Below are positions 1-52,543 of a DNA stretch of 52,543 nucleotides, one piece after another. Every line of letters starts with the position of its first letter. Position 1 is the stretch's first letter. This stretch comes from an uncultured Candidatus Saccharibacteria bacterium (GTDB lineage: Bacteria; Patescibacteriota; Minisyncoccia; Phycocordibacterales; UBA2135). The translations under genes were made by a program, and so were the position numbers. Where the stretch lies: contig CAZNJQ010000002.1 of assembly GCA_964573545.1 (NCBI GenBank), positions 1 to 52,543 of the forward strand. Reading direction: 5' to 3'. The notes beneath the pieces are model-generated. The model was not told the DNA's origin, did no database searches, and worked only from the letters and a program-made list of their open reading frames with translations.

Positions 1-42
1 TTTGCAATGAGGAGGTAAGCGGTTCGAGTCCGCTCGGGTCCA
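1..42 (+). tRNA. 3' portion (tRNA positions 32-73) of a tRNA cut by the window edge; anticodon TGC, probable tRNA-Ala
   Basis: Loop TTTGCAA, anticodon-stem 3' strand TGAGG, 5-nt variable AGGTA, T-arm AGCGG/TTCGAGT/CCGCT, acceptor 3' strand CGGGTCC (T at position 70, compatible with G3:U70), discriminator A. No encoded CCA. Confidence 0.55.
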
Positions 43-64
43 TATTGGCCCACTTTAATTATCG

Positions 65-108
65 GGACAATGAGGAGGTCACCGGTTCAAATCCGGTCGG
101 GTCCACCA
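65..108 (+). other. Orphan tRNA-like 3' half (variable region, T-arm, acceptor 3' strand, encoded CCA) with no 5' half
   Basis: Shares CAATGAGGAGGT, a T-arm (ACCGG/TTCAAAT/CCGGT) and the identical CGGGTCC-A acceptor strand with feature 1-42, then CCA. Positions 43-64 contain no complementary acceptor or anticodon-stem strands. Confidence 0.45.
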
Positions 109-200
109 AACGAAACTCGTTCGGAATTATGGTTTTTTGAAAAGTAGATTCTGGTTGTTTATAAACACGATATTTTCCGATAAACTATTCATACATACGC

Positions 201-404
201 ATGTCTATAGAGAATCAAAATATAAAAAAAGAAAGCGGCAAAGAGTTGCAGAGGTGGACGTATCACGATAACCATGCGGGAGGGAAGGTTATATTTGAAT
301 GTACTGCAAAAAATATATTTGAAGCGGATGAGATGTACCAAAAAGAGACTGGCAATGACCCGAACAAACAGATGTTTGTCGGACGTCGCTTTGAGAAAAT
401 CTAA
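201..404 (+). CDS. Hypothetical small protein (67 aa)
   Basis: Intact ORF lying 9 nt upstream of the next same-strand gene. No recognisable motif. Confidence 0.45.
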   Translation: MSIENQNIKKESGKELQRWTYHDNHAGGKVIFECTAKNIFEADEMYQKETGNDPNKQMFVGRRFEKI

Positions 405-413
405 GATAACGTC

Positions 414-908
414 ATGGATTCTGTGCAGGTTCAGATACTAACGGGCGAAGGAAATATAGAAAGACTATATAATTTTATTCGGCAATTTCCCCTCGACTAC
501 CCGGATTATTTTGAGTGGCTTCAGAAATGCAAAAGAGAACTTGAGTTAGGCTATAAAAAAGCATTTTATGTCACCAATTCTAACGGAGAAATCATCGGTT
601 CAATTATTTTTCAGCCGCATAAGAAAGAAAGCTCCGTACTGGAAATAAAAAATTTAAGAATTCATCCGTTGCATGAGCATCGCGGCCTCGGCTCGGTACT
701 GGAATCTTCGGTAGAGTTATACGCAAAAGAAAATGATTTCCAGAAAATCCAGTGTGATGTTCGTCAGGAAAATCCGGTTTTGTTCTTTATGCAAAAGAGA
801 GGATACAGGGTGAAGTCGAAGGAACGTCTCTACGGTGCTTTGGAAGAAATAGTGCTGCAAAAGGATGTCTTAAGACATCAACTTGAAAATCAGCGGCCAC
901 AAGTATAA
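414..908 (+). CDS. GNAT-family N-acetyltransferase
   Basis: 164 aa. The acetyl-CoA motif-A-like segment RIHPLHEHRGLGSVLES and the size are typical of GNAT. Confidence 0.75.
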   Translation: MDSVQVQILTGEGNIERLYNFIRQFPLDYPDYFEWLQKCKRELELGYKKAFYVTNSNGEIIGSIIFQPHKKESSVLEIKNLRIHPLHEHRGLGSVLESSVELYAKENDFQKIQCDVRQENPVLFFMQKRGYRVKSKERLYGALEEIVLQKDVLRHQLENQRPQV

Positions 909-919
909 GGTGGGTACAT

Positions 920-1411
920 ATGAGCGTACCCGATCTCCTGTTTCATAGTCCGTCAAAGGGAACCTTGTCGTTTCAAGAGATGCTTAAAGCCATCGTCTCG
1001 TATATGGACGAGGAGCCGAAACATTTCTACAAGGTCATCGTTGGCACTGATTCATTCGCGCGGAGCGACACGACACTCGTCACGGCCGTCATTGTTCAGC
1101 GTGTCGGGCGCGGAGCGATATATTTTTTGACGAAATCCCCGATGCAATGGTTCCCGACGCTTCGCGACCGTATCTTTGAGGAGGCGATCCACTCGATCAT
1201 GCTTGCACAGGAGCTCCGCTCGCGCCTCAAAGAAGAACTTAAAGACGAATTTCTTTGGGAAAGTAATGAAATTCATGTGGATATCGGGCAAAACGGTCCG
1301 ACGAAAGAGCTGATTGACGCCGTGTCCGGCATTATCCGTGGATATAATTTCTACCCGGTCATAAAACCGTTGTCGTTTGCCGCATCCACCGTTGCGGATA
1401 AACATACATAG
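920..1411 (+). CDS. YkuK/DUF458-like RNase H-fold protein
   Basis: 163 aa. VGTDS...LVTAVIV...IHVDIGQNGPTKELI...KP..FAASTVADKHT resembles my recollection of the DUF458 (B. subtilis YkuK) family. Confidence 0.6.
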   Translation: MSVPDLLFHSPSKGTLSFQEMLKAIVSYMDEEPKHFYKVIVGTDSFARSDTTLVTAVIVQRVGRGAIYFLTKSPMQWFPTLRDRIFEEAIHSIMLAQELRSRLKEELKDEFLWESNEIHVDIGQNGPTKELIDAVSGIIRGYNFYPVIKPLSFAASTVADKHT

Positions 1412-1536
1412 ATTTCTTTTCATACCCCCCCCTGAAGAGGGTTTGTTTATCTTCATATAAGCTCTGTGGATAAGGAGCGGGCTTATTTATGTTATGATTA
1501 TAACGAAGCCATTATCAATATCTAACGTCGTAGAGT

Positions 1537-1704
1537 ATGGATTTTTTTAAAAAAATATTCGGAAAATTCTCGAAAAAAGGCGGTGATGAAGAAACATTTG
1601 TTTGCGATACGTGCGGCGAAGAGCGCAGTGAGTCGCAAAGGAAAGAAAGCGCCACAGTGAAGGAACAGAGTGAGGCACACCCGAATACGTGCGAGTTCTG
1701 TTAA
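1537..1704 (+). CDS. Small CxxC...CxxC (zinc-ribbon-like) protein, 55 aa, not in the ORF track
   Basis: Hand-translated as MDFFKKIFGKFSKKGGDEETFVCDTCGEERSESQRKESATVKEQSEAHPNTCEFC*. The antisense 70-aa track ORF looks non-protein-like. Confidence 0.4.
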   Translation: MDFFKKIFGKFSKKGGDEETFVCDTCGEERSESQRKESATVKEQSEAHPNTCEFC

Positions 1705-1774
1705 CCCGGTTTCACAGACCTGCTGCATATTCAATACCGGATACTGTATACTATAGAGCGTATAGCAGTGTGTT

Positions 1775-1843
1775 CAGCAGTGACCGGCGGCGGCACTCAC
1801 TTAAGACATTTGTTTCGGAGCTCGCTCCCGCCGGTCACTGCTG
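1775..1843. repeat. Perfect 16-bp inverted repeat (CAGCAGTGACCGGCGG / CCGCCGGTCACTGCTG) with a 37-nt loop
   Basis: Arms at 1775-1790 and 1828-1843 are exact reverse complements. The right arm ends in the GTG I propose as the murB start. Confidence 0.8.
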
Positions 1844-2877
1844 TGCATACGATACAGAAAAACATACCGCTTCGTGAACTCGTCACCATGCGTGTGGGCG
1901 GGCTGGCGCGGTTTTTTTCTTGCGTGAAAGATATAGAAGAACTTTCTCAAAGCATTCAGTTTGCGAAAAAAGAAAATCTCCCCGTCTTTATCTTGGGTGA
2001 AGGTTCGAACATCATCGTCGGCGACAAAGGGTTTCCGGGCCTCGTCATAAAGACCGCTATTCGCGGCATTTCATTTTTCGATGAAGCAAATGGCAAGACT
2101 CTGGTTTCTGCGGCAGCAGGCGAGAACTGGGATCGCTTCGTGCAGAAATCAGTCGCGAAGAAATTGTGGGGGGTTGAAAATCTCTCCGCGATACCGGGAA
2201 CTGTCGGCGCCGCGCCGGTCCAGAATGTTGGCGCATACGGAGTCGAGGTAAAAGATACGATACACTCGGTCCACGTTTTTGATATGCACACAGTAAAGGA
2301 GCGGACACTCTCACGCGCAGAGTGCGGTTTTTCTTACCGCGATAGTATCTTCAAAAAACCGGAAGGGAAAAGCCTCGTCATAACAAAGGTTAATTTCATG
2401 CTCAAAAGAGACGGAAAGCCACAGGCTGCGTACAAGGATATCGATGTCTCTCTCAAAGAAAAAAAACTCAAAGACCCGACGATCGAGGATATGCGGAATA
2501 TCATTTTACGTATTCGTCGCAACAAACTTCCATCAGTTAAGAAGGTTGGAACCGTAGGCTCGTTCTTTAAAAATCCGATTCTCTCCAGAGAAAAATATGA
2601 AGCCCTTGCATATCTCTATCCCGGTTTGCCGCAGTACCCGGAATCTTCAGGGCATGTCAAAATACCGCTCGCATGGATCATAGACCGTGTCTGCGGCAGA
2701 AGGGGTATGGGCAGAAACGGGCTCTCACTTCACGATACTCAGCCGCTTGCACTGGTGCACCATGGCGGCTCGAATGCGGCGGAGATTTTGGAATTTGCGA
2801 ATGAAATCGCGCGCGACATCAAGAGACATACCGGCATTGATGCGGAATTTGAAGTTTCTCTTGTCGGAGAATTTTGA
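1843..2877 (+). CDS. murB: UDP-N-acetylenolpyruvoylglucosamine reductase MurB (start uncertain: GTG 1843 or GTG 1768)
   Basis: NIPLRELVTMRVGG...FILGEGSNIIV...AIPGTVGAAPVQNVGAYG is a typical MurB FAD-binding N-terminus. The first ATG (1888) would truncate conserved residues. Confidence 0.85.
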   Translation: MHTIQKNIPLRELVTMRVGGLARFFSCVKDIEELSQSIQFAKKENLPVFILGEGSNIIVGDKGFPGLVIKTAIRGISFFDEANGKTLVSAAAGENWDRFVQKSVAKKLWGVENLSAIPGTVGAAPVQNVGAYGVEVKDTIHSVHVFDMHTVKERTLSRAECGFSYRDSIFKKPEGKSLVITKVNFMLKRDGKPQAAYKDIDVSLKEKKLKDPTIEDMRNIILRIRRNKLPSVKKVGTVGSFFKNPILSREKYEALAYLYPGLPQYPESSGHVKIPLAWIIDRVCGRRGMGRNGLSLHDTQPLALVHHGGSNAAEILEFANEIARDIKRHTGIDAEFEVSLVGEF

Positions 2878-3073
2878 AAATCAAGAAGCACGACGGATCA
2901 AAATTTTCCTCACGTGCATCAAAGTTCAAAACTTTTCCACAACTTTTTTGTTGCAAGTGTTGTTTTCATAAGCAGAGCATGTCATAATAAAGATGTGGTC
3001 GAATTATAAAGACAATAACTCCACAAGAAAATAAAATTTGAATTTCTTTTAAATTTTATTTCTTGCCATTGCA

Positions 3074-3157
3074 ATGGCTAAAAAAAGGAAAGCTGCAAAG
3101 AAGAAGGCAGCAAAAAAACCTGCAAAGAGGGGAAAAGCTGCTCGCCGAAGGAGATAA
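3074..3157 (+). CDS. Candidate 27-aa Lys/Arg/Ala-rich micro-ORF (MAKKRKAAKKKAAKKPAKRGKAARRRR)
   Basis: ATG..TAA ORF followed 29 nt later by a 15-bp hairpin. No clear SD. Lies in a 440-bp otherwise ORF-free gap. Confidence 0.25.
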   Translation: MAKKRKAAKKKAAKKPAKRGKAARRRR

Positions 3158-3185
3158 CAGTTCTCACTGCTTGTACAGGTTTTTG

Positions 3186-3218
3186 CAACCGAGTTCCGGC
3201 CATGCCGGAACTCGGTTG
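3186..3218 (+). terminator. 15-bp perfect stem-loop (CAACCGAGTTCCGGC-cat-GCCGGAACTCGGTTG); weak T tract
   Basis: Exact complementarity read from the sequence. Only TT follows, so this is either a terminator or a structural RNA element. Confidence 0.4.
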
Positions 3219-3278
3219 TTCTATGGTAATATGCTTTTACACGCCGGACAAGTTTGACTAATGCGGCAAGATGATGTC

Positions 3279-3306
3279 TTGGAACAGCCTATTTTAGTGG
3301 TATTAT
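3279..3306 (+). promoter_or_regulatory. Possible sigma70-like promoter for secA (TTGGAA-16 nt-TATTAT)
   Basis: Hexamers at 3279-3284 and 3301-3306. A GAGGG SD precedes the ATG at 3317. Confidence 0.3.
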
Positions 3307-3316
3307 AGAGGGTGCT

Positions 3317-5971
3317 ATGTTTTTGGAGAATTTCTTTAAAGGAAGCGAGAAACGCTATCTAAAAAGACTCGAAACGGTTGCTGGCGATATCAATGTTCTC
3401 GAGCCGCGGACGGCGGCACTTTCCGACGATGATCTCAAAAAAGAGACAGCGCGTCTCAAAGCACGACTTTCTGCCGGCGCAGCAGGAGAAGATATTCTCC
3501 CGGAAGCATTTGCGGCAGTGCGTGAGGCTGCTCGGCGAACGCTCAAACAGCGGCATTTTGACGTTCAGCTCATGGGAGGAATCATTCTCCATGAGCGGAA
3601 AATCGCAGAGATGAGGACGGGAGAAGGTAAAACGCTTGTCGCAACACTCTCCGCATACCTTAACGCGCTCTCCGGAAAGGGCGTTCACGTTGTCACCGTG
3701 AACGATTATCTTGCGCGGCGTGACGCAGTGTGGATGGGGCAGATCTATGATGCCCTGGGGCTTTCTGTTGGCATCATAAACACCGGCAATAATTCTTTTG
3801 TATACGACCGCGAACATACTTCAGAAAATCAAAAGTCAATCCATTCGGCCCATTCGACTACCGCTCAGGGTGGTGAGCAAAGTCGAACCACAAGCTCAGG
3901 ATTGATGCTGAGCATAGCCGAAGCATCAAAGATTAAACCCGTCCGAATGGACATTCGTCCGGGCGGAGATCAAAATTTAGATGAGACGCGCGACGAACTC
4001 GGTTCTTTCAAAGTTGTTCACGAGTTTTTGCGACCCTGCTCACGCAAAGAAGCGTACGCGGCCGACATTACCTATGGCACCAATAATGAATACGGGTTTG
4101 ATTATCTGCGCGACAATATCGCATATTCCAGAGAGGAAGTAGTCCAGAGGGGGTTTTATTATGCCATCGTTGACGAGATCGATTCTATTCTGATCGATGA
4201 GGCGCGGACGCCCCTCATTATCTCGGCGCCATCGCATGACCCGGAAAGTTTGTATTATACGTTCGCGCGGATCGCGGCGTCTTTGAAAGAAGGAAGTGAT
4301 TACACGGTTGATGAAAAATTACGCGCCATAACGCTCTCTGACGATGGTATTACGAAAGCTGAGAAAATTCTGGGTATTTCCAATATCTATACTGACAAGG
4401 GAATCAAGTATGTGCATCATCTCGAGAATGCGGTGCGTGCGAAGGCGCTTTTTCATAAAGACAAGGAGTATGTCATCCGCGACAGCCATATCGTGATCGT
4501 TGATGAATTCACCGGACGGCTCCAGCCCGGGAGGCGGTGGAGCGAAGGGCTTCATCAGGCGATTGAAGCAAAGGAAGGGCTTGTAGTCGAGCGCGAATCA
4601 CGAACTGTCGCGTCGATCACATTTCAGAACTATTTTCGGCTCTATGAGAAACTCTCCGGCATGACAGGAACTGCCGCAACTTCATCCGAGGAATTCGCGC
4701 GCGTTTATGACCTCGAGGTTGTCACCGTTCCGACGAATAAACCGATGAAGCGCGCCGACCACAACGACCTTATCTTCCAGACGGAAAATGGAAAAATTAC
4801 CGCAGTCGTGCGGAAGGTCAAAGAGCTTCATGAAAAAGGCCAGCCCGTGCTCATCGGCACCGCATCTATTGAAAAAAATGAACTTTTCTCGGCGTACTTC
4901 GAGAAAGAAGGGGTTTCACATACGGTATTAAATGCGAAAAACCACGAGCGAGAGGGAGAAATCATTGCGCAGGCGGGGAGAAAGGGCGCTGTGACAATCG
5001 CGACGAACATGGCGGGGCGTGGCGTGGATATCATTTTGGGTGGTAATCCGCCGGATGCCGGTGCGCAGGAAGAAATCAGAAAGAACGGCGGTCTTTTTGT
5101 TATCGGTACGGAGCGACACGACGCGCGGAGGATCGACAATCAGCTTCGCGGCCGTGCGGGGCGGCAGGGAGACCCTGGCGATACCCAGTTTTTTGTCTCG
5201 CTTGAGGATTCACTCATGCGCATATTCGCGACTGATACCATAAAAACAATGATGGGAAAATTCGGCATTCCCGAAGACCAGCCGATCGAGAACAAGTTTG
5301 TAACGCGCGCGCTTGAATCAGCGCAGACGAAAATCGAAGGATTCAATTTTGACGCGCGGAAACACGTACTTGCGTACGATGATGTGCTGAATTATCAGAG
5401 AAAGGTGATTTACGGCATACGTCGCGATATTCTCTTCGGGAATATGGAGCGCGTTGAGGAATTCTTGGAAGGATTGAAGGGGGCGGGGGAGGACATACAT
5501 GCCTTGATTGAAAAAAAGAAAGCAGATTTCGGGGAAGAGAGATTTTTTGTGCTCATGGGACATATCATTGTGCGTACGATAGATATGTTCTGGATGGAAC
5601 ACCTGGAATCAATGGATTATCTCCGGGGAAGCGTTAATTTGCGCGCATACGGGCAACGGGACCCTCTTGTTGAATATAAAAAAGAAGGGCTAAAACTTTT
5701 TAAAGATATGCGCGAAGCAATGAATGCCCATGTCGCGGGATTATTGTCCGCGCTTTCGAAAGATGCCGCCCCGCGCATGGAGAAGGAGCGCGAAGTTGAT
5801 TTAAAACAAATCTCCGCAAACCAGACAGAGAGTGGCAACAAAGGCGGCTTGCCCGCCGTAGCTTCGCGTACTGAAGCGAAGGTAGGCCGGAACGACCCGT
5901 GTCCGTGCGGAGCGAAGAAGGCGGATGGAACTCCGGTTAAGTATAAACATTGTCATGGAAAAAACGCTTGA
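3317..5971 (+). CDS. secA: Preprotein translocase ATPase SecA, with a long insertion after GLSVGII
   Basis: MRTGEGKTLV (Walker A), AYAADITYGTNNEYGFDYLRDN, VDEIDSILIDEARTPLIIS, and a C-terminal zinc motif CPCG...KHCHG. Confidence 0.95.
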   Translation: MFLENFFKGSEKRYLKRLETVAGDINVLEPRTAALSDDDLKKETARLKARLSAGAAGEDILPEAFAAVREAARRTLKQRHFDVQLMGGIILHERKIAEMRTGEGKTLVATLSAYLNALSGKGVHVVTVNDYLARRDAVWMGQIYDALGLSVGIINTGNNSFVYDREHTSENQKSIHSAHSTTAQGGEQSRTTSSGLMLSIAEASKIKPVRMDIRPGGDQNLDETRDELGSFKVVHEFLRPCSRKEAYAADITYGTNNEYGFDYLRDNIAYSREEVVQRGFYYAIVDEIDSILIDEARTPLIISAPSHDPESLYYTFARIAASLKEGSDYTVDEKLRAITLSDDGITKAEKILGISNIYTDKGIKYVHHLENAVRAKALFHKDKEYVIRDSHIVIVDEFTGRLQPGRRWSEGLHQAIEAKEGLVVERESRTVASITFQNYFRLYEKLSGMTGTAATSSEEFARVYDLEVVTVPTNKPMKRADHNDLIFQTENGKITAVVRKVKELHEKGQPVLIGTASIEKNELFSAYFEKEGVSHTVLNAKNHEREGEIIAQAGRKGAVTIATNMAGRGVDIILGGNPPDAGAQEEIRKNGGLFVIGTERHDARRIDNQLRGRAGRQGDPGDTQFFVSLEDSLMRIFATDTIKTMMGKFGIPEDQPIENKFVTRALESAQTKIEGFNFDARKHVLAYDDVLNYQRKVIYGIRRDILFGNMERVEEFLEGLKGAGEDIHALIEKKKADFGEERFFVLMGHIIVRTIDMFWMEHLESMDYLRGSVNLRAYGQRDPLVEYKKEGLKLFKDMREAMNAHVAGLLSALSKDAAPRMEKEREVDLKQISANQTESGNKGGLPAVASRTEAKVGRNDPCPCGAKKADGTPVKYKHCHGKNA
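3841..3900 (-). repeat. GC-rich repeat element copy inside secA, in frame; inverted partner of 5996-6055
   Basis: Its reverse complement matches 5996-6055 at 57/60 positions by manual alignment. Confidence 0.85.
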
Positions 5972-5995
5972 GACTCTTATCAAGAGGAGCGGAGT

Positions 5996-6055
5996 CCCGA
6001 GCTTGTGGTTCGACTTTGCTCACCACCCTGAGCGGTAGTCGAATGGGTCGAAGGG
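5996..6055 (+). repeat. GC-rich repeat element copy just downstream of secA
   Basis: CCCGAGCTTGTGGTTCGACTTTGCTCACCACCCTGAGCGGTAGTCGAATGGGTCGAAGGG. A partial third copy (CTGAGTGAGCATGGCGAGTCGAATGG) is at 6422-6447. Confidence 0.85.
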
Positions 6056-6100
6056 TGGGAGCGGGAAGAAATATAAGAAGTGTATAAGGTGTCATGGGCA

Positions 6101-6391
6101 ATGAGCATAGAAAATATGGAAAGTTTAGAACAAAAAATTCAAAAAATCGAAGAACGAAATCAGCGAGTAGAGGCTGATAAGGCTTGGGAAACGAGCTGGA
6201 CAAGGCGAATATTGTTGACACTATTCACTTATCTAGCAATCGGAGTCTACATGTGGGCGATTGATATTCCTAGCTCATGGCTGAATGCCGTAGTGCCAGC
6301 AGTGGCATTTATGCTGTCGACATTGACGATGCCGTTTTTCAAGAAGCTGTGGCTGAAAAATGAAAGAAAATCCCCGTGGAGTAGGGAATAA
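6101..6391 (+). CDS. Small membrane protein (coiled N-terminus plus 2 predicted TM helices); start ATG 6101 or GTG 6080
   Basis: EQKIQKIEERNQRVEADKAWETSWTRR is followed by hydrophobic segments LLTLFTYLAIGVYMWAI and AVVPAVAFMLSTLTMPFF. Confidence 0.55.
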   Translation: MSIENMESLEQKIQKIEERNQRVEADKAWETSWTRRILLTLFTYLAIGVYMWAIDIPSSWLNAVVPAVAFMLSTLTMPFFKKLWLKNERKSPWSRE

Positions 6392-6450
6392 ACGTTGTTA
6401 CGGAGCGTGACGATGTTTATTCTGAGTGAGCATGGCGAGTCGAATGGATA

Positions 6451-6474
6451 AAAAGTGTCACGGGGCGTGAGGAT
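6451..6474 (+). promoter_or_regulatory. AAAAGTGTCAYGG mini-hairpin motif, copy 3 (AAAAGTGTCACGGGGCGTGAGGAT), abutting the ATG at 6475
   Basis: TCACG-GGG-CGTGA stem. The 3' arm overlaps the SD-like GAGGA. Confidence 0.5.
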
Positions 6475-6810
6475 ATGAAATCACTTAAATTCAGACACAA
6501 TTTAGTTCAGAAAATTTTGGATGGAAGCAAAAGTGTAACATGGCGGCTTTTCGACGATAAGAATCTACAAGCAGGTGATCAGGTCGAGCTTATTGATTGG
6601 GAATCTGGAGAAAAGTTTGCAGAGGCGGAAATTATAGGAGTGCGAGAAAAAAAGCTGAACGAGATAGAAGAAAAGGATTTTGAAGGGCATGAAAAATACG
6701 AAAGCATTGAGGAGATGCTAGGGCATTACAAAAAATATTACGGAGAAAAAGTTAATCTGGACACAAAAGTTAAAATAATTGATTTTAGGATCCTGCGGGC
6801 CAGTCAATAA
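6475..6810 (+). CDS. ASCH-domain protein
   Basis: 111 aa. The N-terminal pattern LKFRHNLVQKILDGSKSVTWRLFD...GDQVELID and the size are typical of the ASCH / PUA-like fold. Confidence 0.7.
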   Translation: MKSLKFRHNLVQKILDGSKSVTWRLFDDKNLQAGDQVELIDWESGEKFAEAEIIGVREKKLNEIEEKDFEGHEKYESIEEMLGHYKKYYGEKVNLDTKVKIIDFRILRASQ

Positions 6811-6853
6811 AAAATAGAGACACTATAGGGCGCAGAGATAATAGGTAAAAAAT

Positions 6854-7177
6854 ATGGAAAAAGAACCAAAAAACGAGAAAAGTACATCAATAATTAATCG
6901 GCAAGAAATTTTAGGATTTATAAAAGATAGAAACATAGAAGCGGAAGATTTTCATCTGATAGAAAAATTGGCATCTTTCCCTAAAGATATGGTCATCATG
7001 GAGCTTCACAATTTGTTTAATATGTACCGCGAAAGAAGCGGAGGGGAATTGGATGGGATGATACAAAATACCAATGACGCTCCAAGGAAAGAATTGCTTG
7101 AGGCAATGCGGCGGTTTTACCAAAAATATGATTGGCCAGCGAGCTGGCACCTCGTACGGACGCTGGAAAAATTATAA
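6854..7177 (+). CDS. Hypothetical protein (107 aa)
   Basis: Intact same-strand ORF within a tight array of small genes. No motif recognised. Confidence 0.5.
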   Translation: MEKEPKNEKSTSIINRQEILGFIKDRNIEAEDFHLIEKLASFPKDMVIMELHNLFNMYRERSGGELDGMIQNTNDAPRKELLEAMRRFYQKYDWPASWHLVRTLEKL

Positions 7178-7207
7178 AAAGTGTCATGGTCATGAAGTCA
7201 TGAAAAT
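7176..7207 (+). promoter_or_regulatory. AAAAGTGTCAYGG motif, copy 5 (AAAAAGTGTCATGGTCATGAAGTCATGAAAAT), abutting the ATG at 7208
   Basis: TCATG-GT-CATGA stem. Relative to copy 3, the C:G pair is replaced by T:A. Confidence 0.5.
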
Positions 7208-7696
7208 ATGGAATATTTAGCCGGACAACAAGAAAAAGAGGCAATTTTGTGGATGAACAAAGCGGCAAAAATGGCCGAGAAAGCTTTATGCCTGAAAGCA
7301 AAATGTGGAACCGTGATTGCGAAGATCAATGAAATAATTGGTCAAGGATATAATGCGCCCCCATTAGATAAGGAAGAAAATCGGATGTGTGATAAGGAAT
7401 TTGGTCAAAGCAAAGAGAAATACGACAGAACATGTTGTATGCATGCCGAATGGCGGGCGATAATGGATGCACTTAAAAGAAATCCAAAGAAGCTGAAAGG
7501 ATCGAAGCTATATTTCATCAGAATAGATGAGAAAGGCAACATCAAAAAATCGAGAAAACCCTATTGCACAGTATGTAGTAGAATGGCGTTGGATACAGGA
7601 ATTGATAAATTTGTATTATGGCACGAGGAGGGCATTTGTGAATATCCGACTGACGAATATAATACGTTATCTTATCAATATAGCCCTGTGAGGTAG
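7208..7696 (+). CDS. CMP/dCMP-type zinc deaminase (ComEB/dCMP deaminase-like)
   Basis: CMHAEWRAI (H-A-E zinc/catalytic motif) and PYCTVCSRMAL (PCxxC). Confidence 0.8.
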   Translation: MEYLAGQQEKEAILWMNKAAKMAEKALCLKAKCGTVIAKINEIIGQGYNAPPLDKEENRMCDKEFGQSKEKYDRTCCMHAEWRAIMDALKRNPKKLKGSKLYFIRIDEKGNIKKSRKPYCTVCSRMALDTGIDKFVLWHEEGICEYPTDEYNTLSYQYSPVR

Positions 7697-7708
7697 ATAA
7701 TAAAGAGT

Positions 7709-7730
7709 AAAAGTGTCACGGGCCGTAAGA
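7709..7730 (+). promoter_or_regulatory. AAAAGTGTCAYGG motif, copy 6 (AAAAGTGTCACGGGCCGTAAGA), with no gene following on the + strand
   Basis: Same 13-nt core as copies 3 and 5. Lies 13 nt after the deaminase stop. Confidence 0.45.
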
Positions 7731-7735
7731 GTAAG

Positions 7736-7761
7736 AAAAAAGCGAGATCGTGAGATCTCGC
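7736..7761 (-). terminator. Rho-independent terminator for the minus-strand gene 7778-7969
   Basis: GCGAGATC-gtga-GATCTCGC is preceded on the + strand by AAAAAA, which is a T-run after the hairpin on the - strand. Confidence 0.6.
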
Positions 7762-7777
7762 CTATGATCCGTATGCG

Positions 7778-7969
7778 CTATCTAAACATGTGGCAAAGAT
7801 CGTAATCGCCCTGGACGGTTTTTTTACCGTAACGGTTCTTTATTCGCGCTTCACGGTATGCCTCAGGCAAGAATCTCCGGCATTTCGGCGAGCACCATTT
7901 CGGATGATTTTTAATCTCTTTTTCAACCTTTTTTTGCAAATTCTGAACGGTCCGAGATTTCTTGCGCAT
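7778..7969 (-). CDS. Small basic hypothetical protein (63 aa)
   Basis: Lys/Arg-rich ORF with its own terminator. The overlapping + strand ORF 7790-8002 looks like its shadow. Confidence 0.45.
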   Translation of the reverse strand: MRKKSRTVQNLQKKVEKEIKNHPKWCSPKCRRFLPEAYREARIKNRYGKKTVQGDYDLCHMFR

Positions 7970-8040
7970 TACTTTATCACCACAGGCGGGATAAACTGTT
8001 GAAAGGATATAAATTTATGTAGATTATGTCAATAAAAAAC

Positions 8041-8280
8041 TCACCGACGTATCGATGAGCGCATGGTGAAAGAAAGAGAATCGTTTTTCAGTTGCCATTT
8101 CGTATCGCCGCCCTTACCGCCGAGACGCACGACATGGTGAGCGAGAGCGCCCAAACTTTGCGAAACTCCGTTCACGTTCAAACCGGTCTTCTCGGAGATC
8201 TGACGGGTGGTTGCTTCCCCGCCGTATCCGACAAGCGCCTTGAGGATGAGTTTCTGCCGTCTTTTCAGTCTGAGTGCCAT
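8041..8280 (-). CDS. Small winged-helix DNA-binding protein (79 aa)
   Basis: ILKALVGYGGEATTRQISEKTGLNVNGVSQSLGAL...GGKGGDTKWQL is a wHTH-like pattern (MarR/ArsR-like). Confidence 0.6.
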   Translation of the reverse strand: MALRLKRRQKLILKALVGYGGEATTRQISEKTGLNVNGVSQSLGALAHHVVRLGGKGGDTKWQLKNDSLSFTMRSSIRR

Positions 8281-8434
8281 CCGTATTTCCTCTAGCGGAT
8301 TTTATCTTACTGTAAAATATCATATGCATCTTTAAATCTCAAGGACATGGATGGCGACATTTGTTTTGGCACTTGATTTATTCTGTACGGGCGTTACTCT
8401 TTAGGCAGAGAAACTCTAACAAGGGAGATACAGG

Positions 8435-8632
8435 ATGGCGAACAGGATACCTGCGTCAATATTCTCCCAAAACATGTTTGATATGGGCTGCACATGCGAT
8501 GAATGCAACGGCTCTCCCAATCCCGAATTCGGTCACTGTCCGGAATGTCGCGGGGTGATACGTCTCGTTGAAACATGCCCATATTGCGGATATTGTGGAA
8601 AAAGGGATGAAAAATCCGATATGCTCCACTAA
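8435..8632 (+). CDS. Cys-rich zinc-ribbon protein (65 aa)
   Basis: CTCDEC...CPEC...CPYCGYC. Has an SD AAGGGAG 8 nt upstream and a terminator downstream. Confidence 0.6.
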   Translation: MANRIPASIFSQNMFDMGCTCDECNGSPNPEFGHCPECRGVIRLVETCPYCGYCGKRDEKSDMLH

Positions 8633-8653
8633 CAATCTCGTGTTTTATATTTT

Positions 8654-8680
8654 AAACTCCGCCTTGGTCGGAGTTTTTTT
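8654..8680 (+). terminator. Rho-independent terminator
   Basis: AAACTCCG-ccttggt-CGGAGTTT followed by TTTT. Confidence 0.7.
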
Positions 8681-8693
8681 GTGCAGGAATAAG

Positions 8694-8729
8694 ATAGCAA
8701 TAACTATGCTATAGCATAGTTATTGCTAT
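8694..8729. repeat. Perfect 36-bp palindrome ATAGCAATAACTATGCTA|TAGCATAGTTATTGCTAT
   Basis: The two 18-nt halves are exact reverse complements with no spacer. Lies 83 nt upstream of the ATG at 8812. Confidence 0.9.
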
Positions 8730-8811
8730 GTATGTCGGAGGCACCATGCGTGCGGCGCTATACGTAAGGAATTGATAGTGTCGCGTTGTTCCATTGGTGT
8801 ATACTGTAAAG

Positions 8812-9153
8812 ATGAAACTTATCGCACGGTGGCTTATAACTGCGCTCGGCTTTCTTGCGGCGGCGTATTTCATACCGGGCATCACGGTAGAAAGTTTTTA
8901 TGTCGCGCTCATTCTCGCTTTTTGCTGGGGAATCATCAACTTGCTCGTGACGCCCATCATTCTTATCCTGACGCTTCCCATAACCATCCTCACGCTTGGC
9001 CTCTTCAGCTTCGTCGTGAACGGACTTCTCCTTTTATTTTTGGGAAATATCATACAAGGATTTGCCGTTGAAGGGTTTTTAGCGGCCCTCCTGGGCGCTG
9101 TCGTCGTCTCTTTTGCGAACTGGATAGGCAATGCGCTCATCTCTCGGGTATAA
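8812..9153 (+). CDS. Phage-holin-family-4 / YvlD (DUF360)-like membrane protein
   Basis: MKLIARWLITALGFLAAAYFIPGITVESF...LLVTPIILILTLPITILTLGLFSFVVNGLLL strongly resembles the Phage_holin_4_2 family as I remember it. Confidence 0.8.
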   Translation: MKLIARWLITALGFLAAAYFIPGITVESFYVALILAFCWGIINLLVTPIILILTLPITILTLGLFSFVVNGLLLLFLGNIIQGFAVEGFLAALLGAVVVSFANWIGNALISRV

Positions 9154-9267
9154 GATCAGAGCTGGCAGCCTTTCTTTGGCACCCAAAGCTTGTTTTCCTC
9201 TCGGGGTGTGATACCATCAATGTCACTTTTGGCGGATTTTAATCGGCATTTAAGAAACATAGTATCT

Positions 9268-9342
9268 ATGGGAGAAGTTATATTTGTAGCACTGCTCGTG
9301 GCGACGTTCGCGGCGCTCGCCGTCAGTCAGGTCTATTTTTAA
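9268..9342 (+). CDS. Candidate 24-aa hydrophobic micro-ORF (MGEVIFVALLVATFAALAVSQVYF)
   Basis: ATG..TAA read by hand in the 259-nt gap before glmS. Encodes a single TM-like peptide. Confidence 0.2.
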   Translation: MGEVIFVALLVATFAALAVSQVYF

Positions 9343-9412
9343 TACAAACGCCTCAAATCGTATTTAACAGGGTGATGATTTTAATACTCGTTTTACTCGT
9401 TTAAAATCTATC

Positions 9413-11188
9413 ATGTGCGGCATTTTTGCCTACATCGGCGGCGATAATCGTGCAGTCCGAAAAGCGATACAAGGGCTTAAGGATTTGGAATACAGAGGGT
9501 ATGACAGTTGGGGGGTCGCGGTGAAGACACCCCGGGGCATTGAGAGCAGGAAGGGAGTCGGAAAAGTATCTGATATAGACGAGCGCGATTTTAACGATAT
9601 TTCTGGCACTATCTCTCTGGGGCATACGCGCTGGGCGACACACGGGAAAGTATGCATAGAGAATAGCCATCCGCATTTCAATACGGATAAGACGATCGCT
9701 GTGGTGCATAATGGCATTATCGAGAATTATCGCGAACTTCGCGATGATATCGGTGCGCACCTTTTCCGCTCCGAAACAGATACAGAAGTCATACCGCACC
9801 TCATTGATTCGTTCATGCGGCGCGGTTTTTCTTTTGAAAAAGCGTTTTTGAAGACATGCAAGATGCTGAAGGGACGGTTCGCGTTCGTTGCGCTTCAGGC
9901 GGATTCCTCGTTTATTCTTTCCGCGCGCAACGGCTCTCCGCTTGTTGTCGGTAAGGGGGAGGGCGAATATTTCATCGCCTCTGACACGCCCGCTTTTTTG
10001 GATTATACAAGTACAGTGAATTACATGCACGATGGTGAATATGTGAAAATAACACCGTCATCGATACAATTTTTCGATTTCAAGACGGGAAAAGAGATGC
10101 GCAAGAAAGACGAGGAGGTTGCATGGGGTAAACTCGACGCTTCGAAAGGCGGTTGGGACCATTTCATGCTGAAAGAAATAATGGAGCAAAGGGAATCGCT
10201 CGGGCGCGTCCTTGCGGAAGAAGCAGAGACCATTGCCCGTGCGGTACGCATCATAAAGAAAGCCAAAAATATTTTTCTCGTCGCGTGCGGTACCGCCGGA
10301 TACGCATCTATGGTCGCCGAGCGCGCACTTTCGGAAATCGCGGGGGTGAAAGCGCGTTTTGTGCCCGCATCCGAATTCCGCGCATTTCTGCCATTCGTTG
10401 ATTCACGTACCGTGGTTATTCCCGTGACACAAAGTGGCGAGACAGCGGATGTTTTGGAGGCGATAAAAGAATCACGGCAGAAAAAAGCAAAAATCGTCTC
10501 AGTCATCAACGTTCGAGGCTCCTCTGTCGAACGCGAATCTGATGCGGCACTGCCTATCAATGCAGGGCCGGAGAAAGCCGTTGCGTCGACGAAAGCGGCG
10601 ACCTCGCAAATTCTCATGTTCCTGCTTCTTGCGCACGCTCTCTCCGGGCACGAGATGCGCGGAAGGAAAATTCTCAAAAAAGCGGTCAGGGATATCGGGA
10701 AGTGGCTTGAGGAAAAACGGCTCCGTGATATACGGCAGATCGCGGAGAGAGTCGTTTCAGCGCCGAACCTTTTCGTCATCGGCAAGGGGATGCTGTATCC
10801 CGTCGCCCTTGAGGCCGCACTTAAGATAAAAGAAGTTTCTTACATACACGCCGAAGGCTTTGCAGCAGGGGAGTTAAAACACGGTCCGATTGCCCTCATT
10901 GAACAAGGCACGCCCTGTATCGCGCTTCTAGGGGATGACGAGAATACAAATGATGTTTTAAACGGCGTGGAAGAACTTAAGGCACGCGGAGCTTTTATCA
11001 TCGGCATTGCGCCGCAGGAGCAAAAGAGTGACGTGTTCGATGCATGGATTCCCGTGCCCGATTCTGGGATTGCGTCTGCGCTTACGCATCTTATCCCGAC
11101 CCAGATACTCGCATATTATCTTGCGGTTCTCCGCGGCAACAACCCCGACAAACCGCGAAATCTCGCGAAAAGCGTGACGGTGAAGTAG
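9413..11188 (+). CDS. glmS: Glutamine--fructose-6-phosphate aminotransferase GlmS
   Basis: N-terminal MCGI (Cys1 Ntn amidotransferase), two SIS domains, C-terminal ...NLAKSVTVK. Confidence 0.95.
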   Translation: MCGIFAYIGGDNRAVRKAIQGLKDLEYRGYDSWGVAVKTPRGIESRKGVGKVSDIDERDFNDISGTISLGHTRWATHGKVCIENSHPHFNTDKTIAVVHNGIIENYRELRDDIGAHLFRSETDTEVIPHLIDSFMRRGFSFEKAFLKTCKMLKGRFAFVALQADSSFILSARNGSPLVVGKGEGEYFIASDTPAFLDYTSTVNYMHDGEYVKITPSSIQFFDFKTGKEMRKKDEEVAWGKLDASKGGWDHFMLKEIMEQRESLGRVLAEEAETIARAVRIIKKAKNIFLVACGTAGYASMVAERALSEIAGVKARFVPASEFRAFLPFVDSRTVVIPVTQSGETADVLEAIKESRQKKAKIVSVINVRGSSVERESDAALPINAGPEKAVASTKAATSQILMFLLLAHALSGHEMRGRKILKKAVRDIGKWLEEKRLRDIRQIAERVVSAPNLFVIGKGMLYPVALEAALKIKEVSYIHAEGFAAGELKHGPIALIEQGTPCIALLGDDENTNDVLNGVEELKARGAFIIGIAPQEQKSDVFDAWIPVPDSGIASALTHLIPTQILAYYLAVLRGNNPDKPRNLAKSVTVK

Positions 11189-11192
11189 GGAT

Positions 11193-11221
11193 TTGACAGA
11201 AATATATTGTCGTGCTAATAC
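11193..11221 (+). promoter_or_regulatory. Near-consensus sigma70-type promoter (TTGACA-17 nt-TAATAC)
   Basis: Hexamers at 11193-11198 and 11216-11221. A GGGAG SD precedes the ATG at 11263. Confidence 0.45.
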
Positions 11222-11262
11222 TTTAATTAGAAGTTGCGGACGCATCTGAACTGGGAGATTTA

Positions 11263-11520
11263 ATGCCCGGAAAATGCCTTGTGGAAGTTGTGTCGATAAA
11301 TGGCCATGCCATTATTACAGACAAGGATGGCAAAATATATACTTTCACACCCGAAGAAGGTGTGCGGGGCGTTGGAAAGTCTTTTAGCAGCGGTATGTTT
11401 CTGCAGCCAGCGTTATCCGCTCAAATTGGGTCACCGGTTCAAACATTGGAAATATACGACGAATATCCTTTTAATAAAATCACTGAGGAGATTTCAGGGC
11501 GCGTAGACATACATGATTGA
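11263..11520 (+). CDS. Hypothetical protein (85 aa)
   Basis: Has a promoter and SD upstream. Its stop overlaps the start of the next ORF (ATGATTGA). Confidence 0.55.
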   Translation: MPGKCLVEVVSINGHAIITDKDGKIYTFTPEEGVRGVGKSFSSGMFLQPALSAQIGSPVQTLEIYDEYPFNKITEEISGRVDIHD

Positions 11521-11755
11521 TGCGCTAAGACAGTTTTTGCTTTCTCTTGACCAAAAATTATCGCCGGAGATGAGGCAAAAATGTGCTCGCCAAGCAGAAG
11601 AGGCATTCAAAAATGATGTTGTCTACAAAACTCTTCGGGAAGTCTTAATCAATAACCCAATGCCGTCAGGGCTTGACGCAATCTATGGTCCGACTGACGG
11701 GCGGGCGGGTGAAGTTCTCCAGGAAATGACCAAGAAGTGGAGAGAAGGAAAATAA
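11513..11755 (+). CDS. Hypothetical helical protein (80 aa)
   Basis: 8-nt overlap with the upstream ORF, and a terminator follows. Confidence 0.55.
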   Translation: MIDALRQFLLSLDQKLSPEMRQKCARQAEEAFKNDVVYKTLREVLINNPMPSGLDAIYGPTDGRAGEVLQEMTKKWREGK

Positions 11756-11765
11756 AACATACGAG

Positions 11766-11790
11766 GCCGCTTTTACAAAGCGGCTTTTTT
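11766..11790 (+). terminator. Rho-independent terminator
   Basis: GCCGCTT-ttaca-AAGCGGC followed by TTTTTT. Confidence 0.7.
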
Positions 11791-11820
11791 CATCCATGTT
11801 TTTATGTTTTAATTGATTGT

Positions 11821-13347
11821 ATGAAATATACTCCGACAATCGGACTTGAGGTTCATGCAGAACTCAAAACGAAGACAAAGATGTTCTGTAACTCCAAGAA
11901 TGACCCAGACGAAAAACAGCCGAATATAAATATATGCCCGGTATGCATGGCGCATCCGGGGACGCTCCCGGTCATCAACAAGGAGGCGGTGCGGCATGTC
12001 CTTCGAGTCGGTGTTGCTCTGGGCGGTACCCTCGCCGATTTTACTGAATTTGATCGGAAAAACTATTTCTACCCCGACTTACCAAAGGGGTATCAGATAA
12101 GCCAATATAAATATCCCCTTGTCTCGGGCGGCGAGCTCAACGGCGTTTCCATCACGCGCGTGCACCTTGAAGAAGATACGGGGCGTTCTTCGCATGAGAC
12201 GGGCGGGGAAAGCCTCGTTGATTTCAATCGCGCGGGAGTCCCGCTTATGGAGCTTGTGACGGAGCCAGTTATAAAGACCGCAAAAGAAGCGGGGAATTTC
12301 GCTCGTGAACTACAACTACTGCTCCGGTATCTGGGCGCGTCGGAAGCGAACATGGAAAAAGGGGAGATGCGCGTTGAGGCAAACGTTTCCGTTTCAGAAA
12401 CGTTTGCCTCCGCAGACCAATGCAGAACTGACGCAGACAGTCGCGGAAATATTCTGCGTAATTCTGCGTTGAGTCCGCGTCATTCTGCGACCTTGGGTAC
12501 CAAGGTAGAGGTGAAAAACATCAATTCGTTTAAAGCGGTTGAGAAAGCGATTGAATATGAAATAAAACGGCAGAGCGAGCTTCTCGCACGCGGGGAAAAA
12601 GTTGTTCAAGAGACGCGCGGATGGGATGAGAACAAAGGGAAGACTTTCTCTCAGCGTCTCAAAGAAGAATCCCATGATTACCGGTATTTTCCGGAACCGG
12701 ATTTGCCGAAATTGCACCTGAGAGAGCTTCCGGAATTCCATGAAGATGTGCTCCGAAAAGAGCTACCAGAACTGCCACGGGAGAAGCGTGAACGCTATAA
12801 AAAAGAATTCGGCATCAAAGATAAGGACATTGAACTTTATATCTCGGACATGAGGCTTGATCGTCTTTTTACAGAGACAATTCATTTCTTTAAAGATGAT
12901 TCAAATATTGCGAAGCACTCTAATATTGTGGCTGAGTTCATACAACTTGCCTCAAATTATATCGTCTCTGATCTCGTCGGGCTAGCAAAATCAACGGGTC
13001 AAAACTTTAACAAAATACAACCCGAATATCTCTCTTTACTTATCAAAATGATTGCTGGAGGTGAGATTTCTTCTCGCGGGGCAAAGGATATTCTTGCTAT
13101 CATGCTTTCCGAAGGCGGTAGTCCCGATGAAATTGCTAAGAAAGAAGGATTAGCTCAGATAAGCGGCAAAGAGGAATTAAAAGAGATTGTTGAAAAGATT
13201 ATCGTAGGCAATCCTGGGGTTGTTGCTGATTTCAAATCTGGCAAAGAGCAAGCACTTCAATTTCTGATCGGACAAGGGATGAAGGAAACAAAGGGCGCTG
13301 CAAATCCAAAGACGCTTGAGAAATTATTCAAAGAACACATCACTTGA
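11821..13347 (+). CDS. gatB: Asp/Glu-tRNA amidotransferase subunit B, with a ~28-aa in-frame insertion
   Basis: MKYTPTIGLEVHAELKTKTKMFC...PGTLPV..., then ...GTKVEVKNINSF..., and a C-terminal YqeY-like tail. The track start at 11737 sits upstream of the terminator, so ATG 11821 was chosen. Confidence 0.9.
   Translation: MKYTPTIGLEVHAELKTKTKMFCNSKNDPDEKQPNINICPVCMAHPGTLPVINKEAVRHVLRVGVALGGTLADFTEFDRKNYFYPDLPKGYQISQYKYPLVSGGELNGVSITRVHLEEDTGRSSHETGGESLVDFNRAGVPLMELVTEPVIKTAKEAGNFARELQLLLRYLGASEANMEKGEMRVEANVSVSETFASADQCRTDADSRGNILRNSALSPRHSATLGTKVEVKNINSFKAVEKAIEYEIKRQSELLARGEKVVQETRGWDENKGKTFSQRLKEESHDYRYFPEPDLPKLHLRELPEFHEDVLRKELPELPREKRERYKKEFGIKDKDIELYISDMRLDRLFTETIHFFKDDSNIAKHSNIVAEFIQLASNYIVSDLVGLAKSTGQNFNKIQPEYLSLLIKMIAGGEISSRGAKDILAIMLSEGGSPDEIAKKEGLAQISGKEELKEIVEKIIVGNPGVVADFKSGKEQALQFLIGQGMKETKGAANPKTLEKLFKEHIT
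12376..12492. repeat. Palindromic insert inside gatB: 14-bp perfect IR (GAGGCAAACGTTTC/GAAACGTTTGCCTC) plus ATTCTGCG x3 and ACGCAGA
   Basis: IR arms at 12376-12389 and 12397-12410. ATTCTGCG occurs at about 12451, 12461 and 12482, and the complementary ACGCAGA at 12431. Confidence 0.75.
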
Positions 13348-13351
13348 ACCC

Positions 13352-14113
13352 ATGACATACCTCGACGAATTGCGCGAGTGGGGACGGCATTTTTCGCACT
13401 GGGCGATTCTGATTCTTTTTTTCTCCCTATTCTTTTTCTCTTTTGGCCTCAAACAGTTCGCCATATTTGGCCAGGTAATCCTCGTGCCGGTTCTTGCCCC
13501 GCAGTCATTCTCGGTTTTGTTTTTCGAGATAGTAAAGAATGACCTGGTGCCCGAAGGAGTTTCATTTATTGTTACCAATCCCGCAAGCGCATTCACCTCG
13601 CAGGCTCTTATATCGGTACTTTTGGCGCTGGTGTTCTCTGTTCCATACATCCTCTATACGCTCATTCGTTATCTGTCTCCCGCATTGTTTGTTCGGGAGC
13701 AGAAAGCGATTATCGGGGTCATCGTACCGTCCGTGCTCTTATTCGTCTCGGGTATGCTCTTTGCGTATTTTTTCATCATTCCGCCGACATTTTCCTTCCT
13801 CTATGATTTTGCTCCGCGGATAGGGGCGATTCCGCTCTTTTCCGTCAACGAATTTATTTCACTCGTGTTCTCTTTAGTCGTCATCACGGGATTTTCTTTC
13901 CTGCTTCCCGTATGCATGTTCCTTATGAGTCGCCTGGGGCTTATTCCGGGGATAGTGTGGAGGAAAAATTGGCGCATAGCATGCGTTGCGTTCCTTATCT
14001 TTGCGGCGCTTATCACGCCTGACGGCAGTGGCATAACAATGGCGTTTCTCTCGTTGCCGTTATGTGCTCTCTATGGACTCGGAGTATTCTTGAGCGGACG
14101 CCTCAGTAATTAG
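13352..14113 (+). CDS. tatC: Twin-arginine translocase subunit TatC
   Basis: 253 aa with about 6 hydrophobic helices and a TatC-like pattern (...F.F.PF...PG.W...). The ATG is 5 nt after the gatB stop. Confidence 0.75.
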   Translation: MTYLDELREWGRHFSHWAILILFFSLFFFSFGLKQFAIFGQVILVPVLAPQSFSVLFFEIVKNDLVPEGVSFIVTNPASAFTSQALISVLLALVFSVPYILYTLIRYLSPALFVREQKAIIGVIVPSVLLFVSGMLFAYFFIIPPTFSFLYDFAPRIGAIPLFSVNEFISLVFSLVVITGFSFLLPVCMFLMSRLGLIPGIVWRKNWRIACVAFLIFAALITPDGSGITMAFLSLPLCALYGLGVFLSGRLSN

Positions 14114-14188
14114 GTTCTAGGTTATAGTGATTAGGTTGTGGACCTAATATTCAGTACCTAACACCTAGCACCTATAACCTAATAACCC
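14111..14188. repeat. TAGGT/ACCTA word-repeat imperfect hairpin
   Basis: The left arm TAGGTTCTAGGTTATAGTGATTAGGT faces the right arm ACCTAACACCTAGCACCTATAACCTAA. Lies between tatC and gap. Confidence 0.7.
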
Positions 14189-14216
14189 TGGTTAGTATTT
14201 ATGCTATATTAAAAGC

Positions 14217-15269
14217 ATGAAGATTAAAGTCGCAATTAACGGTTTCGGGCGTATTGGGCGGGCGTTCTTTCGTGTTGCCTATGACCATCCGGAAATCGAT
14301 ATTGTCGCGATTAACGACCTAGATGGCGCAGAGAATCTTGCGTATCTCCTGAAATATGATTCTGCGTACGGGAGAAGCAATATTGTAGTAGAAGCACGAG
14401 AGACGGGCGGCAAACCGGCACTTGTTGTCGATACGCCCAATGGCAAAAAAGTTATTTCACTTTCTCACCAAAAAGATCCGGCTCTTCTGCCGTGGAAAGA
14501 ACTCGGCGTTGACATCGCAATTGAGGCGACCGGAATCTTCGCAAGTTTCAAGGCATCGCAAGCACATTTAGGGGCCGGGGCGCGCCGTGTCGTTGTGACC
14601 GCACCGATTAAAGACGAGCCGGCTCCGGGTGTCTCTGGCGCCACAGTGCTTGTCGGCGTCAATGAAGAACAACTGAAGACATGCGACATCTCTTCGAATG
14701 CATCGTGCACCACGAACGCGGGCGCGCCGCTTATTGCGATCCTCGACGAAACAATCGGAATTAAAAAAGCGATACTGAACACCGTGCACGGCTATACATC
14801 TTCGCAGGCGCTTGTTGATGGCACGAGCAAAAAAGATTTCAGGCGCGGACGTGCTGCAGCCGCAAATATCGTACCGTCTACGACGGGTGCCGCAATTGCC
14901 GTGACGAAAGCGTATCCGGCGCTCAAAGGGCGCTTTGATGGTGTCGCAATGCGAGTGCCCATCATCGTCGGTTCGTTAGTCGATGTGACGTTTGTCGCCA
15001 AAAGGAATACAACCGCAGAAGAAGTGAATGGCATCCTCACAGAAGCCTCACAAAAATCTCGCTGGAAAAAGACTTTTTCTGTCACCGACGAGCCGATTGT
15101 ATCGTCTGATGTCGTCGGAAGTCACTACGCATCAATTGCCGATCTATCTTTTACACGCGTGATTGACGGAGATTTAGTAAAGGTGCTCGCGTGGTATGAC
15201 AATGAGATGGGGTATGCGCATGCATTACTTGAACATGTGCTTATAAGCGGGCGGCATATACACGGGTGA
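14217..15269 (+). CDS. gap: Glyceraldehyde-3-phosphate dehydrogenase
   Basis: MKIKVAINGFGRIGR..., with the active-site motif SNASCTTN. Confidence 0.95.
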   Translation: MKIKVAINGFGRIGRAFFRVAYDHPEIDIVAINDLDGAENLAYLLKYDSAYGRSNIVVEARETGGKPALVVDTPNGKKVISLSHQKDPALLPWKELGVDIAIEATGIFASFKASQAHLGAGARRVVVTAPIKDEPAPGVSGATVLVGVNEEQLKTCDISSNASCTTNAGAPLIAILDETIGIKKAILNTVHGYTSSQALVDGTSKKDFRRGRAAAANIVPSTTGAAIAVTKAYPALKGRFDGVAMRVPIIVGSLVDVTFVAKRNTTAEEVNGILTEASQKSRWKKTFSVTDEPIVSSDVVGSHYASIADLSFTRVIDGDLVKVLAWYDNEMGYAHALLEHVLISGRHIHG

Positions 15270-15278
15270 TACAACTTC

Positions 15279-15776
15279 ATGACAATTTTTTTTGCTTCTG
15301 ACCATGCAGGATTTACGCTGAAACGAAATCTTATTGAATACATACACGGACTTGGGTTCCAAGCGATAGATAAAGGACCTTTTGTGTACGACGAATCGGA
15401 TGATTATCCCGATTTCATTTCTCTTGTCGCACGGGAAGTCTCTCGGAATCCGGAGGCATGCAGAGGGATCGTTATCGGCGGCGGCGGACAAGGCGAAGCA
15501 ATCGTCGCGAACCGTTTTCCGCATGTCAGGGCAGCGGTCTTCTACGGGCCGATGGCGGCACAGGATGCGATAGACGTAAAAGGGCAAAGGAGTACGGATC
15601 TGTTTGAAAATGTCAGATTGTCCCGGACTCATAATGATGCGAATGTTTTATCGATAGCGGCACGATTTGTGAATGAAGAAGATGCCAGACATGCTGTGCG
15701 CATTTTTCTCGAGATTCGATTCTCCGGCGAAGAACGTCATGCGCGGAGGATCAAGAAGATAGATGAATTGAAATGA
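15279..15776 (+). CDS. rpiB: Ribose-5-phosphate isomerase B (RpiB/LacA/LacB family)
   Basis: IFFASDHAGFTLK...GIVIGGGGQGEAIVANR. Confidence 0.85.
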   Translation: MTIFFASDHAGFTLKRNLIEYIHGLGFQAIDKGPFVYDESDDYPDFISLVAREVSRNPEACRGIVIGGGGQGEAIVANRFPHVRAAVFYGPMAAQDAIDVKGQRSTDLFENVRLSRTHNDANVLSIAARFVNEEDARHAVRIFLEIRFSGEERHARRIKKIDELK

Positions 15777-15783
15777 ATTCACT

Positions 15784-16503
15784 ATGGCAGATATTATTCC
15801 GGCGATAATGCCACAGTCGTTTGGAGACTTGCGCGAGACAGTCGAACGATTCGTGGGGCTTGTAAAAGTCGTCCAGATCGATGTTATGGACGGCATTTTT
15901 GTTCCGTCATCGGATTGGCCGTATATCGAGAAAGACGAAGACCAGCTCTTGCCGTTTTCTCGGGGTGAAGAAGAACTCCCCTTCATACATGAGGTTGCAT
16001 ACGAAATTGACCTCATGGTTGCGAACCCAAAAAGAGAAGGTATTCGCTGGCTTTCCGCAGGGGCGGAGCGGCTGGTTTTCCATATCGAAAGTATTGATAT
16101 ATCCGATGCGGAGGAACTTGCCGTGGCGTTTCGAAGCGCTGCGATGCACGATATACGGGGGGATGACGCGCGGCACGCCGTATCGGTTGAGATCGGTATC
16201 GCCCTCAATACGGATACGCCGAATAAAAATATTGAGCACGTGCTGCCGTATGTCGATTTCGTGCAGTGTATGGGCATAACAAAGATCGGCTATCAAGGGC
16301 AGCCGTTTGACGACCGCGTCATTGAGAAGATCGTTGATTTGCGGGAGCATCATCCGGACGTTATAATAAGCGTTGATGGCGGCGTAAATTTGGACACTGC
16401 TCCGCGCCTTATCAGAGCTGGAGCGACGCGGCTTGTTGCCGGTTCTGCGGTCCTGAAGAGCAAAAATTTTGAAGAGACGATCAATACGTTTAAAGGTCTA
16501 TAA
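15784..16503 (+). CDS. rpe: Ribulose-phosphate 3-epimerase-family protein
   Basis: QIDVMDGIFVP...ISVDGGVN. Context is between rpiB and tkt. Confidence 0.7.
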   Translation: MADIIPAIMPQSFGDLRETVERFVGLVKVVQIDVMDGIFVPSSDWPYIEKDEDQLLPFSRGEEELPFIHEVAYEIDLMVANPKREGIRWLSAGAERLVFHIESIDISDAEELAVAFRSAAMHDIRGDDARHAVSVEIGIALNTDTPNKNIEHVLPYVDFVQCMGITKIGYQGQPFDDRVIEKIVDLREHHPDVIISVDGGVNLDTAPRLIRAGATRLVAGSAVLKSKNFEETINTFKGL

Positions 16504-17364
16504 ATGGCACATCTCCACGACGAAAAAATAAAAGAGCTTGAGGAAAAAGCGAATAAAGTTCGGGAATCTCTCATTGAAGAACTTGTGGAAGCGGGTTCGG
16601 GGCACACAGCGGGGCCCCTAGGGATGGCCGATATTTTCACGGCATTCTATTTTCATATTTTAAATCACAACCCCAAGAATCCTTTGTGGGAGGAACGTGA
16701 CCGTCTTATTCTTTCAAACGGCCACATTACGCCTGTTCGGTATGCGGCGATGGCGCACGCCGGCTATTTCCCGCTTGAGGAGCTAAAGACGCTCCGGAAA
16801 TTCGGCTCGCGCCTTCAGGGGCACCCTGAACGAGAACGACTGCTTTCGATCGAAACGACATCGGGTCCTCTTGGTTCTGGTCTGGGGCAGGCAGCGGGTA
16901 TCGCACTCGGCGCCAAAATGGATGGCAAGAAATTCCGCGTGTATTGCCTTATGTCAGACGGCGAACAAGAAGCGGGGAACACGTGGGAGTCGGCGATGTT
17001 CGCGGCGAACAACAAACTCCATAATCTGACTGCGGTTATAGACAGAAATAATATACAGATAAACGGGATGACCGAAGACGTGATGCCGCTTGAACCGCTC
17101 CGCGAGAAATACGAAGCGTTTAACTGGCATGTGATTGATGTTGACGGGCATAACATAGAAGAATTTATCGATGCAGTGGAAGAAGCAAAAGCGATTTACG
17201 AGAAACCGACGATTATCATCGCGCACACAATTCCCGGGAAGGGAATCAAGGAGATAGAATTCGATTATACGTGGCATGGCAAGCCGCCCAAACCCGAAGA
17301 GGCTCAAAAATTCCTGAAAGAGTTGCGCACGCTCGGAGGCAAGATACGAAGCGAGCACGAATAA
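16504..17364 (+). CDS. tkt: Transketolase, N-terminal (TPP-binding) subunit
   Basis: GSGHTAGPLGMADI..., LSNGH..., MSDGEQEAGNTWE. Confidence 0.9.
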   Translation: MAHLHDEKIKELEEKANKVRESLIEELVEAGSGHTAGPLGMADIFTAFYFHILNHNPKNPLWEERDRLILSNGHITPVRYAAMAHAGYFPLEELKTLRKFGSRLQGHPERERLLSIETTSGPLGSGLGQAAGIALGAKMDGKKFRVYCLMSDGEQEAGNTWESAMFAANNKLHNLTAVIDRNNIQINGMTEDVMPLEPLREKYEAFNWHVIDVDGHNIEEFIDAVEEAKAIYEKPTIIIAHTIPGKGIKEIEFDYTWHGKPPKPEEAQKFLKELRTLGGKIRSEHE

Positions 17365-17407
17365 AGCAGATGCAAGGATACGATCTAGAATTTAAGGATT
17401 AGGAATA

Positions 17408-18400
17408 ATGATACGCACCAACGCACAACTTGTAGAAAATATATTTGACGCAAAAACTATTGCGCAAGCACCGACACGCGACGGCTACGGCAAGGGTGTC
17501 GTTCTTGCAGGCGAGAAAGACTCGCGCATTGTTGTTTTGTGCGCCGACCTTGCGGAATCTACACGCTCTCTTTGGTTTAAGGAAAAGTTTCCGGAGCGGT
17601 ATGTCGAACTCGGCGTTGCGGAGCAAAATTTGGCGACTATTGCGTCAGGCCTTGCGAATTATGGGAAAATTCCGTTCATTTCATCGTATGCCGTTTTCAG
17701 TCCCGGCAGGAATAATGAACAGATACGAACGACCATCTCGCTCAACAACTTGTCGGTGAAGGTATGCGGCATGCATGCCGGAGTCTCTGTGGGCCCAGAC
17801 GGAGCCACGCATCAGGCGCTTGAAGATATCGCTCTTATGCGCGTACAGCCGAACATGACTGTCATCTACCCGTGCGACGCAGAAGAAGCGCGCAAGGCAA
17901 CGTATGCTGCGGCGTTCCATAAAGGTCCGGTGTATCTGCGCTTTGCGCGAGAGAAGACGCCTGTTTTTACGACGAAGGAGACGCCGTTTGAAATAGGGAA
18001 GGCAAATATTTTGTGGGAATCGGAAAAGCCTGACGTCACGATTATCGGCACAGGACCGCTTCTTTATAACGCGCTTACCGCGGCGCACGAGCTCGAGGCG
18101 GAGGGCGTAAAAACGCTTGTGCTTAATCTCCACACTATTAAACCGCTTGACGCGGATACACTTCTCTCCGCCGCGCAACGCGCGGGTGCCGTTGTGACGG
18201 TTGAAGAACATCAGATCGCGGGCGGTATGGGAAGCGCGGTCGCCGAGTTTCTCGCGCAGAATCACCCTGTTCCAATGGAGTTTGTGGGCGTCCGCGATGC
18301 ATTCGGCCAGTCCGGAGAACCGGAAGAACTCATCGAACATTACGGCATGGGAGTTACTGCCATCAAGGAGGCGGTGTATAAGATTCTGAAGAGGAAATAA
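17408..18400 (+). CDS. tkt: Transketolase, C-terminal (pyrimidine-binding) subunit
   Basis: RDGYGKGV..., VELGVAEQN..., GPDGATHQALEDIALMR. Confidence 0.9.
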   Translation: MIRTNAQLVENIFDAKTIAQAPTRDGYGKGVVLAGEKDSRIVVLCADLAESTRSLWFKEKFPERYVELGVAEQNLATIASGLANYGKIPFISSYAVFSPGRNNEQIRTTISLNNLSVKVCGMHAGVSVGPDGATHQALEDIALMRVQPNMTVIYPCDAEEARKATYAAAFHKGPVYLRFAREKTPVFTTKETPFEIGKANILWESEKPDVTIIGTGPLLYNALTAAHELEAEGVKTLVLNLHTIKPLDADTLLSAAQRAGAVVTVEEHQIAGGMGSAVAEFLAQNHPVPMEFVGVRDAFGQSGEPEELIEHYGMGVTAIKEAVYKILKRK

Positions 18401-18471
18401 ATCCCTGGGGTCTACCTGCGCAGATAGGAAAGCTTTCCAGGGTATTGTTGGGACTCGCTATCGGGTGGAGA

Positions 18472-18503
18472 AGACAGACATTGCGCCGGGTTTGTCTTTT
18501 TTT
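18472..18503 (+). terminator. Probable rho-independent terminator after tkt
   Basis: AGACAGA-12 nt-TTTGTCT (one G.U pair) followed by TTTTTT. Confidence 0.5.
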
Positions 18504-18527
18504 GTTCGTGTGTTAGCCTAACGGTAG

Positions 18528-18956
18528 ATGAAGATGATGCGGAGGGGAGGAATGCGGCAAATTTTTTCGGCTGTATTACCCGCCGTGGCAGGTACGTTGT
18601 CAGGGAAATTGTATCTCGCTGCGCAAACCGTTTCAGCCGGTGCTGCATGTACGTATCGGGCAGAGCTTCGCGTGCGAGCGACGACTGCGACTGAAGGAGA
18701 GACTTCGTCTCCTGAAGAGCTCTCTCTAAGCCTCAATTTTGACAGCATGGTACACGTGGAAGCATGGCTTCGGTCAGCCTGCGCTTTTATTGTGACGAGT
18801 GCATTCTGTACCCCCGAAATACAGGGTTACGGCAGGCCTCCGCTTGCGACGACTATGATGGTGGCATTGTTCCTGAAAAGTCTTCTGGTGCAGATGAATG
18901 GCTTCGAGAAAAAAGCTGGGGAGTGGCGCGATGCACGGCTCGAAAAACTCAATTAA
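18528..18956 (+). CDS. Hypothetical protein (142 aa), paralogue of the next ORF
   Basis: Shares VAG(T/S)LSG(K/R)L and PE(E/S)L(S/K).(S/R)L.F blocks with 18931-19380. Confidence 0.5.
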   Translation: MKMMRRGGMRQIFSAVLPAVAGTLSGKLYLAAQTVSAGAACTYRAELRVRATTATEGETSSPEELSLSLNFDSMVHVEAWLRSACAFIVTSAFCTPEIQGYGRPPLATTMMVALFLKSLLVQMNGFEKKAGEWRDARLEKLN

Positions 18957-19380
18957 TTGGGATTCCGGTCACGTCACCATTGAATCCGTAGCAGGGTCTT
19001 TGTCCGGGCGTTTGATTATCGGATATGTATTGGATATCGGGGGTGGTGAAGAACGGTACATACTTGACCTCACGATCCATAACAAAAATACGGCGTGCGG
19101 AGATGGATTCCCCGAATCCTTAAAGTTCCGGCTCTGCTTCGCCAATTGGCCTGATGCACTGTATTGGATCGGAAACATACCGTATCAAGCGATCCAGTTC
19201 CTTTTTATGAAAAACGAGTTCGCAGCAAAATTTATTGATGCGAACGAGAAGCTTCTCAAGGACATCGGATCAATCACGGATTTTTTCGTCGAGTCGTCTG
19301 CGGAAGCGGGAGAACATTTTAAAGAACTAAAAGAAAATCCTGCGCCTCCGGAAGGCGTGGATAAGAGAAAGCTCCAGTAA
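18931..19380 (+). CDS. Hypothetical protein (~149 aa; start 18931 or 18898), paralogue of the previous ORF
   Basis: ESVAGSLSGRLIIGYVLD...PESLKFRLCFANW, with an acidic/helical C-terminus. Confidence 0.55.
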   Translation: MHGSKNSINWDSGHVTIESVAGSLSGRLIIGYVLDIGGGEERYILDLTIHNKNTACGDGFPESLKFRLCFANWPDALYWIGNIPYQAIQFLFMKNEFAAKFIDANEKLLKDIGSITDFFVESSAEAGEHFKELKENPAPPEGVDKRKLQ

Positions 19381-19440
19381 TGCCGCGCATCGCTGGAGCT
19401 TTTGTTGTACCACAATTTTTTACACTGTATACTACGATGT

Positions 19441-21222
19441 ATGCGTTCTGAAGAGATACGAAAACGATTTCTGGAATTTTTCAAAAAACGGGGACACGCC
19501 ATAATTCCTTCAGCGCCCTTGGTGCCGGAAAACGATCCTTCGGTGCTCTTTACAACTGCTGGCATGCAGCCGCTTGTTCCCTATCTGCTCGGAGAAAAGC
19601 ATCCGGCAGGTGACACGCTCGCAAACGTTCAAAAATGCGTGCGGACGCAAGACATTGAAGAAGTAGGGGACAAAACCCACGATACATTTTTTGAAATGCT
19701 GGGGAACTGGTCTTTGGGTTCATATTTTAAGAAAGAGGCAATTCGGTGGAGCTATGAATTCTTGACCTCGAAAGAAGAAGGGCTCGGGCTTGCGCCGGAA
19801 CGGCTCTACGTGACCGTTTTTGGCGGCAACAAGGACGCGCCGAAAGACACGGAATCATTTGAAATATGGAAATCGATCGGAGTCCCCGAAAATCACATCT
19901 TTTTCATGGAAGGAGAGCTTGCCGAGAAAAACTGGTGGGGTCCGGGCAGTGACGGGCCATGCGGTCCGGATACGGAGATGTTTTATGATGTTGTCGGCGG
20001 GCTTAGTTTTAAATCTTTGGATGAATTTCTTGCGGCAGATGCCAATCAGGAAATAGTCGAAATATGGAATGACGTCTTCATGGAATATGAAAAAAGAGAC
20101 GGGAAGGTGATAGGGAAACTGAAACAGAAAAACGTTGATACGGGCGCCGGCCTCGAGCGGCTCGCGATGGTGATGCAGGGAAAAGACAATATCTTTGACA
20201 CAGATTTATTTTCCGGCTTGATGAAAGAAATCAGCGAGATGGCATCAAGTGACAGTATCCGCGCGAAGCGCATCATTGCAGACCATATCCGCACCGCCGT
20301 CTTTATCATCGGCGATGGTGTCGTGCCGTCGAATACTGACAGAGGATACATACTGCGCCGCTTACTCCGCCGCGCCGTACGATACAGCGACGTTTTAGGA
20401 ATTAAGAAAGAATTTCTGCCGGCACTCGCTAGTGAAGTGGTGCAGAAATATAGAGAGGTATATCCAAATTTACTCCGGAAATCGGAAGAGATACAGCAGG
20501 AAATTGCCAAAGAGGAGGAGAAATTCAGAAGGACGCTCGCGAAAGGGGAGAAAGAATTCGAGAAGTTTTCTCGAGTCGGCATTTCCGGTGCGGATGCGTT
20601 CATGCTTTTCTCAACATACGGATTTCCAATAGAAATGACCACAGAGATGGCGGAAGAAAAGGGTATCGCAGTGGATGTGCTTGGGTTTGCTGAAGAGATG
20701 AAGAAACATCAGGAACTTTCGCGAATCGGCGCAGAAAAAAAATTCAAAGGTGGACTTGCAGACACAGGTGAAGAGACGACACGACTCCACACTGCCACGC
20801 ACCTTATGCTCGCAGGTTTGCGCAAATATTTAGGAGACCATGTCCATCAGGCGGGTTCCAATATCACAACCGAGCGAACGCGTTTTGATTTCACACACCC
20901 GGAGAAAGTGTCGCGCGAGATTCTTGATAAAGTTGAAGCGTATGTGAACGAGGCGGCTGCAAAAAGATGCAATATTATAGTGCGCCAAGTTCCCAAGGAG
21001 CAGGCAAAAAAGGAAGGCGTTGAGGGGAGTTTCTGGGAAAAATATCCCGCGGTGGTGAATGTCTATGAAGTACGATGCGCCGACGGTTCAACATATTCGA
21101 GCGAACTCTGCGGCGGACCGCATGTTAAAAATACCTCTGAACTTAAAGGGGTTTTCAAGATACTGAAAGAAGAAGCGGTTTCGGCGGGAGTCCGCCGCAT
21201 CAAAGCGGTTCTTGAGAGGTAG
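19441..21222 (+). CDS. alaS: Alanine--tRNA ligase, short form (593 aa, no C-Ala/DHHA1 domain)
   Basis: MRSEEIRKRFLEFFKKRGH...LFTTAGMQP.... Editing-domain motifs HTATHLM and CGGPHV lie near the C-terminus. Confidence 0.9.
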   Translation: MRSEEIRKRFLEFFKKRGHAIIPSAPLVPENDPSVLFTTAGMQPLVPYLLGEKHPAGDTLANVQKCVRTQDIEEVGDKTHDTFFEMLGNWSLGSYFKKEAIRWSYEFLTSKEEGLGLAPERLYVTVFGGNKDAPKDTESFEIWKSIGVPENHIFFMEGELAEKNWWGPGSDGPCGPDTEMFYDVVGGLSFKSLDEFLAADANQEIVEIWNDVFMEYEKRDGKVIGKLKQKNVDTGAGLERLAMVMQGKDNIFDTDLFSGLMKEISEMASSDSIRAKRIIADHIRTAVFIIGDGVVPSNTDRGYILRRLLRRAVRYSDVLGIKKEFLPALASEVVQKYREVYPNLLRKSEEIQQEIAKEEEKFRRTLAKGEKEFEKFSRVGISGADAFMLFSTYGFPIEMTTEMAEEKGIAVDVLGFAEEMKKHQELSRIGAEKKFKGGLADTGEETTRLHTATHLMLAGLRKYLGDHVHQAGSNITTERTRFDFTHPEKVSREILDKVEAYVNEAAAKRCNIIVRQVPKEQAKKEGVEGSFWEKYPAVVNVYEVRCADGSTYSSELCGGPHVKNTSELKGVFKILKEEAVSAGVRRIKAVLER

Positions 21223-21261
21223 GGTTGCTTTTTTATCGTTTCTTTGATACCATTTTTCCTC

Positions 21262-22011
21262 ATGAACGCAGAAAATACGCAGAAACAGAACGGCAACACT
21301 TCCCTCATCGAAGAGATGTTCAACGTAGGGGCGCATTTTGGATACACGAAGAGCAGGCGGCATCCCTCTTTCCGTTCCATTATCTTCGGCACCAAAAAGA
21401 AAGTTGATATCGTTAATCTCGAAAAGACAGGGCTTCATTTGAGCAAGGCGCTTGATTTTATAGGCGAATATGGACGGCAGAACAAAGTACTTTTGTTTGT
21501 GGGGACGAAGCCGGAGGCGCGAAAGATAGTAGAAGAAGCCGGGAAAACATTGAATACCCCGTTTGTCTCGAATCGGTGGATCGGGGGCACGCTCACCAAT
21601 TTCCCTCAGATCAGACGGCGTGTTTCCAAGTTCACAGGACTCCTTGAGAAACGAAGTACTGGAGCACTGGATGTATACACAAAGAAAGAGCGTCTGCTTC
21701 TCGATCGCGAGATAGAAAAACTTCGCAGGAATTTCAGCGGCATTGTCGGCATGGAGAAGCTCCCGGATGCACTTTTTGTCATTGATCCGCGCCACGAAGA
21801 TATCGCAGTCTCTGAAGCGAGACAATTGAACATTCCGATCGTCGCACTCGCAGGCTCAGATTGTAATCTTGCCGATATCGCGTACTCGATTCCCGCAAAC
21901 GATGCCTCGATCTCGAGCATTCTTTTCTTTACCGACAAAGTCATCAAGGCGTACCAGGAAGGCAAGAAGAGTAGCGTGCCGGAACCGAAACCGGAAAATA
22001 CACAGAGTTAA
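21262..22011 (+). CDS. rpsB: 30S ribosomal protein S2
   Basis: MFNVGAHFGYTKSRRHPSF...IVNLEKT...RWIGGTLTNF. Confidence 0.9.
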   Translation: MNAENTQKQNGNTSLIEEMFNVGAHFGYTKSRRHPSFRSIIFGTKKKVDIVNLEKTGLHLSKALDFIGEYGRQNKVLLFVGTKPEARKIVEEAGKTLNTPFVSNRWIGGTLTNFPQIRRRVSKFTGLLEKRSTGALDVYTKKERLLLDREIEKLRRNFSGIVGMEKLPDALFVIDPRHEDIAVSEARQLNIPIVALAGSDCNLADIAYSIPANDASISSILFFTDKVIKAYQEGKKSSVPEPKPENTQS

Positions 22012-22095
22012 AAGTTCAGCAGATTATAACGTTAAAAGGTTGCGATGAACCTGATACGCTTTATAACTTTCAACTTTTAAACTTCCTACTTTAGT

Positions 22096-22680
22096 ATGAT
22101 TACTACCGAACAAGTCAAAGAACTACGAGACAAAACGGGGATATCCGTCATGCAGTGTAAGAAAGCGCTTGAGGATGCGGGCGGTGATATAGGGAAGGCG
22201 CTTGAATATCTTAAAGCAAAAGGCGCAGAGATAGCCTCAAAAAAGAGCGAGCGAGCGCTTCACGCCGGTGCGATTGCCGCGTATATCCACGGCGCAGGCT
22301 CTGTGGGAAGCATGGTGCATCTTGCATCCGAGACCGATTTTGTCGCAAGAAATGAGGAATTTAGGGCGCTTGCGCATGATATCGCGATGCATGTTGCCGC
22401 GATGAATCCTGAATTTCTGAAAAAAGAAGATATTTCGGATGCGGACAAGAGCCGAGCGGAAGAGATTTTTAAAGATGAAGTCGAAAAAAGCGGAAAGCCA
22501 GAGGAAATCAAAAAGAAAATGCTGTCCGGAAAGATCGAGACCTATTTCAACGAACGGACACTTCTTGAGCAGGCATTCATAAAAAATCCGGACCAAAAGA
22601 TACGTAATCTCGTGCAGAACGCTATCCAAAAATTCGGCGAGAATATTGAGGTCGTTTCTTTTGTGCGTTTCGCGGCCTAA
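22096..22680 (+). CDS. tsf: Elongation factor Ts (short form, 194 aa)
   Basis: ITTEQVKELRDKTGISVMQCKKALEDAGGDIGKALEYLK is a UBA-like N-terminus. Context is the rpsB-tsf pair. Confidence 0.9.
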   Translation: MITTEQVKELRDKTGISVMQCKKALEDAGGDIGKALEYLKAKGAEIASKKSERALHAGAIAAYIHGAGSVGSMVHLASETDFVARNEEFRALAHDIAMHVAAMNPEFLKKEDISDADKSRAEEIFKDEVEKSGKPEEIKKKMLSGKIETYFNERTLLEQAFIKNPDQKIRNLVQNAIQKFGENIEVVSFVRFAA

Positions 22681-22697
22681 CAGCTCTTGGCACCACT

Positions 22698-23099
22698 ATG
22701 TACGCCTATTTTTTCATCTTCATCACGGCTCTTGCGGGGATCATCGCAATGCTAGTGTATCGCCATAGTGAGATCAAGAAAGGAGTAGTATCCTTACCAC
22801 AGGAATCAGACGCTCCACTTTTCTCTCTTGAGGAGTTCAAGCCGTTTTATGCACCCTATATCTCCTTGCATAAAGAGAATCTGAGGCGAAGTGCGTGGCG
22901 TGCTTCAACACATTGTGTAAGGATAGGAGGCATGTGCATTCGAGCGCTACGAGACAGTACGGCTCATAGACATGCTCGGAGGGTTATTGATGCGGTTCGC
23001 GGCAGACAGGATATCCAAGTGAACACCTCAGCCTCTTCGTTCCTTCAAGATATTGCTCTTCATAAACAAAAAGTACGCGGAAGAAAAAGTGCCCAATAG
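22698..23099 (+). CDS. Hypothetical membrane-anchored protein (133 aa)
   Basis: N-terminal TM segment YAYFFIFITALAGIIAMLVY followed by a basic C-terminal part. Confidence 0.5.
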   Translation: MYAYFFIFITALAGIIAMLVYRHSEIKKGVVSLPQESDAPLFSLEEFKPFYAPYISLHKENLRRSAWRASTHCVRIGGMCIRALRDSTAHRHARRVIDAVRGRQDIQVNTSASSFLQDIALHKQKVRGRKSAQ

Positions 23100-23127
23100 A
23101 CCGCCGCTATAAAAATCTACTTCCAGA

Positions 23128-23157
23128 TTGACGTGCGGGTATTCGAAGAAATATATA
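23128..23157 (+). promoter_or_regulatory. Possible promoter for the tRNA locus (TTGACG-18 nt-TATATA)
   Basis: Hexamers at 23128-23133 and 23152-23157, about 15 nt before the tRNA-like fragment. Confidence 0.35.
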
Positions 23158-23171
23158 TATAAAAAAGATAA

Positions 23172-23213
23172 GCCGGAGTAGCTCAATTGATAGGCCAACG
23201 GCTTTGCTCCGAT
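23172..23213 (+). pseudogene. tRNA-like 5' half (acceptor strand, D-arm-like, anticodon-arm-like) with no T-arm or 3' acceptor
   Basis: GCCGGAGTAGCTCAATTGATAGGCCAACGGCTTTGCTCCGAT matches the first 35 nt of the downstream tRNA-Thr at 26/35. An AT-rich 68-nt stretch follows, with no GGTTCGA-type T-arm. Confidence 0.45.
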
Positions 23214-23281
23214 ATTTTCAAAATCTGTGATTTTGCTAAAATATCGTGAGTCCTCAATTTGTAAAATTTGTAGAAAAATTT

Positions 23282-23354
23282 GCCGCCTTAGCTCAGTTGG
23301 TAGAGCAACGGTTTTGTAAACCGTAGGTCCGGAGTTCGAGTCTCCGAGGCGGCT
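23282..23354 (+). tRNA. tRNA-Thr (anticodon TGT)
   Basis: Acceptor GCCGCCT/AGGCGGC, D-arm GCTCAGTTGGTAGAGC, anticodon arm ACGGT-TTTGTAA-ACCGT, T-arm CGGAG-TTCGAGT-CTCCG, discriminator T. No encoded CCA. Confidence 0.9.
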
Positions 23355-23460
23355 CTCACTGGTTTCTAATCCTATCGTACGTTTGTATATGTGCGCGATT
23401 CTAGACATTGGTGTACGCCAGTGTTAAGATTTTTTCAGATGCATTATTAGGAGAAGCGCG

Positions 23461-23865
23461 ATGGATGGCTTAATGGCGCTCATAACGGTGACGCTCGTCT
23501 GTCTGGTGCTAGCTATTTTCATATTTTTCAGGGCTGGCGTCTCCTCCGGTCATAAAGGGCACGGAAAATCATTCTGGCTAGTGCTCGTAGGGTTCGTGTT
23601 CTTGTTCTTCTCAAGCGTCGGGACATATATGCTTGGCCAAGGATCCATACATGATGGAGTTGATGATGTTCCACTTTTCTTGCAGGTGGATGTCGTATAT
23701 GAAAATATGGGACATGTTCAGGTCGGGGATAGGCTTGTGGTCGTCCTCAAGTGGTCCGGTAGTCCTGAAAAACTGATCGCATATCCCTTCAAGACGAATC
23801 CCCCGAAGAAATTCATGAAGGTTGAGAAGGAAGGCAAGGGATACGTACTCGTACCAGTTGAATAA
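23461..23865 (+). CDS. Hypothetical membrane protein (134 aa, 2 TM)
   Basis: Hydrophobic segments LITVTLVCLVLAIFIFF and FWLVLVGFVFLFFSSVGTYML. A terminator follows. Confidence 0.55.
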   Translation: MDGLMALITVTLVCLVLAIFIFFRAGVSSGHKGHGKSFWLVLVGFVFLFFSSVGTYMLGQGSIHDGVDDVPLFLQVDVVYENMGHVQVGDRLVVVLKWSGSPEKLIAYPFKTNPPKKFMKVEKEGKGYVLVPVE

Positions 23866-23877
23866 GACCTTTGTTTT

Positions 23878-23904
23878 GCCCCGTTGCTGCAACGGGGCTT
23901 TTTT
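23878..23904 (+). terminator. Rho-independent terminator
   Basis: GCCCCGTTG-ctg-CAACGGGGC followed by TTTTTT. Confidence 0.8.
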
Positions 23905-23925
23905 GTTGCTTTGTTTTGCGCTAAA

Positions 23926-24696
23926 ATGGATAAATCTATGCCGCTTCCAAAACAAAAAGATGGTCACCTACACCCCCTCACGCACATCATTAGAGACAGT
24001 GTGGAAATTTTTAGCAGGATTGGTTTCGAAGTGGTTTTGGGACCCGAGGTAGAGACAGAATACTATAATTTTGACGCCTTAAATATTCCCGCTAATCATC
24101 CTGCCCGCGATCTATGGGATACGTTCTGGCTTAAGCCCGGGAAAGAAGGACTAGAGACCAGGGAATTGCTCCGGACACATACGAGCCCGGTACAGATACG
24201 ATATATGGAAGCCCATACGCCGCCGCTCCGGATCATTGTCCCCGGAAAAGTATTCCGGTATGAAGCGACAGATGCGACACATGAGGCGCAATTTTTCCAA
24301 CTCGAAGGTCTTTTGGTCGAGAAAAATGCCTCTCTTGCAATGCTCAAAGGCACCCTGGAAGTCTTCTTCAGAGAATTTTTCGGGAAAAAGATAGGTATTC
24401 GGTTTCGCCCGAGTTATTTTCCGTTCGTCGAACCGGGTGTCGAAGTCGATATGTCGTGCTTCAAATGCGGAGGAGGCGGTTCCGGATGCGCTCTGTGTAA
24501 AGAGACCGGATGGATCGAGATCATGGGCGCAGGCATGGTCCATCCGAGGGTCCTCCAGAATGCCGGCATCCATAGTGAAAAATGGCGCGGATTTGCGTTC
24601 GGGGTCGGCATTGATCGGCTTGCAATGCTCAAGTATGGGATTCCGGATGTCCGGCTCTTGTATTCGGGGGATTTGCGAGTTATCAATCAATTCTAG
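23926..24696 (+). CDS. pheS: Phenylalanine--tRNA ligase alpha subunit, short form (256 aa)
   Basis: HPLTHIIRDSVEIFSRIGF...NFDALNIPANHPARD...FRPSYFPFVEPG. The track start at 23884 lies inside the terminator. Confidence 0.9.
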   Translation: MDKSMPLPKQKDGHLHPLTHIIRDSVEIFSRIGFEVVLGPEVETEYYNFDALNIPANHPARDLWDTFWLKPGKEGLETRELLRTHTSPVQIRYMEAHTPPLRIIVPGKVFRYEATDATHEAQFFQLEGLLVEKNASLAMLKGTLEVFFREFFGKKIGIRFRPSYFPFVEPGVEVDMSCFKCGGGGSGCALCKETGWIEIMGAGMVHPRVLQNAGIHSEKWRGFAFGVGIDRLAMLKYGIPDVRLLYSGDLRVINQF

Positions 24697-24727
24697 GCCG
24701 GCTCGTTTTGTATTACAGGATCGTGCT

Positions 24728-27061
24728 ATGAAAATTTCTTATAATTGGCTTCAAGATTATTTCTCGGCATCTCTGCCGGCACCGGAAAAACTCGCGGAGC
24801 TTCTTACATTCCATGCGTATGAAGTGGAATCCCTCGAGAAGGTCGGCGACGACACAGTTTTTACCATTGACGTACTACCGAACCGAGCCGGTGACTCACT
24901 TTCTCATCGGGGTGTCGCGCAGGAACTCTCCGGGTTATTGAAGAAGCCACTGCAAAAGGACCCGTTCAAGGGCATCCAGAAAGAACTGAAGAAATCAGAG
25001 CGATTATTTCTGGATATACCCGCTGATTCTCCATGCTCTCGATATAGCGGCGCTTTTATTGAAAATATCGCCGTCTCTGAATCCCCGGATTGGCTCAAAA
25101 AGAGGCTCATGTCGGTAGGGCAAAAACCAATAAATGTAATCGTCGATATTGCGAACTATGTCATGTTCGATATCGGCCAGCCGCTCCATGCATTTGACGC
25201 CGGTGCTCTAGCACAGAGACGCGGTATGTATACCATACGTGTTCGGAATGCACGAGGCGGAGAGCGCATAGAGACACTAGATGGAACGCTTCAGGCACTT
25301 TCGCCGGAAAATCTCCTTATCGTCGATGGAGGAAATGACGCTCCGCTTGGTATCGCTGGCGTGAAAGGTGGTATGAGTGCTGCAGTAAATTCCGCTACAA
25401 GAAATATTATTCTTGAAGCAGCGCACTTTGATAGCGGTGTAATCCGTAAATCGGCGCAGGGCGTCAAGCTTCGAACGGATGCATCAGTACGGTTTGAGAA
25501 TGATCCTCCACCGGAACTTACGCGGTATGCGCTTGAGCAAGCGACGTCGTTAATTCAGGGGATCGCGGGCGGTAGAGCGGAAGGTTTTATCGACTTCTAC
25601 CCGGCGCCTGATGCGCCGTATCGTACCGGAGTTTCTCTCTCCGAGATCAACGCAGTGCTTGGCGTACGCATATCTTCCGGAGAGATTGAAAAGATTTTCG
25701 AGAGGCTTGCATTCGGGTATTCGAAAGTGAAGCCCCTCCAAGAGATACTAAAGACGGCTGAGGCGCTTATCGGCGTCCCGTATAAATACGGTGCGCGCAT
25801 ACGGAAAGACGCACCACGCGCCTTCGATTGCTCGTCATTTTTAAGCTACATATTTACCCAAGGAGGAATTCGTATCCCGCGCATGGCTATTGATCAATAT
25901 TTTTATGGCGACGAGATCAAAAAAAAGAACGATTTTAGGCCCGGAGATGTTGTATTTTCAGTCGATGCAAAGGATTCTCATATCCGCCATGAATCAAAAG
26001 ATTTTCTCAGGGGTGGAAAAGTTCCAGAAGGAGTAAGTCACTGCGGGTTATACATCGGCAAAGGAGACGTTATACACGCTTCTGGCGCTACGGGTGCGGT
26101 TGTGCGGGAATCTTTAGAGGAGAGCAGGGGTTTTACTCACATTGTCGGATTACGGAGAATGTTCCAAAGCAAAGAGCCGAGGTTTGTCGTCACAGTCCCT
26201 TTTTGGCGGCGGGATATACGCATAAAAGAAGATTTGATAGAAGAAATAGGTCGTTTGTACGGATATAGAAGTGTCGCCCTGAAGGCGCCGAATCGCCCCC
26301 GGAAGAAGCCGATTCCCAACACGATGGCTGTATACCGGGAACTCGTGAGCACACTGCTTTGCAGCGCAGGATTTTCTGAGGTGTATACATATGTATTTCG
26401 TGAAAAAGGCGCCCGAGAGCTCTTAAATCCGCTTGCATCTGATAAAAAATTCCTGAGGAAAAACCTCCGTGACGGGCTTTTGCAGAGCCTCTCGCTAAAC
26501 TCGAAGAATAAGGCGTTACTCGGGGTATCATCCGTGAAAATTTTTGAGATAGGGAACGTTTTTGAGGCAGGACGCGAACATATCTCATTGGGTGTCGCCG
26601 CCCAAGATGCGCGAGTACTTCACGATATCGTCATTCCGGGTTTAAAAAAGATCAATCCGCACGCTTCTCTTCCGGTAGACGGGAATATCCTTGAACTTGA
26701 TTTTGATGCCTTTATCAAAAATCTTCCGGCAGTCCGTGTTCGTTCCGTACACACAGAAGATACGCTTAGAATCAAATATGTTCCGTTTTCCGAATACCCA
26801 TTTGCTCTGCGCGATATCGCAGTGTGGGTTCCGGGAAAAATTAAATCTCATGATGTGCAGGCCGTACTGGAAAAACAGAGCGGACCCTTCCTCATCCGTG
26901 CCGACATATTCGATGAATATAGGAAAGATGGCAACGTGTCGTATGCGTTTCGCCTTGTTTTCCAATCACATGAAAAAACACTTTCTGATGATGAGGTTGG
27001 CGCCATAATGCAAACTCTCACGAATTTTTTGAACTCGAAGCCAGGATGGCACGTGAGGTAG
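24728..27061 (+). CDS. pheT: Phenylalanine--tRNA ligase beta subunit (777 aa) with an inserted NlpC/P60 domain
   Basis: MKISYNWLQDYF..., B3/4 (PLHAFD, GIAGVKGG), B5 (VTVPFWRRDIRIKEDLIEEIGRLYGY) and a C-terminal FDX-ACB-like region. The track ORF start at 24437 overlaps pheS. Confidence 0.9.
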   Translation: MKISYNWLQDYFSASLPAPEKLAELLTFHAYEVESLEKVGDDTVFTIDVLPNRAGDSLSHRGVAQELSGLLKKPLQKDPFKGIQKELKKSERLFLDIPADSPCSRYSGAFIENIAVSESPDWLKKRLMSVGQKPINVIVDIANYVMFDIGQPLHAFDAGALAQRRGMYTIRVRNARGGERIETLDGTLQALSPENLLIVDGGNDAPLGIAGVKGGMSAAVNSATRNIILEAAHFDSGVIRKSAQGVKLRTDASVRFENDPPPELTRYALEQATSLIQGIAGGRAEGFIDFYPAPDAPYRTGVSLSEINAVLGVRISSGEIEKIFERLAFGYSKVKPLQEILKTAEALIGVPYKYGARIRKDAPRAFDCSSFLSYIFTQGGIRIPRMAIDQYFYGDEIKKKNDFRPGDVVFSVDAKDSHIRHESKDFLRGGKVPEGVSHCGLYIGKGDVIHASGATGAVVRESLEESRGFTHIVGLRRMFQSKEPRFVVTVPFWRRDIRIKEDLIEEIGRLYGYRSVALKAPNRPRKKPIPNTMAVYRELVSTLLCSAGFSEVYTYVFREKGARELLNPLASDKKFLRKNLRDGLLQSLSLNSKNKALLGVSSVKIFEIGNVFEAGREHISLGVAAQDARVLHDIVIPGLKKINPHASLPVDGNILELDFDAFIKNLPAVRVRSVHTEDTLRIKYVPFSEYPFALRDIAVWVPGKIKSHDVQAVLEKQSGPFLIRADIFDEYRKDGNVSYAFRLVFQSHEKTLSDDEVGAIMQTLTNFLNSKPGWHVR
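25730..26179 (+). other. NlpC/P60 papain-like domain inserted in the PheT B5 domain (~150 aa)
   Basis: GVPYKYG...AFDCSSF (Cys codon 25829-25831), ...RPGDVVF..., SHCGLYIG (His codon 26039-26041), DVIHAS (His codon 26075-26077). Confidence 0.75.
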
Positions 27062-27143
27062 CGATTACCCCAAAACCTATATTTTACAAGGCAAAAATAA
27101 GCTTTTTCCCTTGTGGAAGAGGTTGTTTTTTGGTATCATATAA

Positions 27144-29372
<2,229 letters not shown>

Positions 29373-29382
29373 GGTCTTTAAT

Positions 29383-30636
29383 TTAGAGAGTTCTTTCCGC
29401 AATCTCCTTTTTTAATTTTTTGACGAGTTCTTCAGCCGGCAATTGAAGCGCTTCTTTTTTGTCGCGGCTTTCAAGAGTTATTGTGCTAGATTCGACTTCT
29501 TTGTCTCCGACGATGGCGAGATAGGGGATTTTCTGCTCTTTCGCCACCCTGATTCTTTTGCCGAGAGTTTCATTCTCTCCGTAGAGCTCTGTTCGGATTC
29601 CGCTTTCATGAAGCTTCTTTCGCACTTCCTCTGCATAGGCTTTATGTTTGTCGCTTACAGGGAGTATCGCGATCTGAACAGGTGAGAGCCAGAGCGGGAA
29701 AGCGCCTGCGTAGTGCTCGATAAGGAATGCCATAATGCGTTCGATAGCACCGATAGATGAACGGTGCACGACGAACGCGCGCTTTTTGGAGCCGTCAGAA
29801 CCGATGTACGACAAATCAAACCGGTCGGGCATGCAGAAATCGTATTGCACGGTGAACGCCGTGTCTTCTTTGCCATTTACGTTCTTCATCTGAATGTCTA
29901 TTTTGGGGCCGTAAAACGCGGCTTCGTTCCTCGCTTCACCGAACGCGCTTCCTCGTTTTGTGAGAAGCTCGCGGAGGAGCATCTCGCTTTTTTCCCATGC
30001 CGCATCGTTTTTGTAGTATTTTTCCGTATTTGCGCGGTCGCCGAGCGATAGCCGGTAGTGGTAATGCTCTCCATATACGAGGCCGAATGTTTTAGTGACA
30101 TATTCAATAAGGTCGAGCGCTTTACCGATCTCCGCAATCGCTTCTTCTTCTGAAGCGCAGATAATATGTGCATCCGCAAGACAGAATGTCCGGACTCTCT
30201 GGAGACCCATAAGCTCTCCTGATTGCTCATAGCGATAGAGGCGCGCGATTTCCGCAATACGCATAGGGAGTTCACGATAGCTTCTCGGCCTCGAAAGATA
30301 AAGCTGAAAATGGTGTGGGCACGTCATTGGCCGGAGCATGAATTTCTCATCATCGATCTCTATTGGCGCATACATGGAATCCTTGTAATGCGGATAATGT
30401 CCGGATTTGATGTAGAGTTCGAGCTTTGCGATATCGGGAGTATACACATGGAGATATCCGCGACGAATTTCCTCGTCGACGATAAAACGTTCCAGCTCAC
30501 GTCGTATGGTGGCGCCTTTCGGGGTAAAGAGCGGCAGGCCTTTACCGACGGTCTCGTCTATATAATATAAATCGAGCTTTCGTCCAAGTATCTTATGGTC
30601 GCGTTCATCGCGCTTCTGTTCATCAGGCGTGTTCAT
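29383..30636 (-). CDS. thrS: Threonine--tRNA ligase, catalytic plus anticodon-binding domains only (417 aa)
   Basis: DHKILGRKLDLY..., class II core (FMLRPMTCPHH, RVRTFCLADAH), and a C-terminal HGTP-anticodon-like region (SPVQIAILPVSDK). No TGS or N2 editing region. Confidence 0.85.
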   Translation of the reverse strand: MNTPDEQKRDERDHKILGRKLDLYYIDETVGKGLPLFTPKGATIRRELERFIVDEEIRRGYLHVYTPDIAKLELYIKSGHYPHYKDSMYAPIEIDDEKFMLRPMTCPHHFQLYLSRPRSYRELPMRIAEIARLYRYEQSGELMGLQRVRTFCLADAHIICASEEEAIAEIGKALDLIEYVTKTFGLVYGEHYHYRLSLGDRANTEKYYKNDAAWEKSEMLLRELLTKRGSAFGEARNEAAFYGPKIDIQMKNVNGKEDTAFTVQYDFCMPDRFDLSYIGSDGSKKRAFVVHRSSIGAIERIMAFLIEHYAGAFPLWLSPVQIAILPVSDKHKAYAEEVRKKLHESGIRTELYGENETLGKRIRVAKEQKIPYLAIVGDKEVESSTITLESRDKKEALQLPAEELVKKLKKEIAERTL

Positions 30637-30690
30637 GGATTCTATGATAGCAAATTTAACTCCACCGCTCTAGGTATCGCTGTTCATCCA

Positions 30691-33600
30691 TTACGCTTTC
30701 AACTCTTTTACTTTCTCAATAATAAAAGAGGGCGTGCCGTTCCGATGAGACGTCTTCCCCTTTGCAAGAATTTTTTTATCGGTGGCAAGGAGCTCTTTGT
30801 ACTCATGGAACGATCTCGGAAAAACGACACTTTCAATTCTATCGTTGAAATCAGCTATCTTTATGAATGCCATTTGTTCGCCCTTGCTCGTGAGTATGAT
30901 TTTCACTTCCTCGATGATGCCGCCCACGATGGTGGGGAACCCTTCACGGAGTAGTTTTATTTTCCTGATATCAATATCAAGTTTTGCAAGTTTTTCCCGA
31001 TGCTCTTCAAGCGGGTGCCCCGAGATATAGAGCCCCAGAAGCTCTTTCTCCCAGAGCAGTTTTTGCTCTTTTGAGACGGGAGGGGATTCGCGCAGTTTAA
31101 GTTTTGGAACAGATGAAGCGTCTTCCATAAGTCCGAAAAGAGAGCTCTGCCGCGTAGTGCCTTTCGCGCACTCATGATTATATGCAAGCGCCTCTTCCAT
31201 GTTGCCGAGCATTGCCGCCCGGTCTCCAAGCGCGTCCAATGCTCCTGATTTAATAAGCGCCTCCAGAGATTTTTTATTCAAATTTTTGTGCTTGATCCGT
31301 TCCAGAAAATCCGCAAACGATGAAAACTTCCCGGATTTCTCCCGCTCATCTATAATGACGTTCGCGATCTCATTGCCGAAATTTTTAATGGAATAGAGTC
31401 CGAATCGGATCTGCCGTATTGGCTTCCCATTGTGCTGTCCGGACACTACGGTAAAATCTCCAAAACTTTCATTCACATCGGGAGAAAGCACCGGGATTCC
31501 CATCCGCACGCATTCAGCGATCGCTTCCGAGATTTTTTCCACATCTCCGGCGTCTGCGGTCAGGATCGCGGTCATGTATTCAACGGGAAAGTTCGCTTTC
31601 ATGTATGCCGTCTGGTAGGCGACACGCCCGTAGCTTGCGGCATGCGCTTTATTGAAGCCGTACGCCTGGAACGGCTCAAATAATTTCCAAAGTTTCTCGG
31701 CAAATGCCTCGGTCTGTCCGTTCGCCACGATGCCTTTAATAAGCTTCTCTTTTTGTGCTGCCATCTCGGCGGGAATTTTTTTACCGACTGCTTTACGGAA
31801 CTTGTCGGCTTCAAGCCATGAGTATCCTGCAAGTTCTATTGCGGAGAAAAGCAGGTCATCTTGGTAGACGATAAGGCCGTATGATTGGTCAAGATATTTT
31901 TTCATCCGCGGATCAAGGTATGATACGAGGTGCGGGTTGCGCTTTCGCTCGATGTACTGCGGGATAGTATCCATGGGGCCCGGGCGGTAGAGGGCAACCA
32001 TGGCATTAATATCGTGAATGGTCGTCGGCTTAAGTTCTTTGAGGTAACGCGTCATGCCGCTTCCGTTCAGTTGGAAGAGCCCCATCGTTTCTCCCTTCGC
32101 GAGCATTGCGAATGTTTTCTTGTCATCAAGCGGAATGTTCTGGATATCTATGGATATGTCGTGGAATTTTTTGACAAGTCGGACCGCGTTCTCAAGAATA
32201 GCAAGGTTTTTGATTCCCAAAAAATCGAATTTAAGGAGCCCCGCGTCTTCGACTGCGTACATATCATACTGCGTAATAATTTTTCCGCCGCGCGGATCGA
32301 GCTGGGTCGGGACGAATTCCGAAAGCGGACGTGGCGCGATGACAACCCCTGCGGCATGCACTGAAATATGCCGAACACATCCCTCAAGGCGGCGCGCAAG
32401 GTCTATGATTTCCTTGCTTGTTGAGTCGTGTTCATACAATTCCTTAAGCTCAGGAACCGTCTCGAGAGCCCTATCAATGGTCATCGGAAATCCTTGAGAA
32501 CCCATGGGAATAAGGCGTGAGATTTTATCCCCGATACTATAGGGGTGTCCTAACGCTCGCGCGACGTCCCGCACGGAGCCCTTCGCCATCATGGTGCCGA
32601 ATGTACCGATTTGTGCTACTTTATCCTCGCCGTATTTTTTACGCGCGTATTCAATGACCTCATCACGCCGGTTATCGGCAAAATCCATATCGATATCCGG
32701 AGCAGAGGGGCGTTCGGGATTAAGGAAACGCTCAAACGGAAGCTTATACTCAAGCGGATTAACATGCGTGACAGAGAGGAGGTATGTTATCAAAGACCCT
32801 GCAACCGAACCCCTGATTTCCGTCAGGATGCCGTTTTTTTGCGCGTATTCGATAAGGTCTGCCACAACAAGGAAATACGGAGAATACCCTTTATTTCGGA
32901 TTATCTGCAGTTCGTATTCGATACGCTGTTGTATCTCTTCCGATGCGGGAAGATTTCTTTTTTGGATTCCGGCATACACAAGACGCCGCAGTTCATCGTC
33001 ATATGTCGTGCCGTCCGGGAGCGGCAAGTTCGGGAATACCCATTTCCCGAGCTCGAGTTCTATGTCGCACATGTCTGCAACTTTTCCTGTATTCTCGACC
33101 GCCTCAGGAGCGTCTTTGAAGTATTCGTATGCTTTTTCGGTATCGATGAAGGAAAAATCATCGGAGTTCATGGAGAATCTGTTCTCGTCTTTCAAGTCGG
33201 CATTCGTCTGTATCGCAAGGAGCGTCTCATGCGCCTGCATATCGTCCGAATGAAGATAGTGCGAATCTTGCGTCGCAACAAGCGGTATATGTAACTTCTT
33301 TGAGAGCCGGATTATCTCATTCTGCACTTTTTCGATGCCCTCGACTCCCGGATGGTGCATGATCTCAAGGAAATAATTTTCTACGCCGAATATCTCCTGA
33401 TGTTCACGGACAATGCGCTCTGCTTCATCACCCTTGCCGTTTCGAAATGCTCGTGAAAGTTCGCTTCCGAAACACCCGGAAAGCGCAATAATACCCTGAG
33501 AGTGTTTCCGGAGTATTTCTTTATCCATCCTCGGCTTGTAGTAATATCCCTCGAGATGGGAGAGCGTGACAAGCTGTATCAGATTTTTGTATCCGACAGC

Positions 33601-33885
33601 ATTTTTTGCGAGAAGCGTCAGGTGATAGCGCGTCGTATCGATCCCTGGGCGTTTATCGAATCGCGATCCCGGCGTAATGTATGCCTCAACTCCGATGATC
33701 GGTTTTATTCCCTCGGCTTTACATTTTTTGTAGAATTCGAGTGCCCCATAAAGATTGCCGTGATCTGTGAGAGCGAGCGCCGGCATCTTGTAACGTTTGG
33801 CAAGAGAGACCATCTCGTCTATTTTTGAAAGGCCGTCAAGAAGAGAGTAGTGAGAATGCGTATGGAGGTGGACGAAAGGCTTCAT
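30691..33885 (-). CDS. dnaE: DNA polymerase III alpha subunit DnaE (1064 aa)
   Basis: The PHP N-terminus MKPFVHLHTHSHYSLLDG sets the start. The track ORF extends 52 codons further upstream, across the rnhB start. Confidence 0.93.
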   Translation of the reverse strand: MKPFVHLHTHSHYSLLDGLSKIDEMVSLAKRYKMPALALTDHGNLYGALEFYKKCKAEGIKPIIGVEAYITPGSRFDKRPGIDTTRYHLTLLAKNAVGYKNLIQLVTLSHLEGYYYKPRMDKEILRKHSQGIIALSGCFGSELSRAFRNGKGDEAERIVREHQEIFGVENYFLEIMHHPGVEGIEKVQNEIIRLSKKLHIPLVATQDSHYLHSDDMQAHETLLAIQTNADLKDENRFSMNSDDFSFIDTEKAYEYFKDAPEAVENTGKVADMCDIELELGKWVFPNLPLPDGTTYDDELRRLVYAGIQKRNLPASEEIQQRIEYELQIIRNKGYSPYFLVVADLIEYAQKNGILTEIRGSVAGSLITYLLSVTHVNPLEYKLPFERFLNPERPSAPDIDMDFADNRRDEVIEYARKKYGEDKVAQIGTFGTMMAKGSVRDVARALGHPYSIGDKISRLIPMGSQGFPMTIDRALETVPELKELYEHDSTSKEIIDLARRLEGCVRHISVHAAGVVIAPRPLSEFVPTQLDPRGGKIITQYDMYAVEDAGLLKFDFLGIKNLAILENAVRLVKKFHDISIDIQNIPLDDKKTFAMLAKGETMGLFQLNGSGMTRYLKELKPTTIHDINAMVALYRPGPMDTIPQYIERKRNPHLVSYLDPRMKKYLDQSYGLIVYQDDLLFSAIELAGYSWLEADKFRKAVGKKIPAEMAAQKEKLIKGIVANGQTEAFAEKLWKLFEPFQAYGFNKAHAASYGRVAYQTAYMKANFPVEYMTAILTADAGDVEKISEAIAECVRMGIPVLSPDVNESFGDFTVVSGQHNGKPIRQIRFGLYSIKNFGNEIANVIIDEREKSGKFSSFADFLERIKHKNLNKKSLEALIKSGALDALGDRAAMLGNMEEALAYNHECAKGTTRQSSLFGLMEDASSVPKLKLRESPPVSKEQKLLWEKELLGLYISGHPLEEHREKLAKLDIDIRKIKLLREGFPTIVGGIIEEVKIILTSKGEQMAFIKIADFNDRIESVVFPRSFHEYKELLATDKKILAKGKTSHRNGTPSFIIEKVKELKA

Positions 33886-33912
33886 GGTAGAATCCATTAT
33901 ATCATACGCACT

Positions 33913-34542
33913 ATGGCAAAAAATCCGCACATGATGCTCCCCATAGCGGGTGTTGACGAAGCGGGCAGGGGACCACTCGCCGGTCCCGTAACGGTTGCCG
34001 CAGTCATACTTTTTGACAAGCAAGGATACGGGCATATTCATGGCATCAAGGATTCAAAACGATTGTCACCTGCTCAAAGAGAGGTTTGGTTTTTAAGAGC
34101 GCACAAACTCAAAGCGCAAGGAATCCTCGATTTTGCGGTATCCTCAAGCAGTGAAGACATCATCGACACGAAGGGTATAGTGTTCGGGATAAAAAAAGCC
34201 TTACACAGGGTGCTCAAAAGGGTCTGCCAGGACGCCGCGCATACAATGATACTTCTCGACGGAAGCCTCGCGGCCCCTTCGTCATATCTATATCAGGAAA
34301 CTATTATTCGCGGCGACGAAAAAGAACCGCTCATCGCGCTTGCGTCGGTGATAGCAAAAGTCACGCGTGATAGGTATATGGTCCGTTGCGCAAAGAAATT
34401 TCCACAGTACGGGTTTGATATCCATAAGGGATATGGAACGCAAAGGCATTATGCCGCGCTCAAAAAGCACGGTATATCTCCGCTGCACAGAAAGAGCTTC
34501 TTGACTGGCATAGAATCCGCCTCTCCCGAGCGGCTTGCATAA
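33913..34542 (+). CDS. rnhB: Ribonuclease HII
   Basis: IAGVDEAGRGPLAGPV..., DSKRL..., HKGYGT. Divergent from dnaE with a 27-nt gap. Confidence 0.85.
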   Translation: MAKNPHMMLPIAGVDEAGRGPLAGPVTVAAVILFDKQGYGHIHGIKDSKRLSPAQREVWFLRAHKLKAQGILDFAVSSSSEDIIDTKGIVFGIKKALHRVLKRVCQDAAHTMILLDGSLAAPSSYLYQETIIRGDEKEPLIALASVIAKVTRDRYMVRCAKKFPQYGFDIHKGYGTQRHYAALKKHGISPLHRKSFLTGIESASPERLA

Positions 34543-34572
34543 ACTACAAATATAAGGTACACTACGCTGCAT

Positions 34573-34806
34573 ATGACTGTACGAATGCGCCATACGCGTG
34601 CGCATACAAGAAACAGGCGCTCGCATCACGCTCTCGAAGAGGGGCGCTTCTCGCGCTGTGCACACTGTAGCGCTCTGCATATGCGCCACCGGGCGTGTGG
34701 GAATTGCGGCACATATCGCGGCAGGAATGTCCTTGATGTCGCAAAAAAACTTGAGAAGAAGGCGAAGAAAGCAAAAGAGCGCGAAAAAGAGGAGATGAAG
34801 CAATAA
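34573..34806 (+). CDS. rpmF: 50S ribosomal protein L32 with a Lys/Glu-rich tail
   Basis: RHTRAHTRNRRSH...CAHC...HRACGNCGTYRGRNV is the bL32 zinc-ribbon pattern. Confidence 0.8.
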   Translation: MTVRMRHTRAHTRNRRSHHALEEGRFSRCAHCSALHMRHRACGNCGTYRGRNVLDVAKKLEKKAKKAKEREKEEMKQ

Positions 34807-34855
34807 ACCAAGCGCAGAGAAGTTTAGCGTTTAGGGTTTAGTATTCAGCGTCTAA

Positions 34856-35749
34856 ATGGCTAACCGGCACCTTTCCAGAAGTATAGTGATGCAAACACTC
34901 TTTGAGTGGGATTTTAACGGTTGCAACGATAGCCGTATCTTTGATATTCTCGTGCGCAACGCAGGAGAGTTCGCTCCCGGGGCAGGTGATTCATCATATA
35001 TCAAAGATCTGATCGCGGGCATCCTGGAAAAGCGCACGACTCTCGATTCGATCATCATAAAAGCGGCGCCAGAGTGGCCGATCGATAAAATCTCCATTAT
35101 CGACCGGAACATTCTTCGCATCGGTTTGTACGAACTCTTGTTCACGGACAGGAGTGAAGTTCCCGCGAAGGTCGCGATCAATGAATCTATCGAGCTTGCG
35201 AAATCGTTCGGCGGGGAGAATAGCAGTAAATTCGTGAACGGAGTTTTGGGCGCCGTATATCGCGAGCTTGGAGAGCCCGGCAAGGACGATGGCGGAAGTC
35301 GTAAGGCACGCAAGAATGTCGATTTCAATAAGATGCCGATAGAGAAGCTGGGAGGCGCGGTTGTCTATGCGAAGAACGGCGGAGAGATCCATCTCGCCCT
35401 CGTCCACGATGTATTCGGACGCTGGACGCTTTCAAAAGGGAAGATAGAGGAAAAAGAAGACGAAGCGGCGGCTACTGTGCGTGAAATAAAAGAAGAGATC
35501 GGCGTTGATATCGCGATACAGGGAAAGATCGGTAAAAATGAGTATGTCGCGTCAGACCCGGAACGGGGGAAAATACGAAAACAAGTGACATACTTTTTGG
35601 GCGAGGCTTCATACGGAGATCTCACGCTCGAATCTTCCGGGGGGCTTGACGGGGCACGATGGTTCTCGCTTGAAGAACTTCCGCAGCTTAAAATGTACGA
35701 CGACATACTCCCCATAGTCGCGAAAGGAATACAGATGATTACTAAATAA
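34856..35749 (+). CDS. nusB: NusB antitermination factor fused to a C-terminal Nudix hydrolase domain (297 aa)
   Basis: The NusB core is ...IIDRNILRIGLYELLF...AINESIELAKSFGGENSSKFVNGVLG. A perfect Nudix box GKIEEKEDEAAATVREIKEEIGV lies at 35438-35506. Confidence 0.85.
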   Translation: MANRHLSRSIVMQTLFEWDFNGCNDSRIFDILVRNAGEFAPGAGDSSYIKDLIAGILEKRTTLDSIIIKAAPEWPIDKISIIDRNILRIGLYELLFTDRSEVPAKVAINESIELAKSFGGENSSKFVNGVLGAVYRELGEPGKDDGGSRKARKNVDFNKMPIEKLGGAVVYAKNGGEIHLALVHDVFGRWTLSKGKIEEKEDEAAATVREIKEEIGVDIAIQGKIGKNEYVASDPERGKIRKQVTYFLGEASYGDLTLESSGGLDGARWFSLEELPQLKMYDDILPIVAKGIQMITK

Positions 35750-35756
35750 ACTATTG

Positions 35757-35829
35757 CATTTGACCTTTGACATTTGGCAATTGACCGCGTCGTCTCTCTG
35801 TCACATTGTTAAATGTCACACGTCAAATG
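35757..35829. repeat. TTGAC/GTCA word-repeat imperfect hairpin upstream of rnc
   Basis: CATTTGACCTTTGACATTTGGCAATTGAC faces GTCACATTGTTAAATGTCACACGTCAAATG, with about 24/29 positions complementary. Confidence 0.7.
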
Positions 35830-35839
35830 TTCATTACGC

Positions 35840-36541
35840 ATGAAACAAATAGATTTTTCTCGTTTCGAGGATAGTATCGGCGTATCGTTCAGTGACAAAG
35901 CACTCCTTAAGCAAGCATTCACACACCGGTCATATCTGAACGAAAACCCCCGCGAAAGGCTTTCGCATAATGAGCGGCTTGAATTTCTCGGCGACGCGGT
36001 GCTCGAGCTTATTGCGACAGAATATCTTTTTAAGAAATATCCCGACAAGAATGAGGGCGAATTGACTGCGTATCGCGCCGCCCTCGTAAATACCATCACA
36101 CTCTCGGAGACGGCTCAGTCTATGAATATAAATGAGTTCCTCCTTCTCTCGCGGGGAGAACAGCGCGACACCGGCAAGGCAAGGCAATATATTCTTGCGA
36201 ACACATTCGAGGCATTTGTCGGAGCGTTGTATCTTGATAAAGGATATGCCGTAGTCGAAAAGATTTTGTATAAGATACTGTTCCCAAGGCTTGAGAAGAT
36301 ACTCTCGGAGCGCTCGTGGCAAGATGCGAAGAGCAGATTTCAGGAAAAAGCGCAGGAGGTTTTGAGCATCACACCGGCGTATAAGGTCTTAAAAGAAATG
36401 GGACCCGACCACGACAAAACGTTCGTAGTGGGGGTCTTCCTTGGCGATACTAAAATTGCCGAGGGCTCGGGTCGCTCTAAGCAGGATGCGGAACAAGATG
36501 CTGCTCGTGCTGGACTCTCACTAAAAGACTGGGAGAAGTAG
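35840..36541 (+). CDS. rnc: Ribonuclease III
   Basis: NERLEFLGDAVLEL signature and a C-terminal dsRBD (GPDHDKTF...GSGRSKQDAEQDAA). Confidence 0.92.
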   Translation: MKQIDFSRFEDSIGVSFSDKALLKQAFTHRSYLNENPRERLSHNERLEFLGDAVLELIATEYLFKKYPDKNEGELTAYRAALVNTITLSETAQSMNINEFLLLSRGEQRDTGKARQYILANTFEAFVGALYLDKGYAVVEKILYKILFPRLEKILSERSWQDAKSRFQEKAQEVLSITPAYKVLKEMGPDHDKTFVVGVFLGDTKIAEGSGRSKQDAEQDAARAGLSLKDWEK

Positions 36542-36572
36542 CTCCCTAACAATTTGGTAGAATACAGGATAT

Positions 36573-38864
36573 ATGTCCGTGCATTTGAAACGTATCGAAT
36601 TATCCGGCTTTAAGTCTTTCGCGAGGCCGTCTGCGCTTGATTTCACAACCCCCGTGACGGCAGTTGTGGGGCCCAACGGGTCAGGTAAATCAAATATCGC
36701 AGAGGCAATCCGTTTCGTTTTGGGCGAGCAGTCCATTAAATCTCTCCGCGGCAAAAAGACGGAGGATTTGATTTTTAACGGCTCGCACTCTGCCCCTCGT
36801 CTCAATAAGGCGTCGGTTGAGATCATCTTTGACAATTCAAAGAGGATTTTTGACATGGACTATGATGAAGTTTCTCTCCGGAGAACCGTATACCGAGATG
36901 GTGAGGGTATATACGCGGTGAACGGCACCGCAGTACGGCTCAAGGATATTCTTGAGCTTCTTGCGGGGGTTCATATCGGCGCATCGAGCCATCACATCAT
37001 CTCACAAGGAGAAGCCGACAGGATATTACTTGCCTCGCCAAAAGATCGGAGGAATATGATAGAAGATGCATTGGGACTTAAGATATATCAATACAAACGC
37101 ATTGATAGCGAGCGGAAGCTCATGAAGACGAGAGAAAATATAGAGCGGGTAGAAGCACTGCGCAAGGAGATCGCTCCGCATCTTAAATTCTTGACCAATC
37201 AAGTCGAGAAGATACAGCGCGCCGAGAAACTAAAAGAAGACCTTAAGACTCTTTATGCGGAATACATACACCGCGAAAACGCGTATCTCACGCACCAGAG
37301 AAAAAAAATAGACGATGAAATGCGCATCCCGGAAGGTGGGCTTAAAGGCACCGAAGAAGCGATTAAACATGCTGAAGAATCTCTCCTTAAGGCTCGAACA
37401 AAGAGCGGTCACGCAAAAGAAGTGCATGGGCTTGAGCGCGAATTGCAGAAAATCCGCGGTGAAAAAGACGCATACGGCAGGAGGCTTGGCCGTCTTGAGG
37501 GTATTATCGAATATGCCGAAATAGGCGCACGGAGAGGCGGCGAAGAGGGCGAAGAAGATGCTTCACATCCGATCGCTATCCCACGCAATGCGATTAACGA
37601 TTTCGAAAAAGAGATTGCCTCGCGCATATCGCGCGCGGAAGGCGAGGAAGATATCACCCTTGTAAAGAAAATACTCCACGAAATACGCGGACTTATGGCT
37701 AATTTTGCGGCACAGTGGTTGCGGCAAAAAAGCATACGCGCTGTTTTCTCCATTACCACGAAAGAAGAACTTGCGGGCAAGAAAGAAGAAAAAAGAGCTG
37801 TCGAGGAATCGCTCCGGGAGCTTACGCAAAAAGAGGAAAAACTTCAGGAGGAATATATCTCACTTCGGAATCTCGTCGAGGAAGAGAAGGATAGCGAGCG
37901 TACGGGCGAGCGAGCGCTCTTTTCCTTCCAAAATAAAAGAACGGAATTACTTTCGCGCATCGAAGTTTTGCGCGTCAAAGACGAGCAATTGAGATCTCTG
38001 GATGAAAGATTCAAGAACGAATTGCGCGAAGCAGAGGTATTGCTTGGGCACGCTCCCGAATACACGGCAGCGGAAAGCGAGATATTTTCCAAAGATAGTG
38101 CAAACGAACCCCGCGAGGCACAAGATGTCCGCCTTCGAAAGATAGAGCGGCTTAAGATAAAGATCGAGGAAATAGGCGTCGGTGGAGAAGAAATCCTTAA
38201 GGAATACAGGGAAGTGGTTGAACGTGATCAGTTCCTCGCAAAAGAAACCGACGATCTTATCAAAAGCGCGGAAGCACTTGATACATTAATTCAAGAACTT
38301 GAGGAGAAAATTGAAATTGAATTTAAAGACGGGGTCAATAAAATAAACGAAAAATTCCAAGAACTATTTGCCCTCGTATTCGGCGGAGGAAAGGCTACAC
38401 TCCGGCTTGTCGCGATCCAGCGGAGAAAAAAGAAAGAAGATGACCCCTCTCTGCTTGTCGACATAGAAAACACCGGGGGAGAAGATGAAGAACCCTCTCT
38501 GAAAGAACCTGACGGTGTCGAAATATCAGTCTCTTTACCGCGTAAAAAAGTGAAGAGCCTGGAGATGCTCTCGGGAGGGGAGCGGGCGCTCGCATCAATC
38601 GCGCTTATATTTGCGATGACGCAAGTGAAGCCGCCCCCATTTTTGATATTGGATGAGACTGATGCCGCTCTTGATGAGACTAATTCTCGAAAATACGGGG
38701 AAATGCTTCAGAGCCTCTCAAAACATACGCAGTTGGTCCTTATTACCCACAATCGTGAGACAATGGGTATTGCCGGAGTTCTCTATGGGGTAACGGCGCT
38801 TGACGGCGTATCTCGTCTTCTCTCTGTCCGTTTTGACGAAGCGAAAGAGCTTGCGCAGAGTTAG
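36573..38864 (+). CDS. smc: SMC-family chromosome-partition ATPase, short (763 aa), no recognisable hinge
   Basis: The N-terminal head is L..IEL.GFKSF...VVGPNGSGKSNI. The C-terminal head is LSGGERALASIALIFAM...FLILDETDAALD. The middle is coiled-coil-like only. Confidence 0.8.
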   Translation: MSVHLKRIELSGFKSFARPSALDFTTPVTAVVGPNGSGKSNIAEAIRFVLGEQSIKSLRGKKTEDLIFNGSHSAPRLNKASVEIIFDNSKRIFDMDYDEVSLRRTVYRDGEGIYAVNGTAVRLKDILELLAGVHIGASSHHIISQGEADRILLASPKDRRNMIEDALGLKIYQYKRIDSERKLMKTRENIERVEALRKEIAPHLKFLTNQVEKIQRAEKLKEDLKTLYAEYIHRENAYLTHQRKKIDDEMRIPEGGLKGTEEAIKHAEESLLKARTKSGHAKEVHGLERELQKIRGEKDAYGRRLGRLEGIIEYAEIGARRGGEEGEEDASHPIAIPRNAINDFEKEIASRISRAEGEEDITLVKKILHEIRGLMANFAAQWLRQKSIRAVFSITTKEELAGKKEEKRAVEESLRELTQKEEKLQEEYISLRNLVEEEKDSERTGERALFSFQNKRTELLSRIEVLRVKDEQLRSLDERFKNELREAEVLLGHAPEYTAAESEIFSKDSANEPREAQDVRLRKIERLKIKIEEIGVGGEEILKEYREVVERDQFLAKETDDLIKSAEALDTLIQELEEKIEIEFKDGVNKINEKFQELFALVFGGGKATLRLVAIQRRKKKEDDPSLLVDIENTGGEDEEPSLKEPDGVEISVSLPRKKVKSLEMLSGGERALASIALIFAMTQVKPPPFLILDETDAALDETNSRKYGEMLQSLSKHTQLVLITHNRETMGIAGVLYGVTALDGVSRLLSVRFDEAKELAQS

Positions 38865-38912
38865 ATAATCATCAGCATCGGGGGAACCTTTATTGGCGGC
38901 AGTGACAAGCCG

Positions 38913-39521
38913 CTATTTTCTGTTTCCCAACGCGTGTGCGATAGTGTCAGTATCCGAGTATTCAAGCTCGGTTCCCGTCGAGATACCTCTTCCGAGAGTT
39001 GTCACGCGCAGAGGGCGTTTTTTACCGATCGGGAAAAGCTGTTCTTTAATATAGGTACTTGTGACATCTCCTTCCGGATGTGCAGAAAGGGCAAGGACAA
39101 CCTCTTGTATATGTGTTTCTTTGGAAATCTTCATGAATAACTCTTTGTCTTTCAGGTGTTTCGGTCTTTTTCCGGCTCCGATGGGTATCAATCCTCCTAA
39201 GACAAAATATTTGCCGTTGAACATGCCACTTTTTCGTATTGCATCAAGGTCCTGATCTTTTTCGACTATAAGGAGCAGTTTTTCATCTGCAACGGGATCG
39301 AGGCATGTGTTGCACTGCGGAAGCGAATCCTTTGGTTCGAAAAATCTGTAACATGAGGAGCACTGGGCAGTCTCCTCCTTTATTTTTTGTATAAGAGAAG
39401 CGATTTCCTGTGAAACTTGAGCATCTGAGCGCAGGAGAAAATAAACGAAACGGCGTGCTTGGCGCATACCGATTCCCGGGAATAAAGAAAAATACTCCGT
39501 CAGTTTATCAATAGGGGACAT
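38913..39521 (-). CDS. recR: Recombination protein RecR
   Basis: LFPGIGMRQARR (HhH), a C4 zinc finger CSSC...CNTC, and a Toprim region. Confidence 0.9.
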   Translation of the reverse strand: MSPIDKLTEYFSLFPGIGMRQARRFVYFLLRSDAQVSQEIASLIQKIKEETAQCSSCYRFFEPKDSLPQCNTCLDPVADEKLLLIVEKDQDLDAIRKSGMFNGKYFVLGGLIPIGAGKRPKHLKDKELFMKISKETHIQEVVLALSAHPEGDVTSTYIKEQLFPIGKKRPLRVTTLGRGISTGTELEYSDTDTIAHALGNRK

Positions 39522-39616
39522 ATAAAGATATGAGATTCTTTATTTCGTCGAGCCCCGCCGCAGGCGGGGCGAGCGAGGAGCGAAATGAAAACCTTAATTT
39601 TCTTTTCGTCCGAGCT

Positions 39617-39651
39617 CTGCCTCCTGCATGCGCAGGCATGGCCGCAGGCAG
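39617..39651 (+). repeat. GC-rich palindromic repeat (CTGCCTCCTGCATGCGCAGGCATGGCCGCAGGCAG)
   Basis: Shares a 22-nt identical core, TCCTGCATGCGCAGGCATGG, with the reverse complement of 41502-41535. Confidence 0.8.
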
Positions 39652-39692
39652 CGAAGACAAAACACGGGTTCAATCGGGGAACCTTTGTTTCT

Positions 39693-41072
39693 CTAAAATT
39701 CGACTTCTCGTGCACGGTTAAGTTCTTCGACGGCAGCATTTCCTTCCAAACTCAAGAAAGTAGTCTTTCGTTCATCAAAATATAATTTTACCTTCCCCAA
39801 AGGACCGTTTCGATGTTTCTCGACAATTATCTCGGCGACATTTGTCCGCTCTGTCTCATCTTTGTATTTATCGCTCCTGTGGATGAACATAACCACATCA
39901 GCATCCTGTTCAATAGATCCGGAATCCCGAAGATCCGATAAGCGCGGCCGGTCTCGCCGTTGCTCGACGGCGCGATTCAATTGCGAGAGGGCAAGCACGG
40001 GAATATTGAGTTCGCGCGCAAGCGCTTTAAGCGAGCGAGATATTTCAGTCACTTGCTGTACCATTGAATCGTAGTTTCTTTGCGTGTGAATGAGTTGGAG
40101 ATAATCTATGACCAAAAGTTGCAGATTGTGCTCTCGTTTAAGCCGCCGTGCGACGGAGCGCATCCGGAGCACTGTATTTGACGGTTGGTCATCGATATAT
40201 ATGGGTGCTGTCGAAAGGCGATCGAGGGAATCGCGGATTTTTGAGAATTCCTCGTCAGTTTTAAGTTTCCCGGTGCGTAATTTCCACGCGTCAACAAGAG
40301 ATTCCGCGGCAAGCATCCTGTCTACGAGTTGCTGAGAACTCATTTCAAGAGAAAAGATACCAACAGGTATATTGTGTTCGGTCGCTGCCTTCCGCGCAAT
40401 ATCAAGCGCCAAAGTCGTCTTCCCCATAGAAGGTCGCGCTGCGAGGATTATCAGGTCAGAATTTTGAAATCCGGCAAGTAAATTATCGAGCTCTCTGAAT
40501 CCAGTCGGGACACCGCGGAGTTCCTCAGGAGATTTTTGGAGTGCATCGAGGCGATCCCACGCTTCCATGAGTCCGTCTTTAAGTGCGATGACTTTTTGCG
40601 ATGAAGTGAGGTTAGTTATGGAGAATATTTTTTTCTCCGCCTTATCCAAAACCTCCTCAAGTTCATCTGCTTCGTTGAAACCGAGTTCTCCGATAAATTC
40701 AGAAGCGGATATAAGTGTACGGAGGATATATTTTCTTTGGATCAAAACTGCATAATGGCGAGCATTCACCGATGAGGGAACAACGCTCACAAGCTCCGTA
40801 AGATATGTTCTTCCACCGATTTGAGAAAGCTGTCCCTTTTCATCCAGGCGTGCCGAGAGAGAAAGAAGATCAATTGGTTCTTTTTTTTCATGAAGTTCGA
40901 GCATCGCCCGATAAATGATGCGATGTTTTTCCGAATAGAACGAATCTGGCGATACAATATCCAGGACGTCGTACATTGTTTCAGGACGAAGCATCACCGA
41001 ACCGAGGAGTGCTTTTTCTGCATCAAGAGATTGCGGGGGGATCCGGATGGCGTTGTGTGGATTTTTTTCCAT
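39693..41072 (-). CDS. dnaB: Replicative DNA helicase DnaB
   Basis: PPQSLDAEKALLGS..., Walker A ARPSMGKTT, ...IDYLQL..., RNGP. Confidence 0.95.
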   Translation of the reverse strand: MEKNPHNAIRIPPQSLDAEKALLGSVMLRPETMYDVLDIVSPDSFYSEKHRIIYRAMLELHEKKEPIDLLSLSARLDEKGQLSQIGGRTYLTELVSVVPSSVNARHYAVLIQRKYILRTLISASEFIGELGFNEADELEEVLDKAEKKIFSITNLTSSQKVIALKDGLMEAWDRLDALQKSPEELRGVPTGFRELDNLLAGFQNSDLIILAARPSMGKTTLALDIARKAATEHNIPVGIFSLEMSSQQLVDRMLAAESLVDAWKLRTGKLKTDEEFSKIRDSLDRLSTAPIYIDDQPSNTVLRMRSVARRLKREHNLQLLVIDYLQLIHTQRNYDSMVQQVTEISRSLKALARELNIPVLALSQLNRAVEQRRDRPRLSDLRDSGSIEQDADVVMFIHRSDKYKDETERTNVAEIIVEKHRNGPLGKVKLYFDERKTTFLSLEGNAAVEELNRAREVEF

Positions 41073-41501
41073 TTAGAAAATTATACGAGCTGTAATTAAA
41101 TTCATCTTAACACGAGAACCCCTTATTTATTCTCGACGCAATGCCGTGGATTCTGTGAAATCTGTGGATTGGAGAATTTCAACAGCATGAACCTGAACAT
41201 GATTTAGTGTGTGATCTTAACCCATACGGACATAAAACATGAACAGTGACCCATAGAGGATAGTAATTTACTGTCTCGCATACCCGAGATAGTAAATACT
41301 AGTCAGTTGCATTGAGCCTTCGATCGTCTCTCAGCCCTTAGTAACGTCTCGTCTTGCCGATAATCTCAAGTTGACTGTCTATCAAGTGGACTTTGATAAA
41401 AGTATACATCACATTTTACATCATAGCGAGCGTGAATCTACATCGTGTAGCCGAGATATAGACCCGCACTAAAGATGCTTAATGCTCTGGAGGCTTGCTT
41501 A

Positions 41502-41535
41502 CCTGCCACCATGCCTGCGCATGCAGGAGGGCAGG
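41502..41535 (-). repeat. Inverted copy of the GC-rich palindromic repeat
   Basis: CCTGCCACCATGCCTGCGCATGCAGGAGGGCAGG is the reverse complement of the 39617-39651 family core. Confidence 0.8.
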
Positions 41536-41803
41536 CACCACAAAGTATTTTTATAGCCAAAATAGTGTAGAAATCCCTATAAAATAGGTCGGCTAAGCGA
41601 GAAAATCAAAGAACAGTCAAAATATAGTGGCTTATCCAAGGACGCAAAAGGATTGATCATTGGAAACTTATAAAAAATCATATTGTTGAGTCTTAAAAAT
41701 CAAAAATAGTTCACTGGTGCCGCACTCAGCACAGGTTTCATTGGACATAAAACGCACCATGCGTGTTCGTACCACAGTTGCCGCGCATCGGCTGACGGAC
41801 AAC

Positions 41804-41812
41804 TTATCCACA
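41804..41812 (+). promoter_or_regulatory. Perfect DnaA-box consensus TTATCCACA
   Basis: Exact 9-mer. Related sites are TTATCCAAG at 41632, TGTGGATTG at 41163 and TGTGGATTT at 41056. Confidence 0.35.
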
Positions 41813-41895
41813 TTTTGTCTAGTTCGGATAGCCGAAATGTCTTACAATTAAAGGGTAACGAGAACTCTTTAAAACTGTCATCTCGGTTCTTGGCA

Positions 41896-44800
41896 ATGGA
41901 ATCAGAATTTTTTTTGGAAGGAAAAAAATATATCTCGTCAAAACAAGCTGGCGAGTTGTTCGGCTACACGAGTGACTACATTGGCCAGCTTTGTCGTGCT
42001 AAAAAACTGGATGGGAAAATACTCGGCAAGACGTGGTTCATAACCGAGGAATCGCTATTGGCGCACCAGAACAAGAAGAACGAGAAACAGAGTAAGAAAA
42101 ACAGACCTCGTCCTGCCGAGGATGCTCGCCCAGACGAAGAATCAATAAGTTACGTAGAAATGTGGGGGAGTGCCCCATCTCCGCAGCGCTCTTTAAAAGA
42201 AGAACGTTCGGGTGAAATACATATCACTCGTTCTTATCGCGCCCTAGAAGATATTGATAGTTCTTGGGAACAAGTTCTCTTCTCCGGCAGTTCAGCGGGA
42301 GAGTATGCGATACGTAAAAATATTTCCGAGAAAAAAACTGCGCTATCTCAAGCAGGCTCTGTGCAAGTGACAATCTCGCAGAACTTTTCTCAAAAAGAAA
42401 AAAATGCTCCCGCGTCACGGTATGGCATTTTGCGAAATGAATTTGAAAAACAAAATAAGCGCACCAAAGAAGACCGGCTGGTTGGAAACTTTTTACAAAC
42501 GACTACTAGATTTAGCGATTTCATCTCTCCGCGAACCGCACTCCAATTTACTGCATTCATTTTTATGCTGTCGGCGATAGGGGGCGGTGCGTTTTATGCG
42601 AACAATGTTTTTACATACGACAGAAGCTCCTCATATGCAGCCTCTGAAACTGCATCGGAAAAACTCCTGACCATGGCTGAAAACTGGAGCGATAGAATGG
42701 TGACAAAAATCTCGACTTTTGATGACAAAATTGTCGCGAGAACGGCTGGTTTCGCAGCGAAACTCGATGGTATTCTGGCACAAGAAGATGTATTCGAAAA
42801 GGAAGTCGTTTTGCTACAAGACCAAACGCCGGAAAACCAAGAATCCCAAGATTTTCAAGGGTTTTCTGTCTTCTCACGAGGTATTGCGCAATTTCTTAAC
42901 GCTTTCGGAGAAGAGCTCTCGACTATTACTCGCAGCGCAATGACTTCTATAACATCTGGAGCGCGGGAATATCTGCAGGTCATAAAAGCCACAGTTCACT
43001 ACGTGAAATACGATCCAAGTTCGCTATTCTCTAACCGTATAAGTACGCGGTACTATGTCTCATTTATCGACACAACGATCAGAGATGAAAGCGCCCGGGA
43101 AAGGCTTGCAACGTTCTCGCTACCATCGCTTATACCCGACATATCGTCTATCGCATTGCATACCGGAATAAAATATGCCGCATTTGTAACGTATCAAAGC
43201 ATACATACTACGGGAGATATTTTGAAAGCAGGCTATTCATTATTCTTCGAGACCGATGAGGATATGACCCACGTCGCGGTTATCGAGCCTAAGCAAGAAG
43301 AAAGGGAATCAATTCTCTCCGAAAAAATTTCCGCGCTTGAACAAGAAATCAAGTATCTCAAGACTCAAGGAGTTTCTGTCGTATTCTCTCCCGGCGCTCC
43401 CGCTATCGTAGAGCGGGCAATCGAGCGAGTTACCCCGGGGGTCTCCGATGCGATTCTTGACGATAAATTAAATACGCTCGAAAACAAACTTCGCCAGGAA
43501 ATTTTTAGAGTACAGGGTTCGACGAACTCAACCGTACAAAGCAACGCTCGCGCAATTGCGCTTACAAACGTCATCAATCGCTTATCGAATGTCACTATCA
43601 CGGATGCAACCGTAAGTGGCGTCTCTGGTCTTACCGATGCGGACATACCGAACGATATTGTTGCGTCAAATTACTTGCCGCTTGCGGGAGGAACGCTTAC
43701 CGGAACCCTGACGGGGACGAATGCCGTATTTACCGGCACACTGGGAGTTGGGACTACAACACCTTCAGAAGATTTTGCGGTCGCGAATCGCATCTATGTG
43801 GGTGGCACGGGCACTTCGACTATACAAAACAACTTAAGCATCTTAGGTTCTATCGCCATCGGCAATGTGTGTATCAACTGCGACTCAAGCGGCGGATTCT
43901 CGGGAGCAGGTATCTCAGCTTCCGCAACATCCACGTTCTCAGCGCCGCTTATTGCGACATATGTACCACCGAATGCCCACACCTTCCCTGCATGGTCAAT
44001 TGGCGCAAGTGGCTCAAATGTCACAAGCGCATCGCTTGTCATTAATCCAGCATCGGCATCTTCCGATACGAACCTGCTGGGTGTCGCGGTTAACGGCGCC
44101 GTCCGGTTCCTTGTTGATGCGGAGGGAGATGTGTTCGCGAACTCACTGACGTCCGTTGGCGGGGAGACACTCTCAACGACGACTATCGCAACCCTTACTG
44201 TCGAAAACAACTCGACGTTGGGTGACGCAACAACGACAGACAGGGTCTATTTTAACTCTCGTATTGGCTCGTCTCTTATCCCGACGGCAAACAATATCTT
44301 GAATATCGGGGACACGACAAATGGTCTCGCGTGGCGAACGGGAATTTTCGGAACTTCACTCGGTGTCGGCACAACGTCTCCTTCATGGCCGCTTGCGGTC
44401 GCCGGAGCCGGTTCTTTTGACGACTACGTGCGCGCATCGTATTTTAATGCCACGTCGAGCACAGCAACCTCGACATTCTCGGGCGGCTTAACCGCAAACA
44501 ATATCAAGATCGGTTCCGGCACATATCTCTTCAATGCGGCCACGTCTTCGTTCACGCAAGGCATCAATATTTCCGACGGCTGCTTCTCCGTCGACGGCGT
44601 GTGCGTCGTCGGACGCGTCACTTCAGTAACCGCAAATGCAAACAATACGCTCACGATCTCTCCCACATTTGGTGATGTGGTCGCAGGATTAAACCTTTCG
44701 AATCCAAACACATGGACAGGGCTCCAGCAATTCTCCGCAGGAGCATCGACAACACGCCTCTCTGTCATCGACACGTTCTATGTTGGAGGAACCGCGACAA

Positions 44801-45552
44801 CAACACTCCAGGGGAACACGACGGGCACATCAACCATTCAAGGTTTCTTGAACGTAATGGGAACAAACTCAACTTCGACATTCAGCGGCGGCATCCAGGC
44901 GACATATCTCAATATAACGGGAACTATCGCGACATCGACATTCGCGAACGGCATATCGTTGACGTCGGGATGTTTCCGGTTGCCTGACGGTTCGTGTGCC
45001 GGTTCCGGAGGAGGGTCTCTTCTCAACAGCGCACTCACGAAAGGATACTTCGTGGTCGGCAATGACGCCGGATTATCACAGGCGACATCTTCAATCTTTT
45101 TGTCTTCGACCGGAAATTTCGGCATCGGTACCACATCACCATGGACGCGCCTTTCTGTCACGAACACCGTTTCCTCTGCGCAGGTGTCAATCGCATATGA
45201 TGCGGCGACATACGCCACATTCCAGGTCGATTCGGTGGGAGACCTTATCGGCGACCCGCAAGGGAACGATTTCCGCTTGAATGACGACAACCTCTGGGTC
45301 TGTGCGAGCGGCGCCTGTCCTACGGGGAGCCCGGTCGGTACGGGAAATCTTATAATAGAAACTGCCATAGGTATCGCCTCATCCACGCCATGGACTGGGT
45401 ACGAACTTGCGGTTGCGGGAGATATCATCATAACGGCGACAACAACCCTTGGTAACAACTTCAAATTTGCGCCAATGGTGGGCACAACGACGGAAATGGG
45501 CCTCTACAACTCATCCGGTTCGCTTATCCTCATCTTCGACGAATGGCAGTAA
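41896..45552 (+). CDS. Giant membrane protein: N-terminal excisionase/MerR-like HTH, one TM helix, coiled coil, tail-fibre-like Gly/Thr/Ser-rich ectodomain (1218 aa)
   Basis: The HTH is YISSKQAGELFGYTSDYIGQLCRAKKLDGKILGKTWFITEESL. The TM segment is LQFTAFIFMLSAIGGGAFYA (about 42538-42613). Fibre motifs are NYLPLAGGTLTGTLTG and a recurring (L/I)G(V/I)GTT(S/T)P...L.V. Confidence 0.8.
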   Translation: MESEFFLEGKKYISSKQAGELFGYTSDYIGQLCRAKKLDGKILGKTWFITEESLLAHQNKKNEKQSKKNRPRPAEDARPDEESISYVEMWGSAPSPQRSLKEERSGEIHITRSYRALEDIDSSWEQVLFSGSSAGEYAIRKNISEKKTALSQAGSVQVTISQNFSQKEKNAPASRYGILRNEFEKQNKRTKEDRLVGNFLQTTTRFSDFISPRTALQFTAFIFMLSAIGGGAFYANNVFTYDRSSSYAASETASEKLLTMAENWSDRMVTKISTFDDKIVARTAGFAAKLDGILAQEDVFEKEVVLLQDQTPENQESQDFQGFSVFSRGIAQFLNAFGEELSTITRSAMTSITSGAREYLQVIKATVHYVKYDPSSLFSNRISTRYYVSFIDTTIRDESARERLATFSLPSLIPDISSIALHTGIKYAAFVTYQSIHTTGDILKAGYSLFFETDEDMTHVAVIEPKQEERESILSEKISALEQEIKYLKTQGVSVVFSPGAPAIVERAIERVTPGVSDAILDDKLNTLENKLRQEIFRVQGSTNSTVQSNARAIALTNVINRLSNVTITDATVSGVSGLTDADIPNDIVASNYLPLAGGTLTGTLTGTNAVFTGTLGVGTTTPSEDFAVANRIYVGGTGTSTIQNNLSILGSIAIGNVCINCDSSGGFSGAGISASATSTFSAPLIATYVPPNAHTFPAWSIGASGSNVTSASLVINPASASSDTNLLGVAVNGAVRFLVDAEGDVFANSLTSVGGETLSTTTIATLTVENNSTLGDATTTDRVYFNSRIGSSLIPTANNILNIGDTTNGLAWRTGIFGTSLGVGTTSPSWPLAVAGAGSFDDYVRASYFNATSSTATSTFSGGLTANNIKIGSGTYLFNAATSSFTQGINISDGCFSVDGVCVVGRVTSVTANANNTLTISPTFGDVVAGLNLSNPNTWTGLQQFSAGASTTRLSVIDTFYVGGTATTTLQGNTTGTSTIQGFLNVMGTNSTSTFSGGIQATYLNITGTIATSTFANGISLTSGCFRLPDGSCAGSGGGSLLNSALTKGYFVVGNDAGLSQATSSIFLSSTGNFGIGTTSPWTRLSVTNTVSSAQVSIAYDAATYATFQVDSVGDLIGDPQGNDFRLNDDNLWVCASGACPTGSPVGTGNLIIETAIGIASSTPWTGYELAVAGDIIITATTTLGNNFKFAPMVGTTTEMGLYNSSGSLILIFDEWQ

Positions 45553-45640
45553 ATCAGCATATGATATAATTGGAAATATAAGTGAATACGGCGCGATTTT
45601 GTTGTAGGGAGTCTATAGTAGCGTTTATTAGTAATTAATA

Positions 45641-45716
45641 ACCATTGACCCGTGATAGGTGACCATTGACCCATTTTTTAGCGGTCAGATGTCAATTGTC
45701 AGAAGTCAATTGTCAA
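45641..45716. repeat. TTGAC/GTCA word-repeat imperfect hairpin upstream of tatA
   Basis: ACCATTGACCCGTGATAGGTGACCATTGACCC faces GGTCAGATGTCAATTGTCAGAAGTCAATTGTCAA. Confidence 0.7.
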
Positions 45717-45722
45717 ATATAT

Positions 45723-45902
45723 ATGTTTGGACTTGGCATACCGGAAATCATCGTCATCGTTCTCGTAATTGGAATCCTCTTTTTTGGTAGCGGTAAAATC
45801 ATAGAATTTGCGCGCAATCTTGGGCGATTCTCCGGCGAATTTAAGAAGGGGAAGAAAGAAATCGAAAAGGAACTCCGCGAAGGCGAAAAAGAGACTGAAT
45901 GA
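45723..45902 (+). CDS. tatA: Twin-arginine translocase subunit TatA/E
   Basis: MFGLGIPEIIVIVLVIGILFFGSGKI..., then an amphipathic helix. The track start at 45666 lies within the repeat. Confidence 0.85.
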   Translation: MFGLGIPEIIVIVLVIGILFFGSGKIIEFARNLGRFSGEFKKGKKEIEKELREGEKETE

Positions 45903-45941
45903 TCGCCAGAACTTTTATTAGCGACGTAGAGCAGGGACTAT

Positions 45942-46211
45942 ATGGAGACAGGGAAGATCAAAGAAAAATTGGAGAAGATAAATGCGAACAGGAGAACAGT
46001 CCTTAAGTGGCTCATCTTTGGCGCCGGCGCATTTGCTTTGGGAAAAATTTTTGGGCCATATGTCGGTTTATCCCGGCCGCAAGAATTAAACGGCAAGAGC
46101 GCATTCAAGAATTTCAAAGTCGTGGAAACCAACAAAGAATTGCGGCTCTACAACCGCATGGGAGATGAAATCTTTATTATAGAGAAGGAAGGATTCACCG
46201 ATAATCAATGA
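45942..46211 (+). CDS. Small protein with a Tat-type signal peptide (89 aa)
   Basis: NRRTVLKWLIFGAGAFALG fits the (S/T)RRxFLK-like motif plus an h-region. Confidence 0.6.
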   Translation: METGKIKEKLEKINANRRTVLKWLIFGAGAFALGKIFGPYVGLSRPQELNGKSAFKNFKVVETNKELRLYNRMGDEIFIIEKEGFTDNQ

Positions 46212-46250
46212 GGGGTGAATTCGGATTATAATTATTCCTGATTCTTACGT

Positions 46251-46652
46251 ATGGCAATTCGCGTATCAGTTTCCCGTGTCGACATGGACGACAAGACGCT
46301 CCAGAAGCCGGTCCTTAAAGACTACGGCGAAACTCGTATTGCCGAAAACTCGAGCACTGCATACACCATTGACCTCACTCGCGGCAATGTCTACGAAGTG
46401 ACGCTTACCGCGAGTTGTACATTTACATTTTCAAACCCGCCGGCATCAGGTACTGCGGGAAGTTTTACGCTTATTTTAAAACAAGACGCGACAGGGTCCC
46501 GGGGCGTCACATGGCCAACCTCGGTCCAATGGGAAAACGGTTCGGCTCCCGCTATCACGGGCACTGCAAGCGCGACCGATATTCTGACGTTTACCACAAC
46601 AAACGGCGGCACCGCATGGTACGGGTTTTTGAGCGGTCTTGCGTTTGCGTAA
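46251..46652 (+). CDS. Hypothetical beta-rich protein (133 aa)
   Basis: Intact ORF with Thr/Ser/Gly-rich, beta-strand-like periodicity. No motif I can name. Confidence 0.55.
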   Translation: MAIRVSVSRVDMDDKTLQKPVLKDYGETRIAENSSTAYTIDLTRGNVYEVTLTASCTFTFSNPPASGTAGSFTLILKQDATGSRGVTWPTSVQWENGSAPAITGTASATDILTFTTTNGGTAWYGFLSGLAFA

Positions 46653-46730
46653 ATAAATCTACGAAAATATCCAAAGCGAAGCCTTGTATCAAATAATCCA
46701 TACTGCAAAAGACCGCGTGCAATCCAGCAT

Positions 46731-47411
46731 CTACTCCAACGCTAGGTTTTTTCCGGTCGTTACGGAAAAATTCTTGAGCATTTCCGGTATTGATTTCGCG
46801 TACCCTTTTTCTCCTTCAAAAAATTCTAGTAAAAACTCGCGTTGGGTGAGTGAAGGAAAGTTTTTCTTTCCCATGTAATCCAGATGACTGCTCCACCGGT
46901 ATGTATTGAGATGCTCTGCCGCCATTTTCGGATTTTTGATGCCACGCTCCCTCCATTCCGGCAGTGTCAGATCAAGGGGGTTAAAATGGATGTAATAGGG
47001 AATCCATGAAAAGTGCCTGTCGCTGTCTATCGGCACCGATTTATATTTTCCTTGAAACAATGCGCCGCTTCTCTCATATCGTTCGTTAAAATATTTTGCA
47101 TACCCGCCATTCAATTTTTTCATAAAAAGCGGTACGCCATCATGAGCGAGCGGGGACACAAGCAGGTGATAATGATTCGGCATCAGACAAAACGCATGGA
47201 TATGTACCAACAATATCCTCTTTCTTCTCCCCACTTTTTCAAATACTGGACGTCGGACGTCCAGTATTTGAAAATTGCGGGTATTGTTAGTGTCAACATT
47301 TGCGACATCATTAAATTCAAACATATCGTGCATAAATCGAACATGATCTTTCTCATCAAGAAAGATAGTTCTTTTATCAACACCCCGGTTAAGTATATGA
47401 AAAAGCATCAT
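46731..47411 (-). CDS. IS200/IS605-type Y1 (HUH) transposase of the REP-associated tyrosine transposase (RAYT) kind
   Basis: The HUH motif is CLMPNHYHLLV. The catalytic Tyr region is YYIHFNP, followed by YRWSSHLDY. The gene is single-copy and flanked by palindromic REPs. Confidence 0.8.
   Translation of the reverse strand: MMLFHILNRGVDKRTIFLDEKDHVRFMHDMFEFNDVANVDTNNTRNFQILDVRRPVFEKVGRRKRILLVHIHAFCLMPNHYHLLVSPLAHDGVPLFMKKLNGGYAKYFNERYERSGALFQGKYKSVPIDSDRHFSWIPYYIHFNPLDLTLPEWRERGIKNPKMAAEHLNTYRWSSHLDYMGKKNFPSLTQREFLLEFFEGEKGYAKSIPEMLKNFSVTTGKNLALE
47236..47274. repeat. REP copy 1: 39-nt palindrome inside the RAYT ORF
   Basis: TTTTCAAATACTGGACGTC-G-GACGTCCAGTATTTGAAAA. Translated in frame (- strand) as FQILDVRRPVFEK. 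Confidence 0.9.
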
Positions 47412-47426
47412 GGTCTTTTAAATCTA

Positions 47427-47455
47427 CAATACTGGACGTCCGACGTCCAGTATTG
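47427..47455. repeat. REP copy 2: 29-nt palindrome
   Basis: CAATACTGGACGTC-C-GACGTCCAGTATTG, lying 16 nt upstream of the RAYT start codon. Confidence 0.9.
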
Positions 47456-47531
47456 GTTATCAACACGTTAATTCTCTGTAAAAAGATATATTTTCTGTAT
47501 AATTTAAAGGTGAAAAGTAATAAACAGTGAA

Positions 47532-47550
47532 GGACGTCCGACGTCCAGTA
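47532..47550. repeat. REP copy 3 (left arm truncated)
   Basis: GGACGTCCGACGTCCAGTA. A degenerate fourth copy, GTCGGATGTCCAC, is at about 48757-48770. Confidence 0.7.
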
Positions 47551-47635
47551 TGAAACGCGGGCGCGGCGGGAGTCCATCTTTTTTAACTTTTTTAAAACTT
47601 TCAACTTTATAACTTTATAAACTTTTAACTTCGTT

Positions 47636-48736
47636 ATGCACCGCTTCAGAAAAAACAGGGTAGCTTGCGAACTTTTCATGTGGGGAACGAATGCTTCCGG
47701 ACATCTCGGTCTCGGGGATGTCGTAAATCGTTCATCTCCGGTTCAGGTCGGCGCTCTCAATACATGGACATTTATAGCAGGCGGCAGTAGTCATAGCTTT
47801 GGCATCAGTTCCAATGGAACACTTTGGACATGGGGAGCGAATGCTTCCGGAGAGCTCGGTCTCGGGGATGTTGTAGATCGTTCTTCCCCCGTGCAGGTTG
47901 GTTCTCTCTCCACATGGGTATCGACAACGGGAGGAAGCAGCCACTCCATGGCCATTAAATCTGACGGCACGTTGTGGGCGTGGGGAGGTAATAGTAGCGG
48001 CGAACTCGGCCTCGGGGATGCCGCGAATCGCTCGTCTCCTGTGCAAGTGGGCTCACTCACTACATGGACAGCGGTTACTGGAGGAAGCAACCACTCCATG
48101 GCCATTAAATCTGACGGCACGTTGTGGGCGTGGGGAGGTAACGCTCTTGGCCGGCTTGGACTTGGAGACGTCGTACTCCGCTCCTCTCCCGTTCAGGTTG
48201 GTGCGTTAACTACTTGGACATCTGTCGCGGCGGGTGGTGGACATACCCATGCTCTTAAATCTGATGGCACGCTCTGGGCATGGGGAGCTGGTGGGTATGG
48301 CCAGCTTGGTCTGGGTAATACAGAGCACTACTCTTCTCCTGTTCAGGTCGGCTCCCTCACTACATGGGTTTTGGTCATAGAGGGAGATTATCACTCTCAT
48401 GCCCTCAAATCAGACGGCACACTCTGGGGACAAGGATTCAACGGCCCAGGCGTGCTTGGTGTGGGGGATACTGTCCATAGATCATCTCCTGTTCAAGTTG
48501 GAGCACTCACAACATGGGTCTCACTTTCAAAAGCGCGGGGTAGACATATGGTTGCCATTAAGTCTGATGGTACTCTGTGGGCCTGGGGGACAAATACTTC
48601 TGGACAACTCGGCATCGGGGATGCTGTAAATCGTTCATCTCCGGTTCAAGTAGGGTCCCTTACTACATGGGTGTCGCTTGGAGAAGGATACTCCCACTCT
48701 GCTGCCCTCAGCCGCTCGGAGGGGATGAGACGATAG
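47636..48736 (+). CDS. RCC1-repeat (7-bladed beta-propeller) protein
   Basis: Seven ~50-aa repeats of the form G.LW.WG.N..G.LG.GD...RSSPVQVG.L..W. Confidence 0.85.
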   Translation: MHRFRKNRVACELFMWGTNASGHLGLGDVVNRSSPVQVGALNTWTFIAGGSSHSFGISSNGTLWTWGANASGELGLGDVVDRSSPVQVGSLSTWVSTTGGSSHSMAIKSDGTLWAWGGNSSGELGLGDAANRSSPVQVGSLTTWTAVTGGSNHSMAIKSDGTLWAWGGNALGRLGLGDVVLRSSPVQVGALTTWTSVAAGGGHTHALKSDGTLWAWGAGGYGQLGLGNTEHYSSPVQVGSLTTWVLVIEGDYHSHALKSDGTLWGQGFNGPGVLGVGDTVHRSSPVQVGALTTWVSLSKARGRHMVAIKSDGTLWAWGTNTSGQLGIGDAVNRSSPVQVGSLTTWVSLGEGYSHSAALSRSEGMRR

Positions 48737-48795
48737 GTTATAGGTAATAGGTTTTAGTCGGATGTCCACCAATTAAGATTATTTGAGTCGCGGCG

Positions 48796-48837
48796 CGCCA
48801 AAAGCGCGTCGCCGCGTTTGCGTTTTGGCGGTTTTTT
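48796..48837 (+). terminator. Probable terminator after the RCC1 gene
   Basis: CGCCAAAA...TTTTGGCG stem enclosing a nested GC hairpin, then GTTTTTT. Confidence 0.45.
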
Positions 48838-48855
48838 GATACAGTAAAACACATA

Positions 48856-49668
48856 ATGCCGCAAAAAACAGACAAAAAAACTCTTCATTTTATGGCGGGC
48901 CTGCCCCGGGCAGGTTCGACCATGCTTATCTCTCTCCTCTCCCAGAATCCGCGCATTCATGGCGTACCTATCTCCGGCCTCTGCGGTATATTTACCGGCA
49001 TTTATGCGAATTGGGATAAAGGGGAATTTCATATTGAAACGCCGAACCCTGAGGCAAAACGTGCCGTGCTCTCCGCAACACTGGGCGCATACCACGAAAA
49101 TGCGAAAAAACCGATTATTATAGATAAGAACCGGCAATGGACACCGCACATCCTGCTTCTTGAGGAAATCCTTGGGAGAAAAATAAAAATCATCGTTCCG
49201 GTCCGCCCGATTGTCGAAATCCTCGCGTCGTTCGAGAAAATACGGCAGACACATCCGCTTGAGCTGACCGGCGCCGATGAGGCTATCGGGGGAGGAACAA
49301 CTATCGCTGCACGGGCAGAATATTTCGCGGCCCCGAACGGCGTCTTGGGGCTTGCATACAATGCGACAAAAGATGCGGTTGTTGCAGGATTCCTCGACCG
49401 GCTTCTCTTTGTTGATTACAACAAACTCATGAACGACCCAGAAACTCAATTAAAGCGTATCTATGAATTCCTCGGCGAAGAATCCTTCAAGCACGATTTC
49501 AAAAATATCACGCGACCAGGAGAATCAAATTGGCGCGTGCATAAATTCCCCGGGCTTCATGATGTCCGGCATGTGTTTGAGAAACAAAGTCCCGACGCAA
49601 AGCGCATTCTAGGGGACGAAGTATACGCGCGATACAACAAAGAGGAGCCATGGGAAGCGTGGACATAA
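48856..49668 (+). CDS. Sulfotransferase-family protein
   Basis: N-terminal PAPS 5'-phosphosulfate-binding-like loop GLPRAGSTML. 270 aa. Confidence 0.6.
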   Translation: MPQKTDKKTLHFMAGLPRAGSTMLISLLSQNPRIHGVPISGLCGIFTGIYANWDKGEFHIETPNPEAKRAVLSATLGAYHENAKKPIIIDKNRQWTPHILLLEEILGRKIKIIVPVRPIVEILASFEKIRQTHPLELTGADEAIGGGTTIAARAEYFAAPNGVLGLAYNATKDAVVAGFLDRLLFVDYNKLMNDPETQLKRIYEFLGEESFKHDFKNITRPGESNWRVHKFPGLHDVRHVFEKQSPDAKRILGDEVYARYNKEEPWEAWT

Positions 49669-49671
49669 AGA

Positions 49672-49793
49672 GACAATTGACATGTGACAATTGACCTTTG
49701 ACTATGAACTATGAAAAAATTCCGTTTCAGAATTTCGTAAGGCATTATTAAGCGCAAAATAACAGTCACATGTCAAATGTCAAAGGTCACATG
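49672..49793. repeat. TTGAC/GTCA word-repeat arms flanking a ~60-nt spacer
   Basis: GACAATTGACATGTGACAATTGACCTTTGAC ... GTCACATGTCAAATGTCAAAGGTCACATG. The right arm runs into the start codon. Confidence 0.7.
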
Positions 49794-51890
49794 TTAGTCA
49801 CTGCGTGCGCCATATGCAAGAACGAGGAGAAAAATATTCCGCAGTGGCTTAAAAACACTGCGGATTTTGATTACCGTGTCGTTGTCGACACCGGAAGTAC
49901 AGACGGCTCCGTAAGGCTTCTTCACGATGCGGGAGTTGTTGTCGTCGAGAAAGCATTTGAACCATTCCGTTTTGATGATGCACGAAATACTGCTTTAGAA
50001 CTCGTACCCGCGAATACTAATTGGTGTATCTGGCCGGATTTTGATGAATATTATGCCGATGGATGGCGGAATGAGATTCTTCGGCTTGTCGGAGAAGACC
50101 CATCCGTAACGCGGATAACATACAGAACATTCCAGAACATGGACGGAGAGATGCCCGAAGGAGCAGAATCTGGAACGCTCATGGAGAGCAAGATACACAA
50201 ATACGGACTCTACCGGTGGGAAAAACCGGTACATGAGTATCTTTCATACGTTGGCGATGCAGAAGAAGTTGTCGCCCATGCGGACACCATCAAAAGATAC
50301 CATCTTCACGTTCCGTCCGAAAAACGGAAGAAGCTCTATTTCGAGATCGCAAAAACGGCAATCGAAAAAAATCCCGACGATGAATATACGACATGGTTTT
50401 TATTGAAGGATTACTACACTTTCGGAGACCTTGAGAAAAGCGCCGAGTATGCAAAAAAATACCTTGAACGAACAAAGGGGAATACCGATTTCAGAGCCAT
50501 CGCGCACAACATCGTGAAGGAAAATGAAACAGCACACATGCAAAAAGAACTGTCTCCGCAGGCGGTGCAGAGCTTCATCATGCATCTTTCGCGCCAGAGG
50601 GAATTGAATGCGGGCATAGAGCTTGCGCGACTCTACCTCAAAAAATTCCCGAATGATTTTCTGATAGCGAATGAGCTCGCGGGAATGCTGTATCAGAGGA
50701 AAGATTTCAAGGAGGCGCTTGCTGTCGCGGAGGTCCTTGCACGCACCGCGCCTCACGATGACGGTGTATCATTTAATCTTGCGAAGTGTTATCACATCGT
50801 CGGAAGACCGGATGATGCACGGAAACTCCTCGAACAGCTCTACAATAAAGATAAAAACAACAGGGATTATGCTCTCGATTATGCGCTCTATTTAAGCGGG
50901 GAGGGGAAATTCGACGAGGCGGAAAACATTCTCCGCGCGTTGCGCCCCGACGACAGGACGCGATTTAACCTCGGCTGGTACGAAATGCGGAAGGGAAATT
51001 TTAAAGAAGGATTTGCGCTCCGCGACTTCGGCCGCACCGAGCACTTGTGGGGAAGTGAGCACCTTGTGAAGATGCCAGCCGAAAAGCGGTATAAAAATGG
51101 CGTGCCGCTTCACGGGAAAACGATGCTTCTCATGGGTGAAGGCGGAATGGGTGACGAGATGATTTTCGCGCGTTTCGCGCATATTCCCAAAGAACGGGGA
51201 GCGAAAAAGGTCATCGTGGGGTGCCTGCCGCAGCTTGTCTCCATATTCAAGCGTTCGCTCAAGGGTGTCGATGAAGTACTACCGCTCTCGGAAGCAAAGG
51301 AGCGCGCGTATGATTTTTATATTCCCATGATGAATGCGCCAAGCCTGCTTTCGCTTGAAAATCCCGTTGTTGATTTCCCGTATCTTTCTTCCGATACAGA
51401 ACGACACGCGCGATGGAAAGAAACGCTCGACTGCATAGCGGACGGGAAGCCGAAGATAGGAATACGGTGGGCGGGGAACCCGCAATTTGAACATGAGCAG
51501 TTTCGCACCGTAGAACCAAAGCACTTCATGGAGCTTTCTCGGTACGGCCAGCTTTTCTCGCTCCAGAGGGACTGGGGAGCGGATTGGCTTCCACATAATC
51601 ACGGGGTATATGATTTACAACATGACCTTACGGATTGGGACGAGACTCTGGCGGCGATTGCGAATCTCGACATGGTCGTATCAAGTTGTACGAGCATTGT
51701 GCATGCGGCGGGAGCGCTGGGAATCCCCGTGTGCGTCATTGTGCCTATCGCGTCATACTTCCCATGGGCGGTTCCCGGGAATAAAAGCGATTGGTATCCG
51801 TCTGTAACTGTTTTCAGACAAGAGAAACCGCGAAGCTGGGAGGAACCATTTCAAAAACTGCATGATTTTTTGAAAGGTTATAAATTTTAG
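49791..51890 (+). CDS. Three-part glycosyltransferase: GT2-like N-domain, TPR repeats, GT9 (heptosyltransferase-like) C-domain
   Basis: ACAICKNEEKNIPQWL...VVVDTGSTDGS is GT2-like. The middle is TPR-like. The C-terminal part, G..MLLMGEGGMGDEMIF...RWAGNP..., is GT9-like. The start could also be ATG 49770. Confidence 0.7.
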   Translation: MLVTACAICKNEEKNIPQWLKNTADFDYRVVVDTGSTDGSVRLLHDAGVVVVEKAFEPFRFDDARNTALELVPANTNWCIWPDFDEYYADGWRNEILRLVGEDPSVTRITYRTFQNMDGEMPEGAESGTLMESKIHKYGLYRWEKPVHEYLSYVGDAEEVVAHADTIKRYHLHVPSEKRKKLYFEIAKTAIEKNPDDEYTTWFLLKDYYTFGDLEKSAEYAKKYLERTKGNTDFRAIAHNIVKENETAHMQKELSPQAVQSFIMHLSRQRELNAGIELARLYLKKFPNDFLIANELAGMLYQRKDFKEALAVAEVLARTAPHDDGVSFNLAKCYHIVGRPDDARKLLEQLYNKDKNNRDYALDYALYLSGEGKFDEAENILRALRPDDRTRFNLGWYEMRKGNFKEGFALRDFGRTEHLWGSEHLVKMPAEKRYKNGVPLHGKTMLLMGEGGMGDEMIFARFAHIPKERGAKKVIVGCLPQLVSIFKRSLKGVDEVLPLSEAKERAYDFYIPMMNAPSLLSLENPVVDFPYLSSDTERHARWKETLDCIADGKPKIGIRWAGNPQFEHEQFRTVEPKHFMELSRYGQLFSLQRDWGADWLPHNHGVYDLQHDLTDWDETLAAIANLDMVVSSCTSIVHAAGALGIPVCVIVPIASYFPWAVPGNKSDWYPSVTVFRQEKPRSWEEPFQKLHDFLKGYKF

Positions 51891-51950
51891 GTATCAGGTT
51901 TTGGGGTACGTTATTCGCCACCTAAAACCTAACACCTATAACCTAATGCC
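51888..51950. repeat. TAGGT/ACCTA word-repeat imperfect hairpin
   Basis: TTAGGTATCAGGTTTTGGGGT ... CACCTAAAACCTAACACCTATAACCTAA. A one-armed copy, GATAGGTTATAGGTAATAGGTTTTAG, is at 48733-48758. Confidence 0.65.
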
Positions 51951-51956
51951 TATTTT

Positions 51957-52543
51957 ATGTTACATGTTATCTTTAGAACCTGTACCCGCGTCGGCAACTT
52001 GAACGCCCATCGGTTCGGCGAGAGGCGACCTTTTACTGACTCGAAGAGAGAACTCGTTCTTGCGTGCCTCAACTCTTTAGTGCGCTCATTGGGCGAAGAG
52101 GGGGTTGTACACGTCCTTGATGACCATTCGCCGGACGCCGATGCCGACGCGATCAAGAAGCTCCTCGCAAGCTACGGGGAGAAACATCTTTTTGTCCCGC
52201 TTAAAGAAACCGGGAACGGGCATTCATCCGATGCCGCCCTTGAGTATGCACGCGAGAACGCGTTCGAGCTTATCTATTTCTGTGAAGACGATTATTTACA
52301 TCTCCCGCATGCAATACCCTCAATGCTCGATTTTTATAAGAAAAAAGGGGCGATTATTTTTCCCGTGGATTACTTTGACCGATACGTCGAACCATACCCC
52401 TCTCATATCTTTCTTGGAACATATAATTATTGGCGCTCAATACGGCATACAACTTTCACGTTCATGCTCGACAAGCGCATATTGGAAACATACTGGGACG
52501 TCTATAAAGAACTTGCACGGCGCAATATGGACGCCGTCGGCTC
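51957..52543 (+). CDS. GT-A fold (family 2-like) glycosyltransferase, 3'-truncated by the window end; not in the ORF track
   Basis: Hand-translated as MLHVIFRTCTR...RELVLACLNSLVRSLGEEGVVHVLDDHSPD...IYFCEDDYL (DxD-like). The frame stays open to position 52543. Confidence 0.6.
   Translation, partial: MLHVIFRTCTRVGNLNAHRFGERRPFTDSKRELVLACLNSLVRSLGEEGVVHVLDDHSPDADADAIKKLLASYGEKHLFVPLKETGNGHSSDAALEYARENAFELIYFCEDDYLHLPHAIPSMLDFYKKKGAIIFPVDYFDRYVEPYPSHIFLGTYNYWRSIRHTTFTFMLDKRILETYWDVYKELARRNMDAVG

What the first reader, a model, noticed from the sequence alone, without database searches (positions are those of the whole stretch)
25730..26179. NlpC/P60 papain-like hydrolase domain, with an intact Cys-His-His triad, inserted inside the B5 domain of PheRS beta
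PheT is collinear with canonical beta subunits (B1, B3/4 with PLHAFD and GIAGVKGG, B5, C-terminal FDX-ACB-like). The exception is about 150 extra residues between the first half of B5 (...ISSGEIEKIFERLAFGYSKV) and its conserved second half (VTVPFWRRDIRIKEDLIEEIGRLYGY). The insert reads GVPYKYG-x9-AFDCSSF...IPRMAIDQY...FRPGDVVF...SHCGLYIG..DVIHAS. This is the NlpC/P60 signature, with the nucleophile Cys (25829), His (26039) and the third polar residue His (26075) all present. NlpC/P60 proteins are normally secreted cell-wall amidases or cytoplasmic acyl/thioester hydrolases and acyltransferases. I know of no characterised aminoacyl-tRNA synthetase containing one. Because the triad is intact, the domain is probably catalytic. 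Plausible roles are an extra proofreading or deacylase activity on mis-acylated or N-acylated aminoacyl-tRNA, or an aminoacyl-transfer activity linking Phe-tRNA to a peptide or cell-wall precursor. The canonical B3/4 editing site also appears intact, so this would be an added function rather than a replacement.
Basis: partly seen in the sequence, partly recalled or inferred. Interest (0 to 1): 0.75.

Follow-up and report, generated by a model that had tools for sequence, protein, structure and literature searches.

The report
Cell-wall-type peptidase nested inside PheRS beta
The beta subunit of this uncultivated bacterium's phenylalanyl-tRNA synthetase has a complete, apparently active cell-wall-type cysteine peptidase inserted into one of its small domains; the insert is conserved across a whole clade and survives as its own gene where the rest of the subunit was lost, so it looks like an undescribed passenger enzyme rather than an extra proofreading site.

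Summary
pheT (24728-27061) encodes a 777-aa PheRS beta subunit. Residues 335-484 (nt 25730-26179) are a full NlpC/P60 domain (Pfam 1.5e-18; TM 0.88 to C. difficile autolysin 7CFL) inserted in the beta-hairpin of B5.

It is not an assembly artefact. All 120 best homologues (42-50% identical, Paceibacteria/Parcubacteria) share the architecture. Cys368 is invariant and the full Cys-His-His triad is kept in 115 of 118.

The proposed proofreading or aminoacyl-transfer role is not supported:
- The gamma-D-Glu recognition signature of peptidoglycan DL-endopeptidases is conserved.
- The domain is acidic.
- Related Paceibacteria PheTs lack the insert entirely, apparently cleanly removed.
- In other relatives the whole of PheT is gone, replaced by a mitochondrial-type monomeric PheRS, yet a 200-230-aa B5::NlpC/P60 gene with an intact triad persists.
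- That stand-alone gene is sometimes divergent from pheS or located elsewhere in the genome.
- The module is linked, by adjacency (12 of 20 loci, against 0 of 9 insert-less loci) and by fusion, to a cytoplasmic C39-like cysteine peptidase.

Best reading (about 0.5): an autonomous cytoplasmic gamma-D-glutamyl (murein-peptide-type) peptidase that uses B5 as scaffold and rides on PheT. I found no description in the literature. It is a new variant of known kinds.

The parts
23926..24696 (+). pheS: PheRS alpha subunit, catalytic core only (about 256 aa from the first ATG), with no N-terminal coiled coil
   Evidence: Pfam tRNA-synt_2d covers residues 15-270 of the 270-aa ORF and nothing else matches. 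TIGR00468 matches from profile position 63. The same short PheS occurs in insert-bearing and insert-less Paceibacteria.
24728..27061 (+). pheT: PheRS beta subunit, 777 aa. Domain order is B1, B3/4, B5 with nested NlpC/P60, catalytic-like module, FDX-ACB. B2 is absent.
   Evidence: The AF2 model has pLDDT 93 and pTM 0.74, and its top Foldseek hits are bacterial PheRS beta chains (1pys_B, 2iy5_B, E about 1e-46).
25034..25570 (+). B3/4 editing domain (residues 103-281). Its key residues are His154 (nt 25187) and Glu230 (nt 25415).
   Evidence: Pfam B3_4 8.5e-53. Mapped onto Tth beta-His261 and beta-Glu334. Conserved in 118/118 and 117/118 relatives. The roles of these residues are taken from PMC3275996.
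25616..25729 (+). N-terminal half of B5 (residues about 297-334). It carries the motif Y-[KR]-x-G-x-S, which is typical of insert-bearing B5 domains (one insert-less B5, L010, has the similar FKVGVR).
   Evidence: First B5 stretch in Pfam. DSSP gives E298-303, H304-311, H317-327, E330-334. Gly301 is invariant, Ser303 is 115/118 and Tyr298 is 101/118. The motif is absent from most insert-less B5 domains.
25730..26179 (+). NlpC/P60 (peptidase C40) domain, residues 335-484, inserted in the B5 beta-hairpin
   Evidence: Pfam PF00877 at 1.5e-18. PDB 7cfl at 1.7e-16. Foldseek TM 0.88 to 7cfl, and 2.0 Å rmsd to YkfC 3h41. pLDDT 89-98.
25829..25831 (+). Codon of the catalytic nucleophile Cys368 (motif FDCSS)
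   Evidence: 118/118 in orthologues and 17/17 in the stand-alone set.
26039..26041 (+). Codon of catalytic His438 (motif GVSHCGLY)
   Evidence: 116/118.
26075..26077 (+). Codon of the third triad residue, His450 (motif VIHAS)
   Evidence: 116/118.
25961..26029 (+). Family-specific extra beta-hairpin (residues about 412-434) just before the catalytic-His strand. It is absent from solved NlpC/P60 structures. Its length varies from 14 to about 34 aa, with the motif E-x-x-E-[FY]-x-x-G-[TK]-x-V.
   Evidence: Gap in the 7cfl and 4xcm alignments. Conserved motif seen. Its role is inferred only.
26180..26272 (+). C-terminal half of B5 (residues 485-515), carrying the Mg2+/alpha-interface ligands Asp496, Asp502, Glu505 and Glu506
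   Evidence: Second B5 stretch in Pfam. Mapped to Tth D452, D458, E461 and E462. Conserved in 115-118 of 118. This is the most conserved segment of the protein, at 0.70. The Mg2+ role is from my own knowledge of the Tth structure.
26318..26572 (+). Catalytic-like module (the part matched by Pfam)
   Evidence: PF17759 at 1.6e-10.
26789..27058 (+). FDX-ACB anticodon-binding domain (B8)
   Evidence: PF03147 at 4.2e-18.
27186..29372 (+). gyrB, directly downstream. In most relatives a Peptidase_C39_2 gene sits between pheT and gyrB; here it is absent.
   Evidence: Pfam. Locus maps. No C39_2 anywhere in the window.

Best explanation
The insert is a genuine, catalytically competent NlpC/P60 (C40) cysteine peptidase domain nested in the beta-hairpin ('wing') of the B5 domain of PheRS beta. 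The host is a Paceibacteria (Patescibacteria/CPR) bacterium.

The nesting, the fold, the conservation and the clade-wide spread are shown. Also shown: B5 and NlpC/P60 form one compact module that can exist without any other PheRS-beta domain.

The following is inferred. The module is an autonomous cytoplasmic hydrolase that merely rides on the essential pheT gene. Its S1 pocket is built for gamma-D-glutamate. Its most likely reaction is therefore cleavage of the gamma-D-Glu-(L-Lys/mDAP) amide bond in peptidoglycan-type stem peptides. These could be imported or recycled muropeptides, or surplus precursors. The chemistry would be the usual Cys-thioester mechanism of DL-endopeptidases. B5 and a family-specific hairpin would play the accessory role that SH3b domains play in YkfC. 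In most relatives the module would work together with a co-transcribed cytoplasmic C39-like cysteine peptidase. It would not take part in aminoacylation or editing of tRNA-Phe.
For: 1. Real and under selection. All 120 best homologues carry PF00877 inside PheT. At least 116 of the 150 best 50%-identity representatives are PheTs or PheT fragments with the insert. Cys368 is 118/118 and the full triad is 115/118. Conservation is 0.49, against 0.54 for B3/4 and 0.37 for the catalytic-like module.

2. Peptidoglycan DL-endopeptidase type. All sequence and fold neighbours are gamma-D-Glu-DAP endopeptidases: Acd24020, CwlT, MepS, LytE, CwlO, RipA/B and YkfC. The gamma-D-Glu S1 signature defined on YkfC (Tyr226, Asp237, Ser239, small residue at 257; PMC2954226) is present. 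Tyr352 is 118/118, Asp367 109/118, Ser369 116/118, and position 387 is S/A/T in 114/118.

3. Separable from PheRS in both directions. Insert-less Paceibacteria PheTs exist, with a clean hairpin, and form one clade nested among the insert-bearers. In loci syntenic with the window (rpsB-tsf...gyrB-thrS-dnaE), PheT is reduced to a 199-233-aa B5::NlpC/P60 gene with the triad 17/17. It lies next to a mitochondrial-type PheS+FDX-ACB gene. In L170/L171 that pheS is on the opposite strand. In L167 the module lies far from pheS. In the stand-alone forms the B5 Mg2+/alpha-interface ligands are degenerate (KEDLIEE becomes KENLIxx).

4. Partner peptidase. A Peptidase_C39_2 gene without a signal peptide lies directly downstream in 9 of 13 full-length and 3 of 7 stand-alone loci. 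It lies downstream of 0 of 9 insert-less loci (Fisher p = 0.0017 for the full-length loci). It is fused to the module in P0219 and P0260.

5. Peptidoglycan context. The fusion gene P0219 lies beside murG, a Peptidase_S11 (D-Ala-D-Ala carboxypeptidase family) gene and mraY. The window itself encodes MurB and GlmS, so it makes peptidoglycan precursors.

6. Not tRNA-like. Median insert pI is 5.4.

7. Compact module. The AF2 model of residues 295-520 has pLDDT 95 and pTM 0.91.

8. Precedent. Cytoplasmic NlpC/P60 murein-peptide endopeptidases are known (B. subtilis YkfC, DPP VI; PMC2954226).
Against: - No biochemical data exist; the substrate is inferred from sequence signatures only.
- The YkfC residue numbering was transferred by motif register and fold match, not by a direct alignment to the YkfC sequence.
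- An unrestricted cytoplasmic DL-endopeptidase could destroy UDP-MurNAc-peptide precursors, so some gating has to be assumed.
- The Trp228-equivalent position is variable: Y/F/L, and Arg in many stand-alone forms.
- Nine of 118 proteins have Ser in place of the S1 Asp, co-varying with loss of the PR arginine.
- The stand-alone gene overlaps the stop codon of pheS in several loci (L081, L084). It also keeps both B5 halves. Both facts would also fit a factor that still works with PheRS.
- In lineages with the monomeric PheRS the B3/4 editing site is gone, so retention of the module as a trans-editing factor is conceivable.
- I could not obtain model coordinates, so the position of Cys368 relative to the tRNA CCA end is unknown.
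- The window itself has no C39_2 partner within its 52 kb.
- The adjacency statistics are not corrected for phylogeny, and the gain/loss tree has no support values.
Confidence: 0.5

Rival explanations
1. One reading: the NlpC/P60 cysteine acts on aminoacyl-tRNA. Either it hydrolyses mis-acylated or N-acylated aa-tRNA-Phe as an additional editing site (in trans when stand-alone), or it takes Phe from Phe-tRNA-Phe as a thioester and passes it to an amine acceptor such as a peptide or cell-wall precursor.
For: - The domain sits in an aaRS, next to the B5 segment that contacts the alpha subunit.
- Stand-alone copies keep both B5 halves and often overlap the stop codon of pheS, much as free-standing editing-domain homologues lie near their synthetases.
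- In those lineages the B3/4 editing domain has been lost together with PheT.
- Cys-thioester chemistry is compatible with ester hydrolysis or acyl transfer (my own knowledge of LRAT-type relatives).
Against: - The conserved S1 signature is the one that binds gamma-D-Glu.
- No similarity to any editing domain was found, and LRAT matches are below threshold.
- All fold neighbours are peptidoglycan endopeptidases.
- The domain is acidic.
- The module occurs away from pheS or divergent to it.
- It is fused or adjacent to another peptidase, not to any tRNA-related protein.
- The alpha-interface ligands decay in the stand-alone forms.
- A clade of PheTs lacks the insert while keeping the same truncated PheS and B2-less PheT.
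Confidence: 0.12
2. The module is an autonomous cysteine hydrolase, but its substrate is not a murein peptide. Together with the C39-like peptidase it processes some other cytoplasmic amide or isopeptide: a gamma-glutamyl compound, a peptide precursor, or a protein conjugate.
For: - The partner belongs to the C39/C70 papain-like peptidases, which typically process peptides or proteins.
- The family-specific hairpin, the B5 accessory and the variable Trp228-equivalent suggest a remodelled groove.
- A sub-lineage has changed the S1 Asp and the PR arginine.
- A cytoplasmic peptidoglycan endopeptidase would need protection against futile cleavage of precursors (inference).
Against: - The gamma-D-Glu S1 residues are conserved at 92-100%.
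- The nearest structures and HMMs are all peptidoglycan enzymes.
- One fusion gene lies among murG, mraY and a Peptidase_S11 gene.
Confidence: 0.2
3. The domain is mainly structural or regulatory. It would be a scaffold that stabilises the minimal PheRS or replaces lost tRNA-binding parts (B2, the alpha coiled coil), or a muropeptide-binding sensor that tunes PheRS. Catalysis would be irrelevant.
For: - This PheRS has lost B2 and the alpha coiled coil.
- The insert packs rigidly on B5.
- Three of 118 orthologues have lost one or both histidines.
Against: - The triad and the S1 residues are nearly invariant, which a scaffold would not need.
- Insert-less relatives have the same truncated PheS and B2-less PheT, so nothing needs compensating.
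- The module survives without PheT.
- The domain is acidic and so unsuited to RNA binding.
Confidence: 0.07
4. Artefact: a chimeric assembly, a mobile or intein-like insertion, or a chance motif match.
For: None found.
Against: - The reading frame is continuous and the composition uniform.
- HMM and fold matches are far beyond chance.
- The insertion point is identical in hundreds of independent assemblies at 42-50% identity.
- No intein or transposase signatures were detected.
Confidence: 0.01

Closest known systems
Bacterial PheRS beta subunit (PheT; TIGR00472; Thermus thermophilus 1PYS/2IY5, E. coli 3PCO)
   Same: B1, B3/4 with the editing residues His/Glu/Asn/Gly, B5 with the Mg2+/alpha-interface acidic residues, the catalytic-like module and the FDX-ACB anticodon-binding domain are all present and collinear. 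The protein scores above the TIGR00472 cut-off.
   Different: A 150-aa NlpC/P60 domain is nested in the B5 hairpin (about Tth 432-438). The B2/EMAP domain (Tth 39-151) is missing. The partner alpha subunit lacks the coiled coil.
NlpC/P60 (MEROPS C40) peptidoglycan DL-endopeptidases: C. difficile Acd24020 (7CFL) and CwlT, E. coli MepS/Spr, B. subtilis LytE/CwlO, mycobacterial RipA/B
   Same: Same fold (TM 0.8-0.89), Cys-His-His triad, conserved Tyr, the motifs DCS and PR..Q, and the gamma-D-Glu S1 signature.
   Different: It has no signal peptide and no wall-binding domains, and is embedded in a cytoplasmic synthetase. It carries an extra 14-34-aa hairpin before the catalytic His. Its accessory domain is B5 rather than LysM, SH3b or a coiled coil.
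YkfC / dipeptidyl-peptidase VI (cytoplasmic gamma-D-Glu-L-diamino-acid endopeptidases of murein-peptide recycling; 3H41)
   Same: A cytoplasmic NlpC/P60 whose accessory domain packs against the catalytic domain. Same S1 residues. 2.0 Å rmsd over the domain.
   Different: It lacks the subfamily-defining Asp256 (here Met/Ile/Val) and the SH3b tyrosine. It should therefore not require a free N-terminal L-Ala.
aaRS editing domains and free-standing trans-editing factors (PheRS B3/4, AlaX, YbaK/ProX, DTD)
   Same: A hydrolase module inserted in an aaRS that also occurs as a stand-alone gene next to the synthetase gene.
   Different: The fold is unrelated, the active-site signature is that of a peptidase, and the domain is acidic. 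It is linked to a second peptidase and is also found away from pheS.
Mitochondrial monomeric PheRS (FARS2; 3CMQ). Relevant to the neighbour of the stand-alone module, not to the window gene.
   Same: The PheS of the stand-alone loci is an alpha core fused to FDX-ACB. Its best match is human mitochondrial PheRS (1.5e-62, against 1.7e-34 for bacterial alpha subunits).
   Different: It is bacterial (Paceibacteria). It scores below the TIGR00469 cut-off (236 against 258 bits).

Membership tests
NlpC/P60 (Pfam PF00877, MEROPS C40) | HMM score above the curated gathering threshold | tested here: met
   60.3 bits for the whole protein and 67.1 bits for the insert alone, against a cut-off of 23.
NlpC/P60 (Pfam PF00877, MEROPS C40) | Papain-like alpha+beta fold with the nucleophile Cys at a helix N-terminus and His on a beta-strand | tested here: met
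   AF2 pLDDT 89-98 over the insert. Foldseek TM 0.88-0.89 and rmsd 2.6-3.4 Å to 7cfl. Helix 368-378 starts at Cys368, and His438 opens strand 438-444.
NlpC/P60 (Pfam PF00877, MEROPS C40) | Catalytic Cys-His dyad plus a third polar residue, and the conserved catalytic Tyr | tested here: met
   Cys368 118/118, His438 116/118, His450 116/118, Tyr352 118/118.
NlpC/P60 (Pfam PF00877, MEROPS C40) | Hydrolytic activity on an amide bond | not testable with these tools
   Needs an enzyme assay with a C368A control.
gamma-D-Glu-specific DL-endopeptidase subgroup of NlpC/P60 | S1 signature Tyr226 / Asp237 / Ser239 / small residue at 257 (BcYkfC numbering, PMC2954226) | tested here: met
   Tyr352 118/118, Asp367 109/118, Ser369 116/118, position 387 S/A/T 114/118. 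The register was transferred through the 7cfl alignment and the motif spacing.
YkfC / DPP VI subfamily (requires a free N-terminal L-Ala) | Acidic residue at position 256 paired with a Tyr from an SH3b domain | tested here: not met
   Position 386 is Met/Ile/Val in 112/118, and there is no SH3b domain.
LRAT / PLAAT acyltransferase branch of the NlpC/P60 superfamily | PF04970 match above threshold, or fold neighbours from that branch | tested here: not met
   No LRAT hit for the window protein. The stand-alone homologues score 17-20 bits against a cut-off of 24.3. No LRAT/PLAAT structure appears among the top 50 Foldseek hits.
Bacterial PheRS beta subunit (TIGR00472 pheT_bact) | Equivalog HMM above the curated cut-off | tested here: met
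   417.4 bits against a cut-off of 402.65.
Bacterial PheRS beta subunit (TIGR00472 pheT_bact) | B3/4 editing-site residues (Tth His261, Glu334, Asn250, Gly315) | tested here: met
   His154, Glu230, Asn143 and Gly211 are present in the window and in at least 115/118 relatives. The Thr249 and Glu323 equivalents are Ala in the window.
Bacterial PheRS beta subunit (TIGR00472 pheT_bact) | Full canonical domain set B1-B8, including B2 (EMAP/OB fold) | tested here: not met
   No tRNA_bind/B2 match. Query residues 1-39 and 41-327 align to Tth 1-38 and 152-431. B2-less PheTs also occur in insert-less relatives and in other phyla.
Bacterial PheRS beta subunit (TIGR00472 pheT_bact) | Partner alpha subunit encoded directly upstream | tested here: met
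   pheS lies at 23926-24696, 31 nt upstream. TIGR00468 scores 301 bits against a cut-off of 237.
aaRS editing / trans-editing domains (B3_4, tRNA_edit/YbaK, tRNA_SAD/AlaX, DTD) | Sequence or fold similarity of the insert to any of these | tested here: not met
   The insert matches only NlpC/P60 families in Pfam, NCBIfam, the PDB and Foldseek.
Anti-phage defence systems (PADLOC) | Match of the module or its C39_2 partner to a defence-system model | tested here: not met
   No hits at E <= 0.01.

The most novel reading that the evidence does not exclude
The B5::NlpC/P60 module is a tRNA-linked enzyme after all. It would be a papain-like cysteine hydrolase or transferase that uses the B5 winged-helix domain to dock on PheRS or tRNA-Phe. 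It would then either deacylate aberrant (N-blocked, D- or mis-charged) Phe-tRNA, or take Phe from Phe-tRNA-Phe as a thioester and add it to a gamma-D-Glu-containing cell-wall peptide. That would be a tRNA-dependent cell-wall or quality-control activity built into a synthetase, and kept as a trans-acting factor where PheRS became monomeric and lost B3/4 editing.
Probability: 0.1. Interest if true: 0.9.

Novelty: new variant of a known kind. Interest (0 to 1): 0.66.

Why it matters
Additions of catalytic domains to bacterial aminoacyl-tRNA synthetases are rare. None of the catalogued aaRS domain superfamilies in the AARS Online text I read is a papain-like peptidase.

Here a complete, selected cysteine peptidase sits inside an essential translation enzyme. 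It is found in at least 116 distinct 50%-identity protein clusters of a major uncultivated clade. Public annotation calls these proteins only 'beta subunit-related protein' or 'C40 family peptidase'.

The comparative data give a ready-made natural experiment, with three states:
- insert present;
- insert absent;
- the rest of PheT deleted with the module kept.

They also name a partner enzyme (a C39-like peptidase) and small stand-alone proteins that are easy to express. The function is therefore directly testable.

If the murein-peptide reading is right, it points to a cytoplasmic peptidoglycan-peptide salvage or turnover route. Such a route would belong to symbiotic, biosynthetically poor Patescibacteria.

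As a by-product, the survey shows Paceibacteria with a mitochondrial-type monomeric PheRS. The review PMC3275996 describes that form as the only known monomeric class II catalytic module and as restricted to mitochondria.

Tried and rejected
- Mis-assembly or chimera: rejected. The frame and composition are continuous, and the same insertion point recurs in all 120 best homologues and in 16 metagenomic loci.
- Degenerate pseudo-enzyme: rejected. The triad is kept in 115/118 and the S1 residues are conserved.
- Compensation for the lost B2 domain or alpha coiled coil: rejected. Insert-less Paceibacteria have the same truncated PheS and B2-less PheT.
- LRAT-type acyltransferase: only sub-threshold Pfam hits, and no fold neighbours.
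- Defence system: no PADLOC hits.
- Literature: seven searches on NlpC/P60, PheT, PheRS, CPR and Patescibacteria found no description. The first attempt failed on syntax.
- Function of the C39_2 partner: the profile search against the PDB gave only remote, uncharacterised C39-like hits (3erv 2.2e-05), and NCBIfam gave none. This was uninformative.
The clade boundaries are therefore only roughly known.
- Geometry of Cys368 relative to the tRNA: not obtainable, because model coordinates are not exposed and no multimer prediction is available.
- Co-occurrence of the stand-alone module with insert-less PheT in the same genome: could not be tested, because only 10-kb flanks are retrievable.
- Neighbour-joining tree for gain and loss: it has no support values and a star-like backbone, so I use it only as 'compatible with one gain plus secondary loss'.

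Full report
**What is in the sequence.**
The ORF 24437-27061 on the plus strand contains pheT. It starts at ATG 24728, with an AGGA 8 nt upstream, and lies 31 nt after pheS. The 777-aa product matches these Pfam families:
- B3_4 at 103-281 (8.5e-53);
- B5 in two separate stretches, the second being residues 480-513 = profile positions 34-67;
- NLPC_P60 from residue 349 (1.9e-16);
- the catalytic-like module;
- FDX-ACB.

It passes the NCBIfam equivalog for bacterial PheT (417 bits against a cut-off of 403). The 150 residues encoded by nt 25730-26179 score 67 bits on their own against PF00877, whose cut-off is 23. They align end to end with solved NlpC/P60 endopeptidases (7cfl 1.7e-16, 4xcm 1.2e-13).

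**Where exactly the domain is inserted.**
Alignment with Thermus thermophilus PheRS beta gives query 1-39 = Tth 1-38, query 41-327 = Tth 152-431 and query 479-617 = Tth 435-582. Two conclusions follow:
- The insert replaces the tip of the B5 beta-hairpin.

Insert-less Patescibacteria PheTs (575-628 aa) read '...RLGF-x-YKEQEGVFEVxPPFxRLD...' at the point where the window protein reads '...RLAFGYSKV-[150 aa]-PRFVVTVPFWRRD...'. An AlphaFold2 model built on 118 homologues is confident (pLDDT 93, pTM 0.74; 89-98 over the insert). It shows B5 strand 330-334, then the NlpC/P60 domain, then B5 strand 485-490. Modelled alone, residues 295-520 give pLDDT 95 and pTM 0.91, that is, one compact unit. Foldseek finds bacterial PheRS beta for the whole protein. 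For the insert it finds only peptidoglycan DL-endopeptidases: Acd24020 7cfl at TM 0.88, then CwlT, MepS, LytE, CwlO, RipB and YkfC 3h41 at 2.0 Å.

**Not an artefact and not a relic.**
All 120 best database homologues (42-50% identical, about 770-835 aa) carry PF00877 together with B3_4, B5 and FDX-ACB. They come from NCBI, JGI, ENA and Logan assemblies. Their labels are Paceibacterota, Parcubacteria, Yonathbacteria, Lloydbacteria and Patescibacteria. NCBI names them 'phenylalanine--tRNA ligase beta subunit-related protein' or 'C40 family peptidase'. With the insert as query against 1.84 billion 50%-identity representatives, the best 150 sort as follows:

| Class | Count |
|---|---|
| Full-length PheT with the insert | 99 |
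| PheT fragment with the insert | 17 |
| Short module-only protein | 11 |
| Module + C39_2 fusion | 2 |
| Ordinary NlpC/P60 protein | 21 |

Cys368 is invariant. His438 and His450 are each 116/118, and the full triad is kept in 115/118. Mean column identity of the insert is 0.49. This equals B1 (0.48), is close to B3/4 (0.54) and FDX-ACB (0.52), and exceeds the catalytic-like module (0.37).

**The host PheRS.**
The B3/4 editing residues named in PMC3275996 are present:
- His154 = Tth beta-His261, 118/118;
- Glu230 = beta-Glu334, 117/118;
- Asn143, 118/118;
- Gly211, 115/118.

In the window protein the second-tier positions Thr249 and Glu323 are Ala. The B5 acidic residues that bind the Mg2+ shared with the alpha subunit (Tth D452, D458, E461, E462; their role is from my own knowledge) are Asp496, Asp502, Glu505 and Glu506. 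They are conserved in 115-118 of 118. PheS is the catalytic core only, with no N-terminal coiled coil. The same short PheS accompanies insert-less Paceibacteria PheTs. The insert therefore does not compensate for that loss.

**What kind of NlpC/P60.**
NCBIfam neighbours are RipC, EntFM, p60, RipB and MepS. The YkfC structure paper (PMC2954226) defines the residues that recognise gamma-D-Glu in the S1 pocket as Tyr226, Asp237, Ser239 and a small residue at position 257, flanking Cys238 and His291. It states that this is the most conserved site of the family. Transferred by motif register, the PheT family has Tyr352 in 118/118, Asp367 in 109/118 and Ser369 in 116/118. Position 387 is Ser/Ala/Thr in 114/118. 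The YkfC-subfamily marker Asp256, which imposes a free N-terminal L-Ala, is Met/Ile/Val here. There are two family-specific features:
- An extra hairpin of 14 to about 34 residues (412-434) lies just before the catalytic-His strand. It is absent from all solved relatives.
- B5 strand 1 carries the motif Tyr-[Lys/Arg]-x-Gly-x-Ser. It is typical of insert-bearing B5 domains and absent from most insert-less ones; L010 has the similar FKVGVR.

I infer that both contribute to the substrate groove or to the domain interface. This would resemble the SH3b domain of YkfC.

**The natural deletion experiments.**
This evidence changes the interpretation.

(i) Paceibacteria PheTs without the insert exist. 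In a rough neighbour-joining tree built without the insert columns, they form one clade nested among the insert-bearing ones. This is compatible with one gain and a later clean loss. The tree has no support values.

(ii) The protein searches also returned complete proteins of 199-233 aa. Each consists of the N-terminal half of B5, the NlpC/P60 domain and a degenerate C-terminal half of B5. The triad is kept in all 17 aligned.

(iii) Their genes sit at the pheT position of contigs syntenic with the window (rpsB, tsf, a 133-aa ORF ... pheS, X, gyrB, thrS, dnaE). No other PheT domain is left there.

(iv) The adjacent pheS encodes 379-389 aa, made of the alpha core plus FDX-ACB. Its best PDB match is human mitochondrial PheRS (1.5e-62, against 1.7e-34 for bacterial alpha subunits). 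In these lineages a monomeric, mitochondrial-type PheRS made the beta subunit dispensable. Everything was deleted except the B5::NlpC/P60 module.

(v) In the stand-alone forms the Mg2+/alpha-interface motif KEDLIEEIGRxYGY has decayed to KENLIxE....

(vi) The gene's relation to pheS differs between loci:

| Locus | Arrangement |
|---|---|
| L081, L084 | The gene overlaps the pheS stop codon |
| L170, L171 and the P0190 locus | pheS is on the opposite strand |
| L167 | The module lies far from pheS, after an AAA/RuvB_N-type gene |

**A partner enzyme.**
A gene of 168-206 aa for a Peptidase_C39_2 protein follows pheT in many loci. It has no signal peptide. Gln, Cys, His and Asp are invariant (motifs 'YSQ...RACG', 'H..V.GY' and 'DP'). 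It starts within a few bases of the pheT stop. The counts are:

| Type of locus | C39_2 gene directly downstream |
|---|---|
| Full-length insert-bearing, with downstream sequence | 9 of 13 |
| Distinct stand-alone | 3 of 7 |
| Insert-less Patescibacteria pheT | 0 of 9 |

Fisher's test gives p = 0.0017 for 9/13 against 0/9, not corrected for phylogeny. In L167 the module and the C39_2 gene travel together as a pair. In P0219 and P0260 they are fused into one protein. The P0219 gene lies beside murG, a Peptidase_S11 (D-Ala-D-Ala carboxypeptidase family) gene and mraY. The C39_2 family is small (336 clusters) and confined to Patescibacteria. It has only remote, uncharacterised structural relatives. 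The window itself has no C39_2 gene; gyrB follows pheT directly. The window does encode MurB and GlmS, so the organism makes peptidoglycan precursors.

**Interpretation.**
Four things are shown:
- The domain is a real, selected NlpC/P60 nested in B5.
- It has spread across a clade.
- The B5::NlpC/P60 unit can be separated from PheRS in both directions.
- It is genetically linked to a C39-like peptidase.

The rest is inferred. I read the module as an autonomous cytoplasmic cysteine hydrolase, most likely cleaving gamma-D-Glu-(Lys/mDAP) bonds of murein-type peptides. This would be analogous to cytoplasmic YkfC and DPP VI, but without their N-terminal restriction. It would serve salvage or turnover of wall peptides in organisms with little biosynthetic capacity. 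On this reading PheT is a carrier, not a functional partner. I put this at about 0.5.

The rival readings are:
- An autonomous hydrolase with a different, non-murein substrate (0.2).
It is weakened by the S1 signature, the acidic pI (median 5.4), the relocation away from pheS, the decay of the alpha interface and the peptidase partner. It is kept alive by the retention of both B5 halves, by the overlap with pheS in some loci, and by the loss of B3/4 in the monomeric lineages.
- A structural or regulatory role (0.07).
- An artefact (0.01).

**Novelty.**
Seven literature searches found no description of this architecture. The text of the AARS Online paper that I read lists no peptidase-like domain among the aaRS domain superfamilies. 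The proteins are present in databases but generically named. I class the finding as a new variant of known kinds: a canonical PheRS beta subunit and a canonical NlpC/P60 domain in an unprecedented nested combination. The added, unreported observations are the stand-alone relic, the C39-like partner and a mitochondrial-type PheRS in bacteria.

**Limits.**
- There are no coordinates and no multimer model, so the geometry relative to the tRNA is unknown.
- The substrate assignment rests on sequence signatures only.
- The locus samples are small and phylogenetically non-independent.

Noticed in passing
L081 8862-10001, L084 8856-10004, L166 435-1580, L170 4794-5963 (relatives of the window; no such gene in the window): Some Paceibacteria encode a 379-389-aa PheS made of the alpha catalytic core fused to the FDX-ACB anticodon-binding domain. 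Its best match is human mitochondrial PheRS (1.5e-62, against 1.7e-34 for bacterial alpha subunits). It scores 236 bits on TIGR00469 pheS_mito and 231 bits on the 'PheS-related mystery ligase SrmL' model. This is a bacterial monomeric-type PheRS. The review PMC3275996 treats that form as unique to mitochondria.
   Followed up: partly
L081 10001-10669, L084 10001-10681, L166 1606-2286, L167 6001-6600, L170 6001-6669: Stand-alone genes of 199-233 aa encoding B5::NlpC/P60 sit at the former pheT position or elsewhere. They are what remains of PheT after it became dispensable, and the Cys-His-His triad is intact.
   Followed up: yes
L001 6021-6623, L081 10666-11172, L087 7514-8041, L088 7517-8116, L093 7180-7734, L167 6593-7159; fusion proteins P0219, P0260: A small family of Peptidase_C39_2 proteins restricted to Patescibacteria, without signal peptides (168-206 aa, invariant Gln/Cys/His/Asp). 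It is encoded directly after pheT(NlpC/P60) or after the stand-alone module, and is sometimes fused to the module. Its function is unknown.
   Followed up: partly
window 23926-24696 and 24728-25030: This is a minimal PheRS. PheS lacks the N-terminal coiled coil that binds tRNA in canonical bacterial enzymes, and PheT lacks the B2/EMAP domain. Both traits are shared with insert-less Paceibacteria.
   Followed up: yes
window 29383-30636 (-): ThrRS is only 417 aa, made of the class II core plus the HGTP anticodon-binding domain. It has no TGS or SAD N-terminal editing region. A relative (L170) has a 582-aa ThrRS with a weak tRNA_SAD match.
   Followed up: partly
window 19402-21222 (+): AlaRS is short (606 aa): tRNA-synt_2c plus a tRNA_SAD stretch ending at residue 600. 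It apparently lacks the C-terminal (C-Ala) region.
   Followed up: no
window 34856-35749 (+); also L081 20163 onward: A NusB-NUDIX fusion protein (297 aa), conserved at the same syntenic position in a relative.
   Followed up: no
family-wide (9 of 118 PheT homologues, e.g. P0143; stand-alone P0240, P0251; fusions P0219, P0260): A sub-lineage of the module has FSCSS in place of FDCSS and MPS in place of IPR. The S1 Asp and the following Arg thus change together, while Cys and His are kept. This suggests altered substrate specificity.
   Followed up: partly
window 41815-45552 (+): A 1245-aa ORF with no Pfam match at E <= 1e-4. An IS200-like transposase (46731-47411, -) and an RCC1-repeat protein (47636-48736) lie nearby.
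   Followed up: no
window 23282-23355 (+): The only tRNA gene in the window is tRNA-Thr(TGT). It lies between the tsf-linked 133-aa ORF and a 134-aa predicted membrane ORF, upstream of pheS.
   Followed up: no
window 3317-5971 (+): The Pfam SecA_DEAD, P-loop and Wing/Scaffold matches of SecA are each split into two stretches. This hints at insertions in this housekeeping protein too.
   Followed up: no

What the first reader, a model, noticed from the sequence alone, without database searches (positions are those of the whole stretch)
41896..45552. One polypeptide joins a cytoplasmic excisionase-type HTH, a single TM helix and a ~980-aa phage-tail-fibre-like ectodomain
The N-terminus (KKYISSKQAGELFGYTSDYIGQLCRAKKLDGKILGKTWFITEESL) matches the MerR/excisionase HTH_17 pattern. 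About 150 residues later comes a single hydrophobic helix (LQFTAFIFMLSAIGGGAFYA). After that come a coiled-coil segment (EKISALEQEIKYLK) and a long Gly/Thr/Ser/Asn-rich region. That region has the tail-fibre hallmark NYLPLAGGTLTGTLTG and at least five recurrences of (L/I)G(V/I)GTT(S/T)P.w.L.V. The predicted topology puts the DNA-binding domain inside and the fibre outside. This is the logic of ToxR/CadC-type membrane-tethered one-component regulators, but with an adhesin or fibre as the sensor. For a putative episymbiont this could couple host-surface contact directly to transcription, or the HTH may have been co-opted as a cytoplasmic anchor. The gene heads an accessory surface/glycosylation region and is preceded by the long non-coding gap.
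Basis: partly seen in the sequence, partly recalled or inferred. Interest (0 to 1): 0.65.

Follow-up and report, generated by a model that had tools for sequence, protein, structure and literature searches.

The report
Membrane-tethered DNA-binding surface fibre, CPR family
This gene encodes a cell-surface protein that carries a DNA-binding domain on its inner end; it belongs to a very large, unnamed family in the tiny Patescibacteria, whose genes all come with the same short DNA palindrome, so the family may regulate itself from the membrane.

Summary
ATG 41896 to stop 45552 is one 1218-aa ORF. It has an N-terminal MerR/excisionase-type winged helix (aa ~4-68), a ~150-aa charged linker, one TM helix (aa 216-235, N-in) and a 983-aa ectodomain.

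Pfam HTH_17 is sub-threshold for this protein (14 bits). The fold is still confident (pLDDT 93-95) and matches TraN, BldC, Xis and RacA. Relatives pass Pfam.

The architecture is not a one-off. A profile of the HTH finds 6229 50%-identity clusters, all "hypothetical", and every locus sampled is Patescibacteria. The layout is almost always HTH (one or two copies), linker, one TM, then an ectodomain of 26 to more than 1890 aa.

New here: family genes carry a conserved promoter. It has a TTATCC(A/C)CA box, then the palindrome ATCTCG-N6-CGAGAT, then TATAAT. The same palindrome is written into the HTH-coding codons with rare codons (Ser TCG 74% vs 12%; Arg CGA 83% vs 17%). The window's 823-bp upstream gap holds the box and five palindrome-like sites.

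Best reading: a membrane-tethered, probably autoregulatory DNA binder fused to a variable surface module. "Phage-tail-fibre-like" is unproven for this protein. ToxR-like contact sensing is possible but untested.

The parts
41073..41895 (.). 823-bp non-coding region between dnaB (minus strand) and the gene. It is the regulatory region holding the box, the palindrome-like sites and the -10-like element.
   Evidence: No ORF of 50 aa or more, no Rfam or tRNA hit. Five ATCTCG-N6-CGAGAT-like sites (up to 3 mismatches) against 0.24 expected in shuffles, maximum 3. The syntenic orthologue L002 has a ~690-bp gap with the same short motifs but no extended alignment.
41804..41812 (+). TTATCCACA box (DnaA-box-like), 92 nt upstream of the ATG.
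   Evidence: Exact match. A plus-strand TATCC(A/C)CA sits 45-110 nt upstream of the start codon in 52 of 82 family loci, against a background of 0.17 per kb.
41821..41838 (.). Palindrome-like site AGTTCGGATAGCCGAAAT (core TTCGG-ATAG-CCGAA) between the box and the -10-like element.
   Evidence: It occupies the same position as ATCTCG-N6-CGAGAT in relatives, where the palindrome often ends 2 nt before TATAAT.
41843..41848 (+). TACAAT, the putative -10 element. It implies a leader of about 40-45 nt.
   Evidence: Read from the sequence by analogy with the box / ~31 nt / TATAAT layout in relatives. The consensus promoter scanner did not call it.
41273..41290 (.). Best upstream palindrome, GTCTCGCATACCCGAGAT (1 mismatch to ATCTCG-N6-CGAGAT).
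   Evidence: (I3, D1).
41346..41363 (.). Palindrome-like site GTCTCGTCTTGCCGATAA (3 mismatches). Its left part is identical to the promoter sites of L006 and L035.
41440..41457 (.). Palindrome-like site ACATCGTGTAGCCGAGAT (2 mismatches).
41586..41603 (.). Palindrome-like site AGGTCGGCTAAGCGAGAA (3 mismatches).
41896..45552 (+). Coding sequence, 1218 aa plus stop.
   Evidence: Homologues P0001-P0004 and L002.
41896..42099 (+). N-terminal winged helix-turn-helix of MerR/excisionase (HTH_17) type, aa 1-68. Layout: beta-beta, helix 15-22, recognition helix 26-34 (SDYIGQLCR), wing 40-50, helix 51-68.
   Evidence: AF2 pLDDT 93-95 over aa 10-60. Foldseek top hits TraN, BldC, Xis, RacA and RdfS. PHROG excisionase E=6.6e-4. 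PDB profile hit AM32, E=0.01. hhalign to MerR-type neighbours gives 85% probability.
41932..41949 (.). In-gene copy of the palindrome position, ATCTCGTCAAAACAAGCT (codons I13-A18). The left half-site with the rare Ser codon TCG is kept. The right half is broken because residue 17 is Gln here, not Arg.
   Evidence: Family codon bias.
42100..42540 (+). Charged, low-complexity cytoplasmic linker, aa 69-215.
   Evidence: Composition. pLDDT falls to 59-77 after aa 60. Not conserved with P0001 beyond aa ~130.
42541..42600 (+). Single transmembrane helix, aa 216-235, N-in/C-out.
   Evidence: Only hydrophobic peak. Across 230 relatives, K+R in the 15 flanking residues averages 3.43 on the N side and 1.30 on the C side, with N>C in 192.
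42601..43590 (+). Membrane-proximal ectodomain, aa 236-565, probably helical stalk, including the heptad-like EKISALEQEIKYLK.
   Evidence: Helices appear only in a low-confidence model. aa 425-596 are 35-38% identical to P0001 and L002.
43591..45549 (+). Distal ectodomain rich in G/T/S/N and beta strand, aa 566-1218. It is a mosaic of modules shared with other family ectodomains and contains NYLPLAGGTLTG and four (L/I/F)G(V/I)(G/A)(T/S)(T/S)(S/T)P motifs.
   Evidence: Module aa 688-822 is 43% identical to P0051. Module aa 981-1093 is shared with about 12 loci. No Pfam, PHROG, PDB or phage match.

Best explanation
The gene encodes a bitopic (N-in/C-out) surface protein of a very large Patescibacteria-specific family.

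Shown:
- The family's constant part is one or two cytoplasmic MerR/excisionase-type winged helices, a flexible linker and one TM helix. It is joined to an ectodomain that changes freely between relatives. Here the ectodomain is a 983-aa stalk plus a beta-rich, probably fibrous module.
- The genes share a promoter layout: a TTATCC(A/C)CA box, the 18-bp palindrome ATCTCG-N6-CGAGAT, then the -10 element.
- The same palindrome is embedded, through rare codons, in the DNA that encodes each HTH.

Inferred:
- The invariant recognition helix (D-Y-I-G-Q-L-x-R) binds this equally invariant palindrome. The membrane-held protein, or its two-HTH paralogue, would then sit on its own promoter and 5' coding region and feed back on its own synthesis. 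In a cell about 0.2-0.3 um across, the membrane can easily reach the gene.
- The ectodomain is the variable host- or environment-contact part. Whether contact changes DNA binding is unknown.
For: Architecture and start.

HTH:
- Fold is confident, and the nearest solved structures are all dsDNA binders: TraN, BldC, Xis, RacA, RdfS.
- Relatives pass Pfam HTH_17: P0051 at 35.9 bits and P0008 at 28.0 bits. Eight of 39 short relatives carry PF12728.
- hhalign to a genuine MerR-type neighbour family gives 85% probability, E=6e-6.

Family:
- 6229 clusters at E<1e-3.
- 147 of 156 top hits have at least one TM segment after the HTH (140 have exactly one).
- 78 of 84 ORFs in 81 genomes, all Patescibacteria, have a TM, with ectodomains of 26 to more than 1890 aa.
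- Positive-inside rule holds in 192 of 230.
- Recognition-helix residues Y24, D27, R34 and W47 are invariant. Y28, G30, Q31 and L32 are at least 90% conserved across sequences only 28-66% identical.

Cis-elements:
- The box has a fixed position and strand in 52 of 82 loci.
- 126 of 144 palindromes lie within -1200 to +500 of family gene starts, which is 17% of the DNA searched.
- Ser14 uses TCG in 63 of 85 cases against 11.7% genome-wide. Arg17 uses CGA in 48 of 58 against 17%.
- The same holds in a 54%-GC clade that lacks the neighbouring small MerR gene.
- The window's gap has 5 sites against 0.24 expected. Only two weak sites (2 mismatches) occur in the other ~50 kb of the window, which fits local action.
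Against: - No binding was tested. The assignment of the palindrome to this HTH rests on co-occurrence.
- In 64 of 81 low-GC loci, a divergent ~80-aa MerR-type gene sits next to the family gene. It is the textbook candidate for a palindrome lying in a promoter spacer.
- A third element, the box, has no assigned binder.
- In the window's own gene the in-coding palindrome is broken (Q17), and the promoter copy has 3 mismatches.
- Excisionase-type HTHs often bind direct repeats rather than palindromes.
- The query itself is below the Pfam threshold.
- The ectodomain fold is unknown (pLDDT 32).
Confidence: 0.45

Rival explanations
1. ToxR/CadC-like contact sensor. Binding of a host-surface ligand by the fibre changes oligomerisation or proteolysis of the protein, and so switches transcription of a regulon through the cytoplasmic HTH.
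For: The bitopic topology matches, with a DNA-binding domain inside. Conserved DNA motifs sit in promoters. The box also heads two other gene types, a small MerR-type gene and a Y1_Tnp-like gene, so a small regulon is conceivable.
Against: Ectodomains range from 26 aa to more than 1890 aa behind the same HTH, so ligand sensing cannot be the conserved role of the module. Candidate sites are concentrated at the family's own genes. The HTH class differs from ToxR/CadC, with no Trans_reg_C match. There is no sign of a signalling or cleavage motif.
Confidence: 0.15
2. Non-regulatory cytoplasmic anchor. The HTH either tethers the envelope protein to the nucleoid (RacA-like) or binds a conserved protein partner (as the RodZ HTH binds MreB). 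It would fix or position surface fibres without controlling transcription.
For: An invariant recognition helix across thousands of paralogues and orthologues implies one common ligand. The module is a constant anchor joined to variable cargo. RacA is among the structural matches. RodZ shows that an HTH-TM protein need not bind DNA (established knowledge).
Against: The palindrome lies directly against the -10 element and in the 5' coding region of the family's own genes, and is rare elsewhere. That is the pattern of an operator, not of chromosome-wide tether sites. All close structural relatives bind DNA.
Confidence: 0.2
3. The palindrome is the operator of a different regulator: the divergent ~80-aa MerR-type protein where present, or an unlinked factor. 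The HTH of this protein recognises something else, such as the asymmetric TTATCC(A/C)CA box.
For: The divergent small MerR-type gene is present in 64 of 81 loci. The palindrome occupies the promoter spacer, the classic MerR operator position. The asymmetric box at about -50 would suit a monomeric winged helix. The box is shared by three gene types.
Against: The 54%-GC clade keeps the palindromes at HTH genes and the codon bias, but has no small MerR homologue in 80 loci. The window and its orthologue L002 also lack the small gene nearby. The palindrome is tied to every HTH-coding unit, including second copies.
Confidence: 0.15
4. Annotation or assembly artefact. The HTH and the TM-ectodomain would be separate products, through an internal start with a signal anchor or a chimeric contig.
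For: There is no clear Shine-Dalgarno sequence before ATG 41896. No transcript data cover the 5' end.
Against: The same fusion occurs in 78 of 84 ORFs from 81 genomes, and 147 of 156 database representatives have a TM segment after the HTH. The sequence is identical in several independent assemblies. The conserved promoter lies upstream of the HTH.
Confidence: 0.03

Closest known systems
ToxR / TcpP / CadC (ToxR-like membrane-bound one-component regulators)
   Same: Bitopic N-in/C-out layout. A cytoplasmic winged-helix DNA-binding domain is joined by a linker and one TM helix to an extracytoplasmic domain, and the protein can act on promoters from the membrane.
   Different: Their HTH is of the OmpR/PhoB type (Trans_reg_C). 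This one is MerR/excisionase type, with no Trans_reg_C hit. Their sensor domains are about 100-250 aa and conserved. Here the ectodomain is 983 aa and hypervariable in the family. Taxonomic range is Proteobacteria versus Patescibacteria.
RodZ
   Same: N-terminal cytoplasmic HTH, single TM helix, extracytoplasmic C-terminal domain. It shows that such an HTH can serve as a protein-binding anchor (it binds MreB).
   Different: RodZ has an Xre-type HTH and a RodZ_C domain, and neither was detected here. No palindrome or operator association is known for RodZ.
TraN of pIP501 / AM32 of pAMbeta1 (PDB 4p0z, 4p0y, 6g1t)
   Same: This is the nearest solved relative of the HTH by sequence profile (E=0.01) and by fold (probability 0.96, 31% identity). 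It has two tandem excisionase-like domains, like the two-HTH members of this family, and it binds dsDNA.
   Different: It is a soluble cytoplasmic protein of a conjugative type IV secretion system, with no TM helix or ectodomain.
RacA, BldC and phage Xis/RDF proteins (small MerR-like winged helices)
   Same: Same fold. RacA links DNA to a membrane-associated site, the cell pole, via DivIVA. BldC and Xis bind DNA cooperatively as monomers.
   Different: None is an integral membrane protein. They bind GC-rich or direct-repeat sites rather than the palindrome seen here.
Trimeric phage tail fibres / endosialidase-type fibres with a Peptidase_S74 chaperone
   Same: G/T/S/N-rich beta-rich composition. 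The relative P0051 shares a 135-aa module with this protein (43% identity) and ends in a Peptidase_S74 domain that passes the Pfam cut-off.
   Different: This protein has no S74 or any other recognised fibre domain, no hit in 50,697 phage records, and no usable structure model. It is chromosomal and anchored by an N-terminal TM helix.

Membership tests
Pfam HTH_17 (PF12728) / MerR-excisionase winged helix | Sequence match to the family profile above the gathering score | tested here: inconclusive
   The query scores 14.1 bits against a cut-off of 27, E=0.06, although it covers profile positions 1-49 of 51. Relatives pass: P0051 at 35.9 bits and P0008 at 28.0 bits, and 8 of 39 short relatives carry PF12728. 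PHROG excisionase E=6.6e-4. hhalign to MerR-type neighbours gives 85% probability.
Pfam HTH_17 (PF12728) / MerR-excisionase winged helix | Fold: helix-turn-helix followed by a beta-hairpin wing | tested here: met
   AF2 pLDDT 93-95 for aa 10-60, with H15-22, H26-34, E40-43 and E46-50. Foldseek top matches are TraN, BldC, Pukovnik Xis, RacA and RdfS, with TM-score to target 0.6-0.75, rmsd 1.6-2.7 A and probability 0.7-0.96. E-values are weak (0.2-1.3) because the domain is only about 50 aa.
Pfam HTH_17 (PF12728) / MerR-excisionase winged helix | Binds double-stranded DNA | not testable with these tools
   There is only indirect evidence: a conserved palindrome and box co-occur with the family's genes.
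MerR-family transcription regulators | C-terminal coiled-coil dimerisation helix and effector-binding domain after the HTH | tested here: not met
   After helix 51-68 comes a charged low-complexity linker and then a TM helix. No MerR or MerR_1 Pfam hit.
ToxR-like receptors (ToxR, TcpP, CadC) | OmpR/PhoB-type winged helix (Trans_reg_C) at the N-terminus | tested here: not met
   No Trans_reg_C hit at E<=1. The fold matches the MerR/excisionase class instead.
ToxR-like receptors (ToxR, TcpP, CadC) | Bitopic N-in/C-out topology with the DNA-binding domain in the cytoplasm | tested here: met
   A single hydrophobic segment. The positive-inside rule holds in 192 of 230 relatives. This is a prediction only.
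ToxR-like receptors (ToxR, TcpP, CadC) | An extracytoplasmic signal controls transcription | not testable with these tools
   No expression data. Metatranscriptome contigs cover only 44862-45090.
RodZ | Xre-type HTH (HTH_25) and a RodZ_C periplasmic domain | tested here: not met
   No such Pfam hits.
Phage tail-fibre / endosialidase-like fibres | A recognised fibre domain (Peptidase_S74, collar, tail-fibre repeats) or similarity to annotated phage fibres | tested here: not met
   No hit in Pfam or PHROG at E<=1 for the ectodomain, none in PDB sequences, and none by tblastn against 50,697 phage records. Only the relative P0051 has Peptidase_S74, at 34.3 bits against a cut-off of 22.
Phage tail-fibre / endosialidase-like fibres | Trimeric beta-helix or fibre fold | tested here: inconclusive
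   The AF2 monomer model built from 2 sequences has mean pLDDT 32 and is unusable.
Patescibacterial HTH-TM-variable-ectodomain family (unnamed; defined here) | N-terminal domain with YIS..A....GY..DYIGQL.R.GK......G..W(Y/F)V, then a linker and a single TM helix | tested here: met
   The query scores 98-122 bits against the family profiles. The layout is shared by 147 of 156 and 78 of 84 relatives.
Patescibacterial HTH-TM-variable-ectodomain family (unnamed; defined here) | Upstream TTATCC(A/C)CA box and ATCTCG-N6-CGAGAT palindromes, with a palindrome in the HTH codons | tested here: met
   The box is exact at 41804-41812. There are five palindrome-like sites in the gap against 0.24 expected. 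The in-coding copy keeps the TCG half-site but is degenerate.

The most novel reading that the evidence does not exclude
Patescibacteria possess a lineage-specific class of envelope proteins, including giant surface fibres, that are physically coupled to their own genes. The cytoplasmic winged helix, emerging first from the ribosome, would bind a palindrome written into its own coding sequence and promoter while the rest of the chain is inserted into the membrane. Each fibre gene would then be held at the membrane, and its expression set by how many HTHs occupy the sites. If ectodomain engagement (clustering, tension or cleavage) alters this occupancy, it would be a one-protein path from host contact to the chromosome in organisms with very few regulators.
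Probability: 0.2. Interest if true: 0.85.

Novelty: new variant of a known kind. Interest (0 to 1): 0.7.

Why it matters
Patescibacteria (CPR) are a major part of bacterial diversity. They live attached to hosts, and their surface proteins and regulation are almost entirely uncharacterised.

This finding puts a name and an architecture on more than 6000 clusters of "hypothetical proteins". It shows that many of their largest surface proteins carry a DNA-binding domain on the cytoplasmic end. It also supplies a concrete 18-bp DNA site and a promoter layout that can be tested directly by EMSA, DAP-seq or reporter fusions.

If the HTH does bind the site, this would be a MerR/excisionase-type membrane-tethered regulator, a type that four full-text literature searches here did not find described. 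It would be a possible link between cell-surface contact and gene expression in ultra-small cells.

The rare-codon-encoded operator inside the domain's own coding sequence is an unusual case of overlapping protein and DNA-site constraints.

Tried and rejected
- **Ectodomain structure.** AF2 on aa 236-1218 with only P0001 as alignment gave mean pLDDT 32, so no fold search was run on it.
- **Tail-fibre likeness.** Pfam, NCBIfam, PHROGs, PDB sequences and tblastn against phage records gave nothing for the ectodomain, even for the motif peptide at E<=10.
- **Non-coding RNA in the gap.** Rfam at E<=1 gave only a chance-level hit, and there is no tRNA.
- **Gap as oriC.** I considered this because TTATCCACA is the DnaA-box consensus. 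I rejected it for five reasons. There are only one or two boxes per locus, at a fixed distance and strand from the start codon. The same box / ~31 nt / TATAAT layout heads two other gene types. The variant TTATCCCCA is common. There is no GC-skew turn at 41 kb. The window has only one exact box in the gap.
- **Extended conservation of the gap with the syntenic orthologue L002.** None beyond the short motifs.
- **Simple 8-mer GCCGADAT enrichment in the whole window.** Not significant, 15 against 9.3 expected. The longer palindrome model was needed.
- **RNA-hairpin explanation of the palindrome.** Unlikely. Promoter copies lie upstream of the -10 element, and the coding copies can form only a 4-bp stem.
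- **REP/RAYT explanation** (a Y1 transposase-like gene is nearby). Unlikely. The sites sit at fixed promoter and codon positions and are rare elsewhere.
- **Transcript evidence.** The three metatranscriptomes from a related study yielded one contig inside the 3' part of the gene and nothing at the 5' end.
- **Word-index protein searches.** These returned few or fragmentary hits. The exhaustive profile search was what revealed the family.
- **Literature.** Four full-text searches found no description of this family or of the motifs.

Full report
**What is at the coordinates**

The plus strand carries one uninterrupted ORF. Its longest form begins at TTG 41815. The ATG at 41896 gives 1218 aa ending at 45552.
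- the HTH string at aa 10-54;
- a single hydrophobic segment at aa 216-235, the only 19-residue window with Kyte-Doolittle mean of at least 1.6;
- EKISALEQEIKYLK at aa 476-489;
- NYLPLAGGTLTGTLTG at aa 592-607;
- a distal region that is 48-54% Gly/Ser/Thr/Asn.

The (L/I)G(V/I)GTT(S/T)P motif occurs four times (three strict, one relaxed), not five. The same DNA is present word-for-word in contigs from several independent groundwater metagenome runs. A chimeric assembly is therefore unlikely.

**Start codon**

The closest homologues (P0001, 1195 aa; P0002-P0004; P0005) all begin a few residues before the same F-F/I-x-(E/N)-G-K-x-Y-I-S. A promoter layout conserved across relatives lies upstream of ATG 41896 and overlaps the upstream TTG. 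The HTH is thus part of the protein.

**Is the N-terminus an HTH?**

For this protein alone the profile evidence is weak:
- Pfam HTH_17 gives E=0.06 and 14.1 bits against a cut-off of 27, although it covers the whole profile.
- A PHROG excisionase family gives E=6.6e-4.
- A four-sequence profile hits AM32/TraN in the PDB at E=0.01.

Independent evidence is stronger:
- AlphaFold2 with a 37-sequence alignment gives pLDDT 93-95 for aa 10-60. The layout is beta-beta, helix, helix, beta-hairpin wing, helix.
- Foldseek's best matches are the dsDNA-binding TraN of pIP501 (31% identity, probability 0.96), BldC, mycobacteriophage Xis, RacA and the RdfS excisionase. Target TM-scores are 0.6-0.75 and rmsd 1.6-2.7 A. 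E-values are poor only because the domain is about 50 residues.
- Relatives cross Pfam's own threshold: P0051 at 35.9 bits and P0008 at 28.0 bits, and eight short relatives carry PF12728.
- A profile-profile comparison with a genuine MerR-type neighbour family gives 85% probability.

I conclude the domain is a MerR/excisionase-type winged helix.

**Topology**

There is one TM segment. Across 230 relatives, the 15 residues on the N-terminal side carry on average 3.43 Lys+Arg against 1.30 on the C-terminal side, with N>C in 192 cases. N-in/C-out is the consistent prediction.

**A very large unannotated family**

An exhaustive profile search with the HTH found 6229 cluster representatives at E<1e-3, and 3939 at E<1e-10.
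- All 150 best hits carry two tandem copies of the domain at the N-terminus. Of the 156 top hits analysed, 147 have at least one TM segment after the HTH (140 have exactly one). The C-terminal tail is about 50 aa, about 130 aa, or more than 1000 aa.
- Wherever a source names these proteins, the name is "hypothetical protein" from Patescibacteria or Paceibacterota.
- In one genome per GTDB species, 80 loci were retrieved. All are Patescibacteria apart from obvious mislabels.
- 78 of 84 HTH ORFs have a TM helix after the HTH. The ectodomains run from 26 aa to more than 1890 aa, the longest being cut off by the locus end.
- A second set of 80 metagenome loci from a 54%-GC clade shows a recurrent tandem pair: a two-HTH, ~320-aa protein with a 50-aa tail, followed about 0.4 kb downstream by a one-HTH protein of up to ~1680 aa. 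SecA often lies upstream.

The window's gene is therefore the one-HTH, long-ectodomain form of a common design. It is the only copy in the window. L002 (UBA2135) is its syntenic orthologue, with the order SMC-like, recR, dnaB, gap, gene.

**The ectodomain**

No Pfam, NCBIfam, PHROG, PDB or phage-genome similarity was found. The structure model is unusable. What can be said:
- aa 425-596 are conserved with P0001 and L002.
- aa 688-822 are 43% identical to a module of P0051, a two-HTH relative that ends in a Peptidase_S74 fibre-chaperone domain.
- aa 981-1093 recur in about a dozen other family ectodomains and in neighbouring large ORFs.

It is a mosaic surface module. A fibre is plausible but not shown.

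**The upstream gap and conserved cis-elements**

K-mer enrichment upstream of the family's genes picked out TTATCC(A/C)CA.
- It lies on the coding strand 45-110 nt before the start codon in 52 of 82 loci, against a background of 0.17 per kb.
- About 31 nt downstream is a TATAAT, usually 8-12 nt before the ATG, which looks leaderless.
- Between them, or just upstream of the box, many loci have the palindrome ATCTCG-N6-CGAGAT.
- Of 144 such sites (up to 2 mismatches) in 813 kb, 126 lie between -1200 and +500 of a family start codon. 25 are in the promoter, 22 further upstream, 53 in codons ~13-18 of the HTH, and 26 in the second HTH copy or the next family gene.

The coding copies are spelled ATC TCG nnn nnn CGA GCn (Ile-Ser-x-x-Arg-Ala) and use rare codons:
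- Ser is TCG in 63 of 85 cases, against 11.7% of Ser codons in the same loci.
- Arg is CGA in 48 of 58, against 17%.

The 54%-GC clade shows the same bias (TCG 122 of 189, CGA 88 of 125) and the same clustering.

In the window:
- The box is exact at 41804-41812.
- A degenerate palindrome (TTCGGATAGCCGAA) follows at 41823-41836.
- TACAAT is at 41843-41848.
- The gap holds five palindrome-like sites against 0.24 expected. The best is GTCTCGCATACCCGAGAT at 41273.

**Who binds what**

The recognition helix is almost invariant in sequences that are otherwise only 28-66% identical: D27, R34 and W47 are invariant, and Y28, G30, Q31 and L32 are at least 90% conserved. The palindrome is equally invariant across clades of very different GC content. 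This parallel conservation, together with the restriction of sites to the family's own genes, is the usual comparative-genomic signature of an autoregulated DNA-binding protein.

The inference is not secure:
- In 64 of 81 low-GC loci, a divergent ~80-aa MerR-type gene sits 250-670 bp upstream. A palindrome in a promoter spacer is the classic MerR operator position.
- Against that candidate, the 54%-GC clade, the window and L002 keep the palindromes without such a neighbour.
- The box also heads the small MerR-type gene and a Y1-transposase-like gene. A homologue of the latter lies 1.2 kb downstream in the window (46731-47411). The box binder is unassigned; DnaA is possible but the common TTATCCCCA variant is atypical for DnaA.

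**Mechanism proposed**

Shown: the architecture, the family, the topology prediction, the cis-elements and the codon bias.

Inferred: the membrane-held winged helix binds the palindrome at its own promoter and 5' coding region and limits its own synthesis. The ectodomain is interchangeable contact cargo.

Alternatives are a signal-dependent ToxR-like sensor, a non-regulatory anchor (RacA- or RodZ-like), or a different binder for the palindrome. These are ranked in the Rival explanations section.

**Comparison with known systems**

The protein works like a ToxR/CadC-type membrane-bound regulator in layout. It fails that family's defining feature, an OmpR-type HTH. It shares layout but not domains with RodZ. 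Its HTH is closest to TraN/AM32, BldC, Xis and RacA, none of which is membrane-integral. It is not a canonical MerR regulator, because it has no dimerisation or effector domain.

Full-text searches found no description of the family or of the motifs.

I rate it a new variant of a known kind. Interest is 0.7, because the family is huge, unannotated, specific to a poorly understood radiation, and now directly testable.

Noticed in passing
L001-L081, 250-670 bp upstream of the HTH-TM genes (e.g. L001:2477-2716, L030:5377-5637): In 64 of 81 loci a divergently transcribed ~80-aa MerR-type protein (…YFSIKEAAEILGVSxLTLRNWDKSGKF.A.RHP.NNYRVY…) is paired with the HTH-TM gene. It has its own TTATCCACA box. 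Its leader carries two or three direct repeats of about TAATGTTTA. It is absent from the window and from the 54%-GC clade.
   Followed up: partly
window 46731-47411 (minus strand); also L006, L015, L020, L030, L032, L035, L039, L042, L049 and others: A Y1_Tnp (IS200-like / RAYT-like) ~215-226-aa gene lies within 6 kb of the family gene in 12 of 81 loci and 1.2 kb downstream in the window. In most of those loci it is headed by the same TTATCCACA / ~31 nt / TATAAT layout about 52 nt before its ATG. The window copy has no such box in the right orientation.
   Followed up: partly
L082-L161 (54%-GC metagenome clade): There is a recurrent gene order: secA, a DUF4236+TPR gene on the opposite strand, a two-HTH-TM short protein (~320 aa, 50-aa tail), then a one-HTH-TM long protein of up to ~1680 aa. 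The short and long family members are a conserved tandem pair.
   Followed up: partly
L036:849-4694: One family ectodomain is interrupted by an intein (Intein_splicing, Hint) that carries a NYN nuclease domain.
   Followed up: no
window 24437-27061: The PheRS beta-subunit ORF (B3_4, B5, FDX-ACB) shows an NlpC/P60 peptidase domain hit at aa 446-515 (E=2.6e-16). That is an unusual insertion for this enzyme.
   Followed up: no
window 1276-1473: Three DnaA-box-like 9-mers lie on the minus strand within 200 bp (ATATCCACA, TTATCCGCA, and TTATCCACA exact). They sit at the 3' end of an RNaseH-like gene and before a small Cys-rich ORF (~1538-1705) and murB.
   Followed up: no
window 13316-14113 and 45726-45902: tatC directly follows gatB, while tatA directly follows the HTH-TM gene 30 kb away. 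In 68 of 81 related loci the HTH-TM gene lies just downstream of gatB, so this genome (and L002) may have had the locus rearranged.
   Followed up: partly
P0007 and its cluster members (336 aa): In the two-HTH-TM relatives with a tail of about 110-130 aa, the C-terminal domain is named "uncharacterized protein affecting Mg2+/Co2+ transport" (ApaG-like) by IMG.
   Followed up: no
window 47636-51890: Downstream neighbours are an RCC1-repeat protein, a sulfotransferase and a GT2-TPR glycosyltransferase.
   Followed up: partly
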